In this document: positions 1 to 64,000 of the stretch, piece after piece
How the letters are laid out: each line of letters starts with the position of its first letter
How positions within the stretch are numbered: the stretch's first letter is position 1
DNA from: a virus
Length of the DNA stretch: 64,000 bases
Virus record (IMG/VR): IMGVR_UViG_3300028388_004281
Span: 4,204 to 68,203 of that record
Direction: 5' to 3' (one strand)
Made by a program: the position numbers and the translations under genes
Notes under the pieces: generated by a model
What the model saw: only the letters and a program-made list of their open reading frames with translations
Told to the model about the DNA's origin: nothing
Database searches by the model: none

Positions 1-8745: not shown

Positions 8746-9789
8746 ATGGGCATCCTCCACATGAACACGGCCGACGTGGGCGACGACAGCCTCTGGCAGT
8801 CGAGCACTCTCACGGTCAGTTCTACGCAAGCCAGGACTGGAACCTACTCCTTTGCACAGGGCGCTGCTGGGCGGGGCGTAGCTTCTTTTCAGAGCACGGA
8901 TGAGGGATACATGCGATCCGCATATTTCGTGACTGATGGCGCAACGCATTCCTTGCAAGGCCACTTCGGGATTGCGCTGAAAGAGGGTTCCAGGTATCAC
9001 CTGATACTGTTCGTCGATGCCACGAATGGCGCGCTGGAGCTGTATCGCCAATCTAGTTCGAATTTGCTGGCCTCTGAGTCTGGCGGTGCTGCGAAGGCGA
9101 CGTGGGGGGCGATCGAGATATATTGGTTGATCGCCAACGCGGGCGGCCGATGCACCGTCAAGGTGAACGGTACCACTCTGATTGATTTCACGGGGGACAC
9201 CCAAAATGCCGGCGTTGGGGTTGTCAATGCCATCGAAATCGGCGCGATTGATGGAGGTGGATGGGGCTCTGCAAGCACTCTGCCCGTGTACCACGACGAC
9301 ATCATGGTGCGAGACGATCAGTGGCCGTATCGTGGTGGCATTCATGTACTGGTGCCCGATGCCGCTGGTGATTACGAGCATTGGAGCACCGCAGGACCTC
9401 CAGGAACTGCCACGTCTACCGGCACCGGCTACGGTTACGTGGACGAACTGCCCACCAGCTACGAAGACTACCTTTGGACTGACGGCACTGTGGGAGGCAC
9501 TGAGCATCTGTGCCACATAACCACGTTGGAAGACAACGTGTGGAACATTCGCGGAGTTGGTGTGCACGTGAACAATCGTTCCGACGAGTCGAGCGATGCG
9601 TTCGTGCGTACCCTGCTGCTGCCAGCCGACGGGGGCGCCTCTGTCGAGGTTGGCAGCGACTGGGGTGTTGAAACCTATCAGTCCTGGGCTCGCACGTTCT
9701 ATGCGGTGAACCCGCACGACGCGGCAGTGTGGGAGAAGGCCGACATAGACGACGTGCAGATCGGAGTGGAGTCTCGTGTTCCTGCATAG
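8746..9789 (+). CDS. Lectin-like beta-sandwich virion protein, paralog 1
   Basis: QARTGTYS, IDFTGDT, YHDDI..RDDQWP; similar to next gene. Confidence 0.6.
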   Translation: MGILHMNTADVGDDSLWQSSTLTVSSTQARTGTYSFAQGAAGRGVASFQSTDEGYMRSAYFVTDGATHSLQGHFGIALKEGSRYHLILFVDATNGALELYRQSSSNLLASESGGAAKATWGAIEIYWLIANAGGRCTVKVNGTTLIDFTGDTQNAGVGVVNAIEIGAIDGGGWGSASTLPVYHDDIMVRDDQWPYRGGIHVLVPDAAGDYEHWSTAGPPGTATSTGTGYGYVDELPTSYEDYLWTDGTVGGTEHLCHITTLEDNVWNIRGVGVHVNNRSDESSDAFVRTLLLPADGGASVEVGSDWGVETYQSWARTFYAVNPHDAAVWEKADIDDVQIGVESRVPA

Positions 9790-9798
9790 GGGTGAATC

Positions 9799-10794
9799 AT
9801 GGGCATCATAGCGGCGCTGACCGCCGATCTACAAGACATCAACGTCTTCGATACGGTTGCAGGAACTACCACTCCATCCGTGTCTAGTTCGCAGGCACGC
9901 ACGGGAAGTTACAGCTATTCCCTGACCGGCGGAAGCCCTACGGAACCTTACGTCAGGAAATCGGTCCCGATCCGTGCTGACTATTATGTTGGATTCGCGG
10001 CACGTACCACCGATAATACATCTAATATCATCCAGCTTAGATTCATGGAGGATTCGACTACCCACATCACGGTTTCTCTTGCTATCGATGATCTGGAAGT
10101 CTCGTGTATGAATGGTACGTGGCAAGTTATTACGAGTGCTCTGATTTCGGAATCGTTGTCTCCAAAGAACAAGTGGCAGTACTTCGAGGTCTATGCCAAG
10201 GTCGATGACACTGTGGGGCAGGTGATCGTCAAGATAGGTGGCAGGACGGTGATGACGGCCACTGGCGTCGATACGAGATATAGCGTGGGTGGTGTGGGGC
10301 AAATCAACACAATTCAGTTTCGGAATCCGTTCATTTTGAATTCACGAATTCACTACATCGACGACGTAGTTATTCGTGATGATGATTGGCCAGGGCGGGC
10401 ATCATTGCGTGTGCTTGCCCCGACGGCGGATGGTACGGACGACAGTTGGTCGGCGTCGACGGGCAGCGACAAGTATGCCGTGTGCGACGACAATCCGCCA
10501 AACGATTACTCGGACTACATCTCTACAGATGCCACAGTGGCGAACACCAAGCAACTGTTTGACCCTGATACGCTTTCTGCGGGATGGCTCACGGCCAAAT
10601 CGTTCGTAGCTGTCTACAATAGGGCCACCATGGATGACATAGCTACCGAGAACATCCGTGGCATTATCTACAACGGCTCGACCTACACGAATGGCGAGTC
10701 GACCGAGGTCGATGAGATGGGGTCGTCATATGCTTCTGCTTTCAAGGAAGTCACCAGCATGACCAGCATTGAGACTGGAGTGGAGACTTTGTAA
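9799..10794 (+). CDS. Lectin-like beta-sandwich virion protein, paralog 2
   Basis: QARTGSYS, WQYFEV, YIDDVVIRDDDWP. Confidence 0.6.
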   Translation: MGIIAALTADLQDINVFDTVAGTTTPSVSSSQARTGSYSYSLTGGSPTEPYVRKSVPIRADYYVGFAARTTDNTSNIIQLRFMEDSTTHITVSLAIDDLEVSCMNGTWQVITSALISESLSPKNKWQYFEVYAKVDDTVGQVIVKIGGRTVMTATGVDTRYSVGGVGQINTIQFRNPFILNSRIHYIDDVVIRDDDWPGRASLRVLAPTADGTDDSWSASTGSDKYAVCDDNPPNDYSDYISTDATVANTKQLFDPDTLSAGWLTAKSFVAVYNRATMDDIATENIRGIIYNGSTYTNGESTEVDEMGSSYASAFKEVTSMTSIETGVETL

Positions 10795-11483
10795 TGGCCA
10801 ACGTGCGAGTCGACACGTCGCAGACGATCGTCAATGCCCCAACCGAGGCTACGTTGCAGGTCGGCAGCATGCACTCTGTGGTTGATCATGCCTTGGAGGT
10901 GACAGCACAGGTCGGCGGCATGCACGCACAGGTGGATTATGCCACGGAAGTGACGACGCAAATCGGCAACATGATGTTGCTGGTCGATGCTCAGATCAGC
11001 GGCGGTCAACCCGATCCTGTGGTGATTGAGTTCACGGTGCCTGCCGAGGCTTCCGCTGTGGGCGAGGTCAACAGCAGCACGGAACTGTCGCCCGTGGTGG
11101 TAGAGTTTTCCGTGGGTGCCGTGGGCGAGGTGATGACGGCGGCGGTCATCGAGTTTGCGGTGGCAGTGGCGAACGTTTCTGGCGACAACAACGCCCACGT
11201 GATATTGCCCCCGACGGATCTCGTAATAGAGTTCCAGGGCGTGACGGTAGCCACCGGACAGGGGACCACGATAACCCCGCCCGTCATCGAATTCACGGCA
11301 CCGGTCACGGCGGAGACGTGGGGATTGCGGACGGACGTGGACGACGTGCCGGTGATCGAATTCACGACCGCCAACAGGTCGTTCCAGATAGGGATCATAA
11401 CGGACCCGGTGGACGGGGGCGGCGGGTATCCCGCAGAGACCGGGCCTCCGCTGCTGCTGCCCAACGCGTGGAAATGTACTTGA
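10794..11483 (+). CDS. Repeat-rich stalk-like virion protein
   Basis: Repeated (P)VVIEF units and three QVG.MH..VD.A.EVT units. Confidence 0.55.
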   Translation: MANVRVDTSQTIVNAPTEATLQVGSMHSVVDHALEVTAQVGGMHAQVDYATEVTTQIGNMMLLVDAQISGGQPDPVVIEFTVPAEASAVGEVNSSTELSPVVVEFSVGAVGEVMTAAVIEFAVAVANVSGDNNAHVILPPTDLVIEFQGVTVATGQGTTITPPVIEFTAPVTAETWGLRTDVDDVPVIEFTTANRSFQIGIITDPVDGGGGYPAETGPPLLLPNAWKCT

Positions 11484-11496
11484 GAGAGGATAGACG

Positions 11497-11865
11497 ATGG
11501 CCAGAACCGAAGTGGACCTGACGGGCTGGGATGCCGGCGACACGACTCCCGGGCTGCTGCATCGAGGTGTGTTGTCGCTGACGGACGATGAGTCGACGAC
11601 CGGCGTGGCCGACGTGCGGGGCATGCCCATCGGTCGCATCCGCAACGAAAGCGGATCGCAGATCGTAGTCACGCTGTACGAGGCCGGCTCGGCCGACGGG
11701 ACGGCGATCAGCCTGTACGACCAGAACGGCGATGCCATACCCGCGCTGACCATTCCCGACGACTCGTCGCACGCGATACCGACGGATGCGCTGCTGTGCA
11801 TCGAGTACTTGATTCTGAAACTGGCCAGCGGGACGGCGGAAGTGACGCTGCTGATGATGCGATGA
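11497..11865 (+). CDS. Hypothetical structural protein
   Basis: RBS; operonic position. Confidence 0.55.
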   Translation: MARTEVDLTGWDAGDTTPGLLHRGVLSLTDDESTTGVADVRGMPIGRIRNESGSQIVVTLYEAGSADGTAISLYDQNGDAIPALTIPDDSSHAIPTDALLCIEYLILKLASGTAEVTLLMMR

Positions 11866-12314
11866 TAACGGCCGAGATCAAAGGACTGGACAAGCTGCAG
11901 AAGGAGCTGAGGGCGTTGTCTCGCAAGGCGAAGGCAGGGGCGCGGGAGGACGTGATCGTGGGGTTCACGCAGTCGTACGCCATTTGGGTGCACGAGATAC
12001 AGGCCCGGCACAAGCCCGGCAAGCAATGGAAGTACCTGGAGTCGCCCGCCCGCAGGCTGGCTACGACCGGCGAGCTGATACGACTGATCAAGACGGTGTA
12101 CGAGAAAACCAACAGCCTAACGTCGGGAATGACGCTAGCCGGATTGAGAATACAGCGCGAGGCACAGGAGATCGTGCCCATAGACACTGGTGCCCTGAGA
12201 GCAAGCGCGTTCACGGCCAAGGAATCGAACGTCGAAGCCAATGCGCGCCGGGCTTTTGCCGAGAGCGAATACAAGCGTATCGCTGGTGAATTTAAGAAGA
12301 AAAACAGAAAGTGA
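11862..12314 (+). CDS. HK97 gp10-like tail completion/neck protein
   Basis: EIKGLDKL, YAIWVHE, KYLE, VPIDTGALRAS motifs. Confidence 0.8.
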   Translation: MITAEIKGLDKLQKELRALSRKAKAGAREDVIVGFTQSYAIWVHEIQARHKPGKQWKYLESPARRLATTGELIRLIKTVYEKTNSLTSGMTLAGLRIQREAQEIVPIDTGALRASAFTAKESNVEANARRAFAESEYKRIAGEFKKKNRK

Positions 12315-12739
12315 TGAACCATAGCCCGTCGGAAGTACTGAGGCAGCTGCTCATCGATCTCGGCCTGGGAACCTCGGGCACGACGTGGACGGTGTATGTT
12401 AACACGATGCCGGAGACGCCGGACAACTGCATCTCGGTCAACGATACGGAGGCCGTGGACACGGCCCGCGCACAGGCGACCGGTGTCACCACCTCCGTGC
12501 ACGGGGCCCAGATACTGGTGCGTGGCGTTACGTTCGCCACGGCCAGGGCCAAGGTGCAGGCGATACACGCGGCTCTGGACGAGTCCGTGCTGAGGACGGC
12601 GGTGACGGTCAGCACCACCAACTACGTGGTGCAGGCCGTGAGCCGCATCGGAGAGGGAATCCCGCTGGGGACGGACGGCGTCAGCAAGCGCCATCTGCAC
12701 AGCATCAACGTGAGAGTGAGTCTATCTCAGAACAATTGA
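12311..12739 (+). CDS. Tail terminator (minor capsid-type) protein
   Basis: PETPDNCISV.D, QILVRG, G.IPLG pattern; precedes tail tube. Confidence 0.75.
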   Translation: MMNHSPSEVLRQLLIDLGLGTSGTTWTVYVNTMPETPDNCISVNDTEAVDTARAQATGVTTSVHGAQILVRGVTFATARAKVQAIHAALDESVLRTAVTVSTTNYVVQAVSRIGEGIPLGTDGVSKRHLHSINVRVSLSQNN

Positions 12740-12751
12740 TAGGAGGACGAA

Positions 12752-13204
12752 ATGGTCACAGCAAGAGAGACACCTACCGGAACGATGCTGGTCGACGGCT
12801 ATTCGACCAAGATTGCATTCGCAGCCGATCCCGACATCGCCCTGTGGGAGCGGACCGTCACTCCGCCGGGTATTGACGGCGGGGACGAGATCGACACGAC
12901 CACGATGCACAACAGCACGTGGAGGACCATGGCCGCGAGGTCGTTGAAGACGCTGACCAACAGCACCATGACCTGCGGCTACGACCCGACGGTCTACGAC
13001 CTGATCCTGGATCTGATCAACGTCGAGACCGAGGTCACGGTGCATTTTCCGGACGGCAGCACGCTGGACTTCTACGGGTTCCTGAAGAACTTCACACCCA
13101 ACGAGCACAGCGAGGGTTCGCTGCCCGAGGCCACCGTGGAGATCGTGCCCACCAACCGGGTGCCCGGCACCACGACCGAGAGTGCGCCGACGTTCACCGA
13201 CTGA
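12752..13204 (+). CDS. Major tail tube protein
   Basis: AGGAGG RBS; VTPPG.DG..IDTTT, FPDGST..FYGF. Confidence 0.85.
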   Translation: MVTARETPTGTMLVDGYSTKIAFAADPDIALWERTVTPPGIDGGDEIDTTTMHNSTWRTMAARSLKTLTNSTMTCGYDPTVYDLILDLINVETEVTVHFPDGSTLDFYGFLKNFTPNEHSEGSLPEATVEIVPTNRVPGTTTESAPTFTD

Positions 13205-13227
13205 TGTTCTAGCTAGGAGCGGACAGA

Positions 13228-13611
13228 ATGACAGAGCCCATGCGTTTCGAAACGTTCGAGCTGCACACGGAGCCGGTATACATCGGCGACACAGTGTACA
13301 CGTTGAAGGAGGCGACCATCGGGGTCGCGGCCAAGTACCGCAACGCCCTGCTGGACTGCGCCACACTGGGACCCGACGGCAAGCCCAGCAAGTTCAGCGG
13401 CATGGCGGACGTGGAGCCGTTGCTCGTATCGCTGTGCCTGTTTGACGTGGACGGCAACGAGGTGCCGCTGGCCACCGTGAACCAGTGGCCCAGCCGCATC
13501 GTCAAGCAGCTGTTCAACCGCGTGAAGGAAGTCAGCGACCTGGACGAGGACGAGGAGGACTCCTCGGGAAACGAACCACGGCCGATACGCACGATGCATG
13601 GTTCCGCGTAG
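13228..13611 (+). CDS. Tail assembly chaperone (gpG-like)
   Basis: Lies between tail tube and tape measure; acidic C-terminus. Confidence 0.8.
   Translation: MTEPMRFETFELHTEPVYIGDTVYTLKEATIGVAAKYRNALLDCATLGPDGKPSKFSGMADVEPLLVSLCLFDVDGNEVPLATVNQWPSRIVKQLFNRVKEVSDLDEDEEDSSGNEPRPIRTMHGSA
13566..13572 (+). promoter_or_regulatory. -1 ribosomal frameshift slippery site G GGA AAC
   Basis: In-frame X XXY YYZ heptamer; -1 frame open to 13916. Confidence 0.85.
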
Positions 13612-13916
13612 CGTCGCTGCTCGGGATGACGCTGGACGAGTGTCGGCAGCGCATGAGCGTTCGGGAGTTCAAGCGATGGAGCTACTGGCTGGCGAGCGAG
13701 TGGGACAGGCCGAGCCGTACGGATTACTATCTGATGCAGCTGACCATGGAGGTTCGGCTGCTCAGGTACCAGATGGCCAGCAAGACGGCCAAGTCCGTGG
13801 CGATGGCCGACATGTTGATACGGTTCGGTGATTCGCACGGCAGGCAGGAGGCCATTCCGGAGACCAAGTTGAGATGGTTTGCGAAAGTGGGGTACAAGCG
13901 TGGCAGGCACAGTTGA
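13566..13916 (+). CDS. Tail assembly chaperone gpT portion (frameshift product gpGT)
   Basis: WFRVASLLGMTLDEC.QRMS.REF..W pattern in the -1 frame. Confidence 0.8.
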   Translation, partial: GKRTTADTHDAWFRVASLLGMTLDECRQRMSVREFKRWSYWLASEWDRPSRTDYYLMQLTMEVRLLRYQMASKTAKSVAMADMLIRFGDSHGRQEAIPETKLRWFAKVGYKRGRHS

Positions 13917-16227
13917 ACTGCAGAGGCTGATGGTTCGCCTGTCCGGCGATCCCAGGAAGCTGCTCGATGCCTACGAGAAGGTGGGCAACGCATCCAAGCG
14001 AGTCGGTCGGGCGATGCGTACGTACCTCACGCTGCCGTTGCTGGGCGTTGGGGCGTTTGCGGTGCGCCAGTTCTCCAAGTTCGACCAGGCCATGACGGAA
14101 TCTACGTCGATCATGAAGACGCCGGGGGACCAGATAGAACGAATGAGGAACTTGGCGCTCGAACTGTCCACCAAGGCCGTGCAGGGCCCGGAGGAACTGG
14201 CCCGTTCGTATTTCTTTCTGGCATCCGCAGGATTGGACGCGGAGAAGGCGATGGCGGCGCTGCCTGCTGTGTCGCAGTTCGCGACTGCCGGTGCGTTCGA
14301 CATGGCGAGGGCCACGGACCTGCTGACCGATGCCCAGTCGGCTCTGGGTATAACGAGTAAATCAGCCATCATCAACTATCGGGAGATGGTTCGGTTGAGC
14401 GACGTGCTCGTAAAGGCCAACACCCTGGCCAACGCTTCGGTGGAGCAGTTCTCTGTGGCGCTGACGTCGAAGGCTGGAGCTGCTCTCAAGTCCGTGAACA
14501 AGGACGTGGAAGAAGGAACGGCCATTCTGGCGGCGTATGCCGACCAGGGCATCAAGGCCGAGCTGGCCGGCAACACGCTGTCCAGGTTCTTGCTGATCCT
14601 GCAGAAGGCAGCCATCAGCAATGCCGGTGCGTTCAGACGATTCGGTTTCGAGCTGTACGACGCACAAGGCAACATGAGGAACTTCGCGGACGTGGTGGAC
14701 AATCTGGAGCGGATTCTGCTCCCCATGGCACCGGAGATGCGGTCCGCTACGCTGGCCGCCATGGGATTCGATGCTCGGATTCAAGCTGCCATCCTGCCGC
14801 TGCTAGGGACCAGCGATGCTATCAGGCGGTATGAGAGGGAGTTGCGGCATGCCGGCGGCACGACCGACGAGGTGGCGAACAAGCAGCTGAAGTCGTTCGG
14901 CAACCAGCTCAAGATCACGTGGAATCAGATCAAGGTGGCTGCAATCGGGATCGGCAAGGACTTGGCACCCGCCCTGTTGAGTTTGAACCGGAGTCTGCGG
15001 TCCCTCATAAGCTACTGGGAGGAGTTGAGCCCGAGCGTGCGCACGGCCGTGGTGGCGATAGCGGCATTCACCGCAGCGGCGGGTCCGGCCATGATCATGG
15101 CAGGGCACTTTGCGTTCGCTCTGAAGATGCTCGGTGGGAGTGCGCTGCTCACCGGATTGGCTCTGAAGGGTCTGGGAGTGGCTTTGGCTCTGGTCGCGGC
15201 CTACAGCATCGGCAAGTGGGTGCATAATCAGCTGCCGTGGATACAAGAGTACAACGCCGAGATAGAGTCGATGGCCGAAAGACACAAGTCGGCCATGCAG
15301 TCCATGGCAGATGCCAGTCGGGATGCGTTCGATGCAATTGCCGCTGCTGAAGGAATCGATCGGGGTGCCGCCATAGACACGGCGATAGATTCCGCGACGA
15401 GTTCGGTGCGACAGTACACACGTGAGGTGCAGGATGCCCAGCGCCAGGTGGACGAGATGAACGAGGGGTGGTGGGCGTTCGCCGAAGAAATAGAAGCCAA
15501 CGAGCAGCGGCTGGAGCAAGCGCTGCAACGACAGGCGCGGGCCCGGAAGAACCTGAACGATCTGGTGGAGGAAAGGAAGAACTTCGAGCAGTCGGCAACG
15601 GTGGCAGCGGTGGAAGCCATGAACGCCGAGCAGGACGCAATCGACGAGATAAAAGAGAAGGTGGAAACGCTGACGGATAAGCTGAAGGAGTCCTACGCTA
15701 CACTGGGCTGGAACGCCGACGCGACGGAGATCTGGAAACTGAAGCAGCAGGGGGCGACCGACGAGATGCTTCGAGAGGCCGTGGCCATCGAGCGAATGAC
15801 GAGGGCGGCAGAGAAGCGCAGAGACATGCTGGAGAAGGGCAAGAGCGTCGTCGAGAAGTACCTGACCCCGTTCCAGAAGCTGCGCAAGGAGCATGCCGAA
15901 CTGCTGCAGCTCAGGCGCATGGGGGCCATCGACCAGGGAACGTACCATCGGGGCAACATGCAGCTGATCGAGCAGTACAAGAGCGAGATGGACGCGCTGA
16001 AGAAGAAGGCCGTCATCAAGATATCGGTGGACACCAGCGCCGTGCGGGGAGGTACGGCGGAGTTTGCGAACATGCTGGCGTCCGTTCGGCCCGAGGCCCG
16101 CTTCTCGTACGAGGGGCGCAAGGACCAGAAGTCGTTCAAGCGGATGGAGACGCATCTGGAGCGGTTGGTTTCCATCGAGGAGGAGCGAATGCGCAGGGGC
16201 GCGGAAATCGGAGTGGCTGGACTATGA
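13900..16227 (+). CDS. Tape measure protein (TP901 family)
   Basis: FDQAM, FLASAG, ATAG..D...ATD, GI.AELAG..L core; TM and coiled-coil regions. Confidence 0.92.
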   Translation: MAGTVELQRLMVRLSGDPRKLLDAYEKVGNASKRVGRAMRTYLTLPLLGVGAFAVRQFSKFDQAMTESTSIMKTPGDQIERMRNLALELSTKAVQGPEELARSYFFLASAGLDAEKAMAALPAVSQFATAGAFDMARATDLLTDAQSALGITSKSAIINYREMVRLSDVLVKANTLANASVEQFSVALTSKAGAALKSVNKDVEEGTAILAAYADQGIKAELAGNTLSRFLLILQKAAISNAGAFRRFGFELYDAQGNMRNFADVVDNLERILLPMAPEMRSATLAAMGFDARIQAAILPLLGTSDAIRRYERELRHAGGTTDEVANKQLKSFGNQLKITWNQIKVAAIGIGKDLAPALLSLNRSLRSLISYWEELSPSVRTAVVAIAAFTAAAGPAMIMAGHFAFALKMLGGSALLTGLALKGLGVALALVAAYSIGKWVHNQLPWIQEYNAEIESMAERHKSAMQSMADASRDAFDAIAAAEGIDRGAAIDTAIDSATSSVRQYTREVQDAQRQVDEMNEGWWAFAEEIEANEQRLEQALQRQARARKNLNDLVEERKNFEQSATVAAVEAMNAEQDAIDEIKEKVETLTDKLKESYATLGWNADATEIWKLKQQGATDEMLREAVAIERMTRAAEKRRDMLEKGKSVVEKYLTPFQKLRKEHAELLQLRRMGAIDQGTYHRGNMQLIEQYKSEMDALKKKAVIKISVDTSAVRGGTAEFANMLASVRPEARFSYEGRKDQKSFKRMETHLERLVSIEEERMRRGAEIGVAGL

Positions 16228-17162
16228 GCGCTACCTGGGTCGGCAGAACCAACTGGTCGGTCAACCGCGACGAGGACGGGCACCGGGAGTACACACTGGA
16301 ATCCAAGGTGGTGTGCACGTCCGTGTTGGACGGGCCCGCCTCGGTGCTCACGGCCAGCGGGCTGCCTGCGGTCGGTACCTACTGGTTCTTCGGTGGAGAC
16401 GTGGACGTCTGGGCCTACTGCTGGCCTACCGCATCCGCGACCCCCATGGTCAGCGACGAGCCGGGCTACTGGTGGAAGGTCACGCAGAAGTTCTCCACCA
16501 AGCCGTACAAGCGCTGCCAGAGCCAGTCGATAGAGGACCCGTTGCTGGAGCCCGCGAGGATCAGCGGCAGCTTCAACAGCTCTCCGTACACCACGCTGAA
16601 GGACCGCAACGGGGATTTGATCGAGTCGTCCAGCCACGAGTCCATCGCCGTCGAGTACGACATCTCGGACCACATCGTAGTGATCGAGATGAATGTGGCT
16701 TCGCTCGACATTGCCGAGCTGGTGGAGTACAACAACACGCTCAACGACGCGGAGCTGTGGGGCGTGGCGGCCCGCAAGATACGGCTCGTCAATCCCACGT
16801 GGACGCGCAACGTGTACGGCACCTGCAACTACTACTTCACGGTGCACTACGAGTTTGCCATCCGCGACAAGACGTGGGACGAGACCGAGATAGCCGACGC
16901 CGGCAAGCGCTGCATCAAGGGTGACTGGACCGAGGCGGATCCGCCCGTGTGGACGGACAGTGGATTGGACGGCAGTGACATCGGACACTTTCAGGTGGCC
17001 AAGGACCCGAACGGCGACATCGAAGGCAGCAAGATTCTGCTTGATGGAACCGGCAGCCGCCTCACGGATCTGGACAATCCCGTGTTTCTGGATCCCATCG
17101 AACTGTACGACGAGAAGAACTTCCTGCTGTTGGGCATCCCAACTGACCTGGAGCTTGCATAA
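16224..17162 (+). CDS. Tail tip/distal tail protein
   Basis: Immediately follows and is coupled to the tape measure gene. Confidence 0.6.
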   Translation: MSATWVGRTNWSVNRDEDGHREYTLESKVVCTSVLDGPASVLTASGLPAVGTYWFFGGDVDVWAYCWPTASATPMVSDEPGYWWKVTQKFSTKPYKRCQSQSIEDPLLEPARISGSFNSSPYTTLKDRNGDLIESSSHESIAVEYDISDHIVVIEMNVASLDIAELVEYNNTLNDAELWGVAARKIRLVNPTWTRNVYGTCNYYFTVHYEFAIRDKTWDETEIADAGKRCIKGDWTEADPPVWTDSGLDGSDIGHFQVAKDPNGDIEGSKILLDGTGSRLTDLDNPVFLDPIELYDEKNFLLLGIPTDLELA

Positions 17163-17163
17163 C

Positions 17164-17586
17164 ATGGCGAACGAAGCGAACATCACGTCCGGCCTGAACA
17201 TCAGCAAGAGCAACCTGCAGTACCGCTCCTATCCCACCAGCTTCAAGGCCGACGTCGCGGGCAGCAAGGGCCCGTCTCCCGGCTCCATCACGGTGGACCA
17301 GAACGGTACGGACGTGGACCTGAGCGAGATCGGCACGCCGGGGTTCTGCCGCGTCATGAACCAGGACTCGACCTACACGATCATCGTCGGGCTCTGGAAT
17401 GGCTCGACGCTGTATCCGATCATCGACCTGCTGCCGGGCGAGCACTATACGGTGCGGCTGTCCGAGTGGTTCGGCGAGGAGTTCGGCACTGGCACGGGCA
17501 CGGCCACCACGGGCACGGGCAACACGCTGCGGGTCAAGTCCGTGAGCGGCAACGCGGAGACGTTGGTAGAGGTGTTCGACAAATGA
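17164..17586 (+). CDS. Virion protein with GTGTGTATTGTG loop
   Basis: ATG 17164; tail operon. Confidence 0.6.
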   Translation: MANEANITSGLNISKSNLQYRSYPTSFKADVAGSKGPSPGSITVDQNGTDVDLSEIGTPGFCRVMNQDSTYTIIVGLWNGSTLYPIIDLLPGEHYTVRLSEWFGEEFGTGTGTATTGTGNTLRVKSVSGNAETLVEVFDK

Positions 17587-18017
17587 CGCAGGTTCAGGAG
17601 CGGAACCGATTCACGTACGTCCTCAACGTGTACCACGAGCAGCACGGCGAGGAGCCGGTGGGCGACAGGCTCGCCGTGTCGTGCGATCTAGACCTCAACG
17701 CGGAGTCCTACCAGCGGCGACAGATCATAGGCGAGGATTGGTCCCCTCTCGACCTGGGCTGGATGAAGCCTGAGGACGTCGGCTACGTCCTCATCCAAAA
17801 TCGGGAGGGGACTGGGTACCAGCCGGTCGTCCCCAGCGACGAAGAGCTGCTCGACGTAGGCCGCCGCATCCTCTACGTCGGTAATCCTGGCGACAGCGCA
17901 GGCTGGCTGGTGCCTCCTCGCCACTTCCTCCTGTCCATGCCGATCGATGTGTCCGTCCTGCGCATGCGCTGTACGCACGGGCGAGCCAAGGTGCGAACTG
18001 CAGTCTACCCGAGGTGA
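17583..18017 (+). CDS. Hypothetical tail-region protein
   Basis: ATGA coupling; loosely similar pattern to preceding gene. Confidence 0.55.
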   Translation: MTQVQERNRFTYVLNVYHEQHGEEPVGDRLAVSCDLDLNAESYQRRQIIGEDWSPLDLGWMKPEDVGYVLIQNREGTGYQPVVPSDEELLDVGRRILYVGNPGDSAGWLVPPRHFLLSMPIDVSVLRMRCTHGRAKVRTAVYPR

Positions 18018-18020
18018 CCG

Positions 18021-18527
18021 ATGGCCAAGGCGTACGTGCTCAACGAGTCTGATCTATCGGTACTCAAGCAGATGGTAGACTGGTGGCGTCGCACCACGCG
18101 ACCCTCAACGAAGACTGACAGCTCGTCTGACATACAATCGCCCGACACCTACGTCGCCCTGCTGCCCGACGGCGGCATACCGGGCACCAGCGGCAGCGAC
18201 GTGGGCTCCGCGCTCTGTGACATCTACCGCATCGAGAAGTCCGGCAGCGATGGTACCCTGAAGACGCTGAACATCGAGCGTCGGGTGTTCAACCTCTCGG
18301 AGAGCACCATCACCGGCTCCTACGCCCCGGTTACCCGCACCAAGAGCGGGGCCTGGTTGTTCACTGCCGCCTACAACGAGAACACCGACACGGGCACGGG
18401 CACCGACTGCATCTCGTCGCTGGACGGACACGTGCTGGACGATCTGGCTGTAGAGACCGCCCCCGCCTACGTGCTGGGAGTGGACAGCAACGGGTGCTTG
18501 GTGAAGATAGAAGTGGACGAGTGCTAG
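18021..18527 (+). CDS. Tail-region protein
   Basis: Operonic; normal codon usage. Confidence 0.6.
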   Translation: MAKAYVLNESDLSVLKQMVDWWRRTTRPSTKTDSSSDIQSPDTYVALLPDGGIPGTSGSDVGSALCDIYRIEKSGSDGTLKTLNIERRVFNLSESTITGSYAPVTRTKSGAWLFTAAYNENTDTGTGTDCISSLDGHVLDDLAVETAPAYVLGVDSNGCLVKIEVDEC

Positions 18528-18528
18528 C

Positions 18529-19062
18529 GTGACCAAGCTGTGGATGAACGACGACAAGTTGGTCATAGACGGTACGGGCAAGATCGTGCTGTGCGGCGAC
18601 TGCCCCTGCACAGGCACGGCCAGCATGGTGGACTGTGCCGAATGCATCAGCGGCGAGGCTCCCTGGCAGGTGAGCGTGGAGATACCGTCGCTGGGAGATA
18701 CGGTCAACTGCTCGGACTGTGCTGACTTCGGTGGCACGTATGTCATATCTGGAGTCAGCAACTGTGAATGGCAGGGAACGTTTGCAAATCCCACAAGCTG
18801 CCCGGCTCCCACGGGTGATGACGAAATCATCGTGTACTTCAACTTGCTCCAAAGCGGGTTCGATTTGATCGTGGGTGTCGTGCTAACGTACAAGAACGGA
18901 ACTCTCATATGCAGGTGGTACCGCACGTTCGTTTCCACGGCATCCATCGACTGCGACTTCGACGATCTGCACGTGTATCCGTTCGACGCCTTGTATTGTG
19001 ACAATTCGGGAACCACGGGCACAGCTTCGGGCTCCATGGATGCCATTGTTAATGCCGTATGA
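18529..19062 (+). CDS. Cys-rich tail-tip protein
   Basis: CGDCPC, CAEC, CSDC motifs. Confidence 0.55.
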   Translation: MTKLWMNDDKLVIDGTGKIVLCGDCPCTGTASMVDCAECISGEAPWQVSVEIPSLGDTVNCSDCADFGGTYVISGVSNCEWQGTFANPTSCPAPTGDDEIIVYFNLLQSGFDLIVGVVLTYKNGTLICRWYRTFVSTASIDCDFDDLHVYPFDALYCDNSGTTGTASGSMDAIVNAV

Positions 19063-20489
19063 CTTGGCGATGCAAACGATGCGGATTGGTCTTGACTGGA
19101 CGGCTCAAATACCCGATCCGTTGTGCTTGCGGACATGTTCAGCATGAACCTGCGAACGGGCAGACTAATGAGCTGCTGGAGAAGTGCGACACGTGTGGCA
19201 ACTACATGGGGGGCAACCGCTGCAGGCTGATCGACGCTGGATGTCGCAGAACTTTCCTGAAGAGGCTGCGAGAGGGAATCTGTCCGATAGGGAGGTGGAA
19301 TCCAACGATGAAGTGGGCGTACGGAATCACCACGGTGCCGGAGCGCATAGAGAACGGGCTGCTGCAGCGCACCATCGATTCGCTGGCCAAGGCTGGGTTC
19401 CCGGACCCGCACGTCTACGTCGACGGCATGCCGCCCGAGGGCTGGTCCACTCCAGGAGGCCATACCTGCCGCACCGGCAAGGTCCGGGCGTTCGGCAACT
19501 GGTGCTGTGCTGTATGGGAGATGTTCTGCCGCGAGCCCAACGCCGACCGCTACGCCGTGTTCCAGGACGACTTCGTATCGTACCGCAACCTGCGGGAGTA
19601 CCTGGAGCGGTGCCATTATCCAGACCGGGGATATCTCAACCTCTACACGTTCAAGCAGAACGAGAAGAACATCTGCGGTTGGTACGAGAGCAACCAGCTG
19701 GGCAAGGGAGCCGTGGCGCTGGTGTTCAGCAGCGAGGCCATCCGTGCCCTGTTCAGTACGCAGTACATGATCGACAGGCCGATGAATGCCACCCGAGGGC
19801 ACAAGGCCATCGACGGCGGCATCGTCAGTGCCTTCAAGAAGATGAAGCCGCCGTGGAAGGAGTACGTGCACAACCCGTCGCTCGTGCAGCACGTCGGGGA
19901 TGTCAGCGCCGTGGGTAACCGCAAGCACCCGCAGGCCCGCACGTTCAGGGGCGAGGACTTCGACGCCGTGCAGCTGCTGGAGGAGCACGGCGAGCTGCCC
20001 GATCCCAGCACGTTCCGCATCGGCATTGCGGGATTCATAGACGACGAGGTGGTGCACGAGCTGATCGTGAACACGGACATCGACTCCTGGATCGCACGGC
20101 CCCGAACCAACGTGATGCGGAGCGAGGTGTTCGACCGGGTGGACACGATACTGTGCCCGCATGGCAACGAGCCGAAGCTGAAGGAGTTCCTGCGCGGGGT
20201 GGACGTGGTGGTGCTGCACGAGCACCCCGTATACCAGAAGCTGCTGGCGATGGCCAAGGACCAGTACAAGCGCACCGTGCTGGTAACGTCGGCCGTGGAG
20301 CCCGAGCCCTGGTTTGCACAGGTAGACCAGTTCGTGTGCACGACGCTGGACAGCTACAATGCACTGGTGAAGCTGTACGACAGGCCGAGGTGTGCGGAGT
20401 TCTCGTGGCCGTCCAAGTGGCACACGGGGGCGGATAAGGAGTTCAGTTTACTGGCTCGCACGGGCGAGCATCGAGTGGCGGTGGTCTAG
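19059..20489 (+). CDS. Cys-rich N-terminal domain fused to GT-A type glycosyltransferase
   Basis: CxxC clusters with CPIGRW, then GITTVPER, FQDD and PSLVQHVG motifs. Confidence 0.7.
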   Translation: MTWRCKRCGLVLTGRLKYPIRCACGHVQHEPANGQTNELLEKCDTCGNYMGGNRCRLIDAGCRRTFLKRLREGICPIGRWNPTMKWAYGITTVPERIENGLLQRTIDSLAKAGFPDPHVYVDGMPPEGWSTPGGHTCRTGKVRAFGNWCCAVWEMFCREPNADRYAVFQDDFVSYRNLREYLERCHYPDRGYLNLYTFKQNEKNICGWYESNQLGKGAVALVFSSEAIRALFSTQYMIDRPMNATRGHKAIDGGIVSAFKKMKPPWKEYVHNPSLVQHVGDVSAVGNRKHPQARTFRGEDFDAVQLLEEHGELPDPSTFRIGIAGFIDDEVVHELIVNTDIDSWIARPRTNVMRSEVFDRVDTILCPHGNEPKLKEFLRGVDVVVLHEHPVYQKLLAMAKDQYKRTVLVTSAVEPEPWFAQVDQFVCTTLDSYNALVKLYDRPRCAEFSWPSKWHTGADKEFSLLARTGEHRVAVV

Positions 20490-20508
20490 CCATGAGAGGA
20501 GCGGAATC

Positions 20509-21774
20509 ATGGTGCAACCTTTCGGGCGCTGCCGGGTCTGCGGCAGCACGGATCTTCAGTTCCTGTTCTCCATCGGGGAACAGTATCTCAACGACTTCGT
20601 GGAGCCGGGCTACGAGTATTCGGGCACGAAGTACCCCATCGAGCTGGAGCTGTGCAACGACTGCACACTGGTGCAGCTCCGCCATACGGCTCCGCAGGAG
20701 CTGCTCTACTCCAGGCACTACTGGTACCGCAGCGGTGTGACGCACACCATGCGCACGCATCTCCGGGACACCGTCGGATCGTGCTTGAATTTGGTCAGCA
20801 CGTGGGAGGGAGACGTCTTCTTGGACATCGGTTCCAACGACGGAACCCTGCTGCGCAACGTGCCCTCCCATCTGCACCGGGTCGGCGTCGAGCCCGCCAT
20901 CAACCTGGCCGAGGAGGGTGCCGAGGGGGTCGACTGCTTCATCAACAACTTCTGGAGTGCCGATGTTTACGGGCGGCACGTCCGCAGGCCCGCGAAGATC
21001 GTGACCGCCCTGGGCATGTTCTACGACCTGGACGATCCCAACAAGTTCATCGGAGACGTCGCCGAGGTGCTGGCCGAGGACGGCATGTTCGTCGCCCAGC
21101 TGATGTGCCTGCGGAACATGCTGGACCAGCGAGACGTGGGCAACCTGACGCACGAGCACCTGGAGTTCTACAGCCTGCGATCGCTGGAGCGTCTGCTGGG
21201 TACCCACGGTCTGGAGATCATGGACATCGAGCATAACCGTGTGAACGGAGGGAGCTATCGCCTGTACTGCAGGCACGCCGGATCGAAGGTGGAGCCGTTC
21301 ATGTACGCCGACCATCGCGTGGGCAACGTGCGGGCCATGGAGCAGGGTTTGGACGAGCCGCGCACGTACAGGCTCTTCCTGCGGGAGCTGGAGCGCACTA
21401 AGGACGTGGTGTACGAGTTCATCGAAGGCGAGTACTGCCGGGGCCGCAGGACGTGGGTCTACGGCGCATCGACCAAGGGCAACGTGCTGCTGCAGTACTA
21501 CAGACTGGACAAGCGACTGGTGCAGGGAGCGGCGGAGCGCAGCCCGGAGAAGTGGGGCAGGGTCACCATCGGCACGGGCATCCCGATCGTCTCGGAGGAG
21601 GAGGCCCGGAAGGCACGGCCCGACTACTTCCTCGTGCTGCCTTATGCGTTCCTGGACGAGTTCGTCGACCGCGAGCGGGAGTGGCTGCACGCCGGTGGCA
21701 GGTTCGTCGTGCCGCTGCCGGAGCCTCGCATAGTAGGATGCCGCAACGGGGTGGTCACGGAGGTGCCGCTGTGA
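20509..21774 (+). CDS. NDP-hexose C3-methyltransferase (TylC3/EryBIII/NovU-like)
   Basis: Zn-binding CRVCG...CNDC.LVQL, YWYRSG, DIGSNDG, HEH, YGASTKGN. Confidence 0.9.
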   Translation: MVQPFGRCRVCGSTDLQFLFSIGEQYLNDFVEPGYEYSGTKYPIELELCNDCTLVQLRHTAPQELLYSRHYWYRSGVTHTMRTHLRDTVGSCLNLVSTWEGDVFLDIGSNDGTLLRNVPSHLHRVGVEPAINLAEEGAEGVDCFINNFWSADVYGRHVRRPAKIVTALGMFYDLDDPNKFIGDVAEVLAEDGMFVAQLMCLRNMLDQRDVGNLTHEHLEFYSLRSLERLLGTHGLEIMDIEHNRVNGGSYRLYCRHAGSKVEPFMYADHRVGNVRAMEQGLDEPRTYRLFLRELERTKDVVYEFIEGEYCRGRRTWVYGASTKGNVLLQYYRLDKRLVQGAAERSPEKWGRVTIGTGIPIVSEEEARKARPDYFLVLPYAFLDEFVDREREWLHAGGRFVVPLPEPRIVGCRNGVVTEVPL

Positions 21775-22712
21775 CGCAACGCATACTGATCACGGGCATA
21801 ACGGGACAGGACGGCAGCTTCCTGGCTCACAGGCTGTCGAAGACGTATGACGTGCACGGTATAGTGCGCCGCAGCAGCTGCGACAACACGTGGCGGCTGG
21901 AGGGAATCAAGGGCCGCATAACGCTGCACCAGGGGGACGTGTCCGACATGTGGTCCGTGGCCCGCGTGGTGAACCAGGTCCGGCCGAATCGTATCTTCAA
22001 CTTGGCGGACCAGGACGACGTGCGGTTTTCGTTCGACACTCCGCAGTACTCGATGGACGTGACTGCGGCGTCCGTCATGCGGCTGCTGGAATGCGTGCGG
22101 TCGGTGGTGCCCCGCTGCATGGTGTTCCAGCCCGTGTCGGCCACCGTGTTCGGCGACGCTCCGCCGGTGCAGACGGAGCAGTCTGAACTCAGACCGATGA
22201 GTCCCTACGCCATAGGCAAGGCGACGGCCTTGTACGCCTGCAGGTACTATCGACGCATACACGACCTGCACATCACCTGCGGCATCCTGTTCAACCACCA
22301 CAGCCCTCGCCGCAAGCGGGGCTACCTGATCGATACGATCTGCAGCAAGGTGTTGAAGGTCGTCCAGGGTGAGGCGCATTCGGTGGAGGTCTACGATCCC
22401 GAGATGCGGGTGGACGTCGGGTACGCCAAGGACTTCATGCAGCTCGCGTGCGACCTGCGGGAGCCGGACGACTTCCTGTTCTGCACGGGCAAGCCCTACA
22501 TGGTGTCGGAGCTGGTGGACCATGCCCTGCAGTGCGCGGGCGTGCAGGCGTGTGTGCGTGCGATCGAGCGGCCCATGGAGGGGCCGAGGCTGGAGCTGAT
22601 AGGTGACAACTCCAAGTTGTTCATGGCGTTGGGCCACACGCGGCACCTGCTGGACGCGAAGGACATGATTTCTATGCAGATGAGGAGCATGCTATGCGGG
22701 TCGGCAGCATAG
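21771..22712 (+). CDS. gmd: GDP-mannose 4,6-dehydratase-like SDR (divergent active site)
   Basis: ITGITGQDGS, P.SPYAIGK, GILFNH; usual TSE motif replaced by SAT. Confidence 0.75.
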   Translation: MTQRILITGITGQDGSFLAHRLSKTYDVHGIVRRSSCDNTWRLEGIKGRITLHQGDVSDMWSVARVVNQVRPNRIFNLADQDDVRFSFDTPQYSMDVTAASVMRLLECVRSVVPRCMVFQPVSATVFGDAPPVQTEQSELRPMSPYAIGKATALYACRYYRRIHDLHITCGILFNHHSPRRKRGYLIDTICSKVLKVVQGEAHSVEVYDPEMRVDVGYAKDFMQLACDLREPDDFLFCTGKPYMVSELVDHALQCAGVQACVRAIERPMEGPRLELIGDNSKLFMALGHTRHLLDAKDMISMQMRSMLCGSAA

Positions 22713-23704
22713 GATACGCCACGGACCAGGGACTGGGTCATTTGTTGAAGTGGTTCTACGACCGTGGCATCGTAGACGACGTGATGGTCTACCGCCACGG
22801 CTCCCGCACCACGCACATGGAGTGGTATCCCGAGGGCACGGTGGAGCTGGTGGGCAGGCCGTTCACCGGGCCGGACGTCGACAGGTTCATCGACACGATA
22901 GACACGGTGCTGTTCTTCGAGACTCCGTTCGACTGGCAGTTCCCTGGCGTGTGCCGCAAGCGGGGCGTGAAGACCGTGATGATGCCCATGCACGAGTGGT
23001 TCCCTCGACGCCCGCCGCACGACTTCGACGTCTACCTTTGCCCCTCGCTGCTGGACCAGGAGTACTTCCTGGGCCACCCGTTCCTGCCGGTGCCCGTTGA
23101 TCCCGGCACGTGGCGTCTGCACACCGAGGCCAAGCGGTTCCTGCACAACGCCGGCAACGTGGGCCACCGCCACCACAAGGGCACGGCCGAGGTGATACAG
23201 GCGCTGCCGCTGCTGGATGAATCTGTGGACTTCACCATCCGCTGCCAGGACACACCACTCTGGAACCGACTGGCCAAGCTGTACCCGCAATGCTTCCAGG
23301 ACGTGCGATGCAACCTAACCGTGGAGACCGGGACCATCCCCTACGAGCAACTGTTCGTTGACCACGACGTGTACGTAGCACCGGAGAAATTGAATGGGCT
23401 TTCACTCCCGCTTCAGGAGGCGTGCGCTGCAGGACTGGCTGTCATGGCAAGCAACCGGTTTCCCGCCAACACGTGGCTGCCAAGCGAGCCGCTCATACCC
23501 GTCGAGACCTACCACAAGGCAGCCATCGGCCCCGGCTACCTTCCGTTCCAGGAGGCTGTCGTTTCACCGCAGGCTGTTGCCGATAAAATCAACGCGTGGA
23601 ACGGACGGGACGTAACGGAGTACTCGCAGTATGGACGAAGGTGGGCGGAGGAGAACTGCTGGGAAGCATTGAAGCCCAGATACCGGGAGGTGCTCGCACC
23701 GTGA
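22694..23704 (+). CDS. Glycosyltransferase, GT4/GT-B
   Basis: KGT..V, GLSLPLQEACAAGL.V motif. Confidence 0.8.
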   Translation: MRVGSIGYATDQGLGHLLKWFYDRGIVDDVMVYRHGSRTTHMEWYPEGTVELVGRPFTGPDVDRFIDTIDTVLFFETPFDWQFPGVCRKRGVKTVMMPMHEWFPRRPPHDFDVYLCPSLLDQEYFLGHPFLPVPVDPGTWRLHTEAKRFLHNAGNVGHRHHKGTAEVIQALPLLDESVDFTIRCQDTPLWNRLAKLYPQCFQDVRCNLTVETGTIPYEQLFVDHDVYVAPEKLNGLSLPLQEACAAGLAVMASNRFPANTWLPSEPLIPVETYHKAAIGPGYLPFQEAVVSPQAVADKINAWNGRDVTEYSQYGRRWAEENCWEALKPRYREVLAP

Positions 23705-24597
23705 AGATCATGCACATCGCCCGCCACGACGGGCAGGACAACGACGACGAGGGTGCCATCTCCCATGCGCTGGAGCAGCTGGGACACGAGGTGCTGCGCG
23801 TGCACGAAGATCCTCGCAAACGGGGTGCGAGTCCGTTGGAGCAAGATCCTGATCTGGTTCTGTTCCACAAATGGAGAGAGTTCTATTTGCTTTCCCAGTT
23901 CGAATGCCCGTGCATCATGTGGTACTGGGACTTGGTGTCGTCGTCCGATCCGAAGTTCAGCAAGCGGGTGGCGGGCCGTGAGGGCAGAATGTACCAGGCG
24001 CTGGAACACTGCGACATGGCGTTCGTTTCGGACGGTGATTTCGTGGCCCGCGACAGGACCGGCAAGTGCCGACACATGTTCCAGGGAGCCGACGAGCGAC
24101 GCATGACACCGCCGAACAACGGCGAGAAGGTTTATCCGCTGCTGTTCACTGGCATGGTGCATGGGCACACGCAGACCCGCATCGACCATCTCAACAGGCT
24201 GCGTGACAAATATAGAGACAAGCTGAAGGTGGTCACGACGCCGCATCGCGTGCACGGAGAGAAGCTGGCTCACCTCCTGTCCAGATCGGCCATAGCGATA
24301 GCTCCGCTGGGGGCCACCAGCGATTACTACTGGAGCAACCGGGTATATCTGACCATAGGGCTGGGCGGGTTCCTGCTGCACCCGTACTGCAAGCAGCTTA
24401 CGGAGCACTATGTCCCGGACAAAGAATTGGTGTACTACCGTGACCATGAGGATTGCGAGTGGGTGATAGACTACTATCTGCGCCATCCGGAGGAGCGCCA
24501 CCAGATAGCCTCGGCCGCGTACGAACGCACGCTGCAAGAGCACACGTACCGGCACCGCTGCCAGGAGCTTTTGGAGACTGTGGAGAACGAGCTGTGA
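23701..24597 (+). CDS. CgeB-like glycosyltransferase
   Basis: YWSNRVY...G.GGFLL, YYL.HPEER..IA..AYE.T...HTY..R. Confidence 0.85.
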   Translation: MKIMHIARHDGQDNDDEGAISHALEQLGHEVLRVHEDPRKRGASPLEQDPDLVLFHKWREFYLLSQFECPCIMWYWDLVSSSDPKFSKRVAGREGRMYQALEHCDMAFVSDGDFVARDRTGKCRHMFQGADERRMTPPNNGEKVYPLLFTGMVHGHTQTRIDHLNRLRDKYRDKLKVVTTPHRVHGEKLAHLLSRSAIAIAPLGATSDYYWSNRVYLTIGLGGFLLHPYCKQLTEHYVPDKELVYYRDHEDCEWVIDYYLRHPEERHQIASAAYERTLQEHTYRHRCQELLETVENEL

Positions 24598-25433
24598 AGA
24601 TTGCTCTTGCTACGCTGTGCTTGAACGAGATGCAGTGGCTGCCCAAGCTGTACGAGCAGCACAAGGACTGGCCCGACCTGGATCGTTGGGTGTTCGTGGA
24701 GGCGGCCGATCGCGTATTCGCGAGAGTCAATCCAGAGCTGGTCAGCGGCCACGGGCTGTCGGTGGACGGCACCACGGAGTTTCTAGACGGACTGGCCGAG
24801 AAGGACGACAGGATCACCGTCGTGCACCACGGCATCAGCAACCACAACGCATCGGATCTCTGCAAGATGCAGGCTCGGCAAAGGTATCTGGACGTGTTGG
24901 AACGAGTGGAGCCGGACTACATTGTGATATTGGATGCCGACGAATTCTACTGCCGCGACGGCCAGCAGGAGATCAACGACATATTCCACGGGCATCGCAC
25001 CAAAACATTCTTCTGCTTCAACTTCGTGCATCCCTGGCGGCCGCCGTCCATCGCAGGCGAGCCGTTGTTCAGGTACCGAGTGCGAGGATGGTTCTGGGAC
25101 ATGGACCACATGAAGGGTATCAAATGGACGAAGGGCCTGCGGTACGTGGACTGCCACCAGCATCCCAGACGACCCGACATGCAGCACGGCATGATACGGA
25201 TGCACCGCCCGGACTGCGTGCACATGGCTTTCGCCTCCGATCCCAGACACAGGATGGCGAAGCATCGATACTACGAGGCCCGCGGCGAGGCCGAAAATCC
25301 TCAGCATCAGAGCTACGTGCAGAGCCGCAGGTGCTACGAGACGTGGGAGCCGGGCATGCGTCTTCCTCATCACGGCAGGGTTGTCCCCTATGACGGGCCC
25401 ATACCAGAGGTGTTTAATGCCAAAGAAATATGA
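24594..25433 (+). CDS. Glycosyltransferase family 2-like
   Basis: S.DGT and ILDADEFY (DxD) motifs. Confidence 0.8.
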   Translation: MKIALATLCLNEMQWLPKLYEQHKDWPDLDRWVFVEAADRVFARVNPELVSGHGLSVDGTTEFLDGLAEKDDRITVVHHGISNHNASDLCKMQARQRYLDVLERVEPDYIVILDADEFYCRDGQQEINDIFHGHRTKTFFCFNFVHPWRPPSIAGEPLFRYRVRGWFWDMDHMKGIKWTKGLRYVDCHQHPRRPDMQHGMIRMHRPDCVHMAFASDPRHRMAKHRYYEARGEAENPQHQSYVQSRRCYETWEPGMRLPHHGRVVPYDGPIPEVFNAKEI

Positions 25434-25953
25434 CAAGCCAATAGAATCTGACGCATTTTGGTTGGATAGGTTGCGTAGGGCCAGAAGATCCGGATACATT
25501 GGCAATGCAATATTTGATGGCGTAGGGCGAAAGAGGTGGGCGGGCATAAATGCATATCGGAAAAGGTTGTTTTCCAAAGTAATAAAACCTGGCAGTACGG
25601 TCATTGATATCGGGTGTGGATATGGTGCATGTTATCCCCTAATGCCAAATGGTGTTCTGTATTACGGGATAGATATATCGCAAAGCCTAATCGCCGAAGC
25701 TATAAGGTTGTTTCCAACCGGCAATTTCAGCGTTTGCGATTGGAGAACACTGGATGTGCCACGTCACAGTTATGATTATTCTATCTTATGGTCAATGAAA
25801 GTTATGATATGCGATAACCTAGGAGACGAAGTATGGGATGATTTGGAGGCAAAAGCTCTTCATTTGTCCAAAATTGTTATCGTAGGGGAATTCGGAAACG
25901 GGCACGGCGAACATAAGATAATCTATAGGGAAAACATCGATGAAGATACATAG
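25417..25953 (+). CDS. Class I SAM methyltransferase (AT-rich insert)
   Basis: VIDIGCGYG, YYGIDIS. Confidence 0.85.
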   Translation: MPKKYDKPIESDAFWLDRLRRARRSGYIGNAIFDGVGRKRWAGINAYRKRLFSKVIKPGSTVIDIGCGYGACYPLMPNGVLYYGIDISQSLIAEAIRLFPTGNFSVCDWRTLDVPRHSYDYSILWSMKVMICDNLGDEVWDDLEAKALHLSKIVIVGEFGNGHGEHKIIYRENIDEDT

Positions 25954-26689
25954 GATGCCCGTCGATTTCTACACCGACATGCTCCGACGCGGCCAGCGGT
26001 TCGTGCTGTTCGGCTACAGCGATGCGGAGTGGTTCTGCGTCTTGGGGCAGGATATAGGACGGCTGACGGGAGCCGGGCAGCCGCTGACCGAGGAGGCGGG
26101 ACGCGATCTGTTCGACGTCGTGCGCCGGAGGTGGGACGACCCCCACGTGATGTTCGCGGTCCCGCTATGCATGTGGACGGACGGTACCTTGTGGCACGAG
26201 TTCGGAGTGAGGGTCGACACGGAGCTGTCCAGGGCGGGCATACGGATGGACTGCTACGAGCGCGACATGATCCTGGACGAGCTGGCGGAGAGGGCCGGAC
26301 TGTATCCGTGGATCAGGCAGCTCAGAGAGATGCGGGTGGCGATGGTGGGCAACCAGCACCTGCGCAGGTTCGACGCGTTTCCGCTGGTGCAGTTCGTCGA
26401 GATTCCGCAGTGCGACCTGCACACGCAGTCCACCTGCGTGCAGCTGGCGGTGCAGGAGCTGATCTCTGGCACGCAGTCCATAGAGGTTTGTCTGGTGTCG
26501 GCCGGCATCGGGTCGGCGTTCGTGATCGACAAGGCCATGGACTACATGCCGAACACCACGTTCATCGACTGCGGCTCGATCTGGGACGCGTTCGTGGGCA
26601 TCGGGGGACAGCGGGAGTGGCGTGCCAAGCTGTATACCGACCCCGCCAAGCTGGAGGAGTGGAAGCGTGTCTGCACGACAGGTGAATGA
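25940..26689 (+). CDS. GT-D fold-like protein
   Basis: YSDAEW, LVSAG, FIDCGSIWD resemble DUF1792/GT-D proteins. Confidence 0.55.
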   Translation: MKIHRMPVDFYTDMLRRGQRFVLFGYSDAEWFCVLGQDIGRLTGAGQPLTEEAGRDLFDVVRRRWDDPHVMFAVPLCMWTDGTLWHEFGVRVDTELSRAGIRMDCYERDMILDELAERAGLYPWIRQLREMRVAMVGNQHLRRFDAFPLVQFVEIPQCDLHTQSTCVQLAVQELISGTQSIEVCLVSAGIGSAFVIDKAMDYMPNTTFIDCGSIWDAFVGIGGQREWRAKLYTDPAKLEEWKRVCTTGE

Positions 26690-27287
26690 AGAGCGGGACC
26701 AGGACCGGGTGCACGATCTGTTCGAGATGTTCGAGCAGCAGAAGCAGATCATGTTCCACCAGCAGCGCTCCATCTATCGCTGGCTCTCGCAGTACGTCGT
26801 CGGCAAGACGGTGGTCGAGGCGGGCTGCGGCACGGGGTTGGGCACGGCCATGCTGGAACGGCGTGCCGCCAAGATCCTGGGCACGGACAAGTTGCAGCGC
26901 AACGTGGACTTCGCTCGCTGCGTGTATCCCTGGATAGACTTCGGCGTGTGGGACCTCAACGACCGCTCGTACCTCCGTGCCGACGTGGCCGTGGCTGTGG
27001 AGTGCGTGGAGCACGTGCGGGACACGCAGGCGGCAATCGAGCATCTGATCGCGGTCGTATCTCCTGCCAACGGAACGTGCTGGATTACCCTGCCCAACGG
27101 CAACACCAAGCCGCGTCCCCCCGAGAATCCCTACCACGTGTTCGAGCCCACCCCGCAGGAGATGATCGGCATGGTGCATGCGGTCAACACGTGCTGGGCG
27201 GTCCGCATCCGCGACTGGGAGAGCTGGATCGTGCAGAGCGAGACGACGACGAAGGACCCGCTGGTCTATGAGGTGTACTGGCGATGA
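26682..27287 (+). CDS. Class I SAM methyltransferase
   Basis: VVEAGCGTGLG, ECVEHV, NPYHV.E. Confidence 0.85.
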   Translation: MNEERDQDRVHDLFEMFEQQKQIMFHQQRSIYRWLSQYVVGKTVVEAGCGTGLGTAMLERRAAKILGTDKLQRNVDFARCVYPWIDFGVWDLNDRSYLRADVAVAVECVEHVRDTQAAIEHLIAVVSPANGTCWITLPNGNTKPRPPENPYHVFEPTPQEMIGMVHAVNTCWAVRIRDWESWIVQSETTTKDPLVYEVYWR

Positions 27288-28150
27288 AGCACTTACTGGT
27301 CTGCAGCAGCGTGAGCATTCCCGGAGCCGGTCGATACATCCCCGAGTGGCGGTATCTGGACCCGTCGGACTACCGCGTCGAGTTCAACGTCACGGAGGGC
27401 AAGCCGGACGCGATCGTGTGCATGAGCATCAGCAGCATGCTGCATGCCGAGTGCGCCGTCAAGCGCTGGCCGTACGTGCCGCTGTACGTGTACCACTGGG
27501 ACTGCTACTCGTGGGTGTGGACGAGGCCGAGGGCGGGCGAGTACGACTACCATCGCTACGGACGACTGCTCCAGCAGGCCCGCGAGGTGTGGGTGCCGAG
27601 CCTGTGCACCGGGCTGCAGGCGAACCAGTGGTGGGGCATCACCAACTGGCACCGCATCCTGTGCTCCGTGCCGTGGGTATGGGATTGCAGCGGCATAAGT
27701 GACGAGGGATACATACTGTGCCCCCTGCGGCGGCTGCCCGACAATTGGGTGGACGAATTCAGCGAGGCTTGCCAAGAGCTGGGGCTGCCTTTCGTGATGA
27801 CGTCGCATTCGCGCAGCTTCCAGGCGTATCAAGATCTGGTCGCTCGTTGTCGCTTCCTGGTATCGCACTATGAGGAAGCAAGCACCGGGGGCCTGACGCT
27901 GCTGGAGGCGTACCGACTGGGCAAGCCGTGCCTGATCAACGGGTCCGATTTAAACGGGGCCAAGGACTACTTCGGCGACCGGGCGGAGTACTTCATCTGC
28001 GGCGACCGCAAGAATTTCCGGCACAAGCTGAAGTACCTGTACCACCATCCGCCCCTGCTGCCTGCGGACCATCGCGAGTGGGTCGAAGCCAACTTCAACG
28101 ACCAGCGCATGCTGGCCGACATACTGGAGCGCATCCATGCGAACGCTTAG
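27284..28150 (+). CDS. Glycosyltransferase, GT4/GT-B
   Basis: E.STGGLTLLEA..LGKP. Confidence 0.75.
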   Translation: MKHLLVCSSVSIPGAGRYIPEWRYLDPSDYRVEFNVTEGKPDAIVCMSISSMLHAECAVKRWPYVPLYVYHWDCYSWVWTRPRAGEYDYHRYGRLLQQAREVWVPSLCTGLQANQWWGITNWHRILCSVPWVWDCSGISDEGYILCPLRRLPDNWVDEFSEACQELGLPFVMTSHSRSFQAYQDLVARCRFLVSHYEEASTGGLTLLEAYRLGKPCLINGSDLNGAKDYFGDRAEYFICGDRKNFRHKLKYLYHHPPLLPADHREWVEANFNDQRMLADILERIHANA

Positions 28151-28520
28151 CCAGCTGCAGGACCGTCTGAAGCATTATGACGACGCCCAGTACATCTACT
28201 GGACCAACGGGTCCCATGTCGTCTGGCACTTCGGCACGGGCGAGAACGTCGAGCTGTTGTTCCTGTATTCCGCCGATTCAGGAGACGGATCCAGATTGTG
28301 TTATGCCATGGCGAGCTGCATGATCGAGCAGGACCGTACGCCGTACCACAGCGTCTACGCGTTTCGCCGTGCGGACAACGACGATGGCAGGCGATTCTAT
28401 GACAGGTTGGGTTTCACGCAGGTCGATCTGGGGCCGTCGGTGTACCGTGTCGGGGGCACGACGCTGATGTGGATCACGTGGGCTGATCTGCTGATCAGGC
28501 TGAATCTAGTTTCTAGTTAG
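28137..28520 (+). CDS. GNAT-fold acetyltransferase
   Basis: G.GSRL and N..GRRFYDRLGF motifs. Confidence 0.7.
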   Translation: MRTLSQLQDRLKHYDDAQYIYWTNGSHVVWHFGTGENVELLFLYSADSGDGSRLCYAMASCMIEQDRTPYHSVYAFRRADNDDGRRFYDRLGFTQVDLGPSVYRVGGTTLMWITWADLLIRLNLVSS

Positions 28521-28529
28521 GAGCGAGAC

Positions 28530-29501
28530 ATGAGAGAAGTTCGAGGCACGCCGGTATGCGTGGTGGGAGGGGCCGGATTTCTCGGCAGCCACCTGGTGAA
28601 TCATTTGATCGATGATCGGGACTGCAAAGTAGTGGTGCTGGACAACCTGTGCGTGGGCAAGACAAAGCACGTGCACCCGGAGGCCGTGTTCATCCACCAC
28701 GACATCACGGGCAGCGAGGAGTTCGTGCGGCAGGTTCTGCAGGAGTACGAGGTGGAGTTCGTGTTCAACTACGCCGCGTGGCCGTACATACCCGACAGCT
28801 TCGAACGGCCGCTGCAGGTGTTCTCGGTCAATGCCACGGGGGCGATCAAGGTCATCAACGCCGCGCAGGACGCCGGATGCGCGGGGATTCTGCAGGTGTC
28901 GTCGGCCGAGATCTACGGCAGCTGCCGCGAGGGCAAGCTCACCGAGAGGTCGGAGGTGGCACCGCACAGTACCTACGGAGCGGCCAAGGCCGCGGTGGAC
29001 TACTACTGCCAGAGTGCATGGCGGGAGCGCGTGACGCCCGTGGTAGCTTTGCGGCAGTTCAACTGCGTGGGCGAGCGTGAGACGCATCCGTACATCATCC
29101 CAGAGATCGTCAGCCAGCTGCACGGCTACCACGACCAGACGCGGCCCAAGATCCGGCTGGGCAACAACTCGTACCGCGACTTCCTCTACGCGGGCGACGC
29201 GGTGCGTATGGCCGTGGAGCTGCTGGAGAAGGGAACGTTCGGCGAGGTCTACAACTTGGGTTCCGAGTACGGGTTGCAGATGTACGAGCTGGCCGAGACG
29301 ATCGGGCAGGTCATGGGATACCGGTCCGTGCTGATCGAGGAGGAGGCGGCACGCAAGCGGCCCTGGGAGATCTGGCACCTGCAGTCCGACAACTCCAAGC
29401 TCTACTCGACTATCCTGTCCAGGCCGAGGGTGTCGCTCACCGACGCCTTGCACCGCACGGTTCAATACTTCCGGGACAACGGCAACAGATGGGACTGGTG
29501 A
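28530..29501 (+). CDS. NAD-dependent NDP-sugar epimerase/4,6-dehydratase
   Basis: GGAGFLG, SSAEIYG, YGAAK, R.FN..G, RDF.Y. Confidence 0.9.
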   Translation: MREVRGTPVCVVGGAGFLGSHLVNHLIDDRDCKVVVLDNLCVGKTKHVHPEAVFIHHDITGSEEFVRQVLQEYEVEFVFNYAAWPYIPDSFERPLQVFSVNATGAIKVINAAQDAGCAGILQVSSAEIYGSCREGKLTERSEVAPHSTYGAAKAAVDYYCQSAWRERVTPVVALRQFNCVGERETHPYIIPEIVSQLHGYHDQTRPKIRLGNNSYRDFLYAGDAVRMAVELLEKGTFGEVYNLGSEYGLQMYELAETIGQVMGYRSVLIEEEAARKRPWEIWHLQSDNSKLYSTILSRPRVSLTDALHRTVQYFRDNGNRWDW

Positions 29502-29502
29502 C

Positions 29503-30474
29503 ATGCAACCGTTCGAGCAGCTGGAGTGTGAGTTCGCGGAGTTCGTGGGAGTAGGGCCCGAGCAGGTCGTGGCCTGCAGCAGCGGCACGACGGCGCTGCA
29601 CCTGGCGTTGGAGGCATTGGAGCTGCGCATGGGCAGCACGGTGCTGGTGCCGGAGTTCACCATGGTGGCCTGCGCACGAGCCGCGGTGATGGCGGGCCTG
29701 CGGCCGTCGTTCGTCGACTGCGGCGAGGATCTGCTGATGCGGCCGGATCTCGCGGCGCAGCGGATGGACTCCAACGTGAGCGCCGTGATGCCGGTGCACG
29801 TGTACGGCCGACGCTGCGACGTGGAGTCCATCGTCGACTGCACCGCACCGTTGGGGGCGGCCTTGGTCGAGGACTGCGCGGAGTTTCACGGGGCTCCCTT
29901 GAGCGGGCTGTCCGATGCCTACTGCTATTCGTTCTATGCCAACAAGATCATCGCTGGCGAGGAGGGCGGGGCCGTCGTGTTCGACCACAAGCCGCACGCT
30001 CGACTGGCCCGCTGCCTGCGGTGCCAAGGGTTCACCGACCGCCACGACTTCCTGCACATGCCCAGGGGCATCAACGGCAGGCTGAGCAACGCCAACGCCG
30101 AGCTGATTCTGGAGAGCCTGCGCTGCGTGGAAGAGAACTTGTCACGACGCCGGGATGTAGAGTACTGGTACGACGAGCTGGTGCCGGCCGAGTGGCGCAT
30201 GCCGTCCCGCGAGGCTCCGTGGGTGTACGACGTGCGGCTGCCGAACGACGTGGACGTGGAGGAGATCGTGGGGTTGCTGAACGAGCGCGGCATTGCGGCC
30301 CGAATGCCGTTCCGTCCCATGAGCGAGCAGCGGGAGTTCTACTCGCCTCGGTTCCCGGAGCTGGAGGCGTTCCGACAGTCGCTGTGCATGATGTACTTGC
30401 CCTTGCAACCGGAGATGCGGCATGCGGACGTGGAACGTATTGCGTACTGCCTCGAAAGACTAGTTACAAGCTAG
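29503..30474 (+). CDS. DegT/DnrJ/EryC1/StrS sugar aminotransferase (perosamine synthase-like)
   Basis: SSGTTALHLAL, PVHVYG, EDCAE, SFYANK (PLP Lys). Confidence 0.92.
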   Translation: MQPFEQLECEFAEFVGVGPEQVVACSSGTTALHLALEALELRMGSTVLVPEFTMVACARAAVMAGLRPSFVDCGEDLLMRPDLAAQRMDSNVSAVMPVHVYGRRCDVESIVDCTAPLGAALVEDCAEFHGAPLSGLSDAYCYSFYANKIIAGEEGGAVVFDHKPHARLARCLRCQGFTDRHDFLHMPRGINGRLSNANAELILESLRCVEENLSRRRDVEYWYDELVPAEWRMPSREAPWVYDVRLPNDVDVEEIVGLLNERGIAARMPFRPMSEQREFYSPRFPELEAFRQSLCMMYLPLQPEMRHADVERIAYCLERLVTS

Positions 30475-30734
30475 GGATTAGGTGCCCCTAACCCCCCATA
30501 TTAGGTATGCAGTCCGCTCCCTGTATGCCTTGCGGGGGTAGGGGCACCGTTGCTGGCAGCTAATGGCCCAATCAGGCCACCTCAGACGTCGTCCAACGAG
30601 CGTTATGAGGCCGGTAGGTAAGTTATACCGCCCAGCGTATTTCGTGCGTTAGTCGATGCCTGCGGGGCCTCTACTACCTAGTACCCCATAGGTAGTAATA
30701 ATAGCTACTTAATAGCTATACATTAGGGGCATTA

Positions 30735-30770
30735 TAAAACCCCCTACGCCACGTGTTGGACGTAGGGGGT
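30735..30770 (-). terminator. Intrinsic terminator ending the leftward early operon
   Basis: ACCCCCTACG / CGTAGGGGGT stem followed by a T run on the - strand. Confidence 0.65.
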
Positions 30771-30793
30771 ATAGGTTGGAGCGTGTGAGACCC

Positions 30794-31027
30794 TCAGACA
30801 AGGTAACCGGTCTCGGCCTGTTGGGTGTGGTAGCGGCACGCTTGATGACCGCGTACTAGGTCGTACGTCTCCCACAGCCGTAAGCTACGGGTCGTGTCGG
30901 AAGGTAGACACCCGTGGTACAATCGGAGCATGCTATGCACCGACACTCCGCATATAGCGTGGTTCCACCCGATCGCATAGTGTGTCGTGTAGCAACGTAC
31001 GTTGATCATCTTTTCTTCCTTGGACAT
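30794..31027 (-). CDS. Hypothetical protein
   Basis: AAGGAG upstream; in leftward operon. Confidence 0.45.
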   Translation of the reverse strand: MSKEEKMINVRCYTTHYAIGWNHAICGVSVHSMLRLYHGCLPSDTTRSLRLWETYDLVRGHQACRYHTQQAETGYLV

Positions 31028-31251
31028 GGCCGCTGCTCCTTCAGTAGTTCCTTATGGATCCTGTACAACTGGATCGTCTCATGAACATTCAGTAGCTCCG
31101 TACTACCGACGCCTCCAAGACAGCGACGCACACAGCGATCGGAGTAGGGATGCCTCGCTTGGTATTTCATACGGCATTGCTCCGCCTCCTGCAGGGTCTT
31201 GTGGACGTGAGAGCACGTACCGTCTACCATACCCACTACCGTGTATACCAT
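31006..31251 (-). CDS. Hypothetical protein
   Basis: GGAG RBS; C.H.HKT..EA..C pattern. Confidence 0.5.
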   Translation of the reverse strand: MVYTVVGMVDGTCSHVHKTLQEAEQCRMKYQARHPYSDRCVRRCLGGVGSTELLNVHETIQLYRIHKELLKEQRPCPRKKR

Positions 31252-31388
31252 CGTAGTTCTCCATATAGTCTAGGTAGTCCTCTGCAAGGGACTTGTCTGT
31301 CGTGTTGACTAGCTCCAAGCCGGTGTCGTCCTGCACAATCCACCGGCCTGCCGAGTACTTCAATTGGCACATCCGTTCGCTCCTCGTG

Positions 31389-33119
31389 CTACTTCGTAAC
31401 GTAGACCAGTTTGTTGATGGCCCGTGTGATTGCGACATACAGCAGATTGTACTCCTGCGTGCGCTGCCACTTCGTGCGGGCCATAGGGTGCGGAAATTCG
31501 CTGCCGTCGCAGTTGAGCAGGAACACGTTGCCGGCCTCCAATCCCTTGGCACGATGTACGCTAGAGAATAGAACGCCCTGCGGCGTAACCAGCTTGGGGC
31601 CCTCGTAGTATCCCTTGGCGTTGCGCTCCGTCTTGCAATCCTTGTTATAGCAGCGGTCCGTAGACTCGTTGTACGAACGGCCGCACTTGGGGCAGATCTT
31701 GCCGGTGAAGATCGTGGATACGTTATCTAGTACGTCTGCGACGGTCTTGGTCCCGTCGGCCAACGTTATTATGCAGTCACGGCGGTCGCCCAGAGCGATT
31801 AGTCGTGGCTCGCTGGGGTTCTTCTTGCGGTGTTCCTTCTCGGTCTCTCGGTCGTACCATGCCTCTGTCTTGTCGATGAGGTCCGGTACGTCCGTGGCGT
31901 CCATGCGCTTGACGAAGTTCACTAGCTCCGTACCGAACTCCCGGCCGCGTACCGTGGCCTTGCGACCCGCCTTGATGAAGCGGAGAGCCTGCGAGATCAG
32001 CGGGGCGTTAACGCGACTCAGTACCATGTCGCCGTCCTGTACCTCGTCGGCATACTTAGACTTGGGCAGCCTGGACACGGAGCCGTCAGTGTTCGACTCA
32101 TGGGCACGAAATATGCAGTCGCCTAGTCTGGATAGGACGGTGTTAGCTTCCGACACGATGGCCTTACCGCAGCGGCGGGTCTCCGTGAGCCGTAACGTGT
32201 CGGCCCCTAGCATCTCACGCACTCGTGGTATGGACTCCGTGTCGGCACCGGCGAACCCGTAGATGGCTTGGTTTACGTCACCCACTACGACTACACTGCG
32301 GCCCGCACGCCGGACGAACTCCTGCTTGCAACGCGGCAGGTCCTGTCCCTCATCGACCATGACTACGTCGCTCTTGAATATAGGGAGGTCCAAGACGACT
32401 GGCAGCCAGTTCTGGTCGTTGAAGTCTATCTCGCCCAGCAGCTTGGGATCGAGGCTGAGACGTAGGATCTCAGGTACGATGCGATACACACGCTCTCGAC
32501 TGCCGTTCAGGTCAACGTCGAAGTGTGCTACTAGTCCGTCGAGTACTTCGTCCGTGACGTGGGTGGGATCGAACTGGCCGTCTTCGTAGCCCGCCAGCGT
32601 CAGCTTGCAGAGGCCTACCAGCTTCTCTACGGCTGGTAGCATGACTGGCTCGCTGCGCAGTATCTCACGTGGGTCCTTGCCGAGATAGTAGGCTACTAGG
32701 TTACGTGTATGACTGTCCGTGACCTGCAGCCTACCGAACGTCTTGTAGATAGCCGAGTTGCCTAACGAATTGACGGTGGCGAACTTTAGCTGTACGCCTG
32801 CAGACACCAATAGGTCAGCCAACCACCCCCACTTCTCTCCGAACTCTGTAACGATGGATTTGTTGAAGGCGCAGTAGGTTATGGTCTTGCAACCGTTGTA
32901 CTGTTGGAGGTGGTCCCAGACTGCCTGTTGTTCGTCGCTTGGTAATACCTCACCCATGCGTTCCACGAACTGGTCCCAGACTTTCCTGGGGGCCAACGAG
33001 GCTGCGCAACCGACGATCATGGTAAACGTCTTGCCAGTGCCCGCTAGAGCCTCGACAACTAGGTTATTGGGACGGCTGCTCTTGCTTTCGGCCAGCTTCT
33101 GTTTAATGGTCTTCTTCAC
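31389..33119 (-). CDS. UvrD/Rep-like superfamily 1 helicase with Zn-finger insertion
   Basis: ALAGTGKT, DEGQD, GD.NQAIYGF.GA, SVHRAKGLE, YVAITRA; CPKC...C...C insert. Confidence 0.92.
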   Translation of the reverse strand: MKKTIKQKLAESKSSRPNNLVVEALAGTGKTFTMIVGCAASLAPRKVWDQFVERMGEVLPSDEQQAVWDHLQQYNGCKTITYCAFNKSIVTEFGEKWGWLADLLVSAGVQLKFATVNSLGNSAIYKTFGRLQVTDSHTRNLVAYYLGKDPREILRSEPVMLPAVEKLVGLCKLTLAGYEDGQFDPTHVTDEVLDGLVAHFDVDLNGSRERVYRIVPEILRLSLDPKLLGEIDFNDQNWLPVVLDLPIFKSDVVMVDEGQDLPRCKQEFVRRAGRSVVVVGDVNQAIYGFAGADTESIPRVREMLGADTLRLTETRRCGKAIVSEANTVLSRLGDCIFRAHESNTDGSVSRLPKSKYADEVQDGDMVLSRVNAPLISQALRFIKAGRKATVRGREFGTELVNFVKRMDATDVPDLIDKTEAWYDRETEKEHRKKNPSEPRLIALGDRRDCIITLADGTKTVADVLDNVSTIFTGKICPKCGRSYNESTDRCYNKDCKTERNAKGYYEGPKLVTPQGVLFSSVHRAKGLEAGNVFLLNCDGSEFPHPMARTKWQRTQEYNLLYVAITRAINKLVYVTK

Positions 33120-33229
33120 GTGTCCGCTCCTGTAGGTAGTATGGTTTAGTAAACTACACGTACTCCCAAACTAAACTCGGGTATCGTGTATAAGCAGCGA
33201 CGAGCCACGTTCTTCTTCGGTCATAATAG

Positions 33230-33508
33230 CTAGAGTCCCGTGGCATTCCGGACAGATGGTAGAAGGTGGCCGTTCTTGCCATACTTGTATGCGTGGAACG
33301 TGTAGCCCTCTTCAGAGCAGCTCACAAAGCCAGTGACTGTCTTGCCTTGTACCGAGACTTGACCCGGTGCCGAGAACATCGTGTCAGGCACACCGATACG
33401 GCGTACGGTGCGGTATACTCCGTCGGAGCAAGGGCAATTACGAACGCCGATGAGTTGTGCCCAGGGGCCTGGTGACAATACCGATTCTGATCCGTTGGGG
33501 CATTTCAT
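33230..33508 (-). CDS. Hypothetical protein
   Basis: Coupled to HTH gene. Confidence 0.55.
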   Translation of the reverse strand: MKCPNGSESVLSPGPWAQLIGVRNCPCSDGVYRTVRRIGVPDTMFSAPGQVSVQGKTVTGFVSCSEEGYTFHAYKYGKNGHLLPSVRNATGL

Positions 33509-33711
33509 GATTGAACCTTTCGTGGGCGGCCACGTCGCTCTGCCCTCCGACGCTTGGAGGCAGAACGGGCTGTGGCAGGATGGACAGTGTACATGACGGC
33601 ACCGTTTGGTAATCGATGAGCCGTTGCCGCAAGACGCCCGCCGCGAATCATGCGGCGGACGTGTGACTCGTCGCAGCCTATGACGGCCGCGGCCTCCTTA
33701 GTTGTTAGCAT
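33505..33711 (-). CDS. Excisionase-like HTH DNA-binding protein
   Basis: MLTTKEAAAVIG...HVRRMIRGGRL.A. Confidence 0.8.
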   Translation of the reverse strand: MLTTKEAAAVIGCDESHVRRMIRGGRLAATAHRLPNGAVMYTVHPATARSASKRRRAERRGRPRKVQS

Positions 33712-33868
33712 CCTCTTCCTCCATTTCGTTTTCATCGTACAGATCGTCCGGGGACAGGTTGTAATTGTGCATGATATGCTGGGCAGCCTGTGCAAGGTAT
33801 TGAGCGCCCGTCCTAGCTAGCTCGTCGAAAAGAAACACGGTGGTTTGGATTGCTTCGTCTCTTGTCAT
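33698..33868 (-). CDS. Hypothetical protein
   Basis: AAGGAG RBS; MTRDEAIQ... Confidence 0.55.
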   Translation of the reverse strand: MTRDEAIQTTVFLFDELARTGAQYLAQAAQHIMHNYNLSPDDLYDENEMEEEDANN

Positions 33869-33940
33869 AATCGTTCTCCTTGGTAATCGTCGTGCGGTCA
33901 ATTTGTCCGTCGTCGTACCGTAGTTCAGTTGATTTATCTA

Positions 33941-34213
33941 TCAGCTCCTTGTGATCCACAGAACAATCTTACCACGGCTGGGACCTCTACCAGGATAGTT
34001 GCGGTCTGCTCTCCAGAACCTCACATCCCTATCTTCTGTGACACCCGCATACTCTCTCGCGCTATCCCAATCGTAGTCAAAGTATTCTACATTCTTGTCA
34101 TCATTCATGGCGTACAATGTTCCCAGCATGCACTCCCACAACGCCGGGCGGTGCTTCTTAGTGGGCTTCATCTTGCGACCCTCAACATCGAACTTTCTCG
34201 TCGTCTCGTTCAT
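33941..34213 (-). CDS. Small early protein
   Basis: Starts at repeat ATG. Confidence 0.7.
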   Translation of the reverse strand: MNETTRKFDVEGRKMKPTKKHRPALWECMLGTLYAMNDDKNVEYFDYDWDSAREYAGVTEDRDVRFWRADRNYPGRGPSRGKIVLWITRS

Positions 34214-34395
34214 CTGTCAGCTCCTTTCACAACTTCGTTCTTCCGAACTACGACCGCTTGGCCGCCGAGATCCCAGTCCCGGCATTCGAGGGTTTCGTTA
34301 AGCACGACTGCCACCCACAGCGTGTGACCGTTGCGTGTCCAGACGACCACGTCTCCCGGTTTGATTCTGTCAGAATTGGTTCGTCGTTTCTTCAT
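34210..34395 (-). CDS. Small early protein (SH3/KOW-like)
   Basis: IKPGDVVVW pattern; starts at repeat ATG. Confidence 0.65.
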   Translation of the reverse strand: MKKRRTNSDRIKPGDVVVWTRNGHTLWVAVVLNETLECRDWDLGGQAVVVRKNEVVKGADR

Positions 34396-34411
34396 CTGTC
34401 AGCTCCTTGTA

Positions 34412-34693
34412 TCATGCACCATAATTGCCGCGAGGGAACGCCTCGCGTAGGATTCTCTCCTGCCTCGCCTCAGACTGCGACCCGAGCCACTCCACCGCCT
34501 CCGGGTCGTCCCCATGGTCCATCGGATAGCCCGTCGCAAACCCGCAGGTTGTCACCGCTTCCCTTACATCCGATGCGTCGAGTGTGACCTGCTCGGCATC
34601 GCCGAAGCATGCCAGTATGTCGTACCCGATGCGCTGCCACGTCCTCTTCAACGCCCTGATTGCTCGCTCTTCTATTTCAATGTTCTTCTTCAT
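34412..34693 (-). CDS. Small early protein
   Basis: Starts at repeat ATG. Confidence 0.7.
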   Translation of the reverse strand: MKKNIEIEERAIRALKRTWQRIGYDILACFGDAEQVTLDASDVREAVTTCGFATGYPMDHGDDPEAVEWLGSQSEARQERILREAFPRGNYGA

Positions 34694-34721
34694 CTGTCAG
34701 CTCCTTGTCATTGAGGGACCT

Positions 34722-34776
34722 GCCTCATCAGCACCGGTAAGTCAGTTCCGGCGGACGCCCTGAGGGGCGTTTCGGC
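34722..34776 (-). ncRNA. Hammerhead ribozyme, type II
   Basis: gcc-GAAAC-GCCC ctca GGGC-GTC-cgccgg(10-nt loop)ccggtg-CTGATGA-ggc; all core nucleotides and three stems present. Confidence 0.88.
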
Positions 34777-35069
34777 TATAGCTTGCGTCCGAAGGTTACC
34801 AGCTCACCTCGGCATTCGTAAGTCAATGCTACACGGCGGAGGTTGCCGTTGTCGTATCCGTAGCAGTCCACCATGACCCACGTGTTAGGACGAAGACTAA
34901 ACAAGTGGCGATCGTGATCACGAGTGAACCAATACCATTCCTTGCCATCGATTTCGAGGACTACGAACGGAGTTTCGCCAGGCCCACCATAACAAGCACT
35001 GGTTCCGGTCCGTACCACCCAGGCGCTACCGCTGATCTTCGTTCCTTTGGTCACTTTCTTCGTTGCCAT
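34776..35069 (-). CDS. Small early protein
   Basis: Starts at repeat-variant ATG. Confidence 0.65.
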   Translation of the reverse strand: MATKKVTKGTKISGSAWVVRTGTSACYGGPGETPFVVLEIDGKEWYWFTRDHDRHLFSLRPNTWVMVDCYGYDNGNLRRVALTYECRGELVTFGRKL

Positions 35070-35099
35070 CTGTCAGTTCCTTTCCTGAAGGTTAGTAGG

Positions 35100-35282
35100 T
35101 TACACCCGATTTAATTTGCCGTTGGGTGTGACTTCGAAAATCGAGGCCACCCGTGCGTAAGCAGGCAAGCACATCAAAGCATCGTACATACAATCGGCCT
35201 GGACATCTTTTTCTTCTAACTCTCCGGTTGCGTCGTATCGTTCGTTGCCTCGTTGATAATAGATTCGGTACTTCATCTTCAT
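35100..35282 (-). CDS. Small early protein
   Basis: Starts at repeat-variant ATG. Confidence 0.6.
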   Translation of the reverse strand: MKMKYRIYYQRGNERYDATGELEEKDVQADCMYDALMCLPAYARVASIFEVTPNGKLNRV

Positions 35283-35331
35283 TTGTCAGCTCCTTACGTG
35301 TTGATGGGAATTAGAGAAATCGGTTTGTTGA

Positions 35332-35631
35332 TTAACGGTTTGTCGAGTTGAACTGCTCCAGACGATCAATGCGCTTCAGGTACTCCATGCGAACGGAGTC
35401 AGCCACTTGCCTGTTAGTCAGGTTGGCCAGCACGATCCTACGCAGAGCATCTTCGTTCAAGTCGTTGACGACTCTAGTAAGACTATCCCTCTTGCATTCG
35501 GGGCATTCATGACGATTGACAACTCCATGTCTCTTCATCTCAACCACCGTTCGCGAATTGACAGCGAGTCTGGCATCCAGGTTTCGCTCTACCGTTTTGT
35601 CGCAGCAACCGTAGTGAATCTTGACCTTCAT
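35332..35631 (-). CDS. Small early protein with Cys motifs
   Basis: AGGAG RBS; CC and CPEC. Confidence 0.6.
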   Translation of the reverse strand: MKVKIHYGCCDKTVERNLDARLAVNSRTVVEMKRHGVVNRHECPECKRDSLTRVVNDLNEDALRRIVLANLTNRQVADSVRMEYLKRIDRLEQFNSTNR

Positions 35632-35642
35632 CGTTTCGCTCC

Positions 35643-35705
35643 TGGGTTTCGTGGTGACTCGTCAGTACCGGTAAGTCAGTTCCGGCGGACGCCCCGAGGG
35701 GCGTT
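35643..35705 (-). ncRNA. Chimeric or degenerate hammerhead element
   Basis: 5' part nearly identical to 34728-34771; 3' part CTGACGA-GTcaccAC-GAAACCCA like the 35964 copy. Confidence 0.6.
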
Positions 35706-35709
35706 GACG

Positions 35710-35946
35710 TTACTCCTCTTCTACCACCTCGATCATCTCTGCGGCATACGGATCGTACTCTGAATCGACAAGGCCTGTCAGACGACACGTAACGTTGATG
35801 GGAAACAGTTCAACATCGTTGTTGCCGCAGTAAACTTGGACGAGGTAGTCGAACACCTTCCGCCAGTCCTCTCCAGGACCGATGACCCAAGTGATGGGCT
35901 CAATTCGTCCGTCGTCGTACCGTAGTTCGCAGTTCAGTTGATTCAT
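35710..35946 (-). CDS. Small acidic early protein (first gene of leftward transcript)
   Basis: Starts at repeat ATG. Confidence 0.7.
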   Translation of the reverse strand: MNQLNCELRYDDGRIEPITWVIGPGEDWRKVFDYLVQVYCGNNDVELFPINVTCRLTGLVDSEYDPYAAEMIEVVEEE

Positions 35947-35963
35947 CTGTCAGCTCCTTGTGT

Positions 35964-36013
35964 TGGGTTTCGTCGCAACTCGTCAGGCACGGCTGCGAAT
36001 GCCGTGCGACCCA
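35964..36013 (-). ncRNA. Hammerhead ribozyme, type III
   Basis: TGG-GTC-gcacggc(7-nt loop)gccgtgc-CTGACGA-GTtgcgAC-GAAAC-CCA. Confidence 0.82.
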
Positions 36014-36310
36014 GAGGGGCTGCTCGTTTGCGCGAGCACCCCGTGGCTTGGGCGACCTCCTCCCAACTCCGTCGAGTTGCGTTGCATCCGACCGATCCGG
36101 CTGCTGTTGTGTGCTACTTGCTTTCGCTTGCGCTGCGGTGGTTAGCCGCGAGCCGGACCCCGCGTCAGTCCTGCGGTGGGTCAGGAGTCGAATGCCGCTC
36201 CTGTGGAAGAGGTCTCGGTTGTGTGCCCGGTTAGATCCGGGTAGGGGAAACGGTTGTCGTTCGTTTCCGCCGTTCGAGTTGTCAAAGATCAGTAACCGTT
36301 AAGCGTCCTT
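36014..36310 (-). ncRNA. Highly structured non-coding leader of about 300 nt
   Basis: At least 6 hairpins and a longer-range stem; no credible ORF. Confidence 0.55.
36279..36291 (-). promoter_or_regulatory. boxA-like antitermination element TGATCTTTGACAA
   Basis: Close to rrn/nut boxA consensus TGCTCTTTAACAA; about 25 nt downstream of predicted start. Confidence 0.65.
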
Positions 36311-36320
36311 GCCTACGGCA

Positions 36321-36348
36321 AGTATAACGTAGTATCGGCGGAAGTAAA
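36321..36348 (-). promoter_or_regulatory. sigma70-like early promoter TTTACT-N16-TATACT
   Basis: Near-consensus hexamers with an upstream AT-rich tract. Confidence 0.6.
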
Positions 36349-36399
36349 TACCCGTAGCGGGTAATTCCTGCAAAAAACTGAAAATATTTTAGGGCATGG

Positions 36400-36434
36400 T
36401 AAAACCCCGGTGAATTCGTGGATCCACCGGGGTT
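36400..36434 (-). terminator. Intrinsic terminator downstream of ParB-like gene
   Basis: AACCCCGGTG / CACCGGGGTT stem plus T run on the - strand. Confidence 0.7.
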
Positions 36435-36479
36435 ACAGGTACCCCGAGAGGGGGGGGGGTATTTACCCGTAGCGGGCTA

Positions 36480-37736
36480 TTACACGGGGTCGCCTAGGTC
36501 GATGCCGCCTAGGCACGGGCTGTCGGTCAGTACCGGTATGCCGTCCTCGTCCTTGGAGTACTCCAACGCTAGAGCGTCCGTCGTCATGCGCTTGTTGGAA
36601 ACGAAGAGGCCCCAAGCTTTGATGAGGATCGCGATGCGTTCGGCCATGCTGCCACCGTCCTCCTGTATCATGGCGGACAGTGCCTGTCGTACCGGATCGA
36701 ACTTGACATCACCTGCTGCCAGTAGCACGAAGAACTCGCAGGCCTTGTCCCAGTACTTGAAGTCTACCAGCTGTTCACTAGGCTGCGCCGTTACGCTGTA
36801 CTCGCCGTCCTCGCCCGTACCGGATGCCGCCATCAGGTACAGTAGTCCGGAGGAGTAGCCAGGCGATAGATACTTGCCGACCGTATTGGTAGTACCGTTC
36901 TCCTCGTAGATGTGCCGCACCGCATCCAGCAGCTTGGTGTGGCGGGACAGGAAGTCAAGCGCCTCCGCGTGCGTGCGCCTAGGAGCGTACGCGTCGGAGC
37001 CTGCGCCTGTACGTGCCCACGTGATACGTATGGCATGGTCTAGCATCCGTGCCAGCCGTTGACGGTCTCTGCGGTCTACCGTCTTGAAGTACTCGCTGCG
37101 AAAGATTACGTCGGCTAGAGTACGAGGACGACCTGTGTCAATAGTGTTGACTACTGCGTCGGTCTCGTCGATACCGAAGACTACCAGCTTGTCGATGGTA
37201 GGCTCGGTCTTCCAGTTGTCCCATTGCCCCTGCTTGGCCGTCCACTCCAGGGCGGCGAGGGCCAGGGCGATGAGCGTGTGCTGGCCATTGAGGATAAGGC
37301 CGGTACGGCCGATGATGATCGGCTCGCCGTTCAGCTGCCAGTTACCTCGCAGGATCTCCTGCCGAAGTACCATGACGGTACCTAATGACAGGTGTCGGTT
37401 ACTGATGTTGTTGTTACAGCGTACCTTGACTCCTTGCTGGTCCTTGGCAGCTGGTAACCGTAGGTGGAACTCGGTGCCGAACTTGACGTTCTCCGACTCC
37501 TCCTGCCATCCTAGCAGCTCCTTGGCCTTGTCGGCGGTCAGGGGCGTTGCCAGCTGCGTGCGTAGTCTGTCGTATAATACCTCGCGTTTCGGGGTTGCCA
37601 GCTCCTTCTTCTGGGACTTAGGTTTCTTGGTGGTTGACGTCCTGTCCGACCGAGACGGGGCGGACGCGGTGCCTTGGGACTTCGTACTCTTGCTGCTGGG
37701 GGTCTTCCTCCTGGGGGTCTTCGTAGCTGTTACCAT
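36480..37736 (-). CDS. ParB/Srx-like N-terminal domain protein with basic disordered tail
   Basis: NR.L, G.W.LNGEPI, NGQHTL.A, IDTGRPRTL.D. Confidence 0.7.
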   Translation of the reverse strand: MVTATKTPRRKTPSSKSTKSQGTASAPSRSDRTSTTKKPKSQKKELATPKREVLYDRLRTQLATPLTADKAKELLGWQEESENVKFGTEFHLRLPAAKDQQGVKVRCNNNISNRHLSLGTVMVLRQEILRGNWQLNGEPIIIGRTGLILNGQHTLIALALAALEWTAKQGQWDNWKTEPTIDKLVVFGIDETDAVVNTIDTGRPRTLADVIFRSEYFKTVDRRDRQRLARMLDHAIRITWARTGAGSDAYAPRRTHAEALDFLSRHTKLLDAVRHIYEENGTTNTVGKYLSPGYSSGLLYLMAASGTGEDGEYSVTAQPSEQLVDFKYWDKACEFFVLLAAGDVKFDPVRQALSAMIQEDGGSMAERIAILIKAWGLFVSNKRMTTDALALEYSKDEDGIPVLTDSPCLGGIDLGDPV

Positions 37737-37820
37737 TCCGTAGCTCCTTGATGTACTGGTGGTAGAAATACTCCGGCCTCTCTTCCGCCAGCTTGCGTAG
37801 CTGGCTTAGCCTATTGCGTT

Positions 37821-38018
37821 TCATACGATCCTTCCTACCGTCACTGGCACAGCGTCTGTGACGGGCTCTAGAGTAGTACGTATGTCCCTGCGGCTGTATG
37901 CCGCAACTACCTCCCGTGCATGATCATTGTCATGCTTGCCGTACGGCACGCCGTCCACGTCACCGTACTCACTCCTGTCGACCCCTAACAATGCAGCGGT
38001 TTCAATCACTCTCACCAC
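37821..38018 (-). CDS. Hypothetical protein
   Basis: AAGGAG upstream. Confidence 0.45.
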   Translation of the reverse strand: MVRVIETAALLGVDRSEYGDVDGVPYGKHDNDHAREVVAAYSRRDIRTTLEPVTDAVPVTVGRIV

Positions 38019-38291
38019 GTCCTTAACTCCTTGTCGTGAGGGTACTAAAACGAAAACGGCACACGCTAGTAATATAACGTATGCCTAGGTCACGTAATAG
38101 CCTACTACCTAATAGTACAGTAGTACTACTTAGGAGTAGACCGTGCCTTATACGTTAGTATAATGGTTTTTGACCCCTAAGTAAATAGGGGGGTAGAGGG
38201 GTAAATTTCGGCGGTTTTCGGGGGCGGCCTACGCGGCGAGTATAGTATTACTAACGGCCCATGCAGGGCCTCTAGAAAGCGAAGGTGCGAC

Positions 38292-38501
38292 ATGCCGAGA
38301 CCAAGTATCTACCCGTGGGATAAGTGGCTGCAGATGGGCAACCGTCTGAGGATCGTGCGTGGTAAGGATTACAACTGCCAGCCGTACGCCATGACGATCC
38401 GTCTGAGACAGGAGGCGTCGAAGCGTAACCGACGCGTGTCTCTAAATATAGTTGGTGATATTATTACTGCTACTGTATTGAAGAAGAGGAGCAACTCGTG
38501 A
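38292..38501 (+). CDS. Small basic putative DNA-binding protein
   Basis: MPRPSIYPWDKW; first gene of rightward operon. Confidence 0.6.
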   Translation: MPRPSIYPWDKWLQMGNRLRIVRGKDYNCQPYAMTIRLRQEASKRNRRVSLNIVGDIITATVLKKRSNS

Positions 38502-38962
38502 TAAGAATTCAAGGGGACCTATTCATCGGCATCGACCCTGGCAAGTCTGGAGGCGTGGGTTTCATCTTCGACAGATCCGCCGTGGCCACGCCGATGCCAA
38601 CCACGGAGCGGGATATATACGGACTACTTGCCAACATGCAGTCCAGCCACGCGCCCAGGGCCATTATTGAGAAGGTCCATTCCATGCCGAAGCAAGGTGT
38701 AGTCAGCTCGTTCACGTTCGGCCGGAACTATGGGTTTCTGCGCGGATGCCTGGTGGCGTTGAATATCTCGTTCAGAGAAGTGCCGCCGCAGGCATGGCAG
38801 CGGTATCTGGAGATACCGAAGCGCAAGAAAGACGAGACGCAGCCGCAGTTCAAGAGGCGGCTCGTGGTAGTAGCTCAACAAATGTTTCCGCACTTGAAGT
38901 TGACTCAGAAGACGGCGGACGCAGTATTGATAGCAGAGTACTGTAGGAGATGCGGCGGATGA
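38498..38962 (+). CDS. RuvC-like Holliday junction resolvase
   Basis: IGIDPGKSGG, IIEKV, SSFTFG..YG, ADAVLIAEY. Confidence 0.88.
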   Translation: MIRIQGDLFIGIDPGKSGGVGFIFDRSAVATPMPTTERDIYGLLANMQSSHAPRAIIEKVHSMPKQGVVSSFTFGRNYGFLRGCLVALNISFREVPPQAWQRYLEIPKRKKDETQPQFKRRLVVVAQQMFPHLKLTQKTADAVLIAEYCRRCGG

Positions 38963-39489
38963 GGTACAAAGACCACAGAGAGCAGTGGACCAAGTGTCGA
39001 AAGTGTAATTTATGGAAGACTAGAACCTCCGTAGTACTGGCCCGTGGCAAGCTACCGTGTGACGTGTTGTTCGTAGGGGAGGCGCCTGGAGCCAGCGAGG
39101 ACGTGCTGGGTAGACCATTCGTCGGTCCGGCCGGCAAGCTGCTGGACCGTGTCATACAACAGTCGTTGCCTGAGCAGGTAAGATACTGCATCACGAACCT
39201 CGTGGCGTGCATACCGGTAGATGACGATGGGCAGAAGACCATCGAGCCACCGGACTACGCCATACGTGCCTGCAACCTACGGCTGCTGGAAATAGTAGAC
39301 ATGGCGCATGCTAAACTACTGGTGGCGGTAGGCAAGTGCGCCGCGAAGCACCTGAGAGGTGTGAATGGGCCGCTAGTGGAGGTCATACACCCTGCTGCAA
39401 TACTGCGAATGGATGCCAGCCAGCAAGGTCTGGCCTACCAGCGTACACTGGTAGCATTGGACGACGCCGTGGAGGAGTACCTGTCATGA
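38950..39489 (+). CDS. Uracil-DNA glycosylase family 4
   Basis: CRKC.L, GEAPG, PFVGPAG, N.V.C, HPA. Confidence 0.9.
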   Translation: MRRMRYKDHREQWTKCRKCNLWKTRTSVVLARGKLPCDVLFVGEAPGASEDVLGRPFVGPAGKLLDRVIQQSLPEQVRYCITNLVACIPVDDDGQKTIEPPDYAIRACNLRLLEIVDMAHAKLLVAVGKCAAKHLRGVNGPLVEVIHPAAILRMDASQQGLAYQRTLVALDDAVEEYLS

Positions 39490-39857
39490 CACGCGTAAAC
39501 GTCGGCATACTGCCTAGAGAGCTGCCGGATCGTTTGTTGCTGGCCGAAGTGCACGAGATACTGCGTATACCTCGTCGGGTACGGCAGATAGCCAAGGCTC
39601 ACAAGCGCATTATGCTGCCGCCGCGGTTCAAGCTAGGAGCAGGGCACGTGTCGTTCTTCTACGGCAGGCTGGGTTATCTTCGTAGGCGTTATAATACGTT
39701 AGTAGTTGAATGCCATGCTAGGGGGTTCAAGGTACGGGATAGCTCGGAGGAGTTCGAGGGGTTGCCTACGGCGTACATGAGGGACTACCACGAGACACCG
39801 CGTGATCGGAAGATAATAAAGGAGAGGATACAGTCGAAGGGTTTCAAGTTGCGATAG
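39486..39857 (+). CDS. denV: Pyrimidine-dimer DNA glycosylase (T4 endonuclease V-like)
   Basis: MTRVN, L.AE..EI.R, F.LG.GHV.FFY, E...RGF. Confidence 0.9.
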   Translation: MTRVNVGILPRELPDRLLLAEVHEILRIPRRVRQIAKAHKRIMLPPRFKLGAGHVSFFYGRLGYLRRRYNTLVVECHARGFKVRDSSEEFEGLPTAYMRDYHETPRDRKIIKERIQSKGFKLR

Positions 39858-39918
39858 TTTCTAGAATAGAGAGCAGTTGGGCATACGGTACAACTGCTTA
39901 GTGGTGGTGGAGGCAACA

Positions 39919-40563
39919 ATGCCAGGAATAGGTAGCTATAAGCAGCATCTACCTAAGAGTTTAGACAGAGTCAGTTCCCGGCTCTACATGTCTCTCCTAC
40001 CATTATCTAGGAGGTCACCGCGAAAAAGGTGCATACACTGTGGAAGAATGATATCTTTAGTGAATTATGGTAAACAGAGGCATGTTCCGCCTGAGTATCG
40101 TAGTTCCAATTACCCGATCGGCGAACAGTCAAGGTGTGATGACTGCTACTATGAGAGTTGGTCACAACCTATCGGGTGGAGATACTATGAGAGATGCTAT
40201 TTCAGCGATGGAAGATACTCTTGTGTAGTATGCCGGTCAATGTGCAATACAGAATACAAATTGGACTCGCATGTGGGTAGAGTACTACCGAATCGTTTAC
40301 GTAGAAGATATCCACAACTAGTGATCAAAAGGGCTATTAGGTACAGCATAGGATTGAGCAATCCATGCTGTATGAGGAGTCCGTGTGTTCGAGTACTACG
40401 TAACCTATATCTCAGGAGGTTATCCCCATGTCTAGAAAGAGAAGCAGCAATTCTGAAAACGCAACAAGCCCAGTTGGTACTGATACGGATCAGAAGGAAA
40501 TTAAGCAATGCACGAGAAGTGCCGCAGTATCTGCTCAAGGAATTAAGAACGGCTGTGACCTAG
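39919..40563 (+). CDS. Hypothetical Cys-rich protein (AT-rich insert)
   Basis: CIHCG, CDDC, CVVC; overlaps next ORF; start uncertain. Confidence 0.45.
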   Translation: MPGIGSYKQHLPKSLDRVSSRLYMSLLPLSRRSPRKRCIHCGRMISLVNYGKQRHVPPEYRSSNYPIGEQSRCDDCYYESWSQPIGWRYYERCYFSDGRYSCVVCRSMCNTEYKLDSHVGRVLPNRLRRRYPQLVIKRAIRYSIGLSNPCCMRSPCVRVLRNLYLRRLSPCLEREAAILKTQQAQLVLIRIRRKLSNAREVPQYLLKELRTAVT

Positions 40564-40733
40564 GACAGTTCTTACTTGCGGTCATGACGGATCTTGTACA
40601 CGGAGATATGACTCCACAAGTAGGAAATGCAGTAACGAATGCCGCTGGTAGAGTTCTGAAGCTGACGGAGCTGCAACTAAAATACGGTCGAATCAGTCAA
40701 GGACCGGACCCTGGATTCAAGCTGTTAGACTAG
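40428..40733 (+). CDS. Hypothetical protein
   Basis: AGGAGG RBS. Confidence 0.6.
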   Translation: MSRKRSSNSENATSPVGTDTDQKEIKQCTRSAAVSAQGIKNGCDLGQFLLAVMTDLVHGDMTPQVGNAVTNAAGRVLKLTELQLKYGRISQGPDPGFKLLD

Positions 40734-40753
40734 CTTTCCATAAATTAGGAGCG

Positions 40754-41821
40754 ATGGTGATGGCAAAGAAACAGAAGAGAGAACCGTTGTGGAAGGGGCC
40801 GGAGAAGGACGGCGTGACGCAGTCGCTGCTCAGCAGGTTCCTGGTGTGCAGGGAGAGGTTCAGGGTGCTAGTGGTGGAGGGCCTGCGACCGGCCGACGAC
40901 TTCAACCATAGGCTGGAGTTCGGCAGCATGTGGCATATCTGCGAGGAGAACTCCGAGGGGAACTGGGAGTCTGAGCTGAGAGAGTACTGTCAGCGGTTGT
41001 GTGCCACGTATCCGCTGCGGCAGTCGGAGGTGGTGAAGTGGTACGAGGTGTGTAAGCGACAGTTTCCTATCTACCGTGCATACTGGCGTGCGCATAGACA
41101 GAATGAGAAGGCCACGCCAATCTACGAGGAGGAGACATTCGGTGAAACGTACGAGGTGCCAAGCGGTGGCAAGGTACTACTGCGTGGCAAGTGGGACGGC
41201 GTGTTCCAAGTGGGCCGCAAGGTCATGCTGCAGGAGAACAAGACCAAGGGGGACATCGACGAGCAGTCGGTGCAGAACCAGCTGCGGTTCGACCTGCAGA
41301 CGATGTTCTACCTAGTGGCTCTGAAGTTGAGGATGAATCGCGACAAGTCGCTGCAACGTACGGTAGGCAAGGGAGCCAAGATAGCTGGCGTACGATACAA
41401 CGTGGTACGTAGGCCACTGTCAGGCGGCAAGGGCAGTATCAGACCGTACAAGGCTACCAAGACGAAACCTGCCGAGACGGATCAGCAATACTACGACCGA
41501 CTGGCCGGTATAATACGAGAGGAGCCCGAGTACTACTTCATGCGATGGGACTCCGTAGTGACGGCGGCGGACGTGGAGAGGTTCGAGCGGCAGTTTCTGA
41601 GTCCTATACTGGAGCAGCTGCTGGATTGGTGGGACTGTGTGAGCGGGGGCGAGCCGAACTTCGGTATCCACTGGCGCTTTCCGTATGGAGTGTACAGTCC
41701 CATGATGAACGGTCGTATGAGTGAGGTGGATGAGTACCTAGACAGTGGGAGTATGCTGGGATTGGATCGGGTCAATACTTTGTTCAGGGAGCTGGAAGAT
41801 GCCGACAGTGAGAAAGGTTAG
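40754..41821 (+). CDS. PD-(D/E)XK exonuclease (RecB/Cas4-like)
   Basis: QS.L..F..C, FGS.WH, GKWD, ENKT, Q..FY. Confidence 0.85.
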   Translation: MVMAKKQKREPLWKGPEKDGVTQSLLSRFLVCRERFRVLVVEGLRPADDFNHRLEFGSMWHICEENSEGNWESELREYCQRLCATYPLRQSEVVKWYEVCKRQFPIYRAYWRAHRQNEKATPIYEEETFGETYEVPSGGKVLLRGKWDGVFQVGRKVMLQENKTKGDIDEQSVQNQLRFDLQTMFYLVALKLRMNRDKSLQRTVGKGAKIAGVRYNVVRRPLSGGKGSIRPYKATKTKPAETDQQYYDRLAGIIREEPEYYFMRWDSVVTAADVERFERQFLSPILEQLLDWWDCVSGGEPNFGIHWRFPYGVYSPMMNGRMSEVDEYLDSGSMLGLDRVNTLFRELEDADSEKG

Positions 41822-42635
41822 TGCCAAGCCTCGTGCGAAGCGACGAGGCGCTGGAGTACTTGGAAGGATCGGGCCGATCTCGGAGCGCAATACGTCGAAC
41901 ATTGCCATTAATGTATATGGACGCAGTGGCAGCGGCAAGACGACGTTTGCATGTACGTTTCCCAAACCGCTGCTGCTGATCGGGACGGAGGACGGCACGC
42001 AGAGCGTACACAACGTGAAGGGCGTGGAGTTCGTACGGCTGCAGGAGTCCTCCGAGATAAGGGAGGTCATAGAGGCCCAGCAGGCCGAGAGGCGCTGGCG
42101 CACCGTAGTACTGGATACAGCCAGCATGCTACAGGACATGGTGTTGAAGGAGATACTCGGGATAGACGAGCTGCCTGCCCAGAAATCCTTCGGAATGGCT
42201 AGCCGAGAGAATTGGGGACAGTGTGCGTTGCAGACGAAGGAGATACTGCGGGCCGTTATAGGTCTTAGAGTAAAGGCGGACTGCAGCGTAGTCGTACTGG
42301 CGCAGGAAAGGGAGTTCGATACGGACAGTGAGAGCGATCTGATTATGCCGTATGTAGGTAGTGCTCTTAGTCCGTCTGTCACGGGGTGGCTGAATCCTGC
42401 ATGCGATTATATCGTGCAAACGTTCATTCGGCGTGTGATGGTCGAGAAGACGGTGAAGATGGGCGGCAAGACCGTGAAGAAAAGACAGCCGGGCAAGGGG
42501 GTAGAATACTGTATAAGGACGGGACCGGACGCCGTGTACACTACGAAGTTCCGTGTGCCGAAAGGCACGCCACTTCCAGAGGATATCGTGGACCCTGACT
42601 ATAGGAAGGTGCTGGAGTTAATCAAGGGAGCATAG
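41799..42635 (+). CDS. AAA_24 (Sak4-like) ATPase/recombinase
   Basis: YGRSGSGKTT, VVLDT. Confidence 0.85.
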   Translation: MPTVRKVSAKPRAKRRGAGVLGRIGPISERNTSNIAINVYGRSGSGKTTFACTFPKPLLLIGTEDGTQSVHNVKGVEFVRLQESSEIREVIEAQQAERRWRTVVLDTASMLQDMVLKEILGIDELPAQKSFGMASRENWGQCALQTKEILRAVIGLRVKADCSVVVLAQEREFDTDSESDLIMPYVGSALSPSVTGWLNPACDYIVQTFIRRVMVEKTVKMGGKTVKKRQPGKGVEYCIRTGPDAVYTTKFRVPKGTPLPEDIVDPDYRKVLELIKGA

Positions 42636-42636
42636 G

Positions 42637-42837
42637 ATGCTAGTACTGTCTAGGAAGAGGAACGAGGAGCTGGTCATAGACGGCAATATCAGGTTGATTG
42701 TCGTAGAGATTCGAGGGGATCGCGTGCGACTGGGTATTGATGCGCCTAAGGACGTGATTGTTATGCGGAAGGAGGTGTTGCAGGCTATACAGAGAAGTGT
42801 AGACGTCGGAGGTACTGTTGATGATAGCGTTCAATAG
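42637..42837 (+). CDS. csrA: Carbon storage regulator (CsrA/RsmA) RNA-binding protein
   Basis: MLVLSRK..E...I...I...VVEIRGDRVRLGIDAP.DV...RKE. Confidence 0.93.
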   Translation: MLVLSRKRNEELVIDGNIRLIVVEIRGDRVRLGIDAPKDVIVMRKEVLQAIQRSVDVGGTVDDSVQ

Positions 42838-42847
42838 GAGCAATGCA

Positions 42848-43843
42848 ATGGCAAGAAGGGTTTCCAAGAGCAGCCTGTTCGGTAAGTATGCGGACAGGGT
42901 TCGCAAGGCCACGATAGAGCATCGTACGGATGAGACTAACTTCGGAAGCGGCGGTGATCTACCGGCTGGGATTGAAGGAGGCGTAGCGCAGCTGGTAGAC
43001 TGCAAGTTTGATACGTATAAGAGGGGAGACAATACGGGCGAGACGTATTTCTACGCGGCTGGGATTGTCAAGGAGCCGAAGGTCCACGATGGGATGCGGG
43101 TAGAGGGACTGCGCACGTCTATTATGGAGCCAATCTGCGATACACCGAACCGCTCGCGTGCCACGGTTGAAGAGCACGTGGAGCACGTACTGAACGAGCT
43201 GCGCAAGCTAGGTGTAGACTCCTCGGAGCTGGACCACGAGGACTACGAGGCAGTATGCGAGTCGCTGAAGGAGGAGAAGCCCCACTTCAGGTTTCGCACA
43301 TGGAGAGGGGACCCGACACCACAGTATCCGAATCCTCGTACGAACGAGCAATGGAAGGGGTCGTGCGAATACGTGGAAGACGGTGATGTGGAGGACCTCG
43401 TCGACGAGACTGAGGAGTATGAGGAGCCGGAGGAAGAGGAGGAGCCAGAGGAGAGCGAGGCTGCGGAACTCGATGGTAAAGCGGCGGACGCAGGGGACGA
43501 TGAAGCGATTGCCGCTATCCAGGAAGCTGCCACTGCCGCTGGTATTGACACGGACGAGTATGAGACCTGGACCGAAGTAGTCGAGACTCTGGATGGTTCC
43601 GAGGAACCACAGGAGGAGGCCGAAGAAGAAGAGGAGGAGACTGAAGAGGAGGAGACCGAAGAGGAGGACGACTGGGAACCGGAGAAGGGGGAGGTCTACC
43701 TGTTCAAGCCGCCTAGATCACGTAAGGCAGTGGAGGTTGAAGTGACGGCGGTGTTCAAGTCCAAGCGTACGGCCAACGTCAAAGCGTTGGACGACGGCCG
43801 CGTGTTCAAGTCAGTCTCCTGGGATGCGCTATCTGCTGATTAG
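42848..43843 (+). CDS. Putative ssDNA-binding protein with very acidic linker
   Basis: Follows exonuclease and Sak4; OB-like N-terminus; Glu-rich tract. Confidence 0.6.
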   Translation: MARRVSKSSLFGKYADRVRKATIEHRTDETNFGSGGDLPAGIEGGVAQLVDCKFDTYKRGDNTGETYFYAAGIVKEPKVHDGMRVEGLRTSIMEPICDTPNRSRATVEEHVEHVLNELRKLGVDSSELDHEDYEAVCESLKEEKPHFRFRTWRGDPTPQYPNPRTNEQWKGSCEYVEDGDVEDLVDETEEYEEPEEEEEPEESEAAELDGKAADAGDDEAIAAIQEAATAAGIDTDEYETWTEVVETLDGSEEPQEEAEEEEEETEEEETEEEDDWEPEKGEVYLFKPPRSRKAVEVEVTAVFKSKRTANVKALDDGRVFKSVSWDALSAD

Positions 43844-43948
43844 TACACGTGAGCGGTGGATTGTTTTGTCAGCGCAGTCTACTGCTCTGGGACGGGCGGG
43901 GTAATGGATTGGGACGCCCGTCCGTCCCTCTTCCTTAGAGGTACTGTT

Positions 43949-44068
43949 ATGAATCGTAAGAGACGACCACTACGTCGTAGATGCAAGGCCTGCGGAGGCA
44001 CCGGCGTAAGTAGTCGTAAGGGACGATGCGTGCCGTGCAACGGGACCGGATGGATCAAGCCTAAGTGA
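43949..44068 (+). CDS. Tiny DnaJ-type zinc-finger protein
   Basis: CKACGGTG...CVPCNGTG. Confidence 0.55.
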   Translation: MNRKRRPLRRRCKACGGTGVSSRKGRCVPCNGTGWIKPK

Positions 44069-44643
44069 CGCTGAGACTACCAAGGATGCGATACCGCAGA
44101 TGGCGGCGGAGACCGGAGGTCTTGCTGTGTCCCAACATACCCAAGCCGATGCACGGGCTGGCACCTCGGGTGATACTGGGCAATAGCTGGTGGAATAAGA
44201 CACGGCGCGAGGCGTACAATAGCACTAATCGTCGCTGTGTAGCGTGTGGTGTGCATAAGTATCGGGCCAAGTCTAGGAAGTGGCTTGAAGGCCACGAGCT
44301 GTATCATACGGATTATCGGCTGGGACGGCTTACGTATCTGGAGACGGTACCGCTGTGCCACTTCTGTCACAACTACATCCACGACGGTAGGTTGCAGATG
44401 CTGTTGGAACAGGGTCTGGTACACCATCAGAAGTATGCTGCAATTATACAGCACGGAAATCGGGTGCTAGCGGAGGCCGGTATGCAGAGGCAGACTAGAA
44501 TGCAGCGGGAGGAGTATGTAGCCAGATTGTCGGTGATAGGAGAGCTAGCGGAGTGGAGCGAGTGGCGTCTGGTACTGTTCGGGAAGGAGTACCCGCCGTT
44601 GTATGCGAACGAGAATGAATGGAGACTTGCGCATGGCAGGTAG
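44065..44643 (+). CDS. HNH-like endonuclease family protein
   Basis: CVACG, LEGHE, LCHFCHNYIH. Confidence 0.7.
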   Translation: MTLRLPRMRYRRWRRRPEVLLCPNIPKPMHGLAPRVILGNSWWNKTRREAYNSTNRRCVACGVHKYRAKSRKWLEGHELYHTDYRLGRLTYLETVPLCHFCHNYIHDGRLQMLLEQGLVHHQKYAAIIQHGNRVLAEAGMQRQTRMQREEYVARLSVIGELAEWSEWRLVLFGKEYPPLYANENEWRLAHGR

Positions 44644-46645
44644 AATCGGCCTCGATACCGAGACCACCGGACTGGATATATCCCACGGAGCCAGGCCGTA
44701 CTTCGTAGGGGTATCGTACCGTGAGGGCAACGAGTTCATGACCATGTCGTGGTCGTGGAAGGTCGATCCGGTAACCCGACGGGTCCTGTACGATACGAAC
44801 GAGATGGAGGAGGTCCAGGATCTCCTCGATAGCGTGGACGAGATAGTGATACACAATGCGAAGTTCGACTTCCGGGCCCTGGACGCGGCGTTCAGGGACG
44901 TAGGGATGAATCTTCGGTGGGACTGGTCGAAGGTAAGGGATTCCCTAATTGCGAGCCATCTAGTTAATAGCATTCCCCCGCATAACCTGGCGACAATGTC
45001 TCTCGTGTATCTAGGTCTGGACACGGACAGGTTCGACAAGGACCTGAAGTCGGCATGCATGAAGGCCCGGAGGATCGCATCCAGGAAAGGGTGGAGGGTA
45101 TCGGGACCGGATCAGCCTGACATGCCAAGTGTCAAGGGTGAGGCATGGAAGATGGACGGATGGATCCCTGGTCAGCTGGCGGTCGAGGAGGGATATCCAC
45201 CCGATCATGAATGGATGACCGTGCTTGAAAGGTACTGCGAGGCCGATACCATCTCGTGCCTGGAACTCTACAGGGTATTGTCCGAGTCGATTGGTAGGAA
45301 CGGGCTTCGATCGATATACGACGAGAGAATGAAGGTCGTCCCGATAGTCGCCGGGATGGAGACCAACGGAGTATCCATAAGTCGGAGGAGACTGGAAAGG
45401 CAGCTCAATGAGTATAGGAAACAGTCGGAGGAACTGGGGGCCGTATGCACCGGAATAGCATCGGACAGGTACAGGTACGACCTGACCCTACCCAAGAGCG
45501 GCAATAACAAGTCACTACTGTCATTTATATTCGATACGATGGAACTCCCTGTGGTGAAGAAGTCCGGTAAGACCGGAGTACCGTCACTGGATCAGTCGGT
45601 CGTCGGGGAGTACCTGGCTACGCTACCGGAGGAGTCGGACGGATTCAGGTTCATGAGGTCACTGTCCGAGAAGAGGAGACGCGATACCGGGATATCATAC
45701 ATGGAGGGGTACAGAAGGTTCTGGATACCGCTAGACGGATCCGATGAGTGGTATACCCTCCATCCGTCACTGAACCCGACCGGGACCGGTACACTACGAT
45801 GGTCATCGTCGAACCCGAACGAGCAGAACATAAGCAAGAAGGAAGGGTTCAACCTACGCTACTGCTTCGGGCCGGCTCCGGGTCGTGAGTGGTGGTCCCT
45901 AGACTACAAGAACCTGGAGCTGAGGATACCGGCGTTCGAGTCCGACGAGACTGATCTGATCCATGTCTTCGAGCATCCGGATGATCCGCCGTACTTCGGG
46001 AGCTACCACCTGGTAGTAGCGGATCTGCTGTACCCGAGGGAGTTCCGTAGGTACGGGACAAGGTTCAAGGACAAGTTCATATCGACGAAGTACAAGTGGA
46101 TCAAGAACGGGAACTTCGCAGTAATCTACGGAGCGCAGAGGGAGACGGCCGACAGGGCGTACCATATTGACGGAGCGTACGATGCAATACGGAGTAGGTT
46201 CCCCAGGATAGCGGAGCTGAACGACAGGATGATATCGATGGCCGGAAGGACCGGGTACGTGGAAACGATTCCGGATCGATCGATTACCGACTCAGGCAAG
46301 GGATATCCGATAAGATGCCCTAGAGGGTATCGGGGACTGGTATCGCCTACGGTTCCGTTGAACTACCATGTCCAGTCGACTGCCATGTGGATAACGATGA
46401 AGGCCATGATTCGGTGCCAGGGATACCTGGATTCGATCGGGAGTAGGAACGAATACAGGATGGTCATGCAGGTCCACGATGAACTGGTATTCGACTTCCC
46501 GAGGAGGAGCGGAAGGGGTAACCTGCCGAAGGTCAGAAGGCTGGCCCGACTGATGGCCCTGGGAGGGGACGACGTGGGTATCCCGACGCCGGTAAGTATC
46601 GAGTACCATCCGAACGACTGGAGTACCGGGGAGTCGGTACATTAG
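44633..46645 (+). CDS. DNA polymerase family A with 3'-5' exonuclease
   Basis: DTETTG, HNAKFD, TLRWSSSNPN.QN, DYKNLELR, KNGNFAVIYG, QVHDEL. Confidence 0.95.
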   Translation: MAGRIGLDTETTGLDISHGARPYFVGVSYREGNEFMTMSWSWKVDPVTRRVLYDTNEMEEVQDLLDSVDEIVIHNAKFDFRALDAAFRDVGMNLRWDWSKVRDSLIASHLVNSIPPHNLATMSLVYLGLDTDRFDKDLKSACMKARRIASRKGWRVSGPDQPDMPSVKGEAWKMDGWIPGQLAVEEGYPPDHEWMTVLERYCEADTISCLELYRVLSESIGRNGLRSIYDERMKVVPIVAGMETNGVSISRRRLERQLNEYRKQSEELGAVCTGIASDRYRYDLTLPKSGNNKSLLSFIFDTMELPVVKKSGKTGVPSLDQSVVGEYLATLPEESDGFRFMRSLSEKRRRDTGISYMEGYRRFWIPLDGSDEWYTLHPSLNPTGTGTLRWSSSNPNEQNISKKEGFNLRYCFGPAPGREWWSLDYKNLELRIPAFESDETDLIHVFEHPDDPPYFGSYHLVVADLLYPREFRRYGTRFKDKFISTKYKWIKNGNFAVIYGAQRETADRAYHIDGAYDAIRSRFPRIAELNDRMISMAGRTGYVETIPDRSITDSGKGYPIRCPRGYRGLVSPTVPLNYHVQSTAMWITMKAMIRCQGYLDSIGSRNEYRMVMQVHDELVFDFPRRSGRGNLPKVRRLARLMALGGDDVGIPTPVSIEYHPNDWSTGESVH

Positions 46646-46668
46646 AAAAGGCCGGGACGGCCCGGCCT
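46646..46668 (-). terminator. Terminator for the antisense histone-like gene
   Basis: AGGCCGGG-acgg-CCCGGCCT plus T run on the - strand. Confidence 0.65.
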
Positions 46669-46695
46669 GATATGGGGATTCGATCGATGGAAGTA

Positions 46696-47220
46696 CTAGC
46701 CGTCGAAGGGCGCTCCCTCCAGCTTGGACTTCGCCCCCTTGGCGGTGAGGTAGGCCGAAAGCCCTTGGCCTTCGATCATTCCGACCGCGGCGTATCCGGC
46801 GGCCACGAGGCATCGGGGGTTGGAGTCGGCCTTCCCGCTCGTTCCTCTGAGAAGACCGTAGGTATCGAACCGGGTGTACTTGCACCTCCCGGCGAGGTCG
46901 TCGATGGACCGTGCGGAGGAGGCCTTCGTGGCTCCAAGCTTCCTCAGCATCTGGACGAGCTTCCGACGCCGGATACCGGGGGCCTCCGTCCCCATGGACC
47001 TGGACCGGCCGTTGGCGGTAGCCTCGGCCTTCGCCTTCACGGGGGCCGCCTTCTTCGTAGCCGTCTTCTTCGTAGCCGTCTTCTTCGTGGCCTTCTTCAC
47101 GGTAGCCTTTCCTGCAGGGACCTTCGCCTTGGGGGCGGTCTTCGTCCGCTTCCGGGGGCTCTCGACGGCCTGGGCGGTGGCAGGCTTCTCGACGGCGGTC
47201 TTGCTGGTGGTCTCGGTCAT
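46696..47220 (-). CDS. Histone H1-like Lys/Ala-rich protein with C-terminal winged-helix-like domain
   Basis: KKATKKTATKKTATKKAAPVKAKA repeats; AGGAG RBS; own terminator. Confidence 0.7.
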   Translation of the reverse strand: MTETTSKTAVEKPATAQAVESPRKRTKTAPKAKVPAGKATVKKATKKTATKKTATKKAAPVKAKAEATANGRSRSMGTEAPGIRRRKLVQMLRKLGATKASSARSIDDLAGRCKYTRFDTYGLLRGTSGKADSNPRCLVAAGYAAVGMIEGQGLSAYLTAKGAKSKLEGAPFDG

Positions 47221-47310
47221 TTCTTCGCTCCTGATTGAAGGTTGTCGTTTCCCCGGGAACATACCCGTGGTATTAGTAATAGTACACTACCGACCAGGAT
47301 TGTAAACCCC

Positions 47311-48231
47311 ATGCAGATGAAATCTAGGAGAAAATTCCTACCCCCTGTCCTCCTGGGTCTGGATGGAGGGGATCGGGAGGCGGATCCGCTCGACCCGGAG
47401 TACTACTCGGGGGCACGCCTGAGGCTCCTGAGCGGCCTGGACCGGGATAGGTACTTGGAGTCGTTCGGTAGGGATAACCTGCACCGTAGGCCGTCTCCGG
47501 GGTCCAGGGACCGATCCGCATGGGACCGGATATCGGGGAGGCTGGAAGGCAGAAGAGTCGTCGCCCTCGGGAGGCGTGCCGCCAGGGCGACCGGGGCCTC
47601 CGATATCTGGTTCCGGTGGACCGTAGCAGGAGGGATCGTGGTGTCCTCGATGCCGCATCCGAGCGGACTCAACCGGTGGTGGAACGACCCGAGGAACATG
47701 GATACGGCAGGAAGGTTCGTACGGACGTTGCTGGCACCATGCATCCACGTGGAGGGGCCAGACGGGTCCGGTAAGTCGACCTTGGTACCGAGGCTGGCCA
47801 ATAGACTGAACCTCAGGGGGGTACAGACGCAGGGCCCTCCGAGGTCGTGGAGTGAATGCCTAGGAAGAGTGGAACGCCGGATCATTCCTGGGGTCGTATG
47901 CGATAGATCGTCCGGACTGGTCAGCGAGCTGGTCTACGGTCCGGTCCTTCGTGGGGAAACGCTCGGTAAGGAGGAGTGGATATGGGATCTCGTGAAGGCC
48001 GTAAGAGGGTCGGTTGTATTCGTGTACTGCCGGCCTCCAATCGATTCCATGCAGATGGACTTCCGTCCAGATGAGGACCCGGTTCATGTCGGCGGAGTAG
48101 TAGCCCGCTATGGCAGGATAGTCGACAGGTACGACGAAGTGATGGACAGGATCGAGGCTATCGGAGGAACGGTGGTAAGATATGACAGAACGGTCATGGG
48201 ATTCGAGGAGCTGATCGAATGTGTGGAGTAG
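47311..48231 (+). CDS. UDG-like domain fused to dNMP kinase
   Basis: VALGR.AA and PHPSGLNRWWN, then EGPDGSGKST and DR..LVSELVYG. Confidence 0.75.
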   Translation: MQMKSRRKFLPPVLLGLDGGDREADPLDPEYYSGARLRLLSGLDRDRYLESFGRDNLHRRPSPGSRDRSAWDRISGRLEGRRVVALGRRAARATGASDIWFRWTVAGGIVVSSMPHPSGLNRWWNDPRNMDTAGRFVRTLLAPCIHVEGPDGSGKSTLVPRLANRLNLRGVQTQGPPRSWSECLGRVERRIIPGVVCDRSSGLVSELVYGPVLRGETLGKEEWIWDLVKAVRGSVVFVYCRPPIDSMQMDFRPDEDPVHVGGVVARYGRIVDRYDEVMDRIEAIGGTVVRYDRTVMGFEELIECVE

Positions 48232-49580
48232 TGGCGGTAGCCGGTCCGAACGCAGCGGGGATGGTCGATAGGCTGGAAGGCCCTACGGCAATGGATCATA
48301 GGGGGGTGAGATCCGGTATGAGGTATGGATCGAACTGGGCCATGAGGCACGTAAGACTGCCGATAGTCGGGGTCGGCGAGGAGCATGACCAACCTATGGC
48401 AAGGTCCGGATGGATCATAGGGTTCGTAGGGGAGCTAATGAACTTCCGTGAGTTACATGGGACGAGGTACGAGTGCGATGCCGAGCTTGCGGCGGACGTA
48501 TGGATAGATAACGGAATGGCAGGGTTCCGTCTATATGACGGATTCTGGCACCTGGTAGCCATCGAGGAGCGTACCGGAGACGTATACGTCGTAGCCGACT
48601 ACCTGGCCCAGAAGCCAGTCTACGTGAGGATAGGGGATGACTACTCGGCCGTAGCATCGGAGCCCGATACGCTGGCGGCGTTGTCCCCTACCATACCGGA
48701 CCGGATCTACCTATCGGCCGTAGTGAAGTGGGGGTACTGCCCGGAGACGAGAAGGACTCCGTACGTCGGGATATCGAGAGTGCTACCCGGCGAGGCCTGG
48801 CATATTCCGTACTACGGAAGGCCGGAGTCGACGGTCGTCGATCCGGTTGCTCCGATTCTCGGGGCGTCCCCTAGGGATCTCAGGCTGGCCGTAATAAGAT
48901 CGGTCACCAGAAGAATCCAGTCATCGGACGTACCGATCGGGTGCCTGGTAAGCGGCGGGGTAGATAGCTCGGTCGTGTATTCCCTCGCCGGGAGGAACTC
49001 GGACGTCCGGGGGTACCATATACCGAACGGGGAGGACGAATACGCCCAGGAGGTGGCTCCGGACGCCGTAAGGGTGGATCCGAGCCTGGTCCCCCTCCAC
49101 GAGGCGGCGGATTGGATGCAGGAGCCGATCGATCTAGGGTCACTGGTTCCGCAGGCGTGCATGTCGGCGTCGGTAAGGGCCGTGGGAGGGGAGGTGGTGT
49201 GTCTGACCGGGGACGGAGCCGACGAGCTGTTCGGCGGGTACGGAAGGGCAGGGAGGTACGACAGCCAGGCCAGTGACGTCTGGCAGGAGCTTGTGGCATG
49301 GCATCTTCCGAGGCTGGACAGGATCATGATGCGGAACCTGATCGAGGTACGGAGTCCGTTCCTGGGGAGGGAGGTAGTCAGGATCGCTCTCGGGATTCCC
49401 TGGAGGGAGAGGACCTCGAAGGGGTTCCTGAAGGAGGCGTTCCGTGGGCTAGTGTCGGATAGGATAGTGGATAGACCGAAGGTTCCATTGAAGACCGGCG
49501 ATGTAGAGTCGGATCGGGAAGGCAGAAGCCTGGACCTGGTAAGTCGTTTCATTAAGAAGGAGTGGGGGATACCCGAATGA
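48219..49580 (+). CDS. Asparagine synthetase B-like glutamine amidotransferase
   Basis: MCG (Ntn Cys), HRG, H.RL.IV, SGGVDSS, TGDGADELFGGY, EVRSPFL. Confidence 0.9.
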   Translation: MCGVVAVAGPNAAGMVDRLEGPTAMDHRGVRSGMRYGSNWAMRHVRLPIVGVGEEHDQPMARSGWIIGFVGELMNFRELHGTRYECDAELAADVWIDNGMAGFRLYDGFWHLVAIEERTGDVYVVADYLAQKPVYVRIGDDYSAVASEPDTLAALSPTIPDRIYLSAVVKWGYCPETRRTPYVGISRVLPGEAWHIPYYGRPESTVVDPVAPILGASPRDLRLAVIRSVTRRIQSSDVPIGCLVSGGVDSSVVYSLAGRNSDVRGYHIPNGEDEYAQEVAPDAVRVDPSLVPLHEAADWMQEPIDLGSLVPQACMSASVRAVGGEVVCLTGDGADELFGGYGRAGRYDSQASDVWQELVAWHLPRLDRIMMRNLIEVRSPFLGREVVRIALGIPWRERTSKGFLKEAFRGLVSDRIVDRPKVPLKTGDVESDREGRSLDLVSRFIKKEWGIPE

Positions 49581-51868
49581 AGGCCAGACCTGGAGTGCTT
49601 GGAATTACCAGCGGCATCGGATCGATGCTGGTAGGTGCAAGGCAGGCCCGTTTCAAGGTAGCGGGGAATATCGAGTGGAGAGGGTACTACCATACAGGAA
49701 CGTTCGAGAGGAACTTCGACGGAGCGTTTATGACGAAGCGGATCGAGGACCTCCCGGGTAGTACCCTGGATTCCCTTCGGGGGATCGATCTGGTGATGGG
49801 TCATCCCGAGTGCGGGGCCTGGTCCCAGATGCAAGGATGCAATAATTTCAGGGAGCAGGCCACGAGGATAGTGAACCCGAGGAATCCATGCGACATACCC
49901 TTGTTCGTGAGTATGGTATCCAAAGTCAGACCGAGGTTCTTCGCGATGGACGACCTACCGAAGTCGCTCGGGGCATACACGATGGAGGACTACGCGAAGG
50001 CGCTTCCCGACTACGACCTCTTTCCAGAGTGGGTAAGCAACTACCACTACGGGAATATCCAGAGACGGAGGGAAAGAATGTTCATGATCGGCTCGCTCAG
50101 GGGTGAGAGATGGGTATTCATCCCTGGGGAGGAGGACCATGACCTGACATTGTCATCGGTGCTGGTAGACCTTCCGGTGTGGCCGGAGGCCGGAGCGATA
50201 CCGAACCACGATCCGCATAACGAGACCGAGGAATGCGGGCGCGGACTGCATATGAACTATCCGTGGCATAGGCCGACGTGGGGCGAGTTCAGGGAATGGT
50301 TCGAGAGGGTGGATGAAGGCCAGTCGTTCCGGTACTACTCGCCGCATGCTCCCGAGGGGGAGACGAAGGTGAAGCCCGGATGGTATAAGCAGTACTGGAA
50401 CGGAACATGCGCCGTTCTGGACGGAGGATCGGGCCATGTCCATCCGCTTCGGAACCTGCCGTTCACCGTAAGGGAGAGGGCCAGAATCCAGGGATTCCCG
50501 GACTGGTTCCTGTTCCATGGTACCAGACTGAACGATAGTGGTGAATGGATCCACGAGAGGAATATCGATATCATTAAGCAGACCGGCAAGGCCATGCCGA
50601 TACAGTTCAATCGGTACCTGGCAAGGCAGATCATGGCGCATATCAAAGGTCGGCAGTTCAGGTCGTCGGGTAGACGACTAATTAAGCCGCATCCTATGGT
50701 AACGGAGGCGAAGGAGTGGTACTGCTCGAACGTCGGGTATTCCGACCAGGAGGCGGCATGCAAGGTATGCTGGATCGGCAGAGAATGCGGAATCCGGGAC
50801 GGTCATATGGTCCAGGTCGGTACCCCGAAGGCAGAACCACCGAAGGAGGAGGTACCGAAGGCCGGTACGTTCAGGAAGTCCGGTCGGAAACGGAAGGCCC
50901 GGTCGGTGAAGGTGGAGCCGGCGGAGATACGGAGAACTCCGATGGAGGTGATCAATGTCGAAAGGTCCGAGGATCCAAACGGAACTCCGGTGGTGGACGA
51001 GGTCCATATCCGTGACGGGGTAGTTCCGGATGACTACCATTGCGACTGCAAGTACTGTACCCGATCGATCGGCGAGCTGAGGGCTCCGGACGGGTCCTAC
51101 TACTCCAGGAACGAAAGGAGGAGGTACTACGGAAGCATGGAGAAGGGCGGAAGTGGCCATGTAGCGAAGACCCCGTTGCACATAGCCCGGTGGGCGATCC
51201 AGAGGTACACGAGGCCTGGAGACTGGGTACTGGATCCGACCGCTGGCGCCGGGACTACGCTAGTCGAGGCCCTGATTCAGGACAGGAACACGGTAGGGGT
51301 CGAGTTGCAGTTCAAGAAGATACTGCTGGATAACGTATCACGGTTCGTATCGGACTCGGCTCGGGCCGTGGTAGGGATCGGGGATGCAAGGTGGATCGAC
51401 GGGGTACTCGACGACTTGGATTTCAAACTCTCTTTGGTAGTAAACAATCCTCCGTACTCCGGAGACGAGCACTGGACTACGTACAATGTTCCGGAGGACT
51501 CCCCCGAGAATACATGGTCGACGACCCTCAGTTCGTACGACAGGAAGCTGGCGAACATAGCCTTCCTGAAGGAGAACGATGAGTACTGGAGAACGCTCGG
51601 GTCGATATACAGGAAGTGTACCAGGAGGCTGAAGGTAGGAGGCCGATTCGTTATCGGGGTCAAGGATCAGATGAGAAGTAAGAGGCCTGACATGCTCCAT
51701 ATGAAGGTCGCGGAGGTTCTCGATAGGATACCGGGCCTGAAGTTCGAGGGCACGGCATTCCTGAAGCACTATCCGAAGACCCTGCATCTTAACTCGTACC
51801 CGAAGCTGTACGGCGTCGATCCTCCGTACTACCAGACGATAGTCGTTTTCAGAAAGGTAAGGGGATAG
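49577..51868 (+). CDS. Divergent C5-cytosine MTase fused to N4/N6 amino-MTase
   Basis: ITSGIG, GHPEC, Q.R.R, TVRERARIQGFPD; C-terminal LDPTAGAGTT and NNPPY. Confidence 0.8.
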   Translation: MKARPGVLGITSGIGSMLVGARQARFKVAGNIEWRGYYHTGTFERNFDGAFMTKRIEDLPGSTLDSLRGIDLVMGHPECGAWSQMQGCNNFREQATRIVNPRNPCDIPLFVSMVSKVRPRFFAMDDLPKSLGAYTMEDYAKALPDYDLFPEWVSNYHYGNIQRRRERMFMIGSLRGERWVFIPGEEDHDLTLSSVLVDLPVWPEAGAIPNHDPHNETEECGRGLHMNYPWHRPTWGEFREWFERVDEGQSFRYYSPHAPEGETKVKPGWYKQYWNGTCAVLDGGSGHVHPLRNLPFTVRERARIQGFPDWFLFHGTRLNDSGEWIHERNIDIIKQTGKAMPIQFNRYLARQIMAHIKGRQFRSSGRRLIKPHPMVTEAKEWYCSNVGYSDQEAACKVCWIGRECGIRDGHMVQVGTPKAEPPKEEVPKAGTFRKSGRKRKARSVKVEPAEIRRTPMEVINVERSEDPNGTPVVDEVHIRDGVVPDDYHCDCKYCTRSIGELRAPDGSYYSRNERRRYYGSMEKGGSGHVAKTPLHIARWAIQRYTRPGDWVLDPTAGAGTTLVEALIQDRNTVGVELQFKKILLDNVSRFVSDSARAVVGIGDARWIDGVLDDLDFKLSLVVNNPPYSGDEHWTTYNVPEDSPENTWSTTLSSYDRKLANIAFLKENDEYWRTLGSIYRKCTRRLKVGGRFVIGVKDQMRSKRPDMLHMKVAEVLDRIPGLKFEGTAFLKHYPKTLHLNSYPKLYGVDPPYYQTIVVFRKVRG

Positions 51869-51869
51869 T

Positions 51870-52262
51870 ATGGATGTCCATGGGAAGTATTACAATCCTG
51901 GGGGGAAGGAACGAACCGGTAAACGAAGACCGAATCGGAAGGAGGATACATGCCTCTGCTCTGCAATCGAGGAGGACTGCATAGCGCACCTATCGGTTGC
52001 CCTATCGAATGGGGATGGGAAGGTCGCAAGAAGAATCAGTTCAGTTCTGCACCTGTGCTGCTCCTTGATTAAGAATGCCCAGGAGGGAGGGACGAATCCG
52101 AAGCGACAGAGGGCCCGAAAGTATATTGTGAAGCAGTTCGGGATGATAATGGAATACGCAGCGAAAGGTGGACTGGGGCTATCGGAGATCGGTAGCAAGT
52201 TCGGAAATACCCAGCATATAAGGCACTTTATCGATCAGGAGATTGGGAATGCTGGTAGTTAA
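51870..52262 (+). CDS. Hypothetical protein
   Basis: Fills operon gap. Confidence 0.45.
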   Translation: MDVHGKYYNPGGKERTGKRRPNRKEDTCLCSAIEEDCIAHLSVALSNGDGKVARRISSVLHLCCSLIKNAQEGGTNPKRQRARKYIVKQFGMIMEYAAKGGLGLSEIGSKFGNTQHIRHFIDQEIGNAGS

Positions 52263-53094
52263 CGGATCTAGTTTCAGTGATATCTACATGTCACTAGAGG
52301 GGATGATAGTAACTGCGGATCGGGTTGGTAATCCAAGGTGGCAGGGGATGGATGTATCGGGAAGGCCGGGATCCGATCTCCATGAACTAGTGAACATTGT
52401 ATTCGAGGTTCCGTTAGGCGGAATCGAGGACCTCGGCCACTGGAGGAATGACATAGGCCCGAACCTTCCGTGGGCCGATGATCATTTCGACGAGCGTGTC
52501 GGCGGCGAGCCTCTGAACCCCGGAGTGCAGTGGCGTAACTGGCCATGGGGCAGAAGCGCGGATAAGTTCAGGGACAATGATGAACTGTTCAATCACACGT
52601 ACATGGAACGGCTGTGGCCTAGGTACGCGAGGAGAACGCTAGGGGGTAGGCTAGACCTAGCGGAGCACGGGGCCCGTAGAACCACGGATGGGGCCAGGCC
52701 GCGTAGGGGGATAGGGTGGGAGTACGGCGACCTTCAGAGCGTGGTGGATCTCCTCGTGAAGGAGCCTGGAACCCGCCAGGCGTGGATCCCGTTATTCCAT
52801 CCCGAGGATACGGGGTACGGAGACGGCGGGAGGAAGCCCTGCACGCTAGGGTACCAGTTCATGGTAAGGAACGGATCGATCGGGATATGGTATCCGCTGA
52901 GGGCCTGCGATCTTACGCACCACTGGAAGGACGACTGCTACCTGGCAGTCAGGCTTCTTCTGTGGGTACTTGGAATGTGCAGGGAGGCCGATCACGGATA
53001 TTGGGACTCGGTAGTCCCTGGAGGCTATGCCATGCATATGACATCTCTTCACGTATTCGAGAACGACTGGAGGGCACTGTGTCGCAGTTCGTAA
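52249..53094 (+). CDS. Thymidylate synthase-fold enzyme, dCMP hydroxymethylase/methylase-like
   Basis: TRQA, PCT, QF..R, RACD...DD, SLHVF; Asp at the ThyA N177 position. Confidence 0.8.
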   Translation: MLVVNGSSFSDIYMSLEGMIVTADRVGNPRWQGMDVSGRPGSDLHELVNIVFEVPLGGIEDLGHWRNDIGPNLPWADDHFDERVGGEPLNPGVQWRNWPWGRSADKFRDNDELFNHTYMERLWPRYARRTLGGRLDLAEHGARRTTDGARPRRGIGWEYGDLQSVVDLLVKEPGTRQAWIPLFHPEDTGYGDGGRKPCTLGYQFMVRNGSIGIWYPLRACDLTHHWKDDCYLAVRLLLWVLGMCREADHGYWDSVVPGGYAMHMTSLHVFENDWRALCRSS

Positions 53095-53480
53095 GCGTCG
53101 GTAGATTCCATCGGAAGTTCGGCCTAAGATCGGCGGACGATTGTCCCGATCCGAGACTAGTCGATGACGGAGTGTTCCTGTTCCGATACCAGTTTCTGAT
53201 GGAGGAAATGCAGGAGCTGATCCATTCGCACAGGAACGGAGACGTCGCCGGCGTGGCCGACGCCTTGGTCGATCTGGTCTACGTGGCTTTAGGTACGGCC
53301 CACCTCTACGGAATACCGTTCGACGAGGTATTCGACGAGGTCCAGAGGGCAAATATGTCTAAGGAGAGATCGACCGGAGACGACGACGGTCGGTCGAAGC
53401 GCGGGAGCGGACTCGATGTCGTGAAGCCGGATGGATGGACCCCACCGGATATCGAATCGATCATAGGGAGATATACCTAA
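53079..53480 (+). CDS. MazG-like nucleotide pyrophosphohydrolase
   Basis: EE..EL, DALVDLVYVALG, V..ANMSK, KP.GW..P. Confidence 0.88.
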   Translation: MSQFVSVGRFHRKFGLRSADDCPDPRLVDDGVFLFRYQFLMEEMQELIHSHRNGDVAGVADALVDLVYVALGTAHLYGIPFDEVFDEVQRANMSKERSTGDDDGRSKRGSGLDVVKPDGWTPPDIESIIGRYT

Positions 53481-53968
53481 TGAACTCGGTAGTCTGGATG
53501 ATAGGTGAGCCTGAAGGCCCCAAGGCGCAACGGATCCGCGAGAGACTGATCAGGTACGTAAGGTTCGCCCGGGACCTGGAGTCATTATCTACATGCAGAC
53601 GAAGGTCGGTCGGGTGCGTGATAGCAAGCGACGACCTGACGTCGGTAGCGTCAATAGGATACAACGGCCAGCCTAGAGGCACCCCCAACGACGGATGCTC
53701 GGGGGAGGTCGGATCGTGCGGATGCATCCATGCCGAGGCGAATGCCTTGGTCAAGATACCGGGATGGTACAGCGATACGACGATGTTGGTTACATGCTCT
53801 CCGTGCGCCCACTGCTCGGGACTTATCGTGAACAGCGGAAAGGTATCGGTAGTACTGTACGATAGTACGTATCGGGTATCGGATGGGCTGTATATACTAG
53901 GCCTGGCCGGAGTGGCGGTATTCAGGACCCCTGAAATTCTAGGGAGCGGGAAAGGCGACGACGTATGA
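53480..53968 (+). CDS. dCMP deaminase
   Basis: STC.RR.VG, GYNG, HAEANA, PC..C. Confidence 0.92.
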   Translation: MNSVVWMIGEPEGPKAQRIRERLIRYVRFARDLESLSTCRRRSVGCVIASDDLTSVASIGYNGQPRGTPNDGCSGEVGSCGCIHAEANALVKIPGWYSDTTMLVTCSPCAHCSGLIVNSGKVSVVLYDSTYRVSDGLYILGLAGVAVFRTPEILGSGKGDDV

Positions 53969-56184
53969 AGGATCTACCTAATGGACTGAGGCCGTATTCG
54001 TTCCACGGCCTCGACCTCGATTTCGGAGGAGGGGATGAAGCTACATGCGACTGCCCGTGGTGCGGAAGGGTGAACAAGTTTAGCATCAACATGGATACTG
54101 GACAGTGGCATTGCTGGACATGTTCCGAAGGCAATGACAATGGGGGAGGCAATATACACACGTTCATGCAAGTGCTGTGGAGGTATAGCAGCGAGGCGAC
54201 GACATCTAAGGACTACCAGACATTTGCTGAGGATCGCAAGCTGTTGTATCCCGAGACGCTCGTGGAGTGGAGCGTAGTTAAGTCCTGCGTCACTGGCGAC
54301 TGGCTCGTACCGGGATACAACCCGGACGGTAAGATGACCACCCTGTATCGTTACGTCTACTCGTACTCCAAGAAACGGTGGCTGCTACTCACTACTCCGA
54401 CGCTAGGCCACAGGCTGTTCGGTGGCAATCTGTACGATCCAAGCAAGCCTACTGTGTATGTTACGGAAGGACCGTGGGATGCCATGTCGCTGTGGGAGGT
54501 CGTGAGGCGGGCCAAGCTGGACGATAATGGACGGTTGGTGCTTACGGCTAGTCAGTCGTCTAGCGTAGGTTCTGCTGTGAACGTGTTGGGTATACCAGGC
54601 TGCATGACGTTCGCCGACTCTTGGCATAGGTTGTTTGGGGGTAGGACCGTGGTGCTGTTGCTGGACAACGACCACCCTACACGGAACCCCAAGACGGGTA
54701 AGCTAGTTGCTCCGGCATCTCGCGTAGGCACGAGACGCATAGCAGAACGGTTGGGCAAGGCAGACCACCCACCTGACTCCGTATCGTTCTGTGCGTGGGG
54801 TGCTCCGTCTAGGATGTACAGCGAGGATCTGCCAGCAGGCTACGACGTGCGCGACCATCTTACGGCAGAAGGCAGCGGCGTGTCGGAGAGGGTCAGGTCG
54901 CTGAGTTCTCTGATAGACATGGTCGTGCCGGCTCCCGAGGATTGGTTCAAGCCGAGCAAGGCTGGATCCAACGGCAGCGATGCCATGACGCTGGGTACTT
55001 GCACGGAGTACCGTAGACTCGTAACGTGTTGGCGTAAGGCGCTGCGATGGACGTCCGGGCTAGACTGCGCGTTGTCGGTAATGCTGGCCAGCATCGCTAG
55101 CACGAAGGCCGTGGGAGACCAGCTGTGGGTCAAGATCATAGGACCTGCTGCCTGTGGCAAGAGTACATTGTGCGAGGCAGTGAGCACCAACAAGCAGTAC
55201 GTGCTGGCTAAGAGCACGATCCGTGGGTTCCACAGCGGGTTCGGCGATGGAGAGGAGGACTGTAGTCTGTTGTCCATGCTCTACGGGCGCACGTTGGTCA
55301 CGAAGGACGGTGACACGCTTATCCAATCGCCTAATCTGGGACAGATACTTAGCGAGGCACGGGACGTCTACGACAGTGTGAGCCGTACGCACTATCGCAA
55401 CCGTAACAGTCGAGACTACAGTGGTGTGCGTATGACGTGGATACTGTGCGGCACGAGTTCTCTGCGGTGTATCGACAGCAGCGAGCTAGGCGAGCGGTTC
55501 CTGGACTGTGTTATCATGGACGGCATTGACGATGAGCTAGAGGACGACATCCTATGGCGAGTAGTCAACCGTGCCGATCGGAACCTAGCGATCGAAGCAG
55601 ACGGCAAGCCAGAGACCCACTACGAGCCGGAGCTGGTAGAGGCTATGGCGGCTACCGGAGGCTATGTGCAGTATCTGCGAGAGAACGCCCGCGACCTATT
55701 GGAGACGACGGAGTTCTCGGACAACGCCAAACGACGCTGCGCTAGGCTCGGGAAGTTTGTAGCCTACATGCGTGCCAGACCTAGTAAGCATCAGGACGAG
55801 AGCGCCGAGCGGGAGTTTAGCACACGACTGGCATCACAGCTTATACGGCTATCTAAGTGTATGGCAGTAGTGATGAACCGCACTAGTGTAGATGAGGACG
55901 TGATGGCTAGGGTGCACAAGGTGGCATATGATACATCAAGGGGCCACACCTACGACATATGCAAGTATCTATACGATACGGACGGGGCTGAGCTACGTGC
56001 CGTAGCGCTGAACACCGCACTTGCAGAGAGCAGGGTCAAGGAGCTACTGAGATTCATGAGACAGATAGGAGCACTACGGCTGCATAGTGCCAAGGTACAG
56101 GGAGTGGTGAAGCGACGGTGGGTACTGTCGGATTACATGAGACGATTGTTCGATGAGGTTGAACAACCCCCTACCCTTACTTAG
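53965..56184 (+). CDS. Primase-helicase (Zn finger, TOPRIM, AAA+ ATPase)
   Basis: CPWC...CWTC, TEGPWD, DND, GPAACGKST, LGERF. Confidence 0.8.
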   Translation: MKDLPNGLRPYSFHGLDLDFGGGDEATCDCPWCGRVNKFSINMDTGQWHCWTCSEGNDNGGGNIHTFMQVLWRYSSEATTSKDYQTFAEDRKLLYPETLVEWSVVKSCVTGDWLVPGYNPDGKMTTLYRYVYSYSKKRWLLLTTPTLGHRLFGGNLYDPSKPTVYVTEGPWDAMSLWEVVRRAKLDDNGRLVLTASQSSSVGSAVNVLGIPGCMTFADSWHRLFGGRTVVLLLDNDHPTRNPKTGKLVAPASRVGTRRIAERLGKADHPPDSVSFCAWGAPSRMYSEDLPAGYDVRDHLTAEGSGVSERVRSLSSLIDMVVPAPEDWFKPSKAGSNGSDAMTLGTCTEYRRLVTCWRKALRWTSGLDCALSVMLASIASTKAVGDQLWVKIIGPAACGKSTLCEAVSTNKQYVLAKSTIRGFHSGFGDGEEDCSLLSMLYGRTLVTKDGDTLIQSPNLGQILSEARDVYDSVSRTHYRNRNSRDYSGVRMTWILCGTSSLRCIDSSELGERFLDCVIMDGIDDELEDDILWRVVNRADRNLAIEADGKPETHYEPELVEAMAATGGYVQYLRENARDLLETTEFSDNAKRRCARLGKFVAYMRARPSKHQDESAEREFSTRLASQLIRLSKCMAVVMNRTSVDEDVMARVHKVAYDTSRGHTYDICKYLYDTDGAELRAVALNTALAESRVKELLRFMRQIGALRLHSAKVQGVVKRRWVLSDYMRRLFDEVEQPPTLT

Positions 56185-56276
56185 TAGTACTACGTACTAC
56201 TTAGTAAGTGCACCGTCCCTTGATACGAAGTATAATAAGTTTAGCTTGGTAAGTAAACCCCTAGAGGGAGAAAAAT

Positions 56277-56513
56277 ATGGCACGCAGCATAAGCCGTTAC
56301 AAGATAAGGCGTTACGACCGCCCCGACGACCGCTATGCTAAGTACATGCCGTCGCCTGCCGAGATACGCGAGGCGTGCGCCGCGATACGTAGCACGTGGT
56401 CTACTACGGAGGAGAACAAGCGTCGTGCCACGGCATACCGTAAGATAGCTGTAGAGTTCGATCTACCGGTGCACACAGCCAAGGGTCCGCGATACATGTC
56501 GGAGTTGATCTAG
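56277..56513 (+). CDS. Hypothetical protein
   Basis: YMPSPAEIREACAAIR motif; TATAAT at 56231 upstream. Confidence 0.6.
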   Translation: MARSISRYKIRRYDRPDDRYAKYMPSPAEIREACAAIRSTWSTTEENKRRATAYRKIAVEFDLPVHTAKGPRYMSELI

Positions 56514-56517
56514 AGCC

Positions 56518-64000: not shown

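Follow-up and report, generated by a model that had tools for sequence, protein, structure and literature searches.

Clusters of hammerhead ribozymes that flank genes were described in prophages in 2011, together with the idea that such clusters process or circularize RNA (Perreault et al., PMC3088659). Three of these prophage arrays cleave in vitro, and the one from A. tumefaciens also cleaves in vivo in E. coli (PMC3088659). In the structures discussed there, stem II often has only 2 bp, and each of the three hammerhead types includes examples with pseudoknots. The arrays of C. scindens, A. caulinodans and A. tumefaciens (the ardA triple array) combine mixed types, a single orientation and small genes (PMC3088659), and the phage locus examined here is alike in each of these respects, with two hammerheads, HH2 and HH1, that lie in one orientation and flank a block of phage genes. 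It differs from the prophage clusters in that one of its three elements, HH3, is a chimera of types II and III for which inactivity is predicted, and in being known from sequence alone. HH1 and HH2 are ordinary hammerheads of kinds already known between phage genes and HH3 is a one-off hybrid; the general picture published in 2011 is unaltered by them. What the locus adds is one more documented phage operon in which a small-gene block is bracketed by hammerheads of two topologies, with cut positions for HH1 and HH2 predicted to the nucleotide, along with the sizes of the resulting fragments. In the reading that we consider probable, HH1 and HH2 are two hammerheads of working type that uncouple blocks of cistrons, and HH3 is a hybrid rather than a third ribozyme.

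The window, by which we mean the whole 64-kb stretch that was analysed, is part of a complete 68.2-kb tailed-phage record in which terminase, portal, tape-measure and polymerase genes are present. The elements lie in a leftward operon of small genes and a UvrD-like helicase (Table 1). The initial annotation had placed three hammerhead elements on the minus strand, each between genes and just upstream of a ribosome binding site (RBS). All three were located at the coordinates given there, each intergenic and followed at a short distance by a Shine-Dalgarno sequence with its start codon (ATG at 35946, 35631 and 34693). The predicted promoter would place about 300 nt of leader before HH2; the same two promoter hexamers recur at 38185-38157. 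The terminator-like hairpin is found 48 nt past the stop codon of a 418-aa gene, and weak Rfam matches to sRNA families cover its stem. Searches of Pfam and PHROG gave no match for gene A, and no family was found for genes C, D and E. Among viral contigs gene A had no relative and genes A and B no useful relatives, so the content of the HH3 and HH1 positions cannot be read from a close homolog. A megablast search of 33000-38000 against GenBank phages returned no match.

Table 1. Features of the hammerhead region, in window coordinates.
Feature	Position	Strand	Basis or remark
Predicted terminator-like hairpin, CCCCGGUG...CACCGGGG then UUUU	36401..36432	-	Read from sequence
Predicted sigma-70-like promoter, TTTACT-16-TATACT	36321..36348	-	Consensus scan alone
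GC-rich hairpin, GGGGUGCUCG-CGCAAA-CGAGCAGCCCC	36016..36042	-	Fold; directly 5' of HH2
HH2, type III hammerhead, phage subclass	35964..36013	-	Descriptor, shuffles, covariation, synteny
HH2 stem III, UGGGU with ACCCA	36013-36009 with 35968-35964
HH2 C17	36008		GUC site; predicted cleavage 36008/36007
HH2 stem I, 7 bp, loop AUUCGCA	36007-35987
HH2 CUGACGA	35986-35980
HH2 mini stem II, GU-UGCG-AC	35979-35972
HH2 GAAA	35971-35968
Gene A, 78 aa, no family	35710..35946	-	ORF list; located between HH2 and HH3
HH3, hammerhead-derived chimera	35643..35709 (with flank)	-	Repeats D2 and D4, fold energies
HH3 flank CGUCA	35709-35705
HH3 stem III-like hairpin	35704-35689
HH3 GUC	35690-35688
HH3 stem I hairpin	35687-35666		C.A mismatch at 1.1-2.1
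HH3 CUGACGA	35665-35659
HH3 mini stem II, GU-CACC-AC	35658-35651
HH3 GAAA	35650-35647
HH3 CCCA	35646-35643
Gene B, 99 aa	35332..35631	-	Downstream of HH3; weak zinc-ribbon match under cut-off
Gene C, 60 aa, no family	35100..35282	-	ORF list
Gene D, 97 aa, no family	34776..35069	-	ORF list
HH1, canonical type II hammerhead	34714..34777	-	Rfam RF02276, descriptor, lowest-energy fold
HH1 stem II 3' strand, GCC	34776-34774
HH1 GAAA	34773-34770
HH1 stem III hairpin	34770-34755
HH1 GUC	34756-34754		C17 = 34754; predicted cleavage 34754/34753
HH1 stem I hairpin	34753-34732
HH1 CUGAUGA	34731-34725
HH1 stem II 5' strand, GGC	34724-34722
Shared RBS-spacer-start motif AAGGAGCUGACAGAUG (repeat family D1)	34683..34706	-	One of four copies
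Other D1 copies	35059-35082, 35272-35295, 35936-35959		Repeat comparison
Gene E, 93 aa, no family	34412..34693	-	ORF list; first gene past HH1

HH1 had been annotated as a full type II hammerhead at 34722-34776, and this assignment held. The Rfam Hammerhead_II model (RF02276, curated cut-off 37 bits) matched 34777-34714 over its entire length (model positions 1-66 of 66) with 42.7 bits and an E value of 2.2e-5 for the whole window. The descriptor scan returned 34776-34722, with a stem I of 6 bp, a stem II of 3 bp and a stem III of 5 bp plus an A-U pair. These helices surround the conserved core, I and III being closed and II open. The hammerhead fold is the lowest-energy fold of the element (-21.4 kcal/mol). 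The cleavage site that had been predicted falls directly after the GUC, and the pseudoknot proposed between the loop GACUU (34743-34739) and the downstream AGGUC (34721-34717) can comprise five base pairs, of which one is G.U. Gene D terminates at a UAG (34778-34776) whose last base is also the first of stem II, and the end of HH1 is 22 nt from the Shine-Dalgarno sequence of gene E. On sequence grounds HH1 belongs to the type II hammerheads; cleavage itself is predicted.

The stem I pattern of HH1 was found in more than 119 viral stretches in the scan. Canonical type II hammerheads account for 103 of the 104 unique elements with this pattern, the exception being HH3. The pseudoknot covaries in this family, a Watson-Crick partner being present for all four GAUC loops, the single GAGC loop and 86 of 97 GACC loops. 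Placement was scored for the 99 unique elements with enough flanking sequence: an upstream stop codon lay within 40 nt in 79 (median gap 0), a Shine-Dalgarno sequence, start codon and ORF followed no more than 80 nt downstream in 68, and both were present in 51, compared with 61 of 990 random slots. HH1, placed between a stop codon and an RBS, is like most of these 99 members. It is also like the described type II hammerheads (PMC3088659) in its core, closed helices I and III, open 3-bp stem II and 5-bp pseudoknot. It differs in its loop, GACUU in place of the usual GACC, which introduces the G.U pair into the pseudoknot, and it is without the extra U after CUGAUGA, a form shared by 26 of the 104 unique rows.

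HH2 had been annotated as a full type III hammerhead at 35964-36013, and the descriptor matched there with a stem I of 7 bp, a stem II of 2 bp and a stem III of 4 bp plus an A-U pair. The core is conserved, helices I and II are closed and helix III is open, positions A15.1-U16.1 and 10.1-11.1 are paired, and the loop I sequence UCGCA could form a pseudoknot with UGCGA of the stem II region. The Rfam Hammerhead_3 model (RF00008) scored the element well under its cut-off (25.5 versus 48.5 bits; E of 0.026 in a 4-kb search) and did not list it in a search of the whole window at E<=10. The same model also misses the HH2-like copy in a related phage (L003) at E<=1. The curated cut-off is a property of the model, not of the ribozyme class. 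The Infernal/Rfam check proposed in the initial annotation came out in favor of HH1, which is over its cut-off; it gave HH2 the 25.5 bits just cited and HH3 a partial match to the type II model (model positions 7-56, 21.3 bits).

The low score and the missing entry in the whole-window search are what would be expected if HH2 were a chance match and HH1 alone were real, a reading that we find hardly credible. In 300 dinucleotide shuffles of the window the type III descriptor matched only 0.01 times per shuffle at minimum thresholds, and the descriptor strength of HH2 was reached in none of them. Furthermore, the subclass to which HH2 belongs covaries, and a syntenic copy in L003 and L008 carries compensatory changes. 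On these sequence statistics a chance origin of HH2 is excluded, and we regard HH2 as a real type III hammerhead despite its sub-cut-off Rfam score, with cleavage itself predicted.

The class membership of HH2 rests on an alignment (A1) of 16 unique sequences of its subclass, the rows of which were chosen for the core motif and at least six stem I pairs, leaving stem III and the pseudoknot as the only unselected evidence. In A1, 88.1% of cells were paired, compared with 66.1% after shuffling, and none of 500 shuffles was as high. Changes on both sides were seen at 7 of 7 pairs in stem I, 6 of 8 in stem III and 2 of 4 in the pseudoknot, and the covariation score was 0.609 versus 0.162 for shuffled alignments. 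The pseudoknot pair 22-45 appeared as GC (7), CG (3), AU (2) and UA (2), while slid controls paired at 31-43%. The initial annotation had held that a lack of covariation in homologs would speak against the ribozymes; the stems and pseudoknot of the HH2 subclass and the pseudoknot of the HH1 family all covary.

HH2 resembles the phage and metagenome forms of RF00008 with a 2-bp stem II and a pseudoknot (PMC3088659) in its core, GUC, open helix III and closed helices I and II, as well as in its covarying stems I and III and loop-loop pseudoknot. It differs in scoring so far under the cut-off and in belonging to a subclass with a fixed 7-bp stem I and 7-nt loop, a stem II of the form GU-NNNN-AC, a pseudoknot between loops I and II and, usually, a stable hairpin close upstream. 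The 45 nt 5' of HH2 fold at -19.5 kcal/mol. Across the subclass the upstream folds averaged -15.1 kcal/mol, compared with -8.8 kcal/mol in control windows, and 13 of 17 were at or below -12 kcal/mol. The nested lowest-energy fold of the HH2 region was -19.1 kcal/mol, versus -16.6 kcal/mol for the hammerhead fold calculated without the pseudoknot. A close upstream ORF stop was present in only 4 of 17 subclass members, and 18 nt separate HH2 from the first Shine-Dalgarno sequence; HH2 is an element of the leader, not of a junction between cistrons. Because the Rfam model scores this compact, covarying type III subclass far below its cut-off, phage surveys that use Rfam cut-offs will under-count it.

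Relatives of the locus were sought through its two larger genes. A search with the 418-aa protein gave one relative locus (L002, 50% identity), which contains no hammerhead detectable by Rfam at E<=10. The helicase search gave six relatives (L003 to L008), of which L003 and L008 are the nearest, with helicases that are 58% identical. The HH2 copy in these two lies between the homolog of the 418-aa gene and the first small gene. No counterpart of HH1 was found in the five relatives' records searched (L003, L004, L005, L006 and L008), where the best RF02276 score, 17.7 bits, was under the cut-off and in an unrelated place. HH2 is absent from two more distant relatives, G002 and G004. Since HH1 is missing from the five relatives and HH2 from these two, both are dispensable for the gene block. 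Comparison of the minus-strand block with L003, L004 and L006 by blastn gave matches limited to the helicase and the 418-aa gene, and the leader before HH2 was not conserved as DNA. At the corresponding positions in L003 to L006, a search with Rfam at E<=1 detected no ribozyme of another class.

This patchy occurrence is one of several points that could be explained if the hammerheads cleaved without benefit to the operon, as selfish or neutral passengers whose main effect is to provide recombination joints for cassettes. HH3, too, is absent from the relatives and is a recombinant of two ribozymes joined at a shared core box, the flanking genes are unrelated small ORFs without families, and the genes flanked by prophage hammerheads "are not constant" in the words of the 2011 report (PMC3088659). 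We nevertheless consider it unlikely that the elements are only passengers. Compensatory changes maintain the stems and pseudoknots across many phages, and the elements stand in constant register with stop codons and RBSs, which together argue for selection on a folded, positioned RNA.

The reading that we prefer, uncoupling of cistron blocks by HH1 and HH2, builds on the observed identity, anatomy, covariation, synteny and intergenic placement of the hammerheads. HH2, at the end of the leader, and HH1, between genes D and E, would most likely cut co-transcriptionally, after C36008 and C34754, respectively. The upstream RNA would end in a stable hairpin with a 2',3'-cyclic phosphate, the hairpin being stem III in the case of HH1 and the GC-rich hairpin at 36016..36042 in the case of HH2. 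The downstream mRNA would begin with a 5'-OH on the stem I hairpin, at a set distance from the RBS. Cistron blocks would in this way be uncoupled in stability and translation, and host RNases would not be needed. In this the elements would resemble the synthetic "ribozyme insulator", of which they would be a natural counterpart. In RiboJ-like insulators, a hammerhead placed before the RBS removes the variable leader, so that the message starts from a defined 5' end carrying a hairpin. RiboJ is an engineered part, whereas the elements described here are natural and predicted, and HH1 would also set the 3' end of the upstream message.

Since HH2 and HH1 bracket genes A-D in the same orientation, their two cuts would free a 1254-nt RNA with four genes, a 5'-OH and a 2',3'-cyclic phosphate. 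That this RNA is circularized by a host RtcB-type ligase or by the reverse ribozyme reaction, to give an exonuclease-proof message, appears very improbable to us, although the idea was raised by Perreault et al. (PMC3088659): circular or spliced products were not detected in the experiments that their paper describes, the two ribozymes here are of different types, and no end-joining complementarity was noticed. In its general form, the processing or circularization proposed in the initial annotation is consistent with the anatomy of the elements and with their usual intergenic placement.

The third element, annotated at 35643-35705, proved to be hammerhead-like and to have the core, but it is a chimera in which the canonical junction is impossible. 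Repeat D2 (35655-35705, 51 nt) is 92% identical to 34721-34771 of HH1, and repeat D4 (35643-35665, 23 nt) is 87% identical to 35964-35986 of HH2. HH3 consists of the 5' two-thirds of HH1 and the 3' third of HH2, and the two repeats share the core box. A loop GACU variant is common to HH1 and HH3 alone among the 104 rows with the type II pattern. HH3 probably arose within this genome from two elements of one orientation, a type II like HH1 and a type III like HH2, the simplest route being a deletion or a recombination event that joined them at their common CUGAYGAG core boxes. As a natural type II/type III chimera with its junction at the shared core box, HH3 offers direct evidence that such elements recombine with one another. 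A second hybrid of this kind was found neither among the 104 unique rows with the type II pattern, nor in 64 stretches matching the pattern of the type III 3' half, nor in 6 metagenome stretches matching the hybrid pattern.

In the chimeric arrangement UCAA takes the place of the GAAA that a type II element has before stem III; GAAA is not continuous with stem III, and the core-adjacent pairs are not intact. In the predicted lowest-energy fold the CGUCA flank pairs with UGACG (35664-35660), burying this part of the catalytic box in a closed three-way junction of -22.8 kcal/mol. Folds competent for hammerhead activity come out 6 to 12 kcal/mol less stable, with three separate hairpins at -16.8 kcal/mol and a flap-type type III at -10.4 kcal/mol, and a pure type III reaches only -1.2 kcal/mol. 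From these modelled folds HH3 is probably inactive as a ribozyme. Three other arrangements were tried by eye and rejected: HH3 as a type II with a distant GAAA, as a type I with a second GAAAC and an AAGGUC site, and as a type III via the second GAAAC each left at most three stem pairs or an A.A at 1.1-2.1.

We consider it distinctly unlikely that all three elements cleave, with HH3 acting through a non-canonical topology in which all three helices are closed as hairpins. The downstream GAAAC would then supply G12-A15.1-C15.2 and form a stem III of 2 bp stacked on the five pairs left in the upstream hairpin, with a "double-flap" nick in stem III as the result, and a ribosome terminating at the gene A UAA (35712-35710) would perhaps open the CGUCA/UGACG helix. 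Such activity would be in keeping with the intact core (CUGACGA, GAAA and GUC), with the AAC present at the base of the hairpin and again in the downstream box, which means that a strand swap exchanges identical bases, and with the start of the inhibitory 5-mer directly after the stop codon. With model R1, HH3 can be aligned over its full length as a type III (28.5 bits), and weak stems III are described as frequent among natural hammerheads (PMC3088659). However, two of the five stem III pairs are broken in that alignment, the tertiary pseudoknot partner is out of register for either family, position 1.1-2.1 has C.A, a mispair that served as grounds for rejecting a hit in the same paper, and the energies and searches given above count against it as well. 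A long shot is that HH3 is a working hammerhead of a hitherto undescribed topology, with three closed helices, chain ends that exit via a nick in stem III and a CGUCA/UGACG lock opened by the terminating ribosome, and that, more broadly, core boxes shuffle phage gene cassettes; cleavage of HH3 would in that case be coupled to translation of the upstream gene. As a counterpoint to inactivity, HH3 retains every nucleotide of the catalytic core, which a long-dead relic need not do.

Two of the three hammerhead-like elements, HH1 (type II) and HH2 (type III), belong to established covarying families and keep a fixed spacing to stop codons and ribosome-binding sites. All three (HH1-HH3) are located inside a minus-strand block (approximately 38.0-30.8 kb) that is flanked by plus-strand structural and replication modules and, from its layout, is plausibly an 'early' transcript. 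The window corresponds to bases 4204-68203 of a 68,203-bp IMG/VR virus record, which has direct terminal repeats and is rated complete. Because its genes include those for a tape-measure protein, portal, large terminase, DNA polymerase, primase and methyltransferase, the window derives from a tailed phage. Megablast of positions 33000-38000 against GenBank phages gave no match.

Features of the minus-strand block and its borders, in window positions
Feature	Position	Strand	Remark
Facing promoter-like match	38137-38164	+	
Promoter-like match	38157-38185	-	
418-aa protein	first in block	-	PHROG 5931, function-unknown family
Small hairpin CCCGCUACGGG, two copies	about 36463-36477; 36349-36363	-	non-coding stretch after 418-aa gene
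Terminator-like hairpin	36432-36401	-	consensus match only
Promoter-like match	36348-36321	-	TTTACT / TATACT; consensus match only
GC-rich hairpin	36042-36016	-	directly 5' of HH2
HH2	36013-35964	-	type III
Gene A	35710..35946	-	
HH3	35709-35643	-	chimera
Gene B	35332..35631	-	
Gene D	34776..35069	-	
HH1	34777-34714	-	type II
Gene E	34412..34693	-	
D1 cassettes	35936-35959; 35272-35295; 35059-35082; 34683-34706	-	repeat family D1
Small ORFs, about a dozen	after promoter-like match	-	no families
UvrD-like helicase	after small ORFs	-	last listed gene of block
Strong terminator	30770-30739	-	end of block; consensus match only

HH1 matched the Rfam type II model over its full length with 42.7 bits against a cut-off of 37 (E 2.2e-5, whole window), and its anatomy is complete: stem II (GCC/GGC), GAAA, a 6-bp stem III hairpin, GUC, a 6-bp stem I and CUGAUGA. 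The lowest-energy RNAfold structure is the hammerhead fold. The initial annotation was correct in calling a type II element, in placing the predicted cleavage after GUC, between 34754 and 34753, and in proposing a loop pseudoknot with downstream AGGUC, to which the loop GACUU can form 5 bp, one of them G.U. A degenerate pattern for the stem I/core segment matched more than 119 stretches of viral contigs. Among the matches listed, 103 of 104 unique rows were canonical type II (GAAA plus an upstream stem III hairpin), and the pseudoknot partner tracked the loop, being Watson-Crick in 4/4 GAUC, 1/1 GAGC and 86/97 GACC rows. The GACU loop variant of HH1 and HH3 occurred in this genome alone among these 104 listed rows. 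Two rows that are still canonical by the GAAA/stem III test carry additions, a long structured insert within stem III at L078 (minus strand, about 3480-3560) and two additional hairpins that separate CUGAGGA from the stem II strand at L098:7960-8090.

Placement was counted for the 99 unique type II elements among the matches listed that had at least 300 nt of flank. The stop codon of an upstream ORF lay at most 40 nt from the element start in 79 (median gap 0), and a Shine-Dalgarno sequence, start codon and ORF of at least 40 codons followed within 80 nt in 68; both were present in 51 of the 99, compared to 61 of 990 slots picked at random from these loci. Placement between genes is stereotyped for type II elements and HH1 fits the pattern, since its stem II begins on a base that is also part of the UAG of gene D, and gene E has its ATG 21 nt beyond the pseudoknot.

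HH2 had likewise been annotated as type III, yet it scored 25.5 bits with the Rfam type III model, below the cut-off of 48.5 (E 0.026, 4-kb search). Three independent lines (chance, recurrence with covariation, and synteny) establish that HH2 is real. A descriptor made of core boxes and minimum stem lengths found HH2 with stems of 7, 2 and 4 bp; when the window was shuffled 300 times with dinucleotides preserved, the type III descriptor matched 0.01 times per shuffle at minimum thresholds and no match (0/300 shuffles) was as strong as HH2. The 3'-half pattern CTGANGAGTNNNNACGAAAC matched 64 stretches of viral contigs, 24 of them with type III stems I and III (a 7-bp stem I in 19); five rows were copies of a single weak match inside a coding region, and the other 40 were without hammerhead features. 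Sixteen unique sequences, including HH2 and that of the related locus L003, gave a nearly gap-free alignment in which 88.1% of cells paired, compared to 66.1% when shuffled (0/500 as high) and to 31-43% when the partners were slid. Changes on both sides were seen in 7/7 pairs of stem I, 6/8 of stem III and 2/4 of the pseudoknot, the unselected evidence being stem III and the pseudoknot only, as rows were chosen by the core motif and at least 6 stem I pairs. The partners in the pseudoknot are loop I (AUUNGUA) and the 'loop' on the 2-bp stem II (UCGCA with UGCGA in HH2); stem II is commonly just two base pairs and pseudoknots occur in all three types, as described by Perreault et al. (PMC3088659). 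Covariation in homologues is present in the HH2 subclass and in the type II pseudoknot.

The nearest relatives by helicase are L003 and L008 (58% identity). Both carry a hammerhead of the HH2 subclass, at L003:4724-4775. On one side of it is a 418-aa ORF (2842-4098), a blastn match to the 418-aa gene of the window, and on the other the first small gene (ATG 4788). Its stem I, stem III and pseudoknot sequences all differ from those of HH2 while pairing is kept. The Rfam search at E<=1 also misses this copy, so the low score of HH2 is due to the model and not to the element itself. The complete record of a relative, G001, contains exactly one such element; none of the HH2 kind was found in the more distant G002 and G004. 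A stable GC-rich hairpin lies directly 5' of the type III element in most subclass members (L131-L183, L197), and fold energy of the 45 nt upstream averaged -15.1 kcal/mol compared to -8.8 kcal/mol in control windows (<= -12 in 13/17). The phage of the window and L003 both have a non-coding leader of 0.5-0.7 kb from the 418-aa gene to the type III hammerhead (L003:4099-4787; window 35947-36479), with no DNA similarity between leaders detectable by blastn.

The initial annotation also counted HH3 as a third hammerhead, which our results do not bear out. By repeat analysis, 51 nt (35655-35705) are 92% identical to HH1, and 23 nt (35643-35665) match the 3' part of HH2 at 87% identity. Both repeats include the CUGACGAG box, where they overlap, so the parts run 5' to 3' from an HH1-type stem III hairpin, GUC and stem I to an HH2-type mini stem II, GAAA and CCCA. 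HH3 lacks none of the core nucleotides, yet they are wrongly connected. In the place of the GAAA that type II requires it has UCAA; as a type III, HH3 has two of five stem III pairs broken and its 5' strand locked in a 6-bp hairpin, and it scored 28.5 bits with a model of the HH2 subclass. The 1.1-2.1 pair is C.A, a mispair that Perreault et al. took as grounds to reject a match (PMC3088659). In the lowest-energy fold (-22.8 kcal/mol) the CGUCA flank (35709-35705) pairs with the catalytic-box UGACG to form a closed three-way junction; three independent hairpins (-16.8), a 2-bp stem III stacked on the hairpin (-10.4) and a pure type III (-1.2 kcal/mol) follow. HH3 is probably inactive. Activity through a nicked stem III is kept as a slim chance, since no core position is altered and the strand swap merely puts one AAC in the place of another. 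We interpret HH3 as a chimera formed within this genome, most simply by a deletion that fused the core box of a type II element to that of a type III element lying downstream. No second hybrid was present among the 104 type II rows of the matches listed or the 64 3'-half stretches, and a pattern specific for the hybrid matched six stretches in metagenomes, none hybrid (one canonical type III, L197, and five coding-sequence matches).

HH1 and HH2 would most likely both cleave co-transcriptionally. Cleavage at HH2 would remove a leader of ~300 nt, if the promoter-like match nearest upstream is real, and cleavage at HH1 would part small genes A-D from gene E onwards. Upstream products would end in a cyclic phosphate and a stable hairpin (stem III for HH1, the GC-rich hairpin for HH2), and downstream products would start with a 5'-OH right on the stem I hairpin. 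RNase E/J-type decay is slower on RNAs that start with a hairpin or a 5'-OH, and the same geometry is exploited by synthetic hammerhead 'insulators'.

The HH1/HH2 arrangement belongs to an already published kind of clustered phage hammerheads. Perreault et al. (2011) described several type I-III hammerheads placed around single genes or short gene blocks of prophages, with in vitro cleavage for three arrays (that of A. tumefaciens also in vivo in E. coli), and proposed processing into gene-length mRNAs; spliced or circular products were raised as possibilities but not detected by the authors (PMC3088659). Since processing and circularisation were published there, the interpretation in the initial annotation is the standard hypothesis; hammerhead function was still listed as unresolved in a 2019 review (PMC6765202). 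The prophage arrays and the window both have multiple hammerheads flanking genes. A further clustered array of the published kind was seen in one viral contig (L010:3-1579), where a 1.6-kb stretch has three type II hammerheads and an identical Shine-Dalgarno/start cassette comes after every one of them.

Searches of viral contigs gave no close relatives for genes A and B. The two minus-strand promoter-like sites have identical hexamers, and the upstream one faces a plus-strand match. This layout suggests that the small-gene block and the replication module are separated by a divergent control region. The two CCCGCUACGGG hairpins flank the terminator-like stem. A near-identical translation-initiation cassette, AAGGAGCUGACAGAUG, is common to four small genes (D1), and two of its four copies come after a hammerhead.

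What the first reader, a model, noticed from the sequence alone, without database searches (positions are those of the whole stretch)
36014..36348. Promoter, boxA, 300-nt structured leader, then ribozyme: rRNA-like antitermination or a released ncRNA
Seen: a sigma70-like promoter, TGATCTTTGACAA about 25 nt downstream, and successive stems (36246-52/36262-68, 36226-30/36237-41, 36182-87/36198-203, 36096-102/36151-57 enclosing inner stems, 36064-69/36074-79, 36021-26/36033-38), ending at the type III hammerhead. Known: boxA recruits NusB/NusE. Inference: the leader antiterminates the early operon with no N-like gene recognised, and ribozyme cleavage would free a discrete RNA of about 300 nt, perhaps a decoy or CsrA sponge.
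Basis: partly seen in the sequence, partly recalled or inferred. Interest (0 to 1): 0.7.

Follow-up and report, generated by a model that had tools for sequence, protein, structure and literature searches.

The report
Phage leader RNA with boxA and hammerhead
An uncultured phage starts one of its early operons with a 300-base non-coding leader that carries a ribosomal-RNA-style boxA signal at its front and a self-cutting hammerhead ribozyme at its end, an arrangement shared by related phages and apparently not described before.

Summary
On the minus strand lie a conserved sigma70-type promoter (36348-36321), a boxA-like 13-mer (36290-36278), about 270 nt of ORF-poor structured RNA and a type III hammerhead (36017-35961, cut after C36008) just before the SD and ATG of a 78-aa gene.

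Comparative data make it a family. Twelve sequences (11 lineages) from related uncultured phages have the same layout downstream of a 418-aa gene.
- The boxA varies only at the two positions that are degenerate in the published consensus. It matches a real actinobacterial rrn leader at 13 of 15 positions.
- The hammerhead (10 lineages) covaries strongly. Its stem II is cut down to 1-2 pairs and a loop I-loop II pseudoknot stands in for it. Rfam models mostly miss it.
- Leaders fold better than shuffles and than coding controls. One close pair of leaders keeps 120 of 120 predicted pairs.
- No Rfam family and no protein-coding signal fit the leader.

Best reading (about 0.55): an N-independent, rrn-style Nus-factor loading site protects a long untranslated leader and operon from Rho, and the ribozyme then trims the leader off. 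A trans-acting released RNA is possible. A CsrA sponge is not supported. Nothing here is tested biochemically.

The parts
36403..36434 (-). Terminator-like hairpin (13-nt arms, 92% complementary) followed by a U run, after the upstream 418-aa gene
   Evidence: I2
36351..36361 (.). Palindrome CCCGCTACGGG abutting the -35 hexamer. A second copy lies at 36466-36476. Possible operator.
   Evidence: (D1, I1); L003 has CCCGTTACGGG in the same place
36321..36348 (-). Sigma70-type promoter TTTACT-16-TATACT, part of the conserved motif TATTTACT..CGATACT..TATA. Predicted transcription start near 36314.
   Evidence: the same motif in L004, L034, L045, L050, L061
36278..36290 (-). boxA-like 13-mer GAUCUUUGACAAC
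   Evidence: matches real rrn leaders and published consensus sequences
36269..36277 (-). Conserved 3' flank UCGAACGGC (family pattern UYRAACGGC)
   Evidence: its first bases match the Nocardia rrn leader flank
36246..36268 (-). Hairpin GGAAACG / CGUUUCC with a 9-nt A-rich loop
   Evidence: L003 has GGAAA / UUUCC at the matching place (read by eye)
36226..36241 (-). Hairpin CCCGG / CCGGG
36205..36221 (-). Block CAACCGAGACCUCUUCC. Its 3' part (36214-36205) pairs over a long range with GGAGGAGGUC at 36063-36054.
   Evidence: 14-mer identical in L032; MFE; the L032 counterpart CCUCUC..CUCC / GGAG..GAGAGG was read by eye
36156..36182 (-). Hairpin GACC-CA-CCGC..GCGG-G-GGUC inside the conserved 17-mer CCUGACCCACCGCAGGA
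   Evidence: 17 of 17 in L058, 17 of 19 in L061; L003 has AACC..GGUU, a compensated outer pair (by eye)
36096..36157 (-). Helix 36157-36151 / 36102-36096 enclosing smaller stems
36064..36079 (-). Hairpin CAACUC-GACG-GAGUUG
   Evidence: L003 has CAAGCU-GACG-AGCUUG, three compensated pairs
36054..36063 (-). Purine tract GGAGGAGGUC, the 3' strand of the long-range helix. It looks like an SD but has no start codon after it.
   Evidence: (14 of 15 in L040)
36016..36042 (-). Hairpin GGGGUGCUCG / CGAGCAGCCCC directly before the cleavage site
35961..36017 (-). Type III hammerhead. Stem III GGGU/ACCC(A), cleavage GUC| between 36008 and 36007. Stem I is 7 bp. Loop I CGCA pairs with loop II UGCG. Core CUGACGA..GAAA. 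Stem II has only 2 pairs.
   Evidence: 69.3 bits with R1
35954..35959 (-). SD AAGGAG of the first gene
35710..35946 (-). First gene of the operon, 78 aa, no family
35641..35705 (-). Second, degenerate or hybrid hammerhead before the 99-aa gene
   Evidence: 21.3 bits, type II model; 24 bits, E 4e-4 with R1
34714..34777 (-). Third hammerhead, type II, above Rfam's gathering score
   Evidence: 42.7 bits against a gathering score of 37
30739..30770 (-). Strong intrinsic terminator (12-bp stem plus U tract) that ends the leftward operon

Best explanation
Region 36348-35947 (minus strand) is the promoter and 5' leader of a leftward early operon of a 68-kb uncultured phage. The operon holds small genes, then an SF1 helicase, and ends at the terminator at 30770-30739. 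The leader belongs to a conserved family.

Proposed mechanism:
1. Host sigma70 RNA polymerase starts near 36314.
2. Within the first 25-40 nt the RNA shows an rrn-type boxA with a conserved 3' flank. This loads host NusB-S10, and with them NusA and NusG, onto the elongating polymerase, as at rRNA operons and without a phage N protein.
3. The modified polymerase resists Rho. It can therefore cross about 270 nt of untranslated, highly structured RNA and the ribozyme-punctuated operon behind it.
4. The type III hammerhead then cuts after C36008. This releases a leader of about 307 nt with a 2',3'-cyclic phosphate end. It leaves an mRNA with a 5'-OH and about 50 nt before the SD.

Shown here: the sequence features, their conservation, the covariation of the ribozyme, and the structural conservation of the leader.
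Inferred: Nus-factor binding, Rho resistance, and cleavage in vivo.
For: Family: 12 leader sequences (11 lineages) have promoter, boxA and then 247-530 nt without a conserved ORF. They are the window, L003, L017, L032, L040, L044, L045, L058, L061, L069, L088 and L106. By my hand count of the table, about 11 of 40 distinct relatives with at least 600 nt downstream have it. L106 was found separately.

boxA (alignment A7):
- G1, U3, C4, U6, U7, A9 and A11 are invariant in 12 of 12.
- The freely variable positions are 2 and 10, the two degenerate positions of the published GYTCTTTAANA (passages of PMC5725501). C4 and U6 are the positions mutated there to kill boxA.
- The window matches the B. subtilis rrn consensus AUGAUCUUUGAAA at 11 of 13 positions (passages of PMC13753749).
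- It matches two real Nocardia rrn leaders at 13 of the first 15 positions, with mismatches only at positions 2 and 10.

Context:
- Relatives with short leaders (L004, L006, L050, L034) have no boxA.
- The operon has no strong internal intrinsic terminator. This fits an anti-Rho role rather than terminator read-through.

Hammerhead: 96.9% of cells paired, 10 of 18 pairs changed on both sides, 0 of 500 shuffles as high, and slid controls at 30-48% paired. Model R1 finds it in 10 lineages among 85 sources.

Leader structure:
- MFE z-score is at most -2 in 8 of 12 leaders, mean about -2.65. Upstream coding controls give 4 of 12, mean -0.86.
- L040 against L044: 120 predicted pairs, 4 compensated on both sides, 12 changed on one side, 0 broken.

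Non-coding: tblastx between leaders gives only frame-independent hits, and Pfam is blank.

Precedents: hammerheads flank genes in prophages, and one lies 13 nt before the first ORF of an early transcript (passages of PMC3088659).
Against: There is no RNA or biochemical data, and the host is unknown.

A self-cleaving ribozyme between boxA and the genes would cut the RNA tether to the polymerase. If the complex needs that tether, protection would cover mainly the leader.

Four of 12 leaders (L040, L044, L069, L088) have no hammerhead at their end.

The predicted accessibility of boxA is not consistently high. Mean P(unpaired) is 0.23-0.67, and it exceeds the whole-leader mean in only 5 of the 11 leaders folded (L017 was not folded there). 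In L040 and L044 the 5' half of boxA sits in a predicted long-range helix.

L072 has an 860-nt non-coding stretch in the same place without boxA.

Several conserved internal features have no role in this model: CAACCGAGACCUCU, CCUGACCCACCGCAGGA, GGGAAAGCAACC and the motif [UA][GA]ACC[CU]A.

The mini-hairpin UUUGA/UYRAA that overlaps boxA is 91.7% paired. That would compete with binding to single-stranded RNA, although it shows no covariation beyond shuffles.
Confidence: 0.55

Rival explanations
1. The product is the released leader itself. In this reading it is a stable, structured RNA of about 300 nt that acts in trans, for example as a decoy for NusB-S10 and NusA or for another host or phage factor. 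boxA and the ribozyme would serve only to make it and free it.
For: - Internal blocks are conserved between distant members and the antitermination model does not explain them.
- The structure is strong and maintained.
- The 3' end is defined by a validated ribozyme in 8 of 12 leaders.
- The phage pays 300-500 nt in a compact genome.
- The layout resembles an rRNA transcription unit: promoter, boxA, structured RNA, processing site.
Against: - Four of 12 leaders lack the ribozyme.
- The length (247-530 nt) and the sequence of the middle part vary widely.
- GGA motifs are not enriched, so it is not a CsrB/RsmZ-type sponge.
- There is no Rfam match.
- No expression data exist.
Confidence: 0.17
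2. The leader is a cis-regulatory switch. Alternative pairings decide whether the hammerhead folds and whether the first gene is translated, in response to temperature, a ligand or a protein. The boxA-like string would be incidental or a second input.
For: - The leader holds copies of the stem III partner sequence (ACCC/ACCU) and a CCC 4-5 nt before GGGUC in 4 of 8 cases. These could compete with stem III (read by eye).
- In the window a 9-nt leader segment is complementary to the ribozyme core (I4).
Against: - The I4 pairing is at chance level and is not conserved in position in L003.
- The genes after the leader are unrelated between phages. A gene-specific sensor is therefore unlikely.
- No riboswitch family matches.
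Confidence: 0.1
3. The boxA-like string is not a Nus-factor site. It could be a lambda-type nut site that needs an unrecognised phage N-like protein and a boxB hairpin, or a DNA-level element next to the promoter.
For: - A hairpin with an A-rich loop follows boxA after 9-13 nt in several leaders.
- A 68-aa ORF upstream (37824-37618) has a basic N-terminus.
- Palindromes flank the promoter.
Against: - The hairpin after boxA is not conserved in stem or loop.
- No N-like family was found.
- The distance from the -10 hexamer varies from 17 to 40 nt. This argues against a DNA site fixed relative to the promoter.
- The motif matches authentic rrn leaders, flank included.
Confidence: 0.1
4. The region is protein-coding on one strand, or is decayed sequence without function.
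For: Plus-strand ORFs of 114 and 98 aa overlap it.
Against: - Pfam finds nothing.
- The ORFs are not conserved in relatives.
- Conserved motifs, covariation and fold z-scores argue for a functional RNA.
Confidence: 0.03

Closest known systems
rrn-type boxA antitermination (NusB-S10, NusA, NusG and SuhB at rRNA leaders; also at suhB and, from recall, CRISPR arrays)
   Same: A boxA of the same consensus lies at the 5' end of a long untranslated transcript. The conserved and degenerate positions are the same as published. The 3' flank resembles that of an actinobacterial rrn leader. No phage protein appears to be needed.
   Different: It sits in a phage early operon rather than a cellular RNA operon. 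It is followed by a self-cleaving ribozyme rather than an RNase III leader-trailer helix. No second boxA follows the cut. Binding and function are untested.
Lambda nut sites (boxA plus boxB plus N protein)
   Same: A phage uses a boxA close to an early promoter, presumably to make the polymerase resistant to termination.
   Different: There is no conserved boxB hairpin and no recognisable N protein. The boxA is close to the full rrn consensus, not the weaker lambda form.
Hammerhead ribozymes in prophage and phage operons (Perreault et al. 2011, PMC3088659), including the halovirus HF1/HF2 hammerhead before the first early ORF
   Same: Several hammerheads flank small genes. One lies just upstream of the start codon of the first gene of an early polycistronic transcript. 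A loop-loop pseudoknot provides the tertiary contact.
   Different: Stem II is reduced to G10.1-C11.1 with at most one further pair. Rfam type III scores 25.5 bits for the window and gives nothing at E up to 1 for any relative scanned: L003, L032, L034, L045, L058, L061 and L017, L050, L106. The ribozyme is coupled to a boxA leader.
RNA-only antiterminators (HK022 put, EAR) and large phage-borne ncRNAs (GOLLD, ROOL)
   Same: Structured non-coding RNA at the start of an operon or in a phage genome.
   Different: There is no match to any Rfam family. The comparison with put rests on recall only.

Membership tests
boxA (NusB-S10 binding element, rrn type) | Sequence consensus (GYTCTTTAANA in gamma-proteobacteria; AUGAUCUUUGAAA in B. 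subtilis rrn) | tested here: met
   The window's GAUCUUUGACA matches 9 of 11 and 11 of 13 positions. It matches Nocardia rrn leaders at 13 of 15. Invariant and variable positions across the 12 leaders mirror the consensus.
boxA (NusB-S10 binding element, rrn type) | Lies in the transcribed RNA near the 5' end of a long untranslated transcript | tested here: met
   It starts 17-40 nt after a sigma70-like -10 hexamer in the 10 leaders scored. At least 247 nt without a conserved ORF follow. The transcription start is predicted, not mapped.
boxA (NusB-S10 binding element, rrn type) | Single-stranded when presented | tested here: inconclusive
   Mean P(unpaired) is 0.67 in the window but 0.23-0.60 in relatives. 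A weak overlapping hairpin is possible.
boxA (NusB-S10 binding element, rrn type) | Binds NusB-S10 and confers resistance to Rho | not testable with these tools
   This needs binding assays and reporter assays. The host is unknown.
Hammerhead ribozyme, type III (RF00008) | Catalytic core CUGANGA .. GAAA and an NUH cleavage site | tested here: met
   CUGACGA, GAAA and GUC are present. The C3-G8 pair becomes U3-A8 in L050 and L058.
Hammerhead ribozyme, type III (RF00008) | Stems I and III supported; stem III open-ended | tested here: met
   Stem I: 6 of 7 pairs changed on both sides, 98.4% paired. Stem III: 100% paired with 1 compensated pair.
Hammerhead ribozyme, type III (RF00008) | A regular stem II of several pairs, and a score above Rfam's gathering threshold | tested here: not met
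   Only G10.1-C11.1 is invariant. A 4-bp loop I-loop II pseudoknot replaces the stem: 88.9% paired, 2 pairs compensated. Rfam gives 25.5 bits against 48.5. I file it as a structural variant of the class, not as a standard RF00008 member.
Hammerhead ribozyme, type III (RF00008) | Self-cleavage | not testable with these tools
   This needs in vitro transcription.
Lambda-type nut site | A conserved boxB hairpin 3' of boxA and a phage N protein | tested here: not met
   The hairpins after boxA differ in stem and loop. No N-like family was found. The blank protein result is weak evidence.
CsrA/RsmA sponge RNAs | Many GGA motifs, enriched over background | tested here: not met
   There are 5-15 GGA per leader, equal to the shuffle means, in 12 of 12 leaders.
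Any curated RNA family (Rfam 15) | A match of the leader body | tested here: not met
   Nothing was found at E up to 10 in the window's region or at E up to 1 in the relatives. The best hit in the L032 leader is CRISPR-DR10 at 12.3 bits, E 7.2, which is chance level.

The most novel reading that the evidence does not exclude
The leader is a phage-borne mimic of an rRNA transcription unit: promoter, boxA with a NusA-type flank, structured RNA, then a self-processing site. In this reading its ribozyme-released, boxA-bearing RNA acts in trans. It would soak up host NusB-S10 and NusA, so that host rRNA operons lose their antitermination complex (host shut-off), while the phage's own operon has already been modified in cis.
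Probability: 0.1. Interest if true: 0.85.

Novelty: new variant of a known kind. Interest (0 to 1): 0.62.

Why it matters
If boxA works here as it does at rRNA operons, these phages obtain processive, Rho-resistant transcription from host factors alone. That would be a third route beside N-type proteins and put-type RNAs.

It would also extend boxA control to phage operons and to uncultured lineages. The boxA variants could serve as a host-lineage clue.

The pairing with a self-cleaving ribozyme raises a testable question that is still open for rRNA: does a Nus-modified polymerase stay modified after its boxA RNA is cut off?

The hammerhead subclass (minimal stem II, loop-loop pseudoknot, U3-A8 variants) largely escapes the current Rfam models. 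Hammerheads in phages may therefore be under-counted.

Tried and rejected
CsrA sponge: rejected. GGA, AGGA and GGAG/GAGG counts equal the shuffle means.

Anti-ribozyme pairing (leader 36081-36073 with core 35982-35974, I4): about chance for a 621-nt region by my own estimate. The matching segment in L003 lies elsewhere. Dropped.

Long-range helix between the 3' flank of boxA and downstream RNA: real in L040 and L044 (two compensated pairs, about 4 sd below shuffles) and likely in L017. It is absent in the 9 other leaders, so it is not a family feature.

Mini-hairpin UUUGA/UYRAA: compatible (91.7% paired), but 288 of 500 shuffles do as well. Inconclusive.

Repeat-mimic (RNA anti-CRISPR) idea for the CCCC-hairpin-GGGAAAGCAACC block: only a 12.3-bit CRISPR-DR10 hit at E 7.2. 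There is no array-like periodicity. Not supported.

Coding: rejected.

Close relatives among cultured phages: none by DNA. tblastn of the 418-aa protein gives only partial hits (24-25% coverage) to 18 Mycobacterium phage records.

The 78-aa first gene has no relative in viral contigs.

Expression: the look-up of sequencing runs listed no run and no RNA holder.

Host: the only close genome hit is a 73.8-kb contig binned in a Dehalococcoidia MAG. It is identical in the leader to L045 and is probably a phage contig. Host not settled.

Literature: searches for hammerhead + boxA + phage (3 papers, none on a natural case) and for boxA/phage/early operon/Nus factors/leader RNA/ribozyme (7 papers, none relevant) found no description of such a leader. 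This covers the held library only.

Supplements were closed. Supplementary Table 2 of PMC5725501, Fig. S1 of PMC13753749 and Figs S4-S5 of PMC3088659 may bear on the consensus and on pseudoknot types, and I did not see them.

Full report
**What the window is.** The window is 64 kb of a 68.2-kb IMG/VR phage record with direct terminal repeats. Genes run rightward at 1-30.5 kb and from 38.2 kb on. A leftward block lies at 38.2-30.7 kb. The finding sits in that block, on the minus strand. It lies between a 418-aa gene of unknown function (36480-37736, phrog_5931) and a run of small genes that leads to an SF1 helicase (31389-33119).

**The observation.**
- After the 418-aa gene comes a terminator-like hairpin (36403-36434). 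Two copies of the palindrome CCCGCTACGGG follow.
- The promoter is TTTACT-16-TATACT at 36348-36321.
- The string TGATCTTTGACAA is at 36291-36279, 30 nt after the -10 hexamer.
- The RNA from about 36314 to 36008 folds at -121 kcal/mol, with z = -3.4 and 0 of 100 shuffles as good.
- Rfam places a type III hammerhead at 35962-36015. Its 25.5 bits are below the gathering score of 48.5.
- Two more hammerheads follow between the small genes. One is a type II above threshold at 34714-34777. The other is a degenerate copy at about 35641-35705.

**Relatives.** No cultured phage is close.
- Anchoring on the helicase gave six viral loci.
- Anchoring on an alignment of the 418-aa protein (A2) gave 159 metagenome relatives, of which the best 80 were kept. 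It also gave one close genome contig.
- A DNA pattern added L106.
- In 12 sequences (11 lineages) the same layout is found: promoter, boxA-like 13-mer, 247-530 nt without a conserved ORF, then the next gene. These are the window, L003, L017, L032, L040, L044, L045, L058, L061, L069, L088 and L106.
- By my hand count of the table this is about 11 of 40 distinct relatives with enough downstream sequence.
- Relatives such as L004 and L006 keep the promoter but have 50-nt leaders with no boxA and no ribozyme. L002 has no intergenic leader at all.
- L050 has a 135-nt leader with the ribozyme but no boxA.
- The genes that follow the leader are unrelated between phages. The element therefore belongs to the operon, not to one gene.

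**boxA.**
- In the 12-row alignment A7, G1, U3, C4, U6, U7, A9, A11 and U14 are invariant. G8 and A12 hold in 11 of 12. Positions 2 and 10 vary freely.
- Those two are the degenerate positions of the consensus GYTCTTTAANA. C4 and U6 are the positions mutated there to inactivate a boxA (passages of PMC5725501).
- The B. subtilis rrn consensus AUGAUCUUUGAAA (passages of PMC13753749) matches the window at 11 of 13 positions.
- I fetched real rrn leaders as a check. Two contigs of a Nocardia genome carry GUUCUUUGAGAACUCAAUAG about 185 nt before the 16S gene. The window matches the first 15 positions at 13, failing only at positions 2 and 10. The match runs on into the flank (ACUC.A).
- A Dehalococcoidia MAG has GCACCUUAACAAC shortly after its 16S promoter.
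- From recall, not verified here (one search found no paper): mycobacterial NusA was crystallised with the rrn leader piece that lies just 3' of boxA. If so, the conserved flank could be a NusA site.
- In the window alone the motif is not statistically remarkable. The case rests on conservation and on likeness to true rrn leaders.

**The hammerhead.**
- Ten lineages carry the same subclass, always once and always just before an SD and start codon.
- On nine aligned sequences (A5; L045 dropped for an alignment reason) 96.9% of cells pair and 10 of 18 pairs have changes on both sides. No shuffle of 500 reaches any of the five measures, and slid controls fall to 30-48% paired.
- Stem I covaries at 6 of 7 pairs.
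- The C3-G8 pair becomes U3-A8 in two lineages.
- Stem II is only G10.1-C11.1 plus at most one pair.
- Four bases of loop I pair with loop II and covary: GGUA/UACC, GGCA/UGCC, CGCA/UGCG.
- Pseudoknots of this general kind, and hammerheads that flank phage genes or precede the first early ORF, are in print (passages of PMC3088659).
- At E up to 1 the Rfam hammerhead III model gave nothing for any relative scanned: L003, L032, L034, L045, L058 and L061 and L017, L050 and L106. L032 alone drew a weak hammerhead II hit of 27 bits. Only the window drew a hammerhead III hit, at 25.5 bits.

**The body of the leader.**
- It is non-coding. ORFs are short and not conserved. tblastx hits between leaders occur in several frames and on both strands at the same place, which indicates nucleotide similarity rather than protein similarity. 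Pfam is blank.
- It is U-poor (10-22% U) and rich in A and C.
- It is structured. The z-score is at most -2 in 8 of 12 leaders, with a mean near -2.65. Coding controls from the upstream gene give 4 of 12 and a mean of -0.86.
- The one closely related pair, L040 and L044, keeps all 120 predicted pairs. Four are compensated on both sides, 12 changed on one side and none broken. The caveat is that RNAalifold chooses a structure that fits both sequences.
- Between distant members only blocks are shared: CAACCGAGACCUCU (identical in L032), CCUGACCCACCGCAGGA (identical in L058, 17 of 19 in L061) and GAGUUGGGAGGAGGU (14 of 15 in L040).
- Two hairpins show compensated changes against L003 (read by eye).
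- No Rfam family matches.
- The leader is therefore a modular, partly conserved structured RNA. Only its two ends are universal or nearly so.

**Mechanism.**
- The operon from 36314 to the strong terminator at 30770-30739 has no strong internal intrinsic terminator. What a boxA complex would guard against here is Rho acting on a long untranslated leader and on ribozyme-cut, briefly ribosome-free RNA.
- This is the role boxA has at rRNA operons (passages).
- It fits the pattern that all 12 boxA copies precede at least 247 nt of untranslated RNA, while short leaders lack it. L072 is an exception in the other direction: 860 nt non-coding and no boxA.
- The ribozyme then removes the leader.
- Points against, or left open: the cut severs boxA from the polymerase, four leaders lack the ribozyme, predicted accessibility of boxA is mixed, and the conserved inner blocks have no assigned role.
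- I put the cis antitermination-plus-trimming model at about 0.55, a trans-acting released RNA at about 0.17, a cis switch at 0.1, a non-Nus or N-dependent site at 0.1, and coding or junk at 0.03.

**Comparison and novelty.** Each part is of a known kind: an rrn-type boxA, a phage hammerhead, and a sigma70 promoter. I found no record, in Rfam or in the held literature, of a conserved phage leader family that joins an rrn-consensus boxA, without boxB or N, to a self-cleaving ribozyme. I also found no record of this minimal-stem-II hammerhead subclass as such. I rate it a new variant of known kinds, of moderate to high interest. All functional steps remain to be tested.

Noticed in passing
window 34714-34777 (-) and 35641-35705 (-): Two further hammerheads lie between small genes of the same operon. 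One is a type II at 42.7 bits (gathering score 37). The other is a hybrid copy: its 5' GAAAC is spoiled, but it has a second GAAAC after the core. It scores 21 bits with the type II model and 24 bits with R1.
   Followed up: partly
window 36351-36361 and 36466-36476; L003 3216-3226: The palindrome CCCG(C/T)TACGGG occurs twice around the terminator and promoter, and again in L003 at the same place. It may be an operator for a phage regulator of this promoter.
   Followed up: no
window 38157-38185 (-) and 38137-38164 (+): A second copy of the TATTTACT..TATACT promoter, with a C-rich stretch before it, faces a rightward promoter. This is the divergent early control region. Its leftward 5' UTR holds a terminator-like hairpin at 38085-38058.
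   Followed up: no
L050 4765-4821, L058 4643-4699, L045 4793-4849, L017 5304-5361: Hammerhead core variants occur. U3-A8 replaces C3-G8 in two lineages, U3 with G8 occurs in L045, and L017 has a one-base insertion (CUGAACGAG).
   Followed up: partly
L072 4056-4920: About 860 nt without a good ORF follow the 418-aa homologue. There is no boxA and no Rfam hit at E up to 1. This may be another large non-coding RNA.
   Followed up: partly
L007 6340-6800: In this relative the same intergenic position holds tRNA-like sequences (GGTTCGAATCC arms).
   Followed up: no
12 leaders (/scratch/lead12.fa); window 36183-36177: The motif [UA][GA]ACC[CU]A occurs 14 times against 2.7 expected from mononucleotide shuffles. 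The motif was defined after seeing the data. It is complementary to the GGGU(C/U) strand at the ribozyme's cleavage site, but it also occurs in leaders without a ribozyme.
   Followed up: partly
L032 3382-3418 and the matching CCCC-hairpin-GGGAAAGCAACC block in L106, L045, L058 and L040: This is a semi-conserved block. Its best Rfam hit is a CRISPR repeat model (CRISPR-DR10, 12.3 bits, E 7.2), which is not significant.
   Followed up: partly
window 37618-37824 (-): A 68-aa ORF with a basic N-terminus (MKRNRLSQLRKLAEER) overlaps the listed start of the 418-aa ORF. Homologues of the 418-aa protein align only from about residue 50, so the true start of that gene may lie further downstream.
   Followed up: no
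window 36480-37736 (-): The 418-aa protein family (phrog_5931, invariant NGQH motif) is widespread: 159 relatives in the metagenome scan. Parts of it resemble proteins of Mycobacterium phages. Together with the actinobacterial look of the boxA this hints at an actinobacterial host.
   Followed up: partly
window 36452-36461: A run of ten C (minus strand) lies in the 3' UTR of the 418-aa gene, inside a hairpin just before the terminator.
   Followed up: no
L006 4490-4930: Repeated intergenic elements containing CCCCATTGAAGG precede successive small genes in this relative. They stand where the window has hammerheads.
   Followed up: no

Follow-up and report, generated by a model that had tools for sequence, protein, structure and literature searches.

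Phage T4 makes hydroxymethyl-dC through the gp42 dCMP hydroxymethylase, the gp56 dCTPase, the gp1 dNMP kinase and the cd dCMP deaminase. In the MetaGPA study, thymidylate synthase (TS) homologues are reported to keep company with PRA-PH and dCMP-deaminase domains, an association often specific to viral contigs with modified cytosine; position 177 of the TS homologues on modified contigs is mostly Asp (PMC8670742). Published mutagenesis, together with this association, ties Asp177 to dCMP specificity (PMC8670742, PMC13326640). The CmoA/CmoX/CmoY proteins of Synechococcus phage S-B43 are described as producing 5-carboxymethyl-C and then 5-glycyl-carboxymethyl-C (PMC12783734). Among published systems, this combination of 5-carboxymethyl-C and an AsnB-like ligase comes nearest to the locus described here. 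We show that a divergent TS-like gene and an AsnB-like gene recur together in viral genomes, and we propose that the DNA of the phage under study probably contains a nitrogen-bearing cytosine not described before.

Layout of the operon

The window, a stretch of 64,000 nucleotides, comes from the complete 68-kb genome of an uncultured phage. Eight plus-strand genes form an operon at 47311-56184. They encode, in order, a UDG-like/kinase fusion, an AsnB-fold amidotransferase, a methyltransferase (MTase) fusion with C5-MTase-like and NPPY-MTase domains, a 130-aa ORF, a TS-fold enzyme, a MazG/PRA-PH protein, a dCMP deaminase and a primase-helicase. Upstream lies a plus-strand gene for a family A DNA polymerase (PolA; 44603-46645; DNA_pol_A, E 8e-32), separated from the operon by a minus-strand gene of 188 aa (46696-47262). 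Stop and start codons overlap at each junction from the kinase gene through the primase gene, which is consistent with the single operon proposed in a preliminary description of this DNA. The gene order and families it named were likewise borne out by Pfam and PHROGs matches. The same window holds a sugar-pathway cluster at 19-30.5 kb.

The first gene (47311-48231) joins a domain resembling the UDG superfamily to a P-loop domain resembling dNMP and thymidylate kinases (phrog_12275, E 2.7e-14; phrog_761, E 5e-10). Its longest ORF opens at TTG 47242, and homologues align from about ATG 47311; in the numbering of the 47242 ORF, the UDG-like domain spans approximately residues 35-164 and the kinase-like domain approximately 166-325. 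The fusion had been called UDG-kinase. The kinase half of that name stands, given its match to the thymidylate kinases of phrog_761, and the UDG half is weak, as the N-terminal half scores 20.2 bits against a Pfam cut-off of 24.3. An HPSG motif is kept in six relatives, and a profile of six relatives retrieved no solved structure by sequence match to the PDB.

A single ORF (49562/49577-51868, with two candidate starts) carries both MTase domains, as previously described. The first is a divergent C5-cytosine-MTase-like domain (49577-50770; DNA_methylase, E 5e-16) whose motifs IV, VI and X read GHPEC, MDDLP and TGKAMP. These motifs are kept in 18 family members, one of which lacks the motif X region through trimming. 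Lys343 of this domain aligns with Arg350 of SpCmoX. The second is an amino-MTase domain with an NNPPY motif (51060-51868; N6_N4_Mtase, E 2.5e-14), in which motif I precedes motif IV and whose best PDB sequence matches are 2zie, N4-cytosine MTases and M.MboIIA. All 29 NPPY-like ORFs in related loci are separate genes, and among the loci compared both the MTase fusion and the UDG-like/kinase fusion occur only in this window.

The 130-aa ORF (51870-52262), between the MTase and TS-like genes, has no match in Pfam, PHROGs or NCBIfam and no counterpart among the recurrent gene clusters of related loci. Downstream of the TS-like gene, a MazG/PRA-PH-type all-alpha NTP pyrophosphohydrolase (53079-53480; PRA-PH, E 4.7e-17; phrog_671, E 1e-25) starts at GTG 53079 with GGAGG upstream and is a candidate for clearing the canonical dNTP. 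A zinc deaminase of the dCMP-deaminase family (53480-53968; dCMP_cyt_deam_1, E 5e-17; phrog_174, E 7e-33) is followed by a primase-helicase-like gene (53965-56184; phrog_47, E 8e-13; phrog_239, E 1e-9). The two are translationally coupled through an ATGA overlap.

A TS-like gene and its AsnB-like partner

The TS-fold enzyme belongs to a divergent family. Its gene (52249-53094, alternative start 52243) matches phrog_160, thymidylate synthase (E 3e-21), and a search of the whole genome with Pfam PF00303 gave nothing at E<=0.1. In E. coli ThyA numbering, it has the catalytic Cys146 as well as Arg143, Asp169, His173 and Asp177. The last three lie in the segment RACDLTHHWKDD (residues 220-231; 52900-52935). 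MAFFT, run on the enzyme together with E. coli ThyA and T4 gp42, places the final Asp of this segment opposite ThyA Asn177 and gp42 Asp179. This confirms the Asp reported earlier at the ThyA Asn177 position, and the residue table extends it to 72/72 family sequences. Cys146, Arg166, Asp169, His207, Arg143 and His173 are each present in 72/72 as well, and position 172 is Arg, Lys or His in 71/72. The AF2 model (pLDDT 83) has MilA, the HY126 dCMP hydroxylase and T4 dCH as its top PDB matches, all enzymes of cytosine nucleotides; MilA is also matched by sequence (E 4e-4). The catalytic Cys and Asp177 support a putative enzyme of cytosine type, with the Asp177 rule taken from published work on other enzymes.

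The product of this enzyme is harder to predict. In ThyA, positions 143 and 173 are reported to be no more than 6 A away from C5, and the published signature at 143 is Asp or Glu in hydroxymethylases and Leu in the methylase, neither of which matches Arg143 (PMC13326640). The combination of Arg143 and His173 agrees with none of the published product signatures. The family also retains Asp169 and Trp83, the pterin-binding residues, a pattern compatible with ordinary one-carbon transfer that counts against the pathway proposed below. Cultured phages that have no AsnB-like gene, such as Brevundimonas phage Strzyga and a Manatee Spring siphovirus, show this TS signature too, so the TS-like enzyme does not require an AsnB-like partner.

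The AsnB-fold amidotransferase (48219-49580; Asn_synthase, E 4e-34; GATase_6, E 2e-11; GATase_6/7) combines an Ntn Cys domain with a PP-loop adenylating domain. The best PDB matches of its AF2 model (pLDDT 89) are AsnB (1ct9), human ASNS, TsnB9, beta-lactam synthetase and carbapenam synthetase, all of which we take to adenylate a carboxylate. Cys1 and the SGGxDS motif are kept in 80/80 family members. At what are presumably the glutaminase-site positions of AsnB, Asn74 has become Val in 74/80, and Arg49 is retained in only 24/80, this window included. This partial degeneracy means that glutamine may not be the nitrogen donor. At two positions that we take to bind aspartate in AsnB, Lys376 is replaced by Val or Ile in 71/80 and Asp384 by His in 80/80.

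Close relatives of the AsnB-like protein lie on viral or MAG contigs in nearly all cases. Among 50,697 phage records, we found no close relative in cultured phages, and the only relative at all was in Streptomyces phage TurkishDelight, at 26% identity (two records, one genome). A cellular survey (185,579 species, each represented by a single genome) returned only two MAG contigs with a relative at at least 45% identity. One of the two is equal in length (75,335 bp) to an IMG/VR viral contig. The protein scores 151.9 bits against TIGR01536, below the equivalog cut-off of 267.1 bits. This score and the mostly viral or MAG relatives support the view that the protein is not a housekeeping asparagine synthetase.

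In its distribution, the AsnB-like gene goes with the TS-like gene and not with the methyltransferase gene. A profile built from 23 relatives recovered 272 IMG/VR contigs, and 80 loci were retained for counts. The TS-like gene is present in 71/80 (by tblastn and also by clustering), and the nine loci that lack it (L009, L014, L017, L028, L032, L036, L037, L043 and L060) are all cut on the side where their clade would carry it. The deaminase is found in 68/80 by clustering, mostly right after the AsnB-like gene, and MazG/PRA-PH in 48/80. The C5-MTase-like gene is present in only 17/80 and absent from the flanks of the other 63. In the reverse test, 44/49 loci with a C5-MTase-like gene of this family also have the AsnB-like gene, and the remaining five are truncated. 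The most frequent order is TS, AsnB and deaminase, all adjacent; it occurs in T4-like genomes (UvsX, DnaB-like helicase, PolB) as well as in PolA phages like this one, so the cassette moves as a unit.

The survey bears out the earlier proposals that the AsnB-like enzyme belongs with the TS pathway and that the P-loop kinase, MazG/PRA-PH and dCMP deaminase support it, since these genes recur alongside the TS-AsnB pair. All parts of the preliminary description that sequence can test were borne out, though the UDG label is weak. The TS-AsnB cassette is so far known almost only from uncultured viruses, and a literature search found no paper describing such a pairing.

Proposed pathway and its alternatives

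We lean slightly towards reading the operon as a pre-replicative cytosine-replacement pathway of T4 type, plus one undescribed chemical step. From gene content, active-site residues, folds and co-occurrence, we infer each chemical step and the level, nucleotide or DNA, at which each enzyme would act. MazG/PRA-PH would convert dCTP to dCMP. The TS-fold enzyme, through its catalytic Cys and Asp177, would attack C6 of dCMP and install a C5 substituent. The PP-loop of the AsnB-fold enzyme may then use ATP to activate an oxygen function of this substituent, and nitrogen from the Cys1 Ntn domain would replace or cap the activated oxygen. The P-loop kinase would move the modified dNMP towards the triphosphate for incorporation by the phage polymerase, while the dCMP-family deaminase would supply the dU/dT branch. 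The C5-MTase-like enzyme, and possibly the NPPY MTase, may perform later, optional tailoring of the modified base in DNA. If this reading is true, the phage DNA contains an undescribed nitrogen-bearing cytosine, with a C5 carboxamide-type cytosine as the leading guess.

Our preferred chemistry, offered tentatively, is that the C5 substituent bears a carboxyl from the start or is turned into one, and that the AsnB-like enzyme converts this carboxyl to a carboxamide, giving a 5-carbamoyl-type cytosine. Three features hint at a possible carboxyl handle. One is the set of residues Arg143, His173 and Arg/Lys/His172 in the TS-like family. Another is the Lys of the C5-MTase-like family at the position of CmoX Arg350, a residue described as holding the carboxymethyl carboxylate (PMC12783734). 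The third is a truncated UDP-glucose-dehydrogenase-like gene after the deaminase gene in 12/80 loci. Seven of these 12 have a catalytic-Cys motif pattern (six GGACFPKD, one GYCLPKD), and the sole member scanned, from L036, had no Pfam C-terminal UDP-binding domain. Counting against a carboxyl handle, the dehydrogenase-like gene is limited to one subclade, and this window's operon has no oxidase for taking hydroxymethyl to carboxyl.

There is a slim prospect that the handle is instead a hydroxymethyl group. In that case 5-hydroxymethyl-dCMP would be the product of the TS-like enzyme, and its CH2OH, once activated with ATP by the AsnB-like enzyme, would be displaced by ammonia to leave a cationic 5-aminomethyl-dC similar to the aminated thymidines of other phages. 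The TS-like family is common to phages with other partner genes, which fits a generic handle such as hydroxymethyl. Adenylation of an alcohol is not known to us from any AsnB-fold enzyme, however, and a literature search by names for 5-aminomethylcytosine returned no paper. The same logic operates in the 5-carbamoyloxymethyl-C system, as reported, with its TS (Asp177), PRA-PH, deaminase and tailoring enzyme (PMC8670742), and thymidine hypermodification is described as activating 5hmU before amine substitution (PMC8989533, PMC11472151). Arg143, though, is not the Asp or Glu given for hydroxymethylases (PMC13326640).

We consider it improbable that the system is post-replicative, of CmoX/CmoY type. 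Here the C5-MTase-like domain would add carboxymethyl from host-made carboxy-SAM to cytosine in DNA, and amidation by the AsnB-like enzyme, with ammonia taken from glutamine, would yield 5-carbamoylmethyl-cytosine; the TS-like enzyme, MazG and deaminase would be a separate nucleotide module. S-B43 CmoY, an AsnB homologue, is reported to ligate glycine to the 5cxmC made by CmoX, and an ammonia-using ligase cluster with a glutaminase domain is predicted, but untested, in the same report (PMC12783734). In this clade the AsnB-like gene lies right before the C5-MTase-like gene, as CmoY does before CmoX, which also counts against our proposed pathway. Lys343 takes the place of CmoX Arg350, and engineered M.MpeI N374K is described as accepting carboxy-SAM (PMC12783734). 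The best AsnB match among phage records, TurkishDelight gp124, is flanked by two MTases, with ParB genes nearby. Against this, the C5-MTase-like gene is missing from the flanks of 63/80 loci, while the TS-like gene is present in 71/80, and tblastn with the S-B43 proteins CmoA, CmoX and CmoY, or with the MTases and ParB of TurkishDelight, matched 0/80 loci. A base substituted at C5 before replication would also leave little substrate for a C5 transferase. Membership of the CmoA/CmoX/CmoY system itself fails: the complete 68-kb genome has no CmoA (TIGR00740), Lys stands for CmoX Arg350, and the C5-MTase-like domain has HPEC for SPPC, the motif defining the published CmoX set, and DDL for ENV.

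About as improbable is amination of a ring carbonyl, in which the deaminase would convert dCMP to dUMP, the TS-like enzyme would make 5-X-dUMP, and the AsnB-like enzyme would adenylate O4 to give 5-X-dCMP, with chemistry like that of GMP synthetase and acetamidino-sugar amidotransferases. PP-loop enzymes and certain AsnB-family amidotransferases convert a carbonyl oxygen to an amidine nitrogen. This route needs no carboxyl group, most loci have the TS, AsnB and deaminase genes side by side, and viral TS-deaminase fusion proteins exist. It is roundabout, however, since TS homologues that modify dCMP directly exist, and the solved proteins nearest in fold to the AsnB-like model presumably all act on carboxylates. 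Asp177 in 72/72 also argues that the TS-like enzyme binds cytosine, not uracil, by the reported rule (PMC13326640, PMC8670742).

Ordinary auxiliary metabolism, with the TS-like enzyme making dTMP or 5-methyl-dCMP, the deaminase and MazG balancing pools, the MTases countering restriction and the AsnB-like enzyme making asparagine or amidating a non-nucleotide such as a sugar acid, is very unlikely: nucleotide-metabolism genes often cluster beside phage polymerases, the window has its sugar-pathway cluster and distant AsnB homologues fused to glycosyltransferases exist, but the TS-AsnB adjacency persists across unrelated phage backbones, the AsnB-like protein falls under the asparagine-synthase cut-off, its presumed aspartate-binding positions are altered family-wide, cellular genomes contain almost no close relatives of it, and the TS-like family has diverged beyond the reach of PF00303 and carries Asp177.

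Comparison with described systems

E. coli AsnB and its solved relatives (ASNS, TsnB9, beta-lactam synthetase and carbapenam synthetase) share with the AsnB-like protein the two-domain fold, the N-terminal Cys and the PP-loop SGGxDS. E. coli AsnB is approximately 100 residues longer, and the AsnB-like family differs from it by Glu348 to Asp in addition to the changes at 74, 376 and 384. The 5-hydroxy-dCMP synthases of RB69, DLP3 and HY126, described as flavin-dependent TS homologues, share the TS fold and Asp177, and the structures of HY126 and related enzymes (9iqc, 9iqu) rank high among the fold matches; the diagnostic D169N of these synthases is absent here, where Asp169 is found in 72/72 (PMC13326640).

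The T4 pathway shares the TS fold, the catalytic Cys and Asp at ThyA-177, together with a pyrophosphatase, a P-loop kinase and a dCMP deaminase beside replication genes, and the fold comparison ranks T4 dCH structures with the best matches. It differs in that gp42 has Asp where this enzyme has Arg143, and its pyrophosphatase is of the gp56 type rather than the MazG/PRA-PH type. This operon lacks a glucosyltransferase and adds a conserved AsnB-fold amidotransferase. The 5-carbamoyloxymethyl-C cassette of MetaGPA likewise has, as reported, a TS homologue, PRA-PH and a dCMP-family deaminase with one ATP-using tailoring enzyme, which is a TobZ-type carbamoyltransferase there and AsnB-fold here (PMC8670742); the TS-like protein here does not reach PF00303.

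With the S-B43 system, the operon shares an AsnB-family ATP-dependent enzyme gene directly before a C5-cytosine-MTase homologue, and a cationic residue in motif X (Lys343 here, Arg350 in CmoX). It differs in the lack of CmoA and in HPEC and DDL in place of SPPC and ENV, and across the 80 related loci nothing resembles CmoX or CmoY at the BLAST level. The two also differ in company: the AsnB-like family described here is found with a TS-like gene (71/80), not with an MTase-like gene (17/80).

The AsnB-like enzyme and its partner

The AsnB-like enzyme (48219-49580, plus strand) is grouped with the TS-like enzyme (52249-53094, plus strand). Searching IMG/VR with the single AsnB-like sequence gave no match; a profile built from 23 AsnB-like relatives succeeded, recovering 272 contigs, from which 80 loci were retained and probed by tblastn with the window's proteins. 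The preliminary description had placed the two enzymes together, and the loci bear this out: the TS-like gene is present in 71 of the 80 and the C5-methyltransferase-like (C5-MTase-like) gene in 17, which gives 18 members with the window's own. MazG was found in 48 loci and the NPPY MTase in 29, while CmoA, CmoX and CmoY of phage S-B43, and the MTases and ParB of TurkishDelight, were found in none of the 80 (tblastn). Clustering of all ORFs gave source counts of 80 for AsnB, 72 for the TS-like gene (71 loci plus the window), 69 for the deaminase, and 49 for MazG. In each of the nine loci that lack the TS-like gene, the contig ends on the side where its clade carries that gene. The commonest gene order is TS, AsnB, and deaminase, adjacent to one another within T4-like replication modules (UvsX, DnaB-like helicase, and PolB); in the clade of the window, the genes run UDG-like, AsnB, MTase(s), TS, MazG, and deaminase. 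Based on the TS-like counts, the truncation pattern, the gene order, and the absence of CmoA, we assign the AsnB-like enzyme to the TS-like enzyme.

HMMs of nine recurrent neighbor clusters (6, 8, 12, 17, 18, 20, 24, 39, and 45) found no counterpart among the window's ORFs between 40 and 58 kb. Cluster 24 is a truncated UDP-glucose-dehydrogenase-like gene (locus L036, 1865-2695, and 11 other loci; 273-394 aa, most of them about 273-281), set in the TS-AsnB-deaminase cassettes of T4-like contigs. The catalytic-Cys motif pattern is present in seven of its 12 members (as GGACFPKD in six and as GYCLPKD in one), and the L036 protein, the one member scanned, has no Pfam C-terminal UDP-binding domain. 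The L036 gene overlaps the deaminase stop and is translationally coupled; in the other loci, the dehydrogenase-like gene follows the deaminase gene directly or nearly so. A cytidylyltransferase-like gene (cluster 23; phrog_7878, E 1.5e-35; locus L082, 477-917, and 11 other loci) precedes the TS-like gene, in most of the 12 loci with no gene in between; these loci are largely from the same subclade as the dehydrogenase-like gene. Sixteen far-clade loci (e.g., L083, 2501-2758) have a phage ribosomal protein S21 gene (cluster 17) after the deaminase gene.

The AsnB-like protein belongs to the AsnB-fold superfamily, having PF00733 and Ntn GATase domains, the Cys nucleophile, the PP-loop, and the two-domain fold. 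Its AF2 model (pLDDT 89) matches the structures of E. coli AsnB, human ASNS, the hydroxyamidotransferase TsnB9, beta-lactam synthetase, and carbapenam synthetase, each of which we take to adenylate a carboxylate. We aligned the 80 family members with E. coli AsnB, whose numbering is used here. All 80 sequences carry the N-terminal Cys and the SGGxDS of the PP-loop, so that both AsnB half-reactions are probably retained. Glu348 is replaced by Asp and Asp384 by His throughout (80/80 each), and Lys376 by Val or Ile in 71 of the 80. At Arg49, Asn74, and Asp98, presumably the class II glutamine site, the window has Arg49 (shared by only 24 of the 80 sequences), Val in place of Asn74 (74/80), and Asp98 (77/80). 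Furthermore, the protein falls short of the asparagine-synthase equivalog TIGR01536, scoring 151.9 bits against a curated cut-off of 267.1.

Close AsnB-like relatives are found in metagenomes (at least 120, at 45-59% identity). Among 50,697 phage records, there is no close relative, only a protein of Streptomyces phage TurkishDelight at 26% identity; among genomes representing 185,579 species, one each, close relatives occur on two MAG contigs only. One of these two, L138 (RPRB01000006.1, a Myxococcaceae MAG), and the IMG/VR locus L016 (3300009168_000004) are each 75,335 bp long and carry the same AsnB-like gene. L138 is probably a phage contig within a bacterial bin, and its placement is at most a weak hint of the host. 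Looking for longer fusions of AsnB-like proteins turned up just two distant AsnB-glycosyltransferase fusions, with no TS-AsnB or kinase-AsnB fusion. A predicted complex of the AsnB-like and TS-like proteins scored 0.00, which gives no answer, neither for nor against binding.

The active site of the TS-like enzyme

The TS-like protein has a thymidylate-synthase fold (AF2 model, pLDDT 83). Its best solved structural matches all act on cytosine nucleotides: the CMP hydroxymethylase MilA, the dCMP hydroxylase of HY126, and the T4 dCMP hydroxymethylase; MilA is also its best PDB match by sequence (E 4e-4). We aligned 72 family members, including the window's, with E. coli ThyA and T4 gp42 (ThyA numbering). 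The catalytic Cys146 is present in all 72 sequences, as are Arg126, Arg166, Asp169, and His207. All 72 also have Asp at position 177, where the preliminary description had read Asp from RACDLTHHWKDD (nt 52900-52935). Position 143, which is Asp in T4 gp42, is Arg in every member, and position 173 is His in every member; at position 172, 71 of the 72 have Arg, Lys, or His. The pterin-binding residues Trp83 and Asp169 are retained in the family.

Two papers take a change of Asn177 to Asp as the sign that the substrate is a cytosine (PMC13326640, PMC8670742). The former associates Leu at position 143 with methyl products and Asp or Glu with hydroxymethyl products, places residues 143 and 173 within 6 Å of C5, and gives Asp169 to Asn as the mark of flavin-dependent 5-hydroxy-dCMP synthases (PMC13326640). 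Judged by these residues, the TS-like family is outside all published product classes. The acidic residue at 143 that is the hydroxymethylase signature is absent from all 72 sequences, and a 5-hydroxy-dCMP synthase, marked by Asn169, is rejected because Asp169 is retained. Canonical ThyA identity is likewise rejected: the TS-like protein has Asp177 instead of Asn177, and PF00303 matches neither it nor any other part of the genome, even at E<=0.1. A phage-encoded canonical ThyA or ThyX as the source of dTMP is also rejected, since neither family model matches in the genome. Thus, the phage would depend on its host or on the cassette for dTMP.

The identical TS signature occurs in cultured phages without an AsnB-like gene, such as Brevundimonas phage Strzyga (48% identity) and a Manatee Spring siphovirus (54%). 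In both, the neighbors of the TS-like gene include a kinase and an NTP pyrophosphatase, and the siphovirus also has ThyX and dCMP deaminase. In Strzyga, a 279-aa protein (L002, 7165-8004) overlaps the start of the Arg143/His173/Asp177 TS-like gene and may be an alternative partner of the TS-like enzyme; it shows no similarity to the TS-like profile (probability 0.2%). The ESM Atlas contains a cluster of 51 viral proteins in which a TS domain is fused to a dCMP-deaminase domain, which provides independent support for the joint action of both activities in viruses.

The operon and its accessory enzymes

The source record is a complete IMG/VR virus of 68,203 bp with direct terminal repeats, of which the window spans bases 4204-68203. 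Eight plus-strand genes follow a family A DNA polymerase gene (44603-46645) and extend from 47311 to 56184, with stop and start codons overlapping or abutting at each junction (ATGA-type overlaps), which is compatible with a single operon. They encode a UDG-like/kinase fusion (N-terminal half phrog_12275, E 2.7e-14; C-terminal half P-loop thymidylate-kinase-like), the AsnB-type enzyme (GATase_6/7 plus Asn_synthase, E 4e-34), an MTase fusion (likely start 49577) of a C5-cytosine-MTase-like domain (49577-50770) with an NPPY amino-MTase domain (51060-51868), a 130-aa ORF without a family match, the TS-like protein (likely start 52249; phrog_160), a PRA-PH/MazG pyrophosphatase (likely start 53079) and a dCMP deaminase (likely start 53480), both from family scans, and finally a primase-helicase. 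Family scans thus uphold the gene families of the preliminary description, which had not mentioned the 130-aa ORF and whose UDG label is weak. The pyrophosphatase, dNMP kinase, and dCMP deaminase that accompany a T4-type pathway are all present at the family level.

The UDG-like half scores 20.2 bits against Pfam UDG (PF03167), a sub-threshold family match (gathering cut-off 24.3). Its HPSG motif is conserved, but where its relatives have a GLxNP(H/Y)-like N-terminal motif, the window has GLDGGD. A profile of this domain has no match among PDB sequences. Among the compared loci, only the window has the UDG-like/kinase fusion; in relatives, the UDG-like protein is encoded by a separate gene (130-155 aa) that precedes a DUF6378-like gene.

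The C5-MTase-like domain is a PF00145 family match (E 5e-16) with divergent motifs. Its 18-member family has GHPEC for GxPPC (motif IV), MDDLP for ENV (motif VI), and TGKAMP for GN (motif X), with motif X visible in 17 members. The Glu-Cys, Asp-Asp-Leu, and Gly-Lys of these motifs depart from those of PF00145 C5-MTases; of the conserved residues, only the Cys and the arginines of motif VIII remain. We consider that this HPEC/DDL/TGK family probably performs a chemistry other than plain C5 methylation. In the reverse test, its profile recovered 49 IMG/VR loci, with the TS-like gene in 43 and the deaminase in 41; the five loci without the AsnB-like gene (L120, L122, L126, L131, and L133) are cut at contig ends. 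The cassette is found without the C5-MTase-like gene, and in the 49 loci the converse is never seen. Such a distribution would suit a tailoring enzyme that is optional, acts downstream, and is specialized for what the cassette makes, or else a second, back-up way of reaching that base. Only the window fuses the C5 and NPPY domains.

Other features of the window lie outside the operon. The sole minus-strand gene between the polymerase and the operon (46696-47262) encodes a 188-aa Lys/Ala-rich protein, the N-terminal half of which is Lys/Ala/Thr-rich and histone-H1-like; it has no Pfam or PHROGs match. A plus-strand gene at 57051-57557 encodes a pentapeptide-repeat protein (repeats 57115-57320, nine copies of a 15-nt period). 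Across 57027-58605, the junction sequence GCGAAGGGAGGGGxTGATGA and variants recur, joining a ribosome-binding site to a start that overlaps the preceding stop; a run of small ORFs thereby shares an acidic GGDDE-type C-terminal tail. A plus-strand sugar-pathway cluster (19059-30474) adjoins the tail genes. It comprises a sugar C-methyltransferase (20392-21774), two NDP-sugar 4,6-dehydratase/epimerase genes (21453-22712 and 28530-29501), two GT-B glycosyltransferases (22694-23704 and 23596-24597), a class I MTase (26622-27287), and a DegT/DnrJ/EryC1 aminotransferase (29503-30474), and could putatively glycosylate virion proteins or DNA.

The proposed pathway and known systems

The best-supported frame is a T4-like pre-replicative logic with an added AsnB-fold step, which we hold to be slightly on the probable side. 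We infer every chemical step from the observed gene content, residues, folds, and co-occurrence. In such a pathway, dCTP would be cleared and dCMP modified at C5; the modified dCMP would be phosphorylated and then incorporated into DNA, the deaminase would serve the dT branch, and the AsnB-fold enzyme would contribute the added step.

Amidation of a C5-borne carboxyl, which would give a 5-carboxamide-type cytosine, is the favored AsnB step, though by itself less likely than not, on four weak, independent hints. First, the closest solved relatives of the AsnB-like enzyme are all known to act on carboxylates. Second, invariant cationic residues adjoin C5 in the TS-like family. Third, the MTase-like family tied to the cassette carries Lys at the position that CmoX uses to hold a carboxylate. 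Fourth, the truncated UDP-glucose-dehydrogenase-like gene follows the deaminase gene in 12 of the 80 loci, and UDP-glucose dehydrogenase is the type of enzyme that oxidizes CH2OH to COOH. However, this gene is limited to one subclade and missing from the window, the pterin-binding Asp169 and Trp83 are retained, and the TS-like family also pairs with other partners.

A more specific version, possible though rather unlikely, has the TS-like enzyme add a carboxyl-bearing group to C5 of dCMP, AsnB amidation driving the step, and a 5-carboxamide-type cytosine replacing cytosine and being modified in DNA by the HPEC/DDL/TGK enzyme. Here the TS-like enzyme would act not as a hydroxymethylase but through a C5 carbanion that traps, e.g., CO2 or a 2-oxo or aldehydo acid, ATP-dependent amidation would pull the carboxyl step forward, and the repurposed "C5-methyltransferase" would recognize and further modify the base in DNA. 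A 5-aminomethyl product is improbable, and amination of a dUMP derivative at C4 by the AsnB-like enzyme is a shade less probable again.

Pre-replicative pyrimidine hypermodification based on a TS homolog is already known. In the literature searched, from which most subscription journals are absent, we found no paper on a pairing of a TS homolog with AsnB, or on 5-aminomethyl-, carbamoylmethyl-, or carboxamido-cytosine, and the CmoX/CmoY paper is the sole precedent found for DNA modification that involves an AsnB-family enzyme. That literature describes neither the amidotransferase step nor the TS family with Arg143/His173, and it does not describe the HPEC/DDL/TGK MTase-like family, which is a second enzyme flagged by the cassette. 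To our knowledge, the cytosine pathways known so far install hydroxymethyl, hydroxy, methyl, carbamoyloxymethyl, and carboxymethyl groups. If the proposal is true, both the base and one enzymatic step would be new, the step being one in which an AsnB-fold amidotransferase is paired with a TS-fold enzyme. The cassette is spread over at least 272 IMG/VR contigs and two unrelated phage backbones; no cultured phage among the 50,697 records carries it, so nobody would have been in a position to observe such a base. Hypermodified bases in phage DNA determine whether restriction, CRISPR, and other defenses aimed at DNA succeed, and they are a source of epigenetic-sequencing tools.

The precedent comes from Synechococcus phage S-B43. 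As reported, its CmoX, a C5-MTase homolog, puts 5-carboxymethyl on DNA cytosine using carboxy-SAM from CmoA, and its CmoY, an AsnB homolog, amidates the resulting 5-carboxymethyl-cytosine; host CmoA is able to substitute in E. coli, an engineered M.MpeI N374K variant is mutated at the CmoX Arg350 position, and a cluster of glutaminase-bearing, ammonia-using ligases is a prediction only (PMC12783734). A CmoXY-like route acting on DNA in our phage is as doubtful as amination at C4. Two features of the window are compatible with it: the AsnB-like gene immediately precedes the C5-MTase-like gene, as CmoY precedes CmoX, and Lys343 aligns with CmoX Arg350, although as Lys rather than Arg. Across loci, co-occurrence differs with direction: the AsnB-like gene is present in 44 of the 49 C5-MTase-like loci, but the C5-MTase-like gene in just 17 of the 80 AsnB-like loci. 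Against this route, CmoA (TIGR00740) has no match at E<=0.001 in the complete record. Furthermore, the window's domain has GHPEC where CmoX has GSPPC. Membership of the CmoA/CmoX/CmoY system is thus rejected, with no CmoA, no SPPC, and no Arg350. The T4 pathway is the other point of reference for the proposed TS-AsnB frame. Unlike T4 gp42, with its Asp143, the window's TS-like family has Arg143; like T4, it has a TS-fold enzyme with Cys146 and Asp177, its fold supported by the AF2 model.
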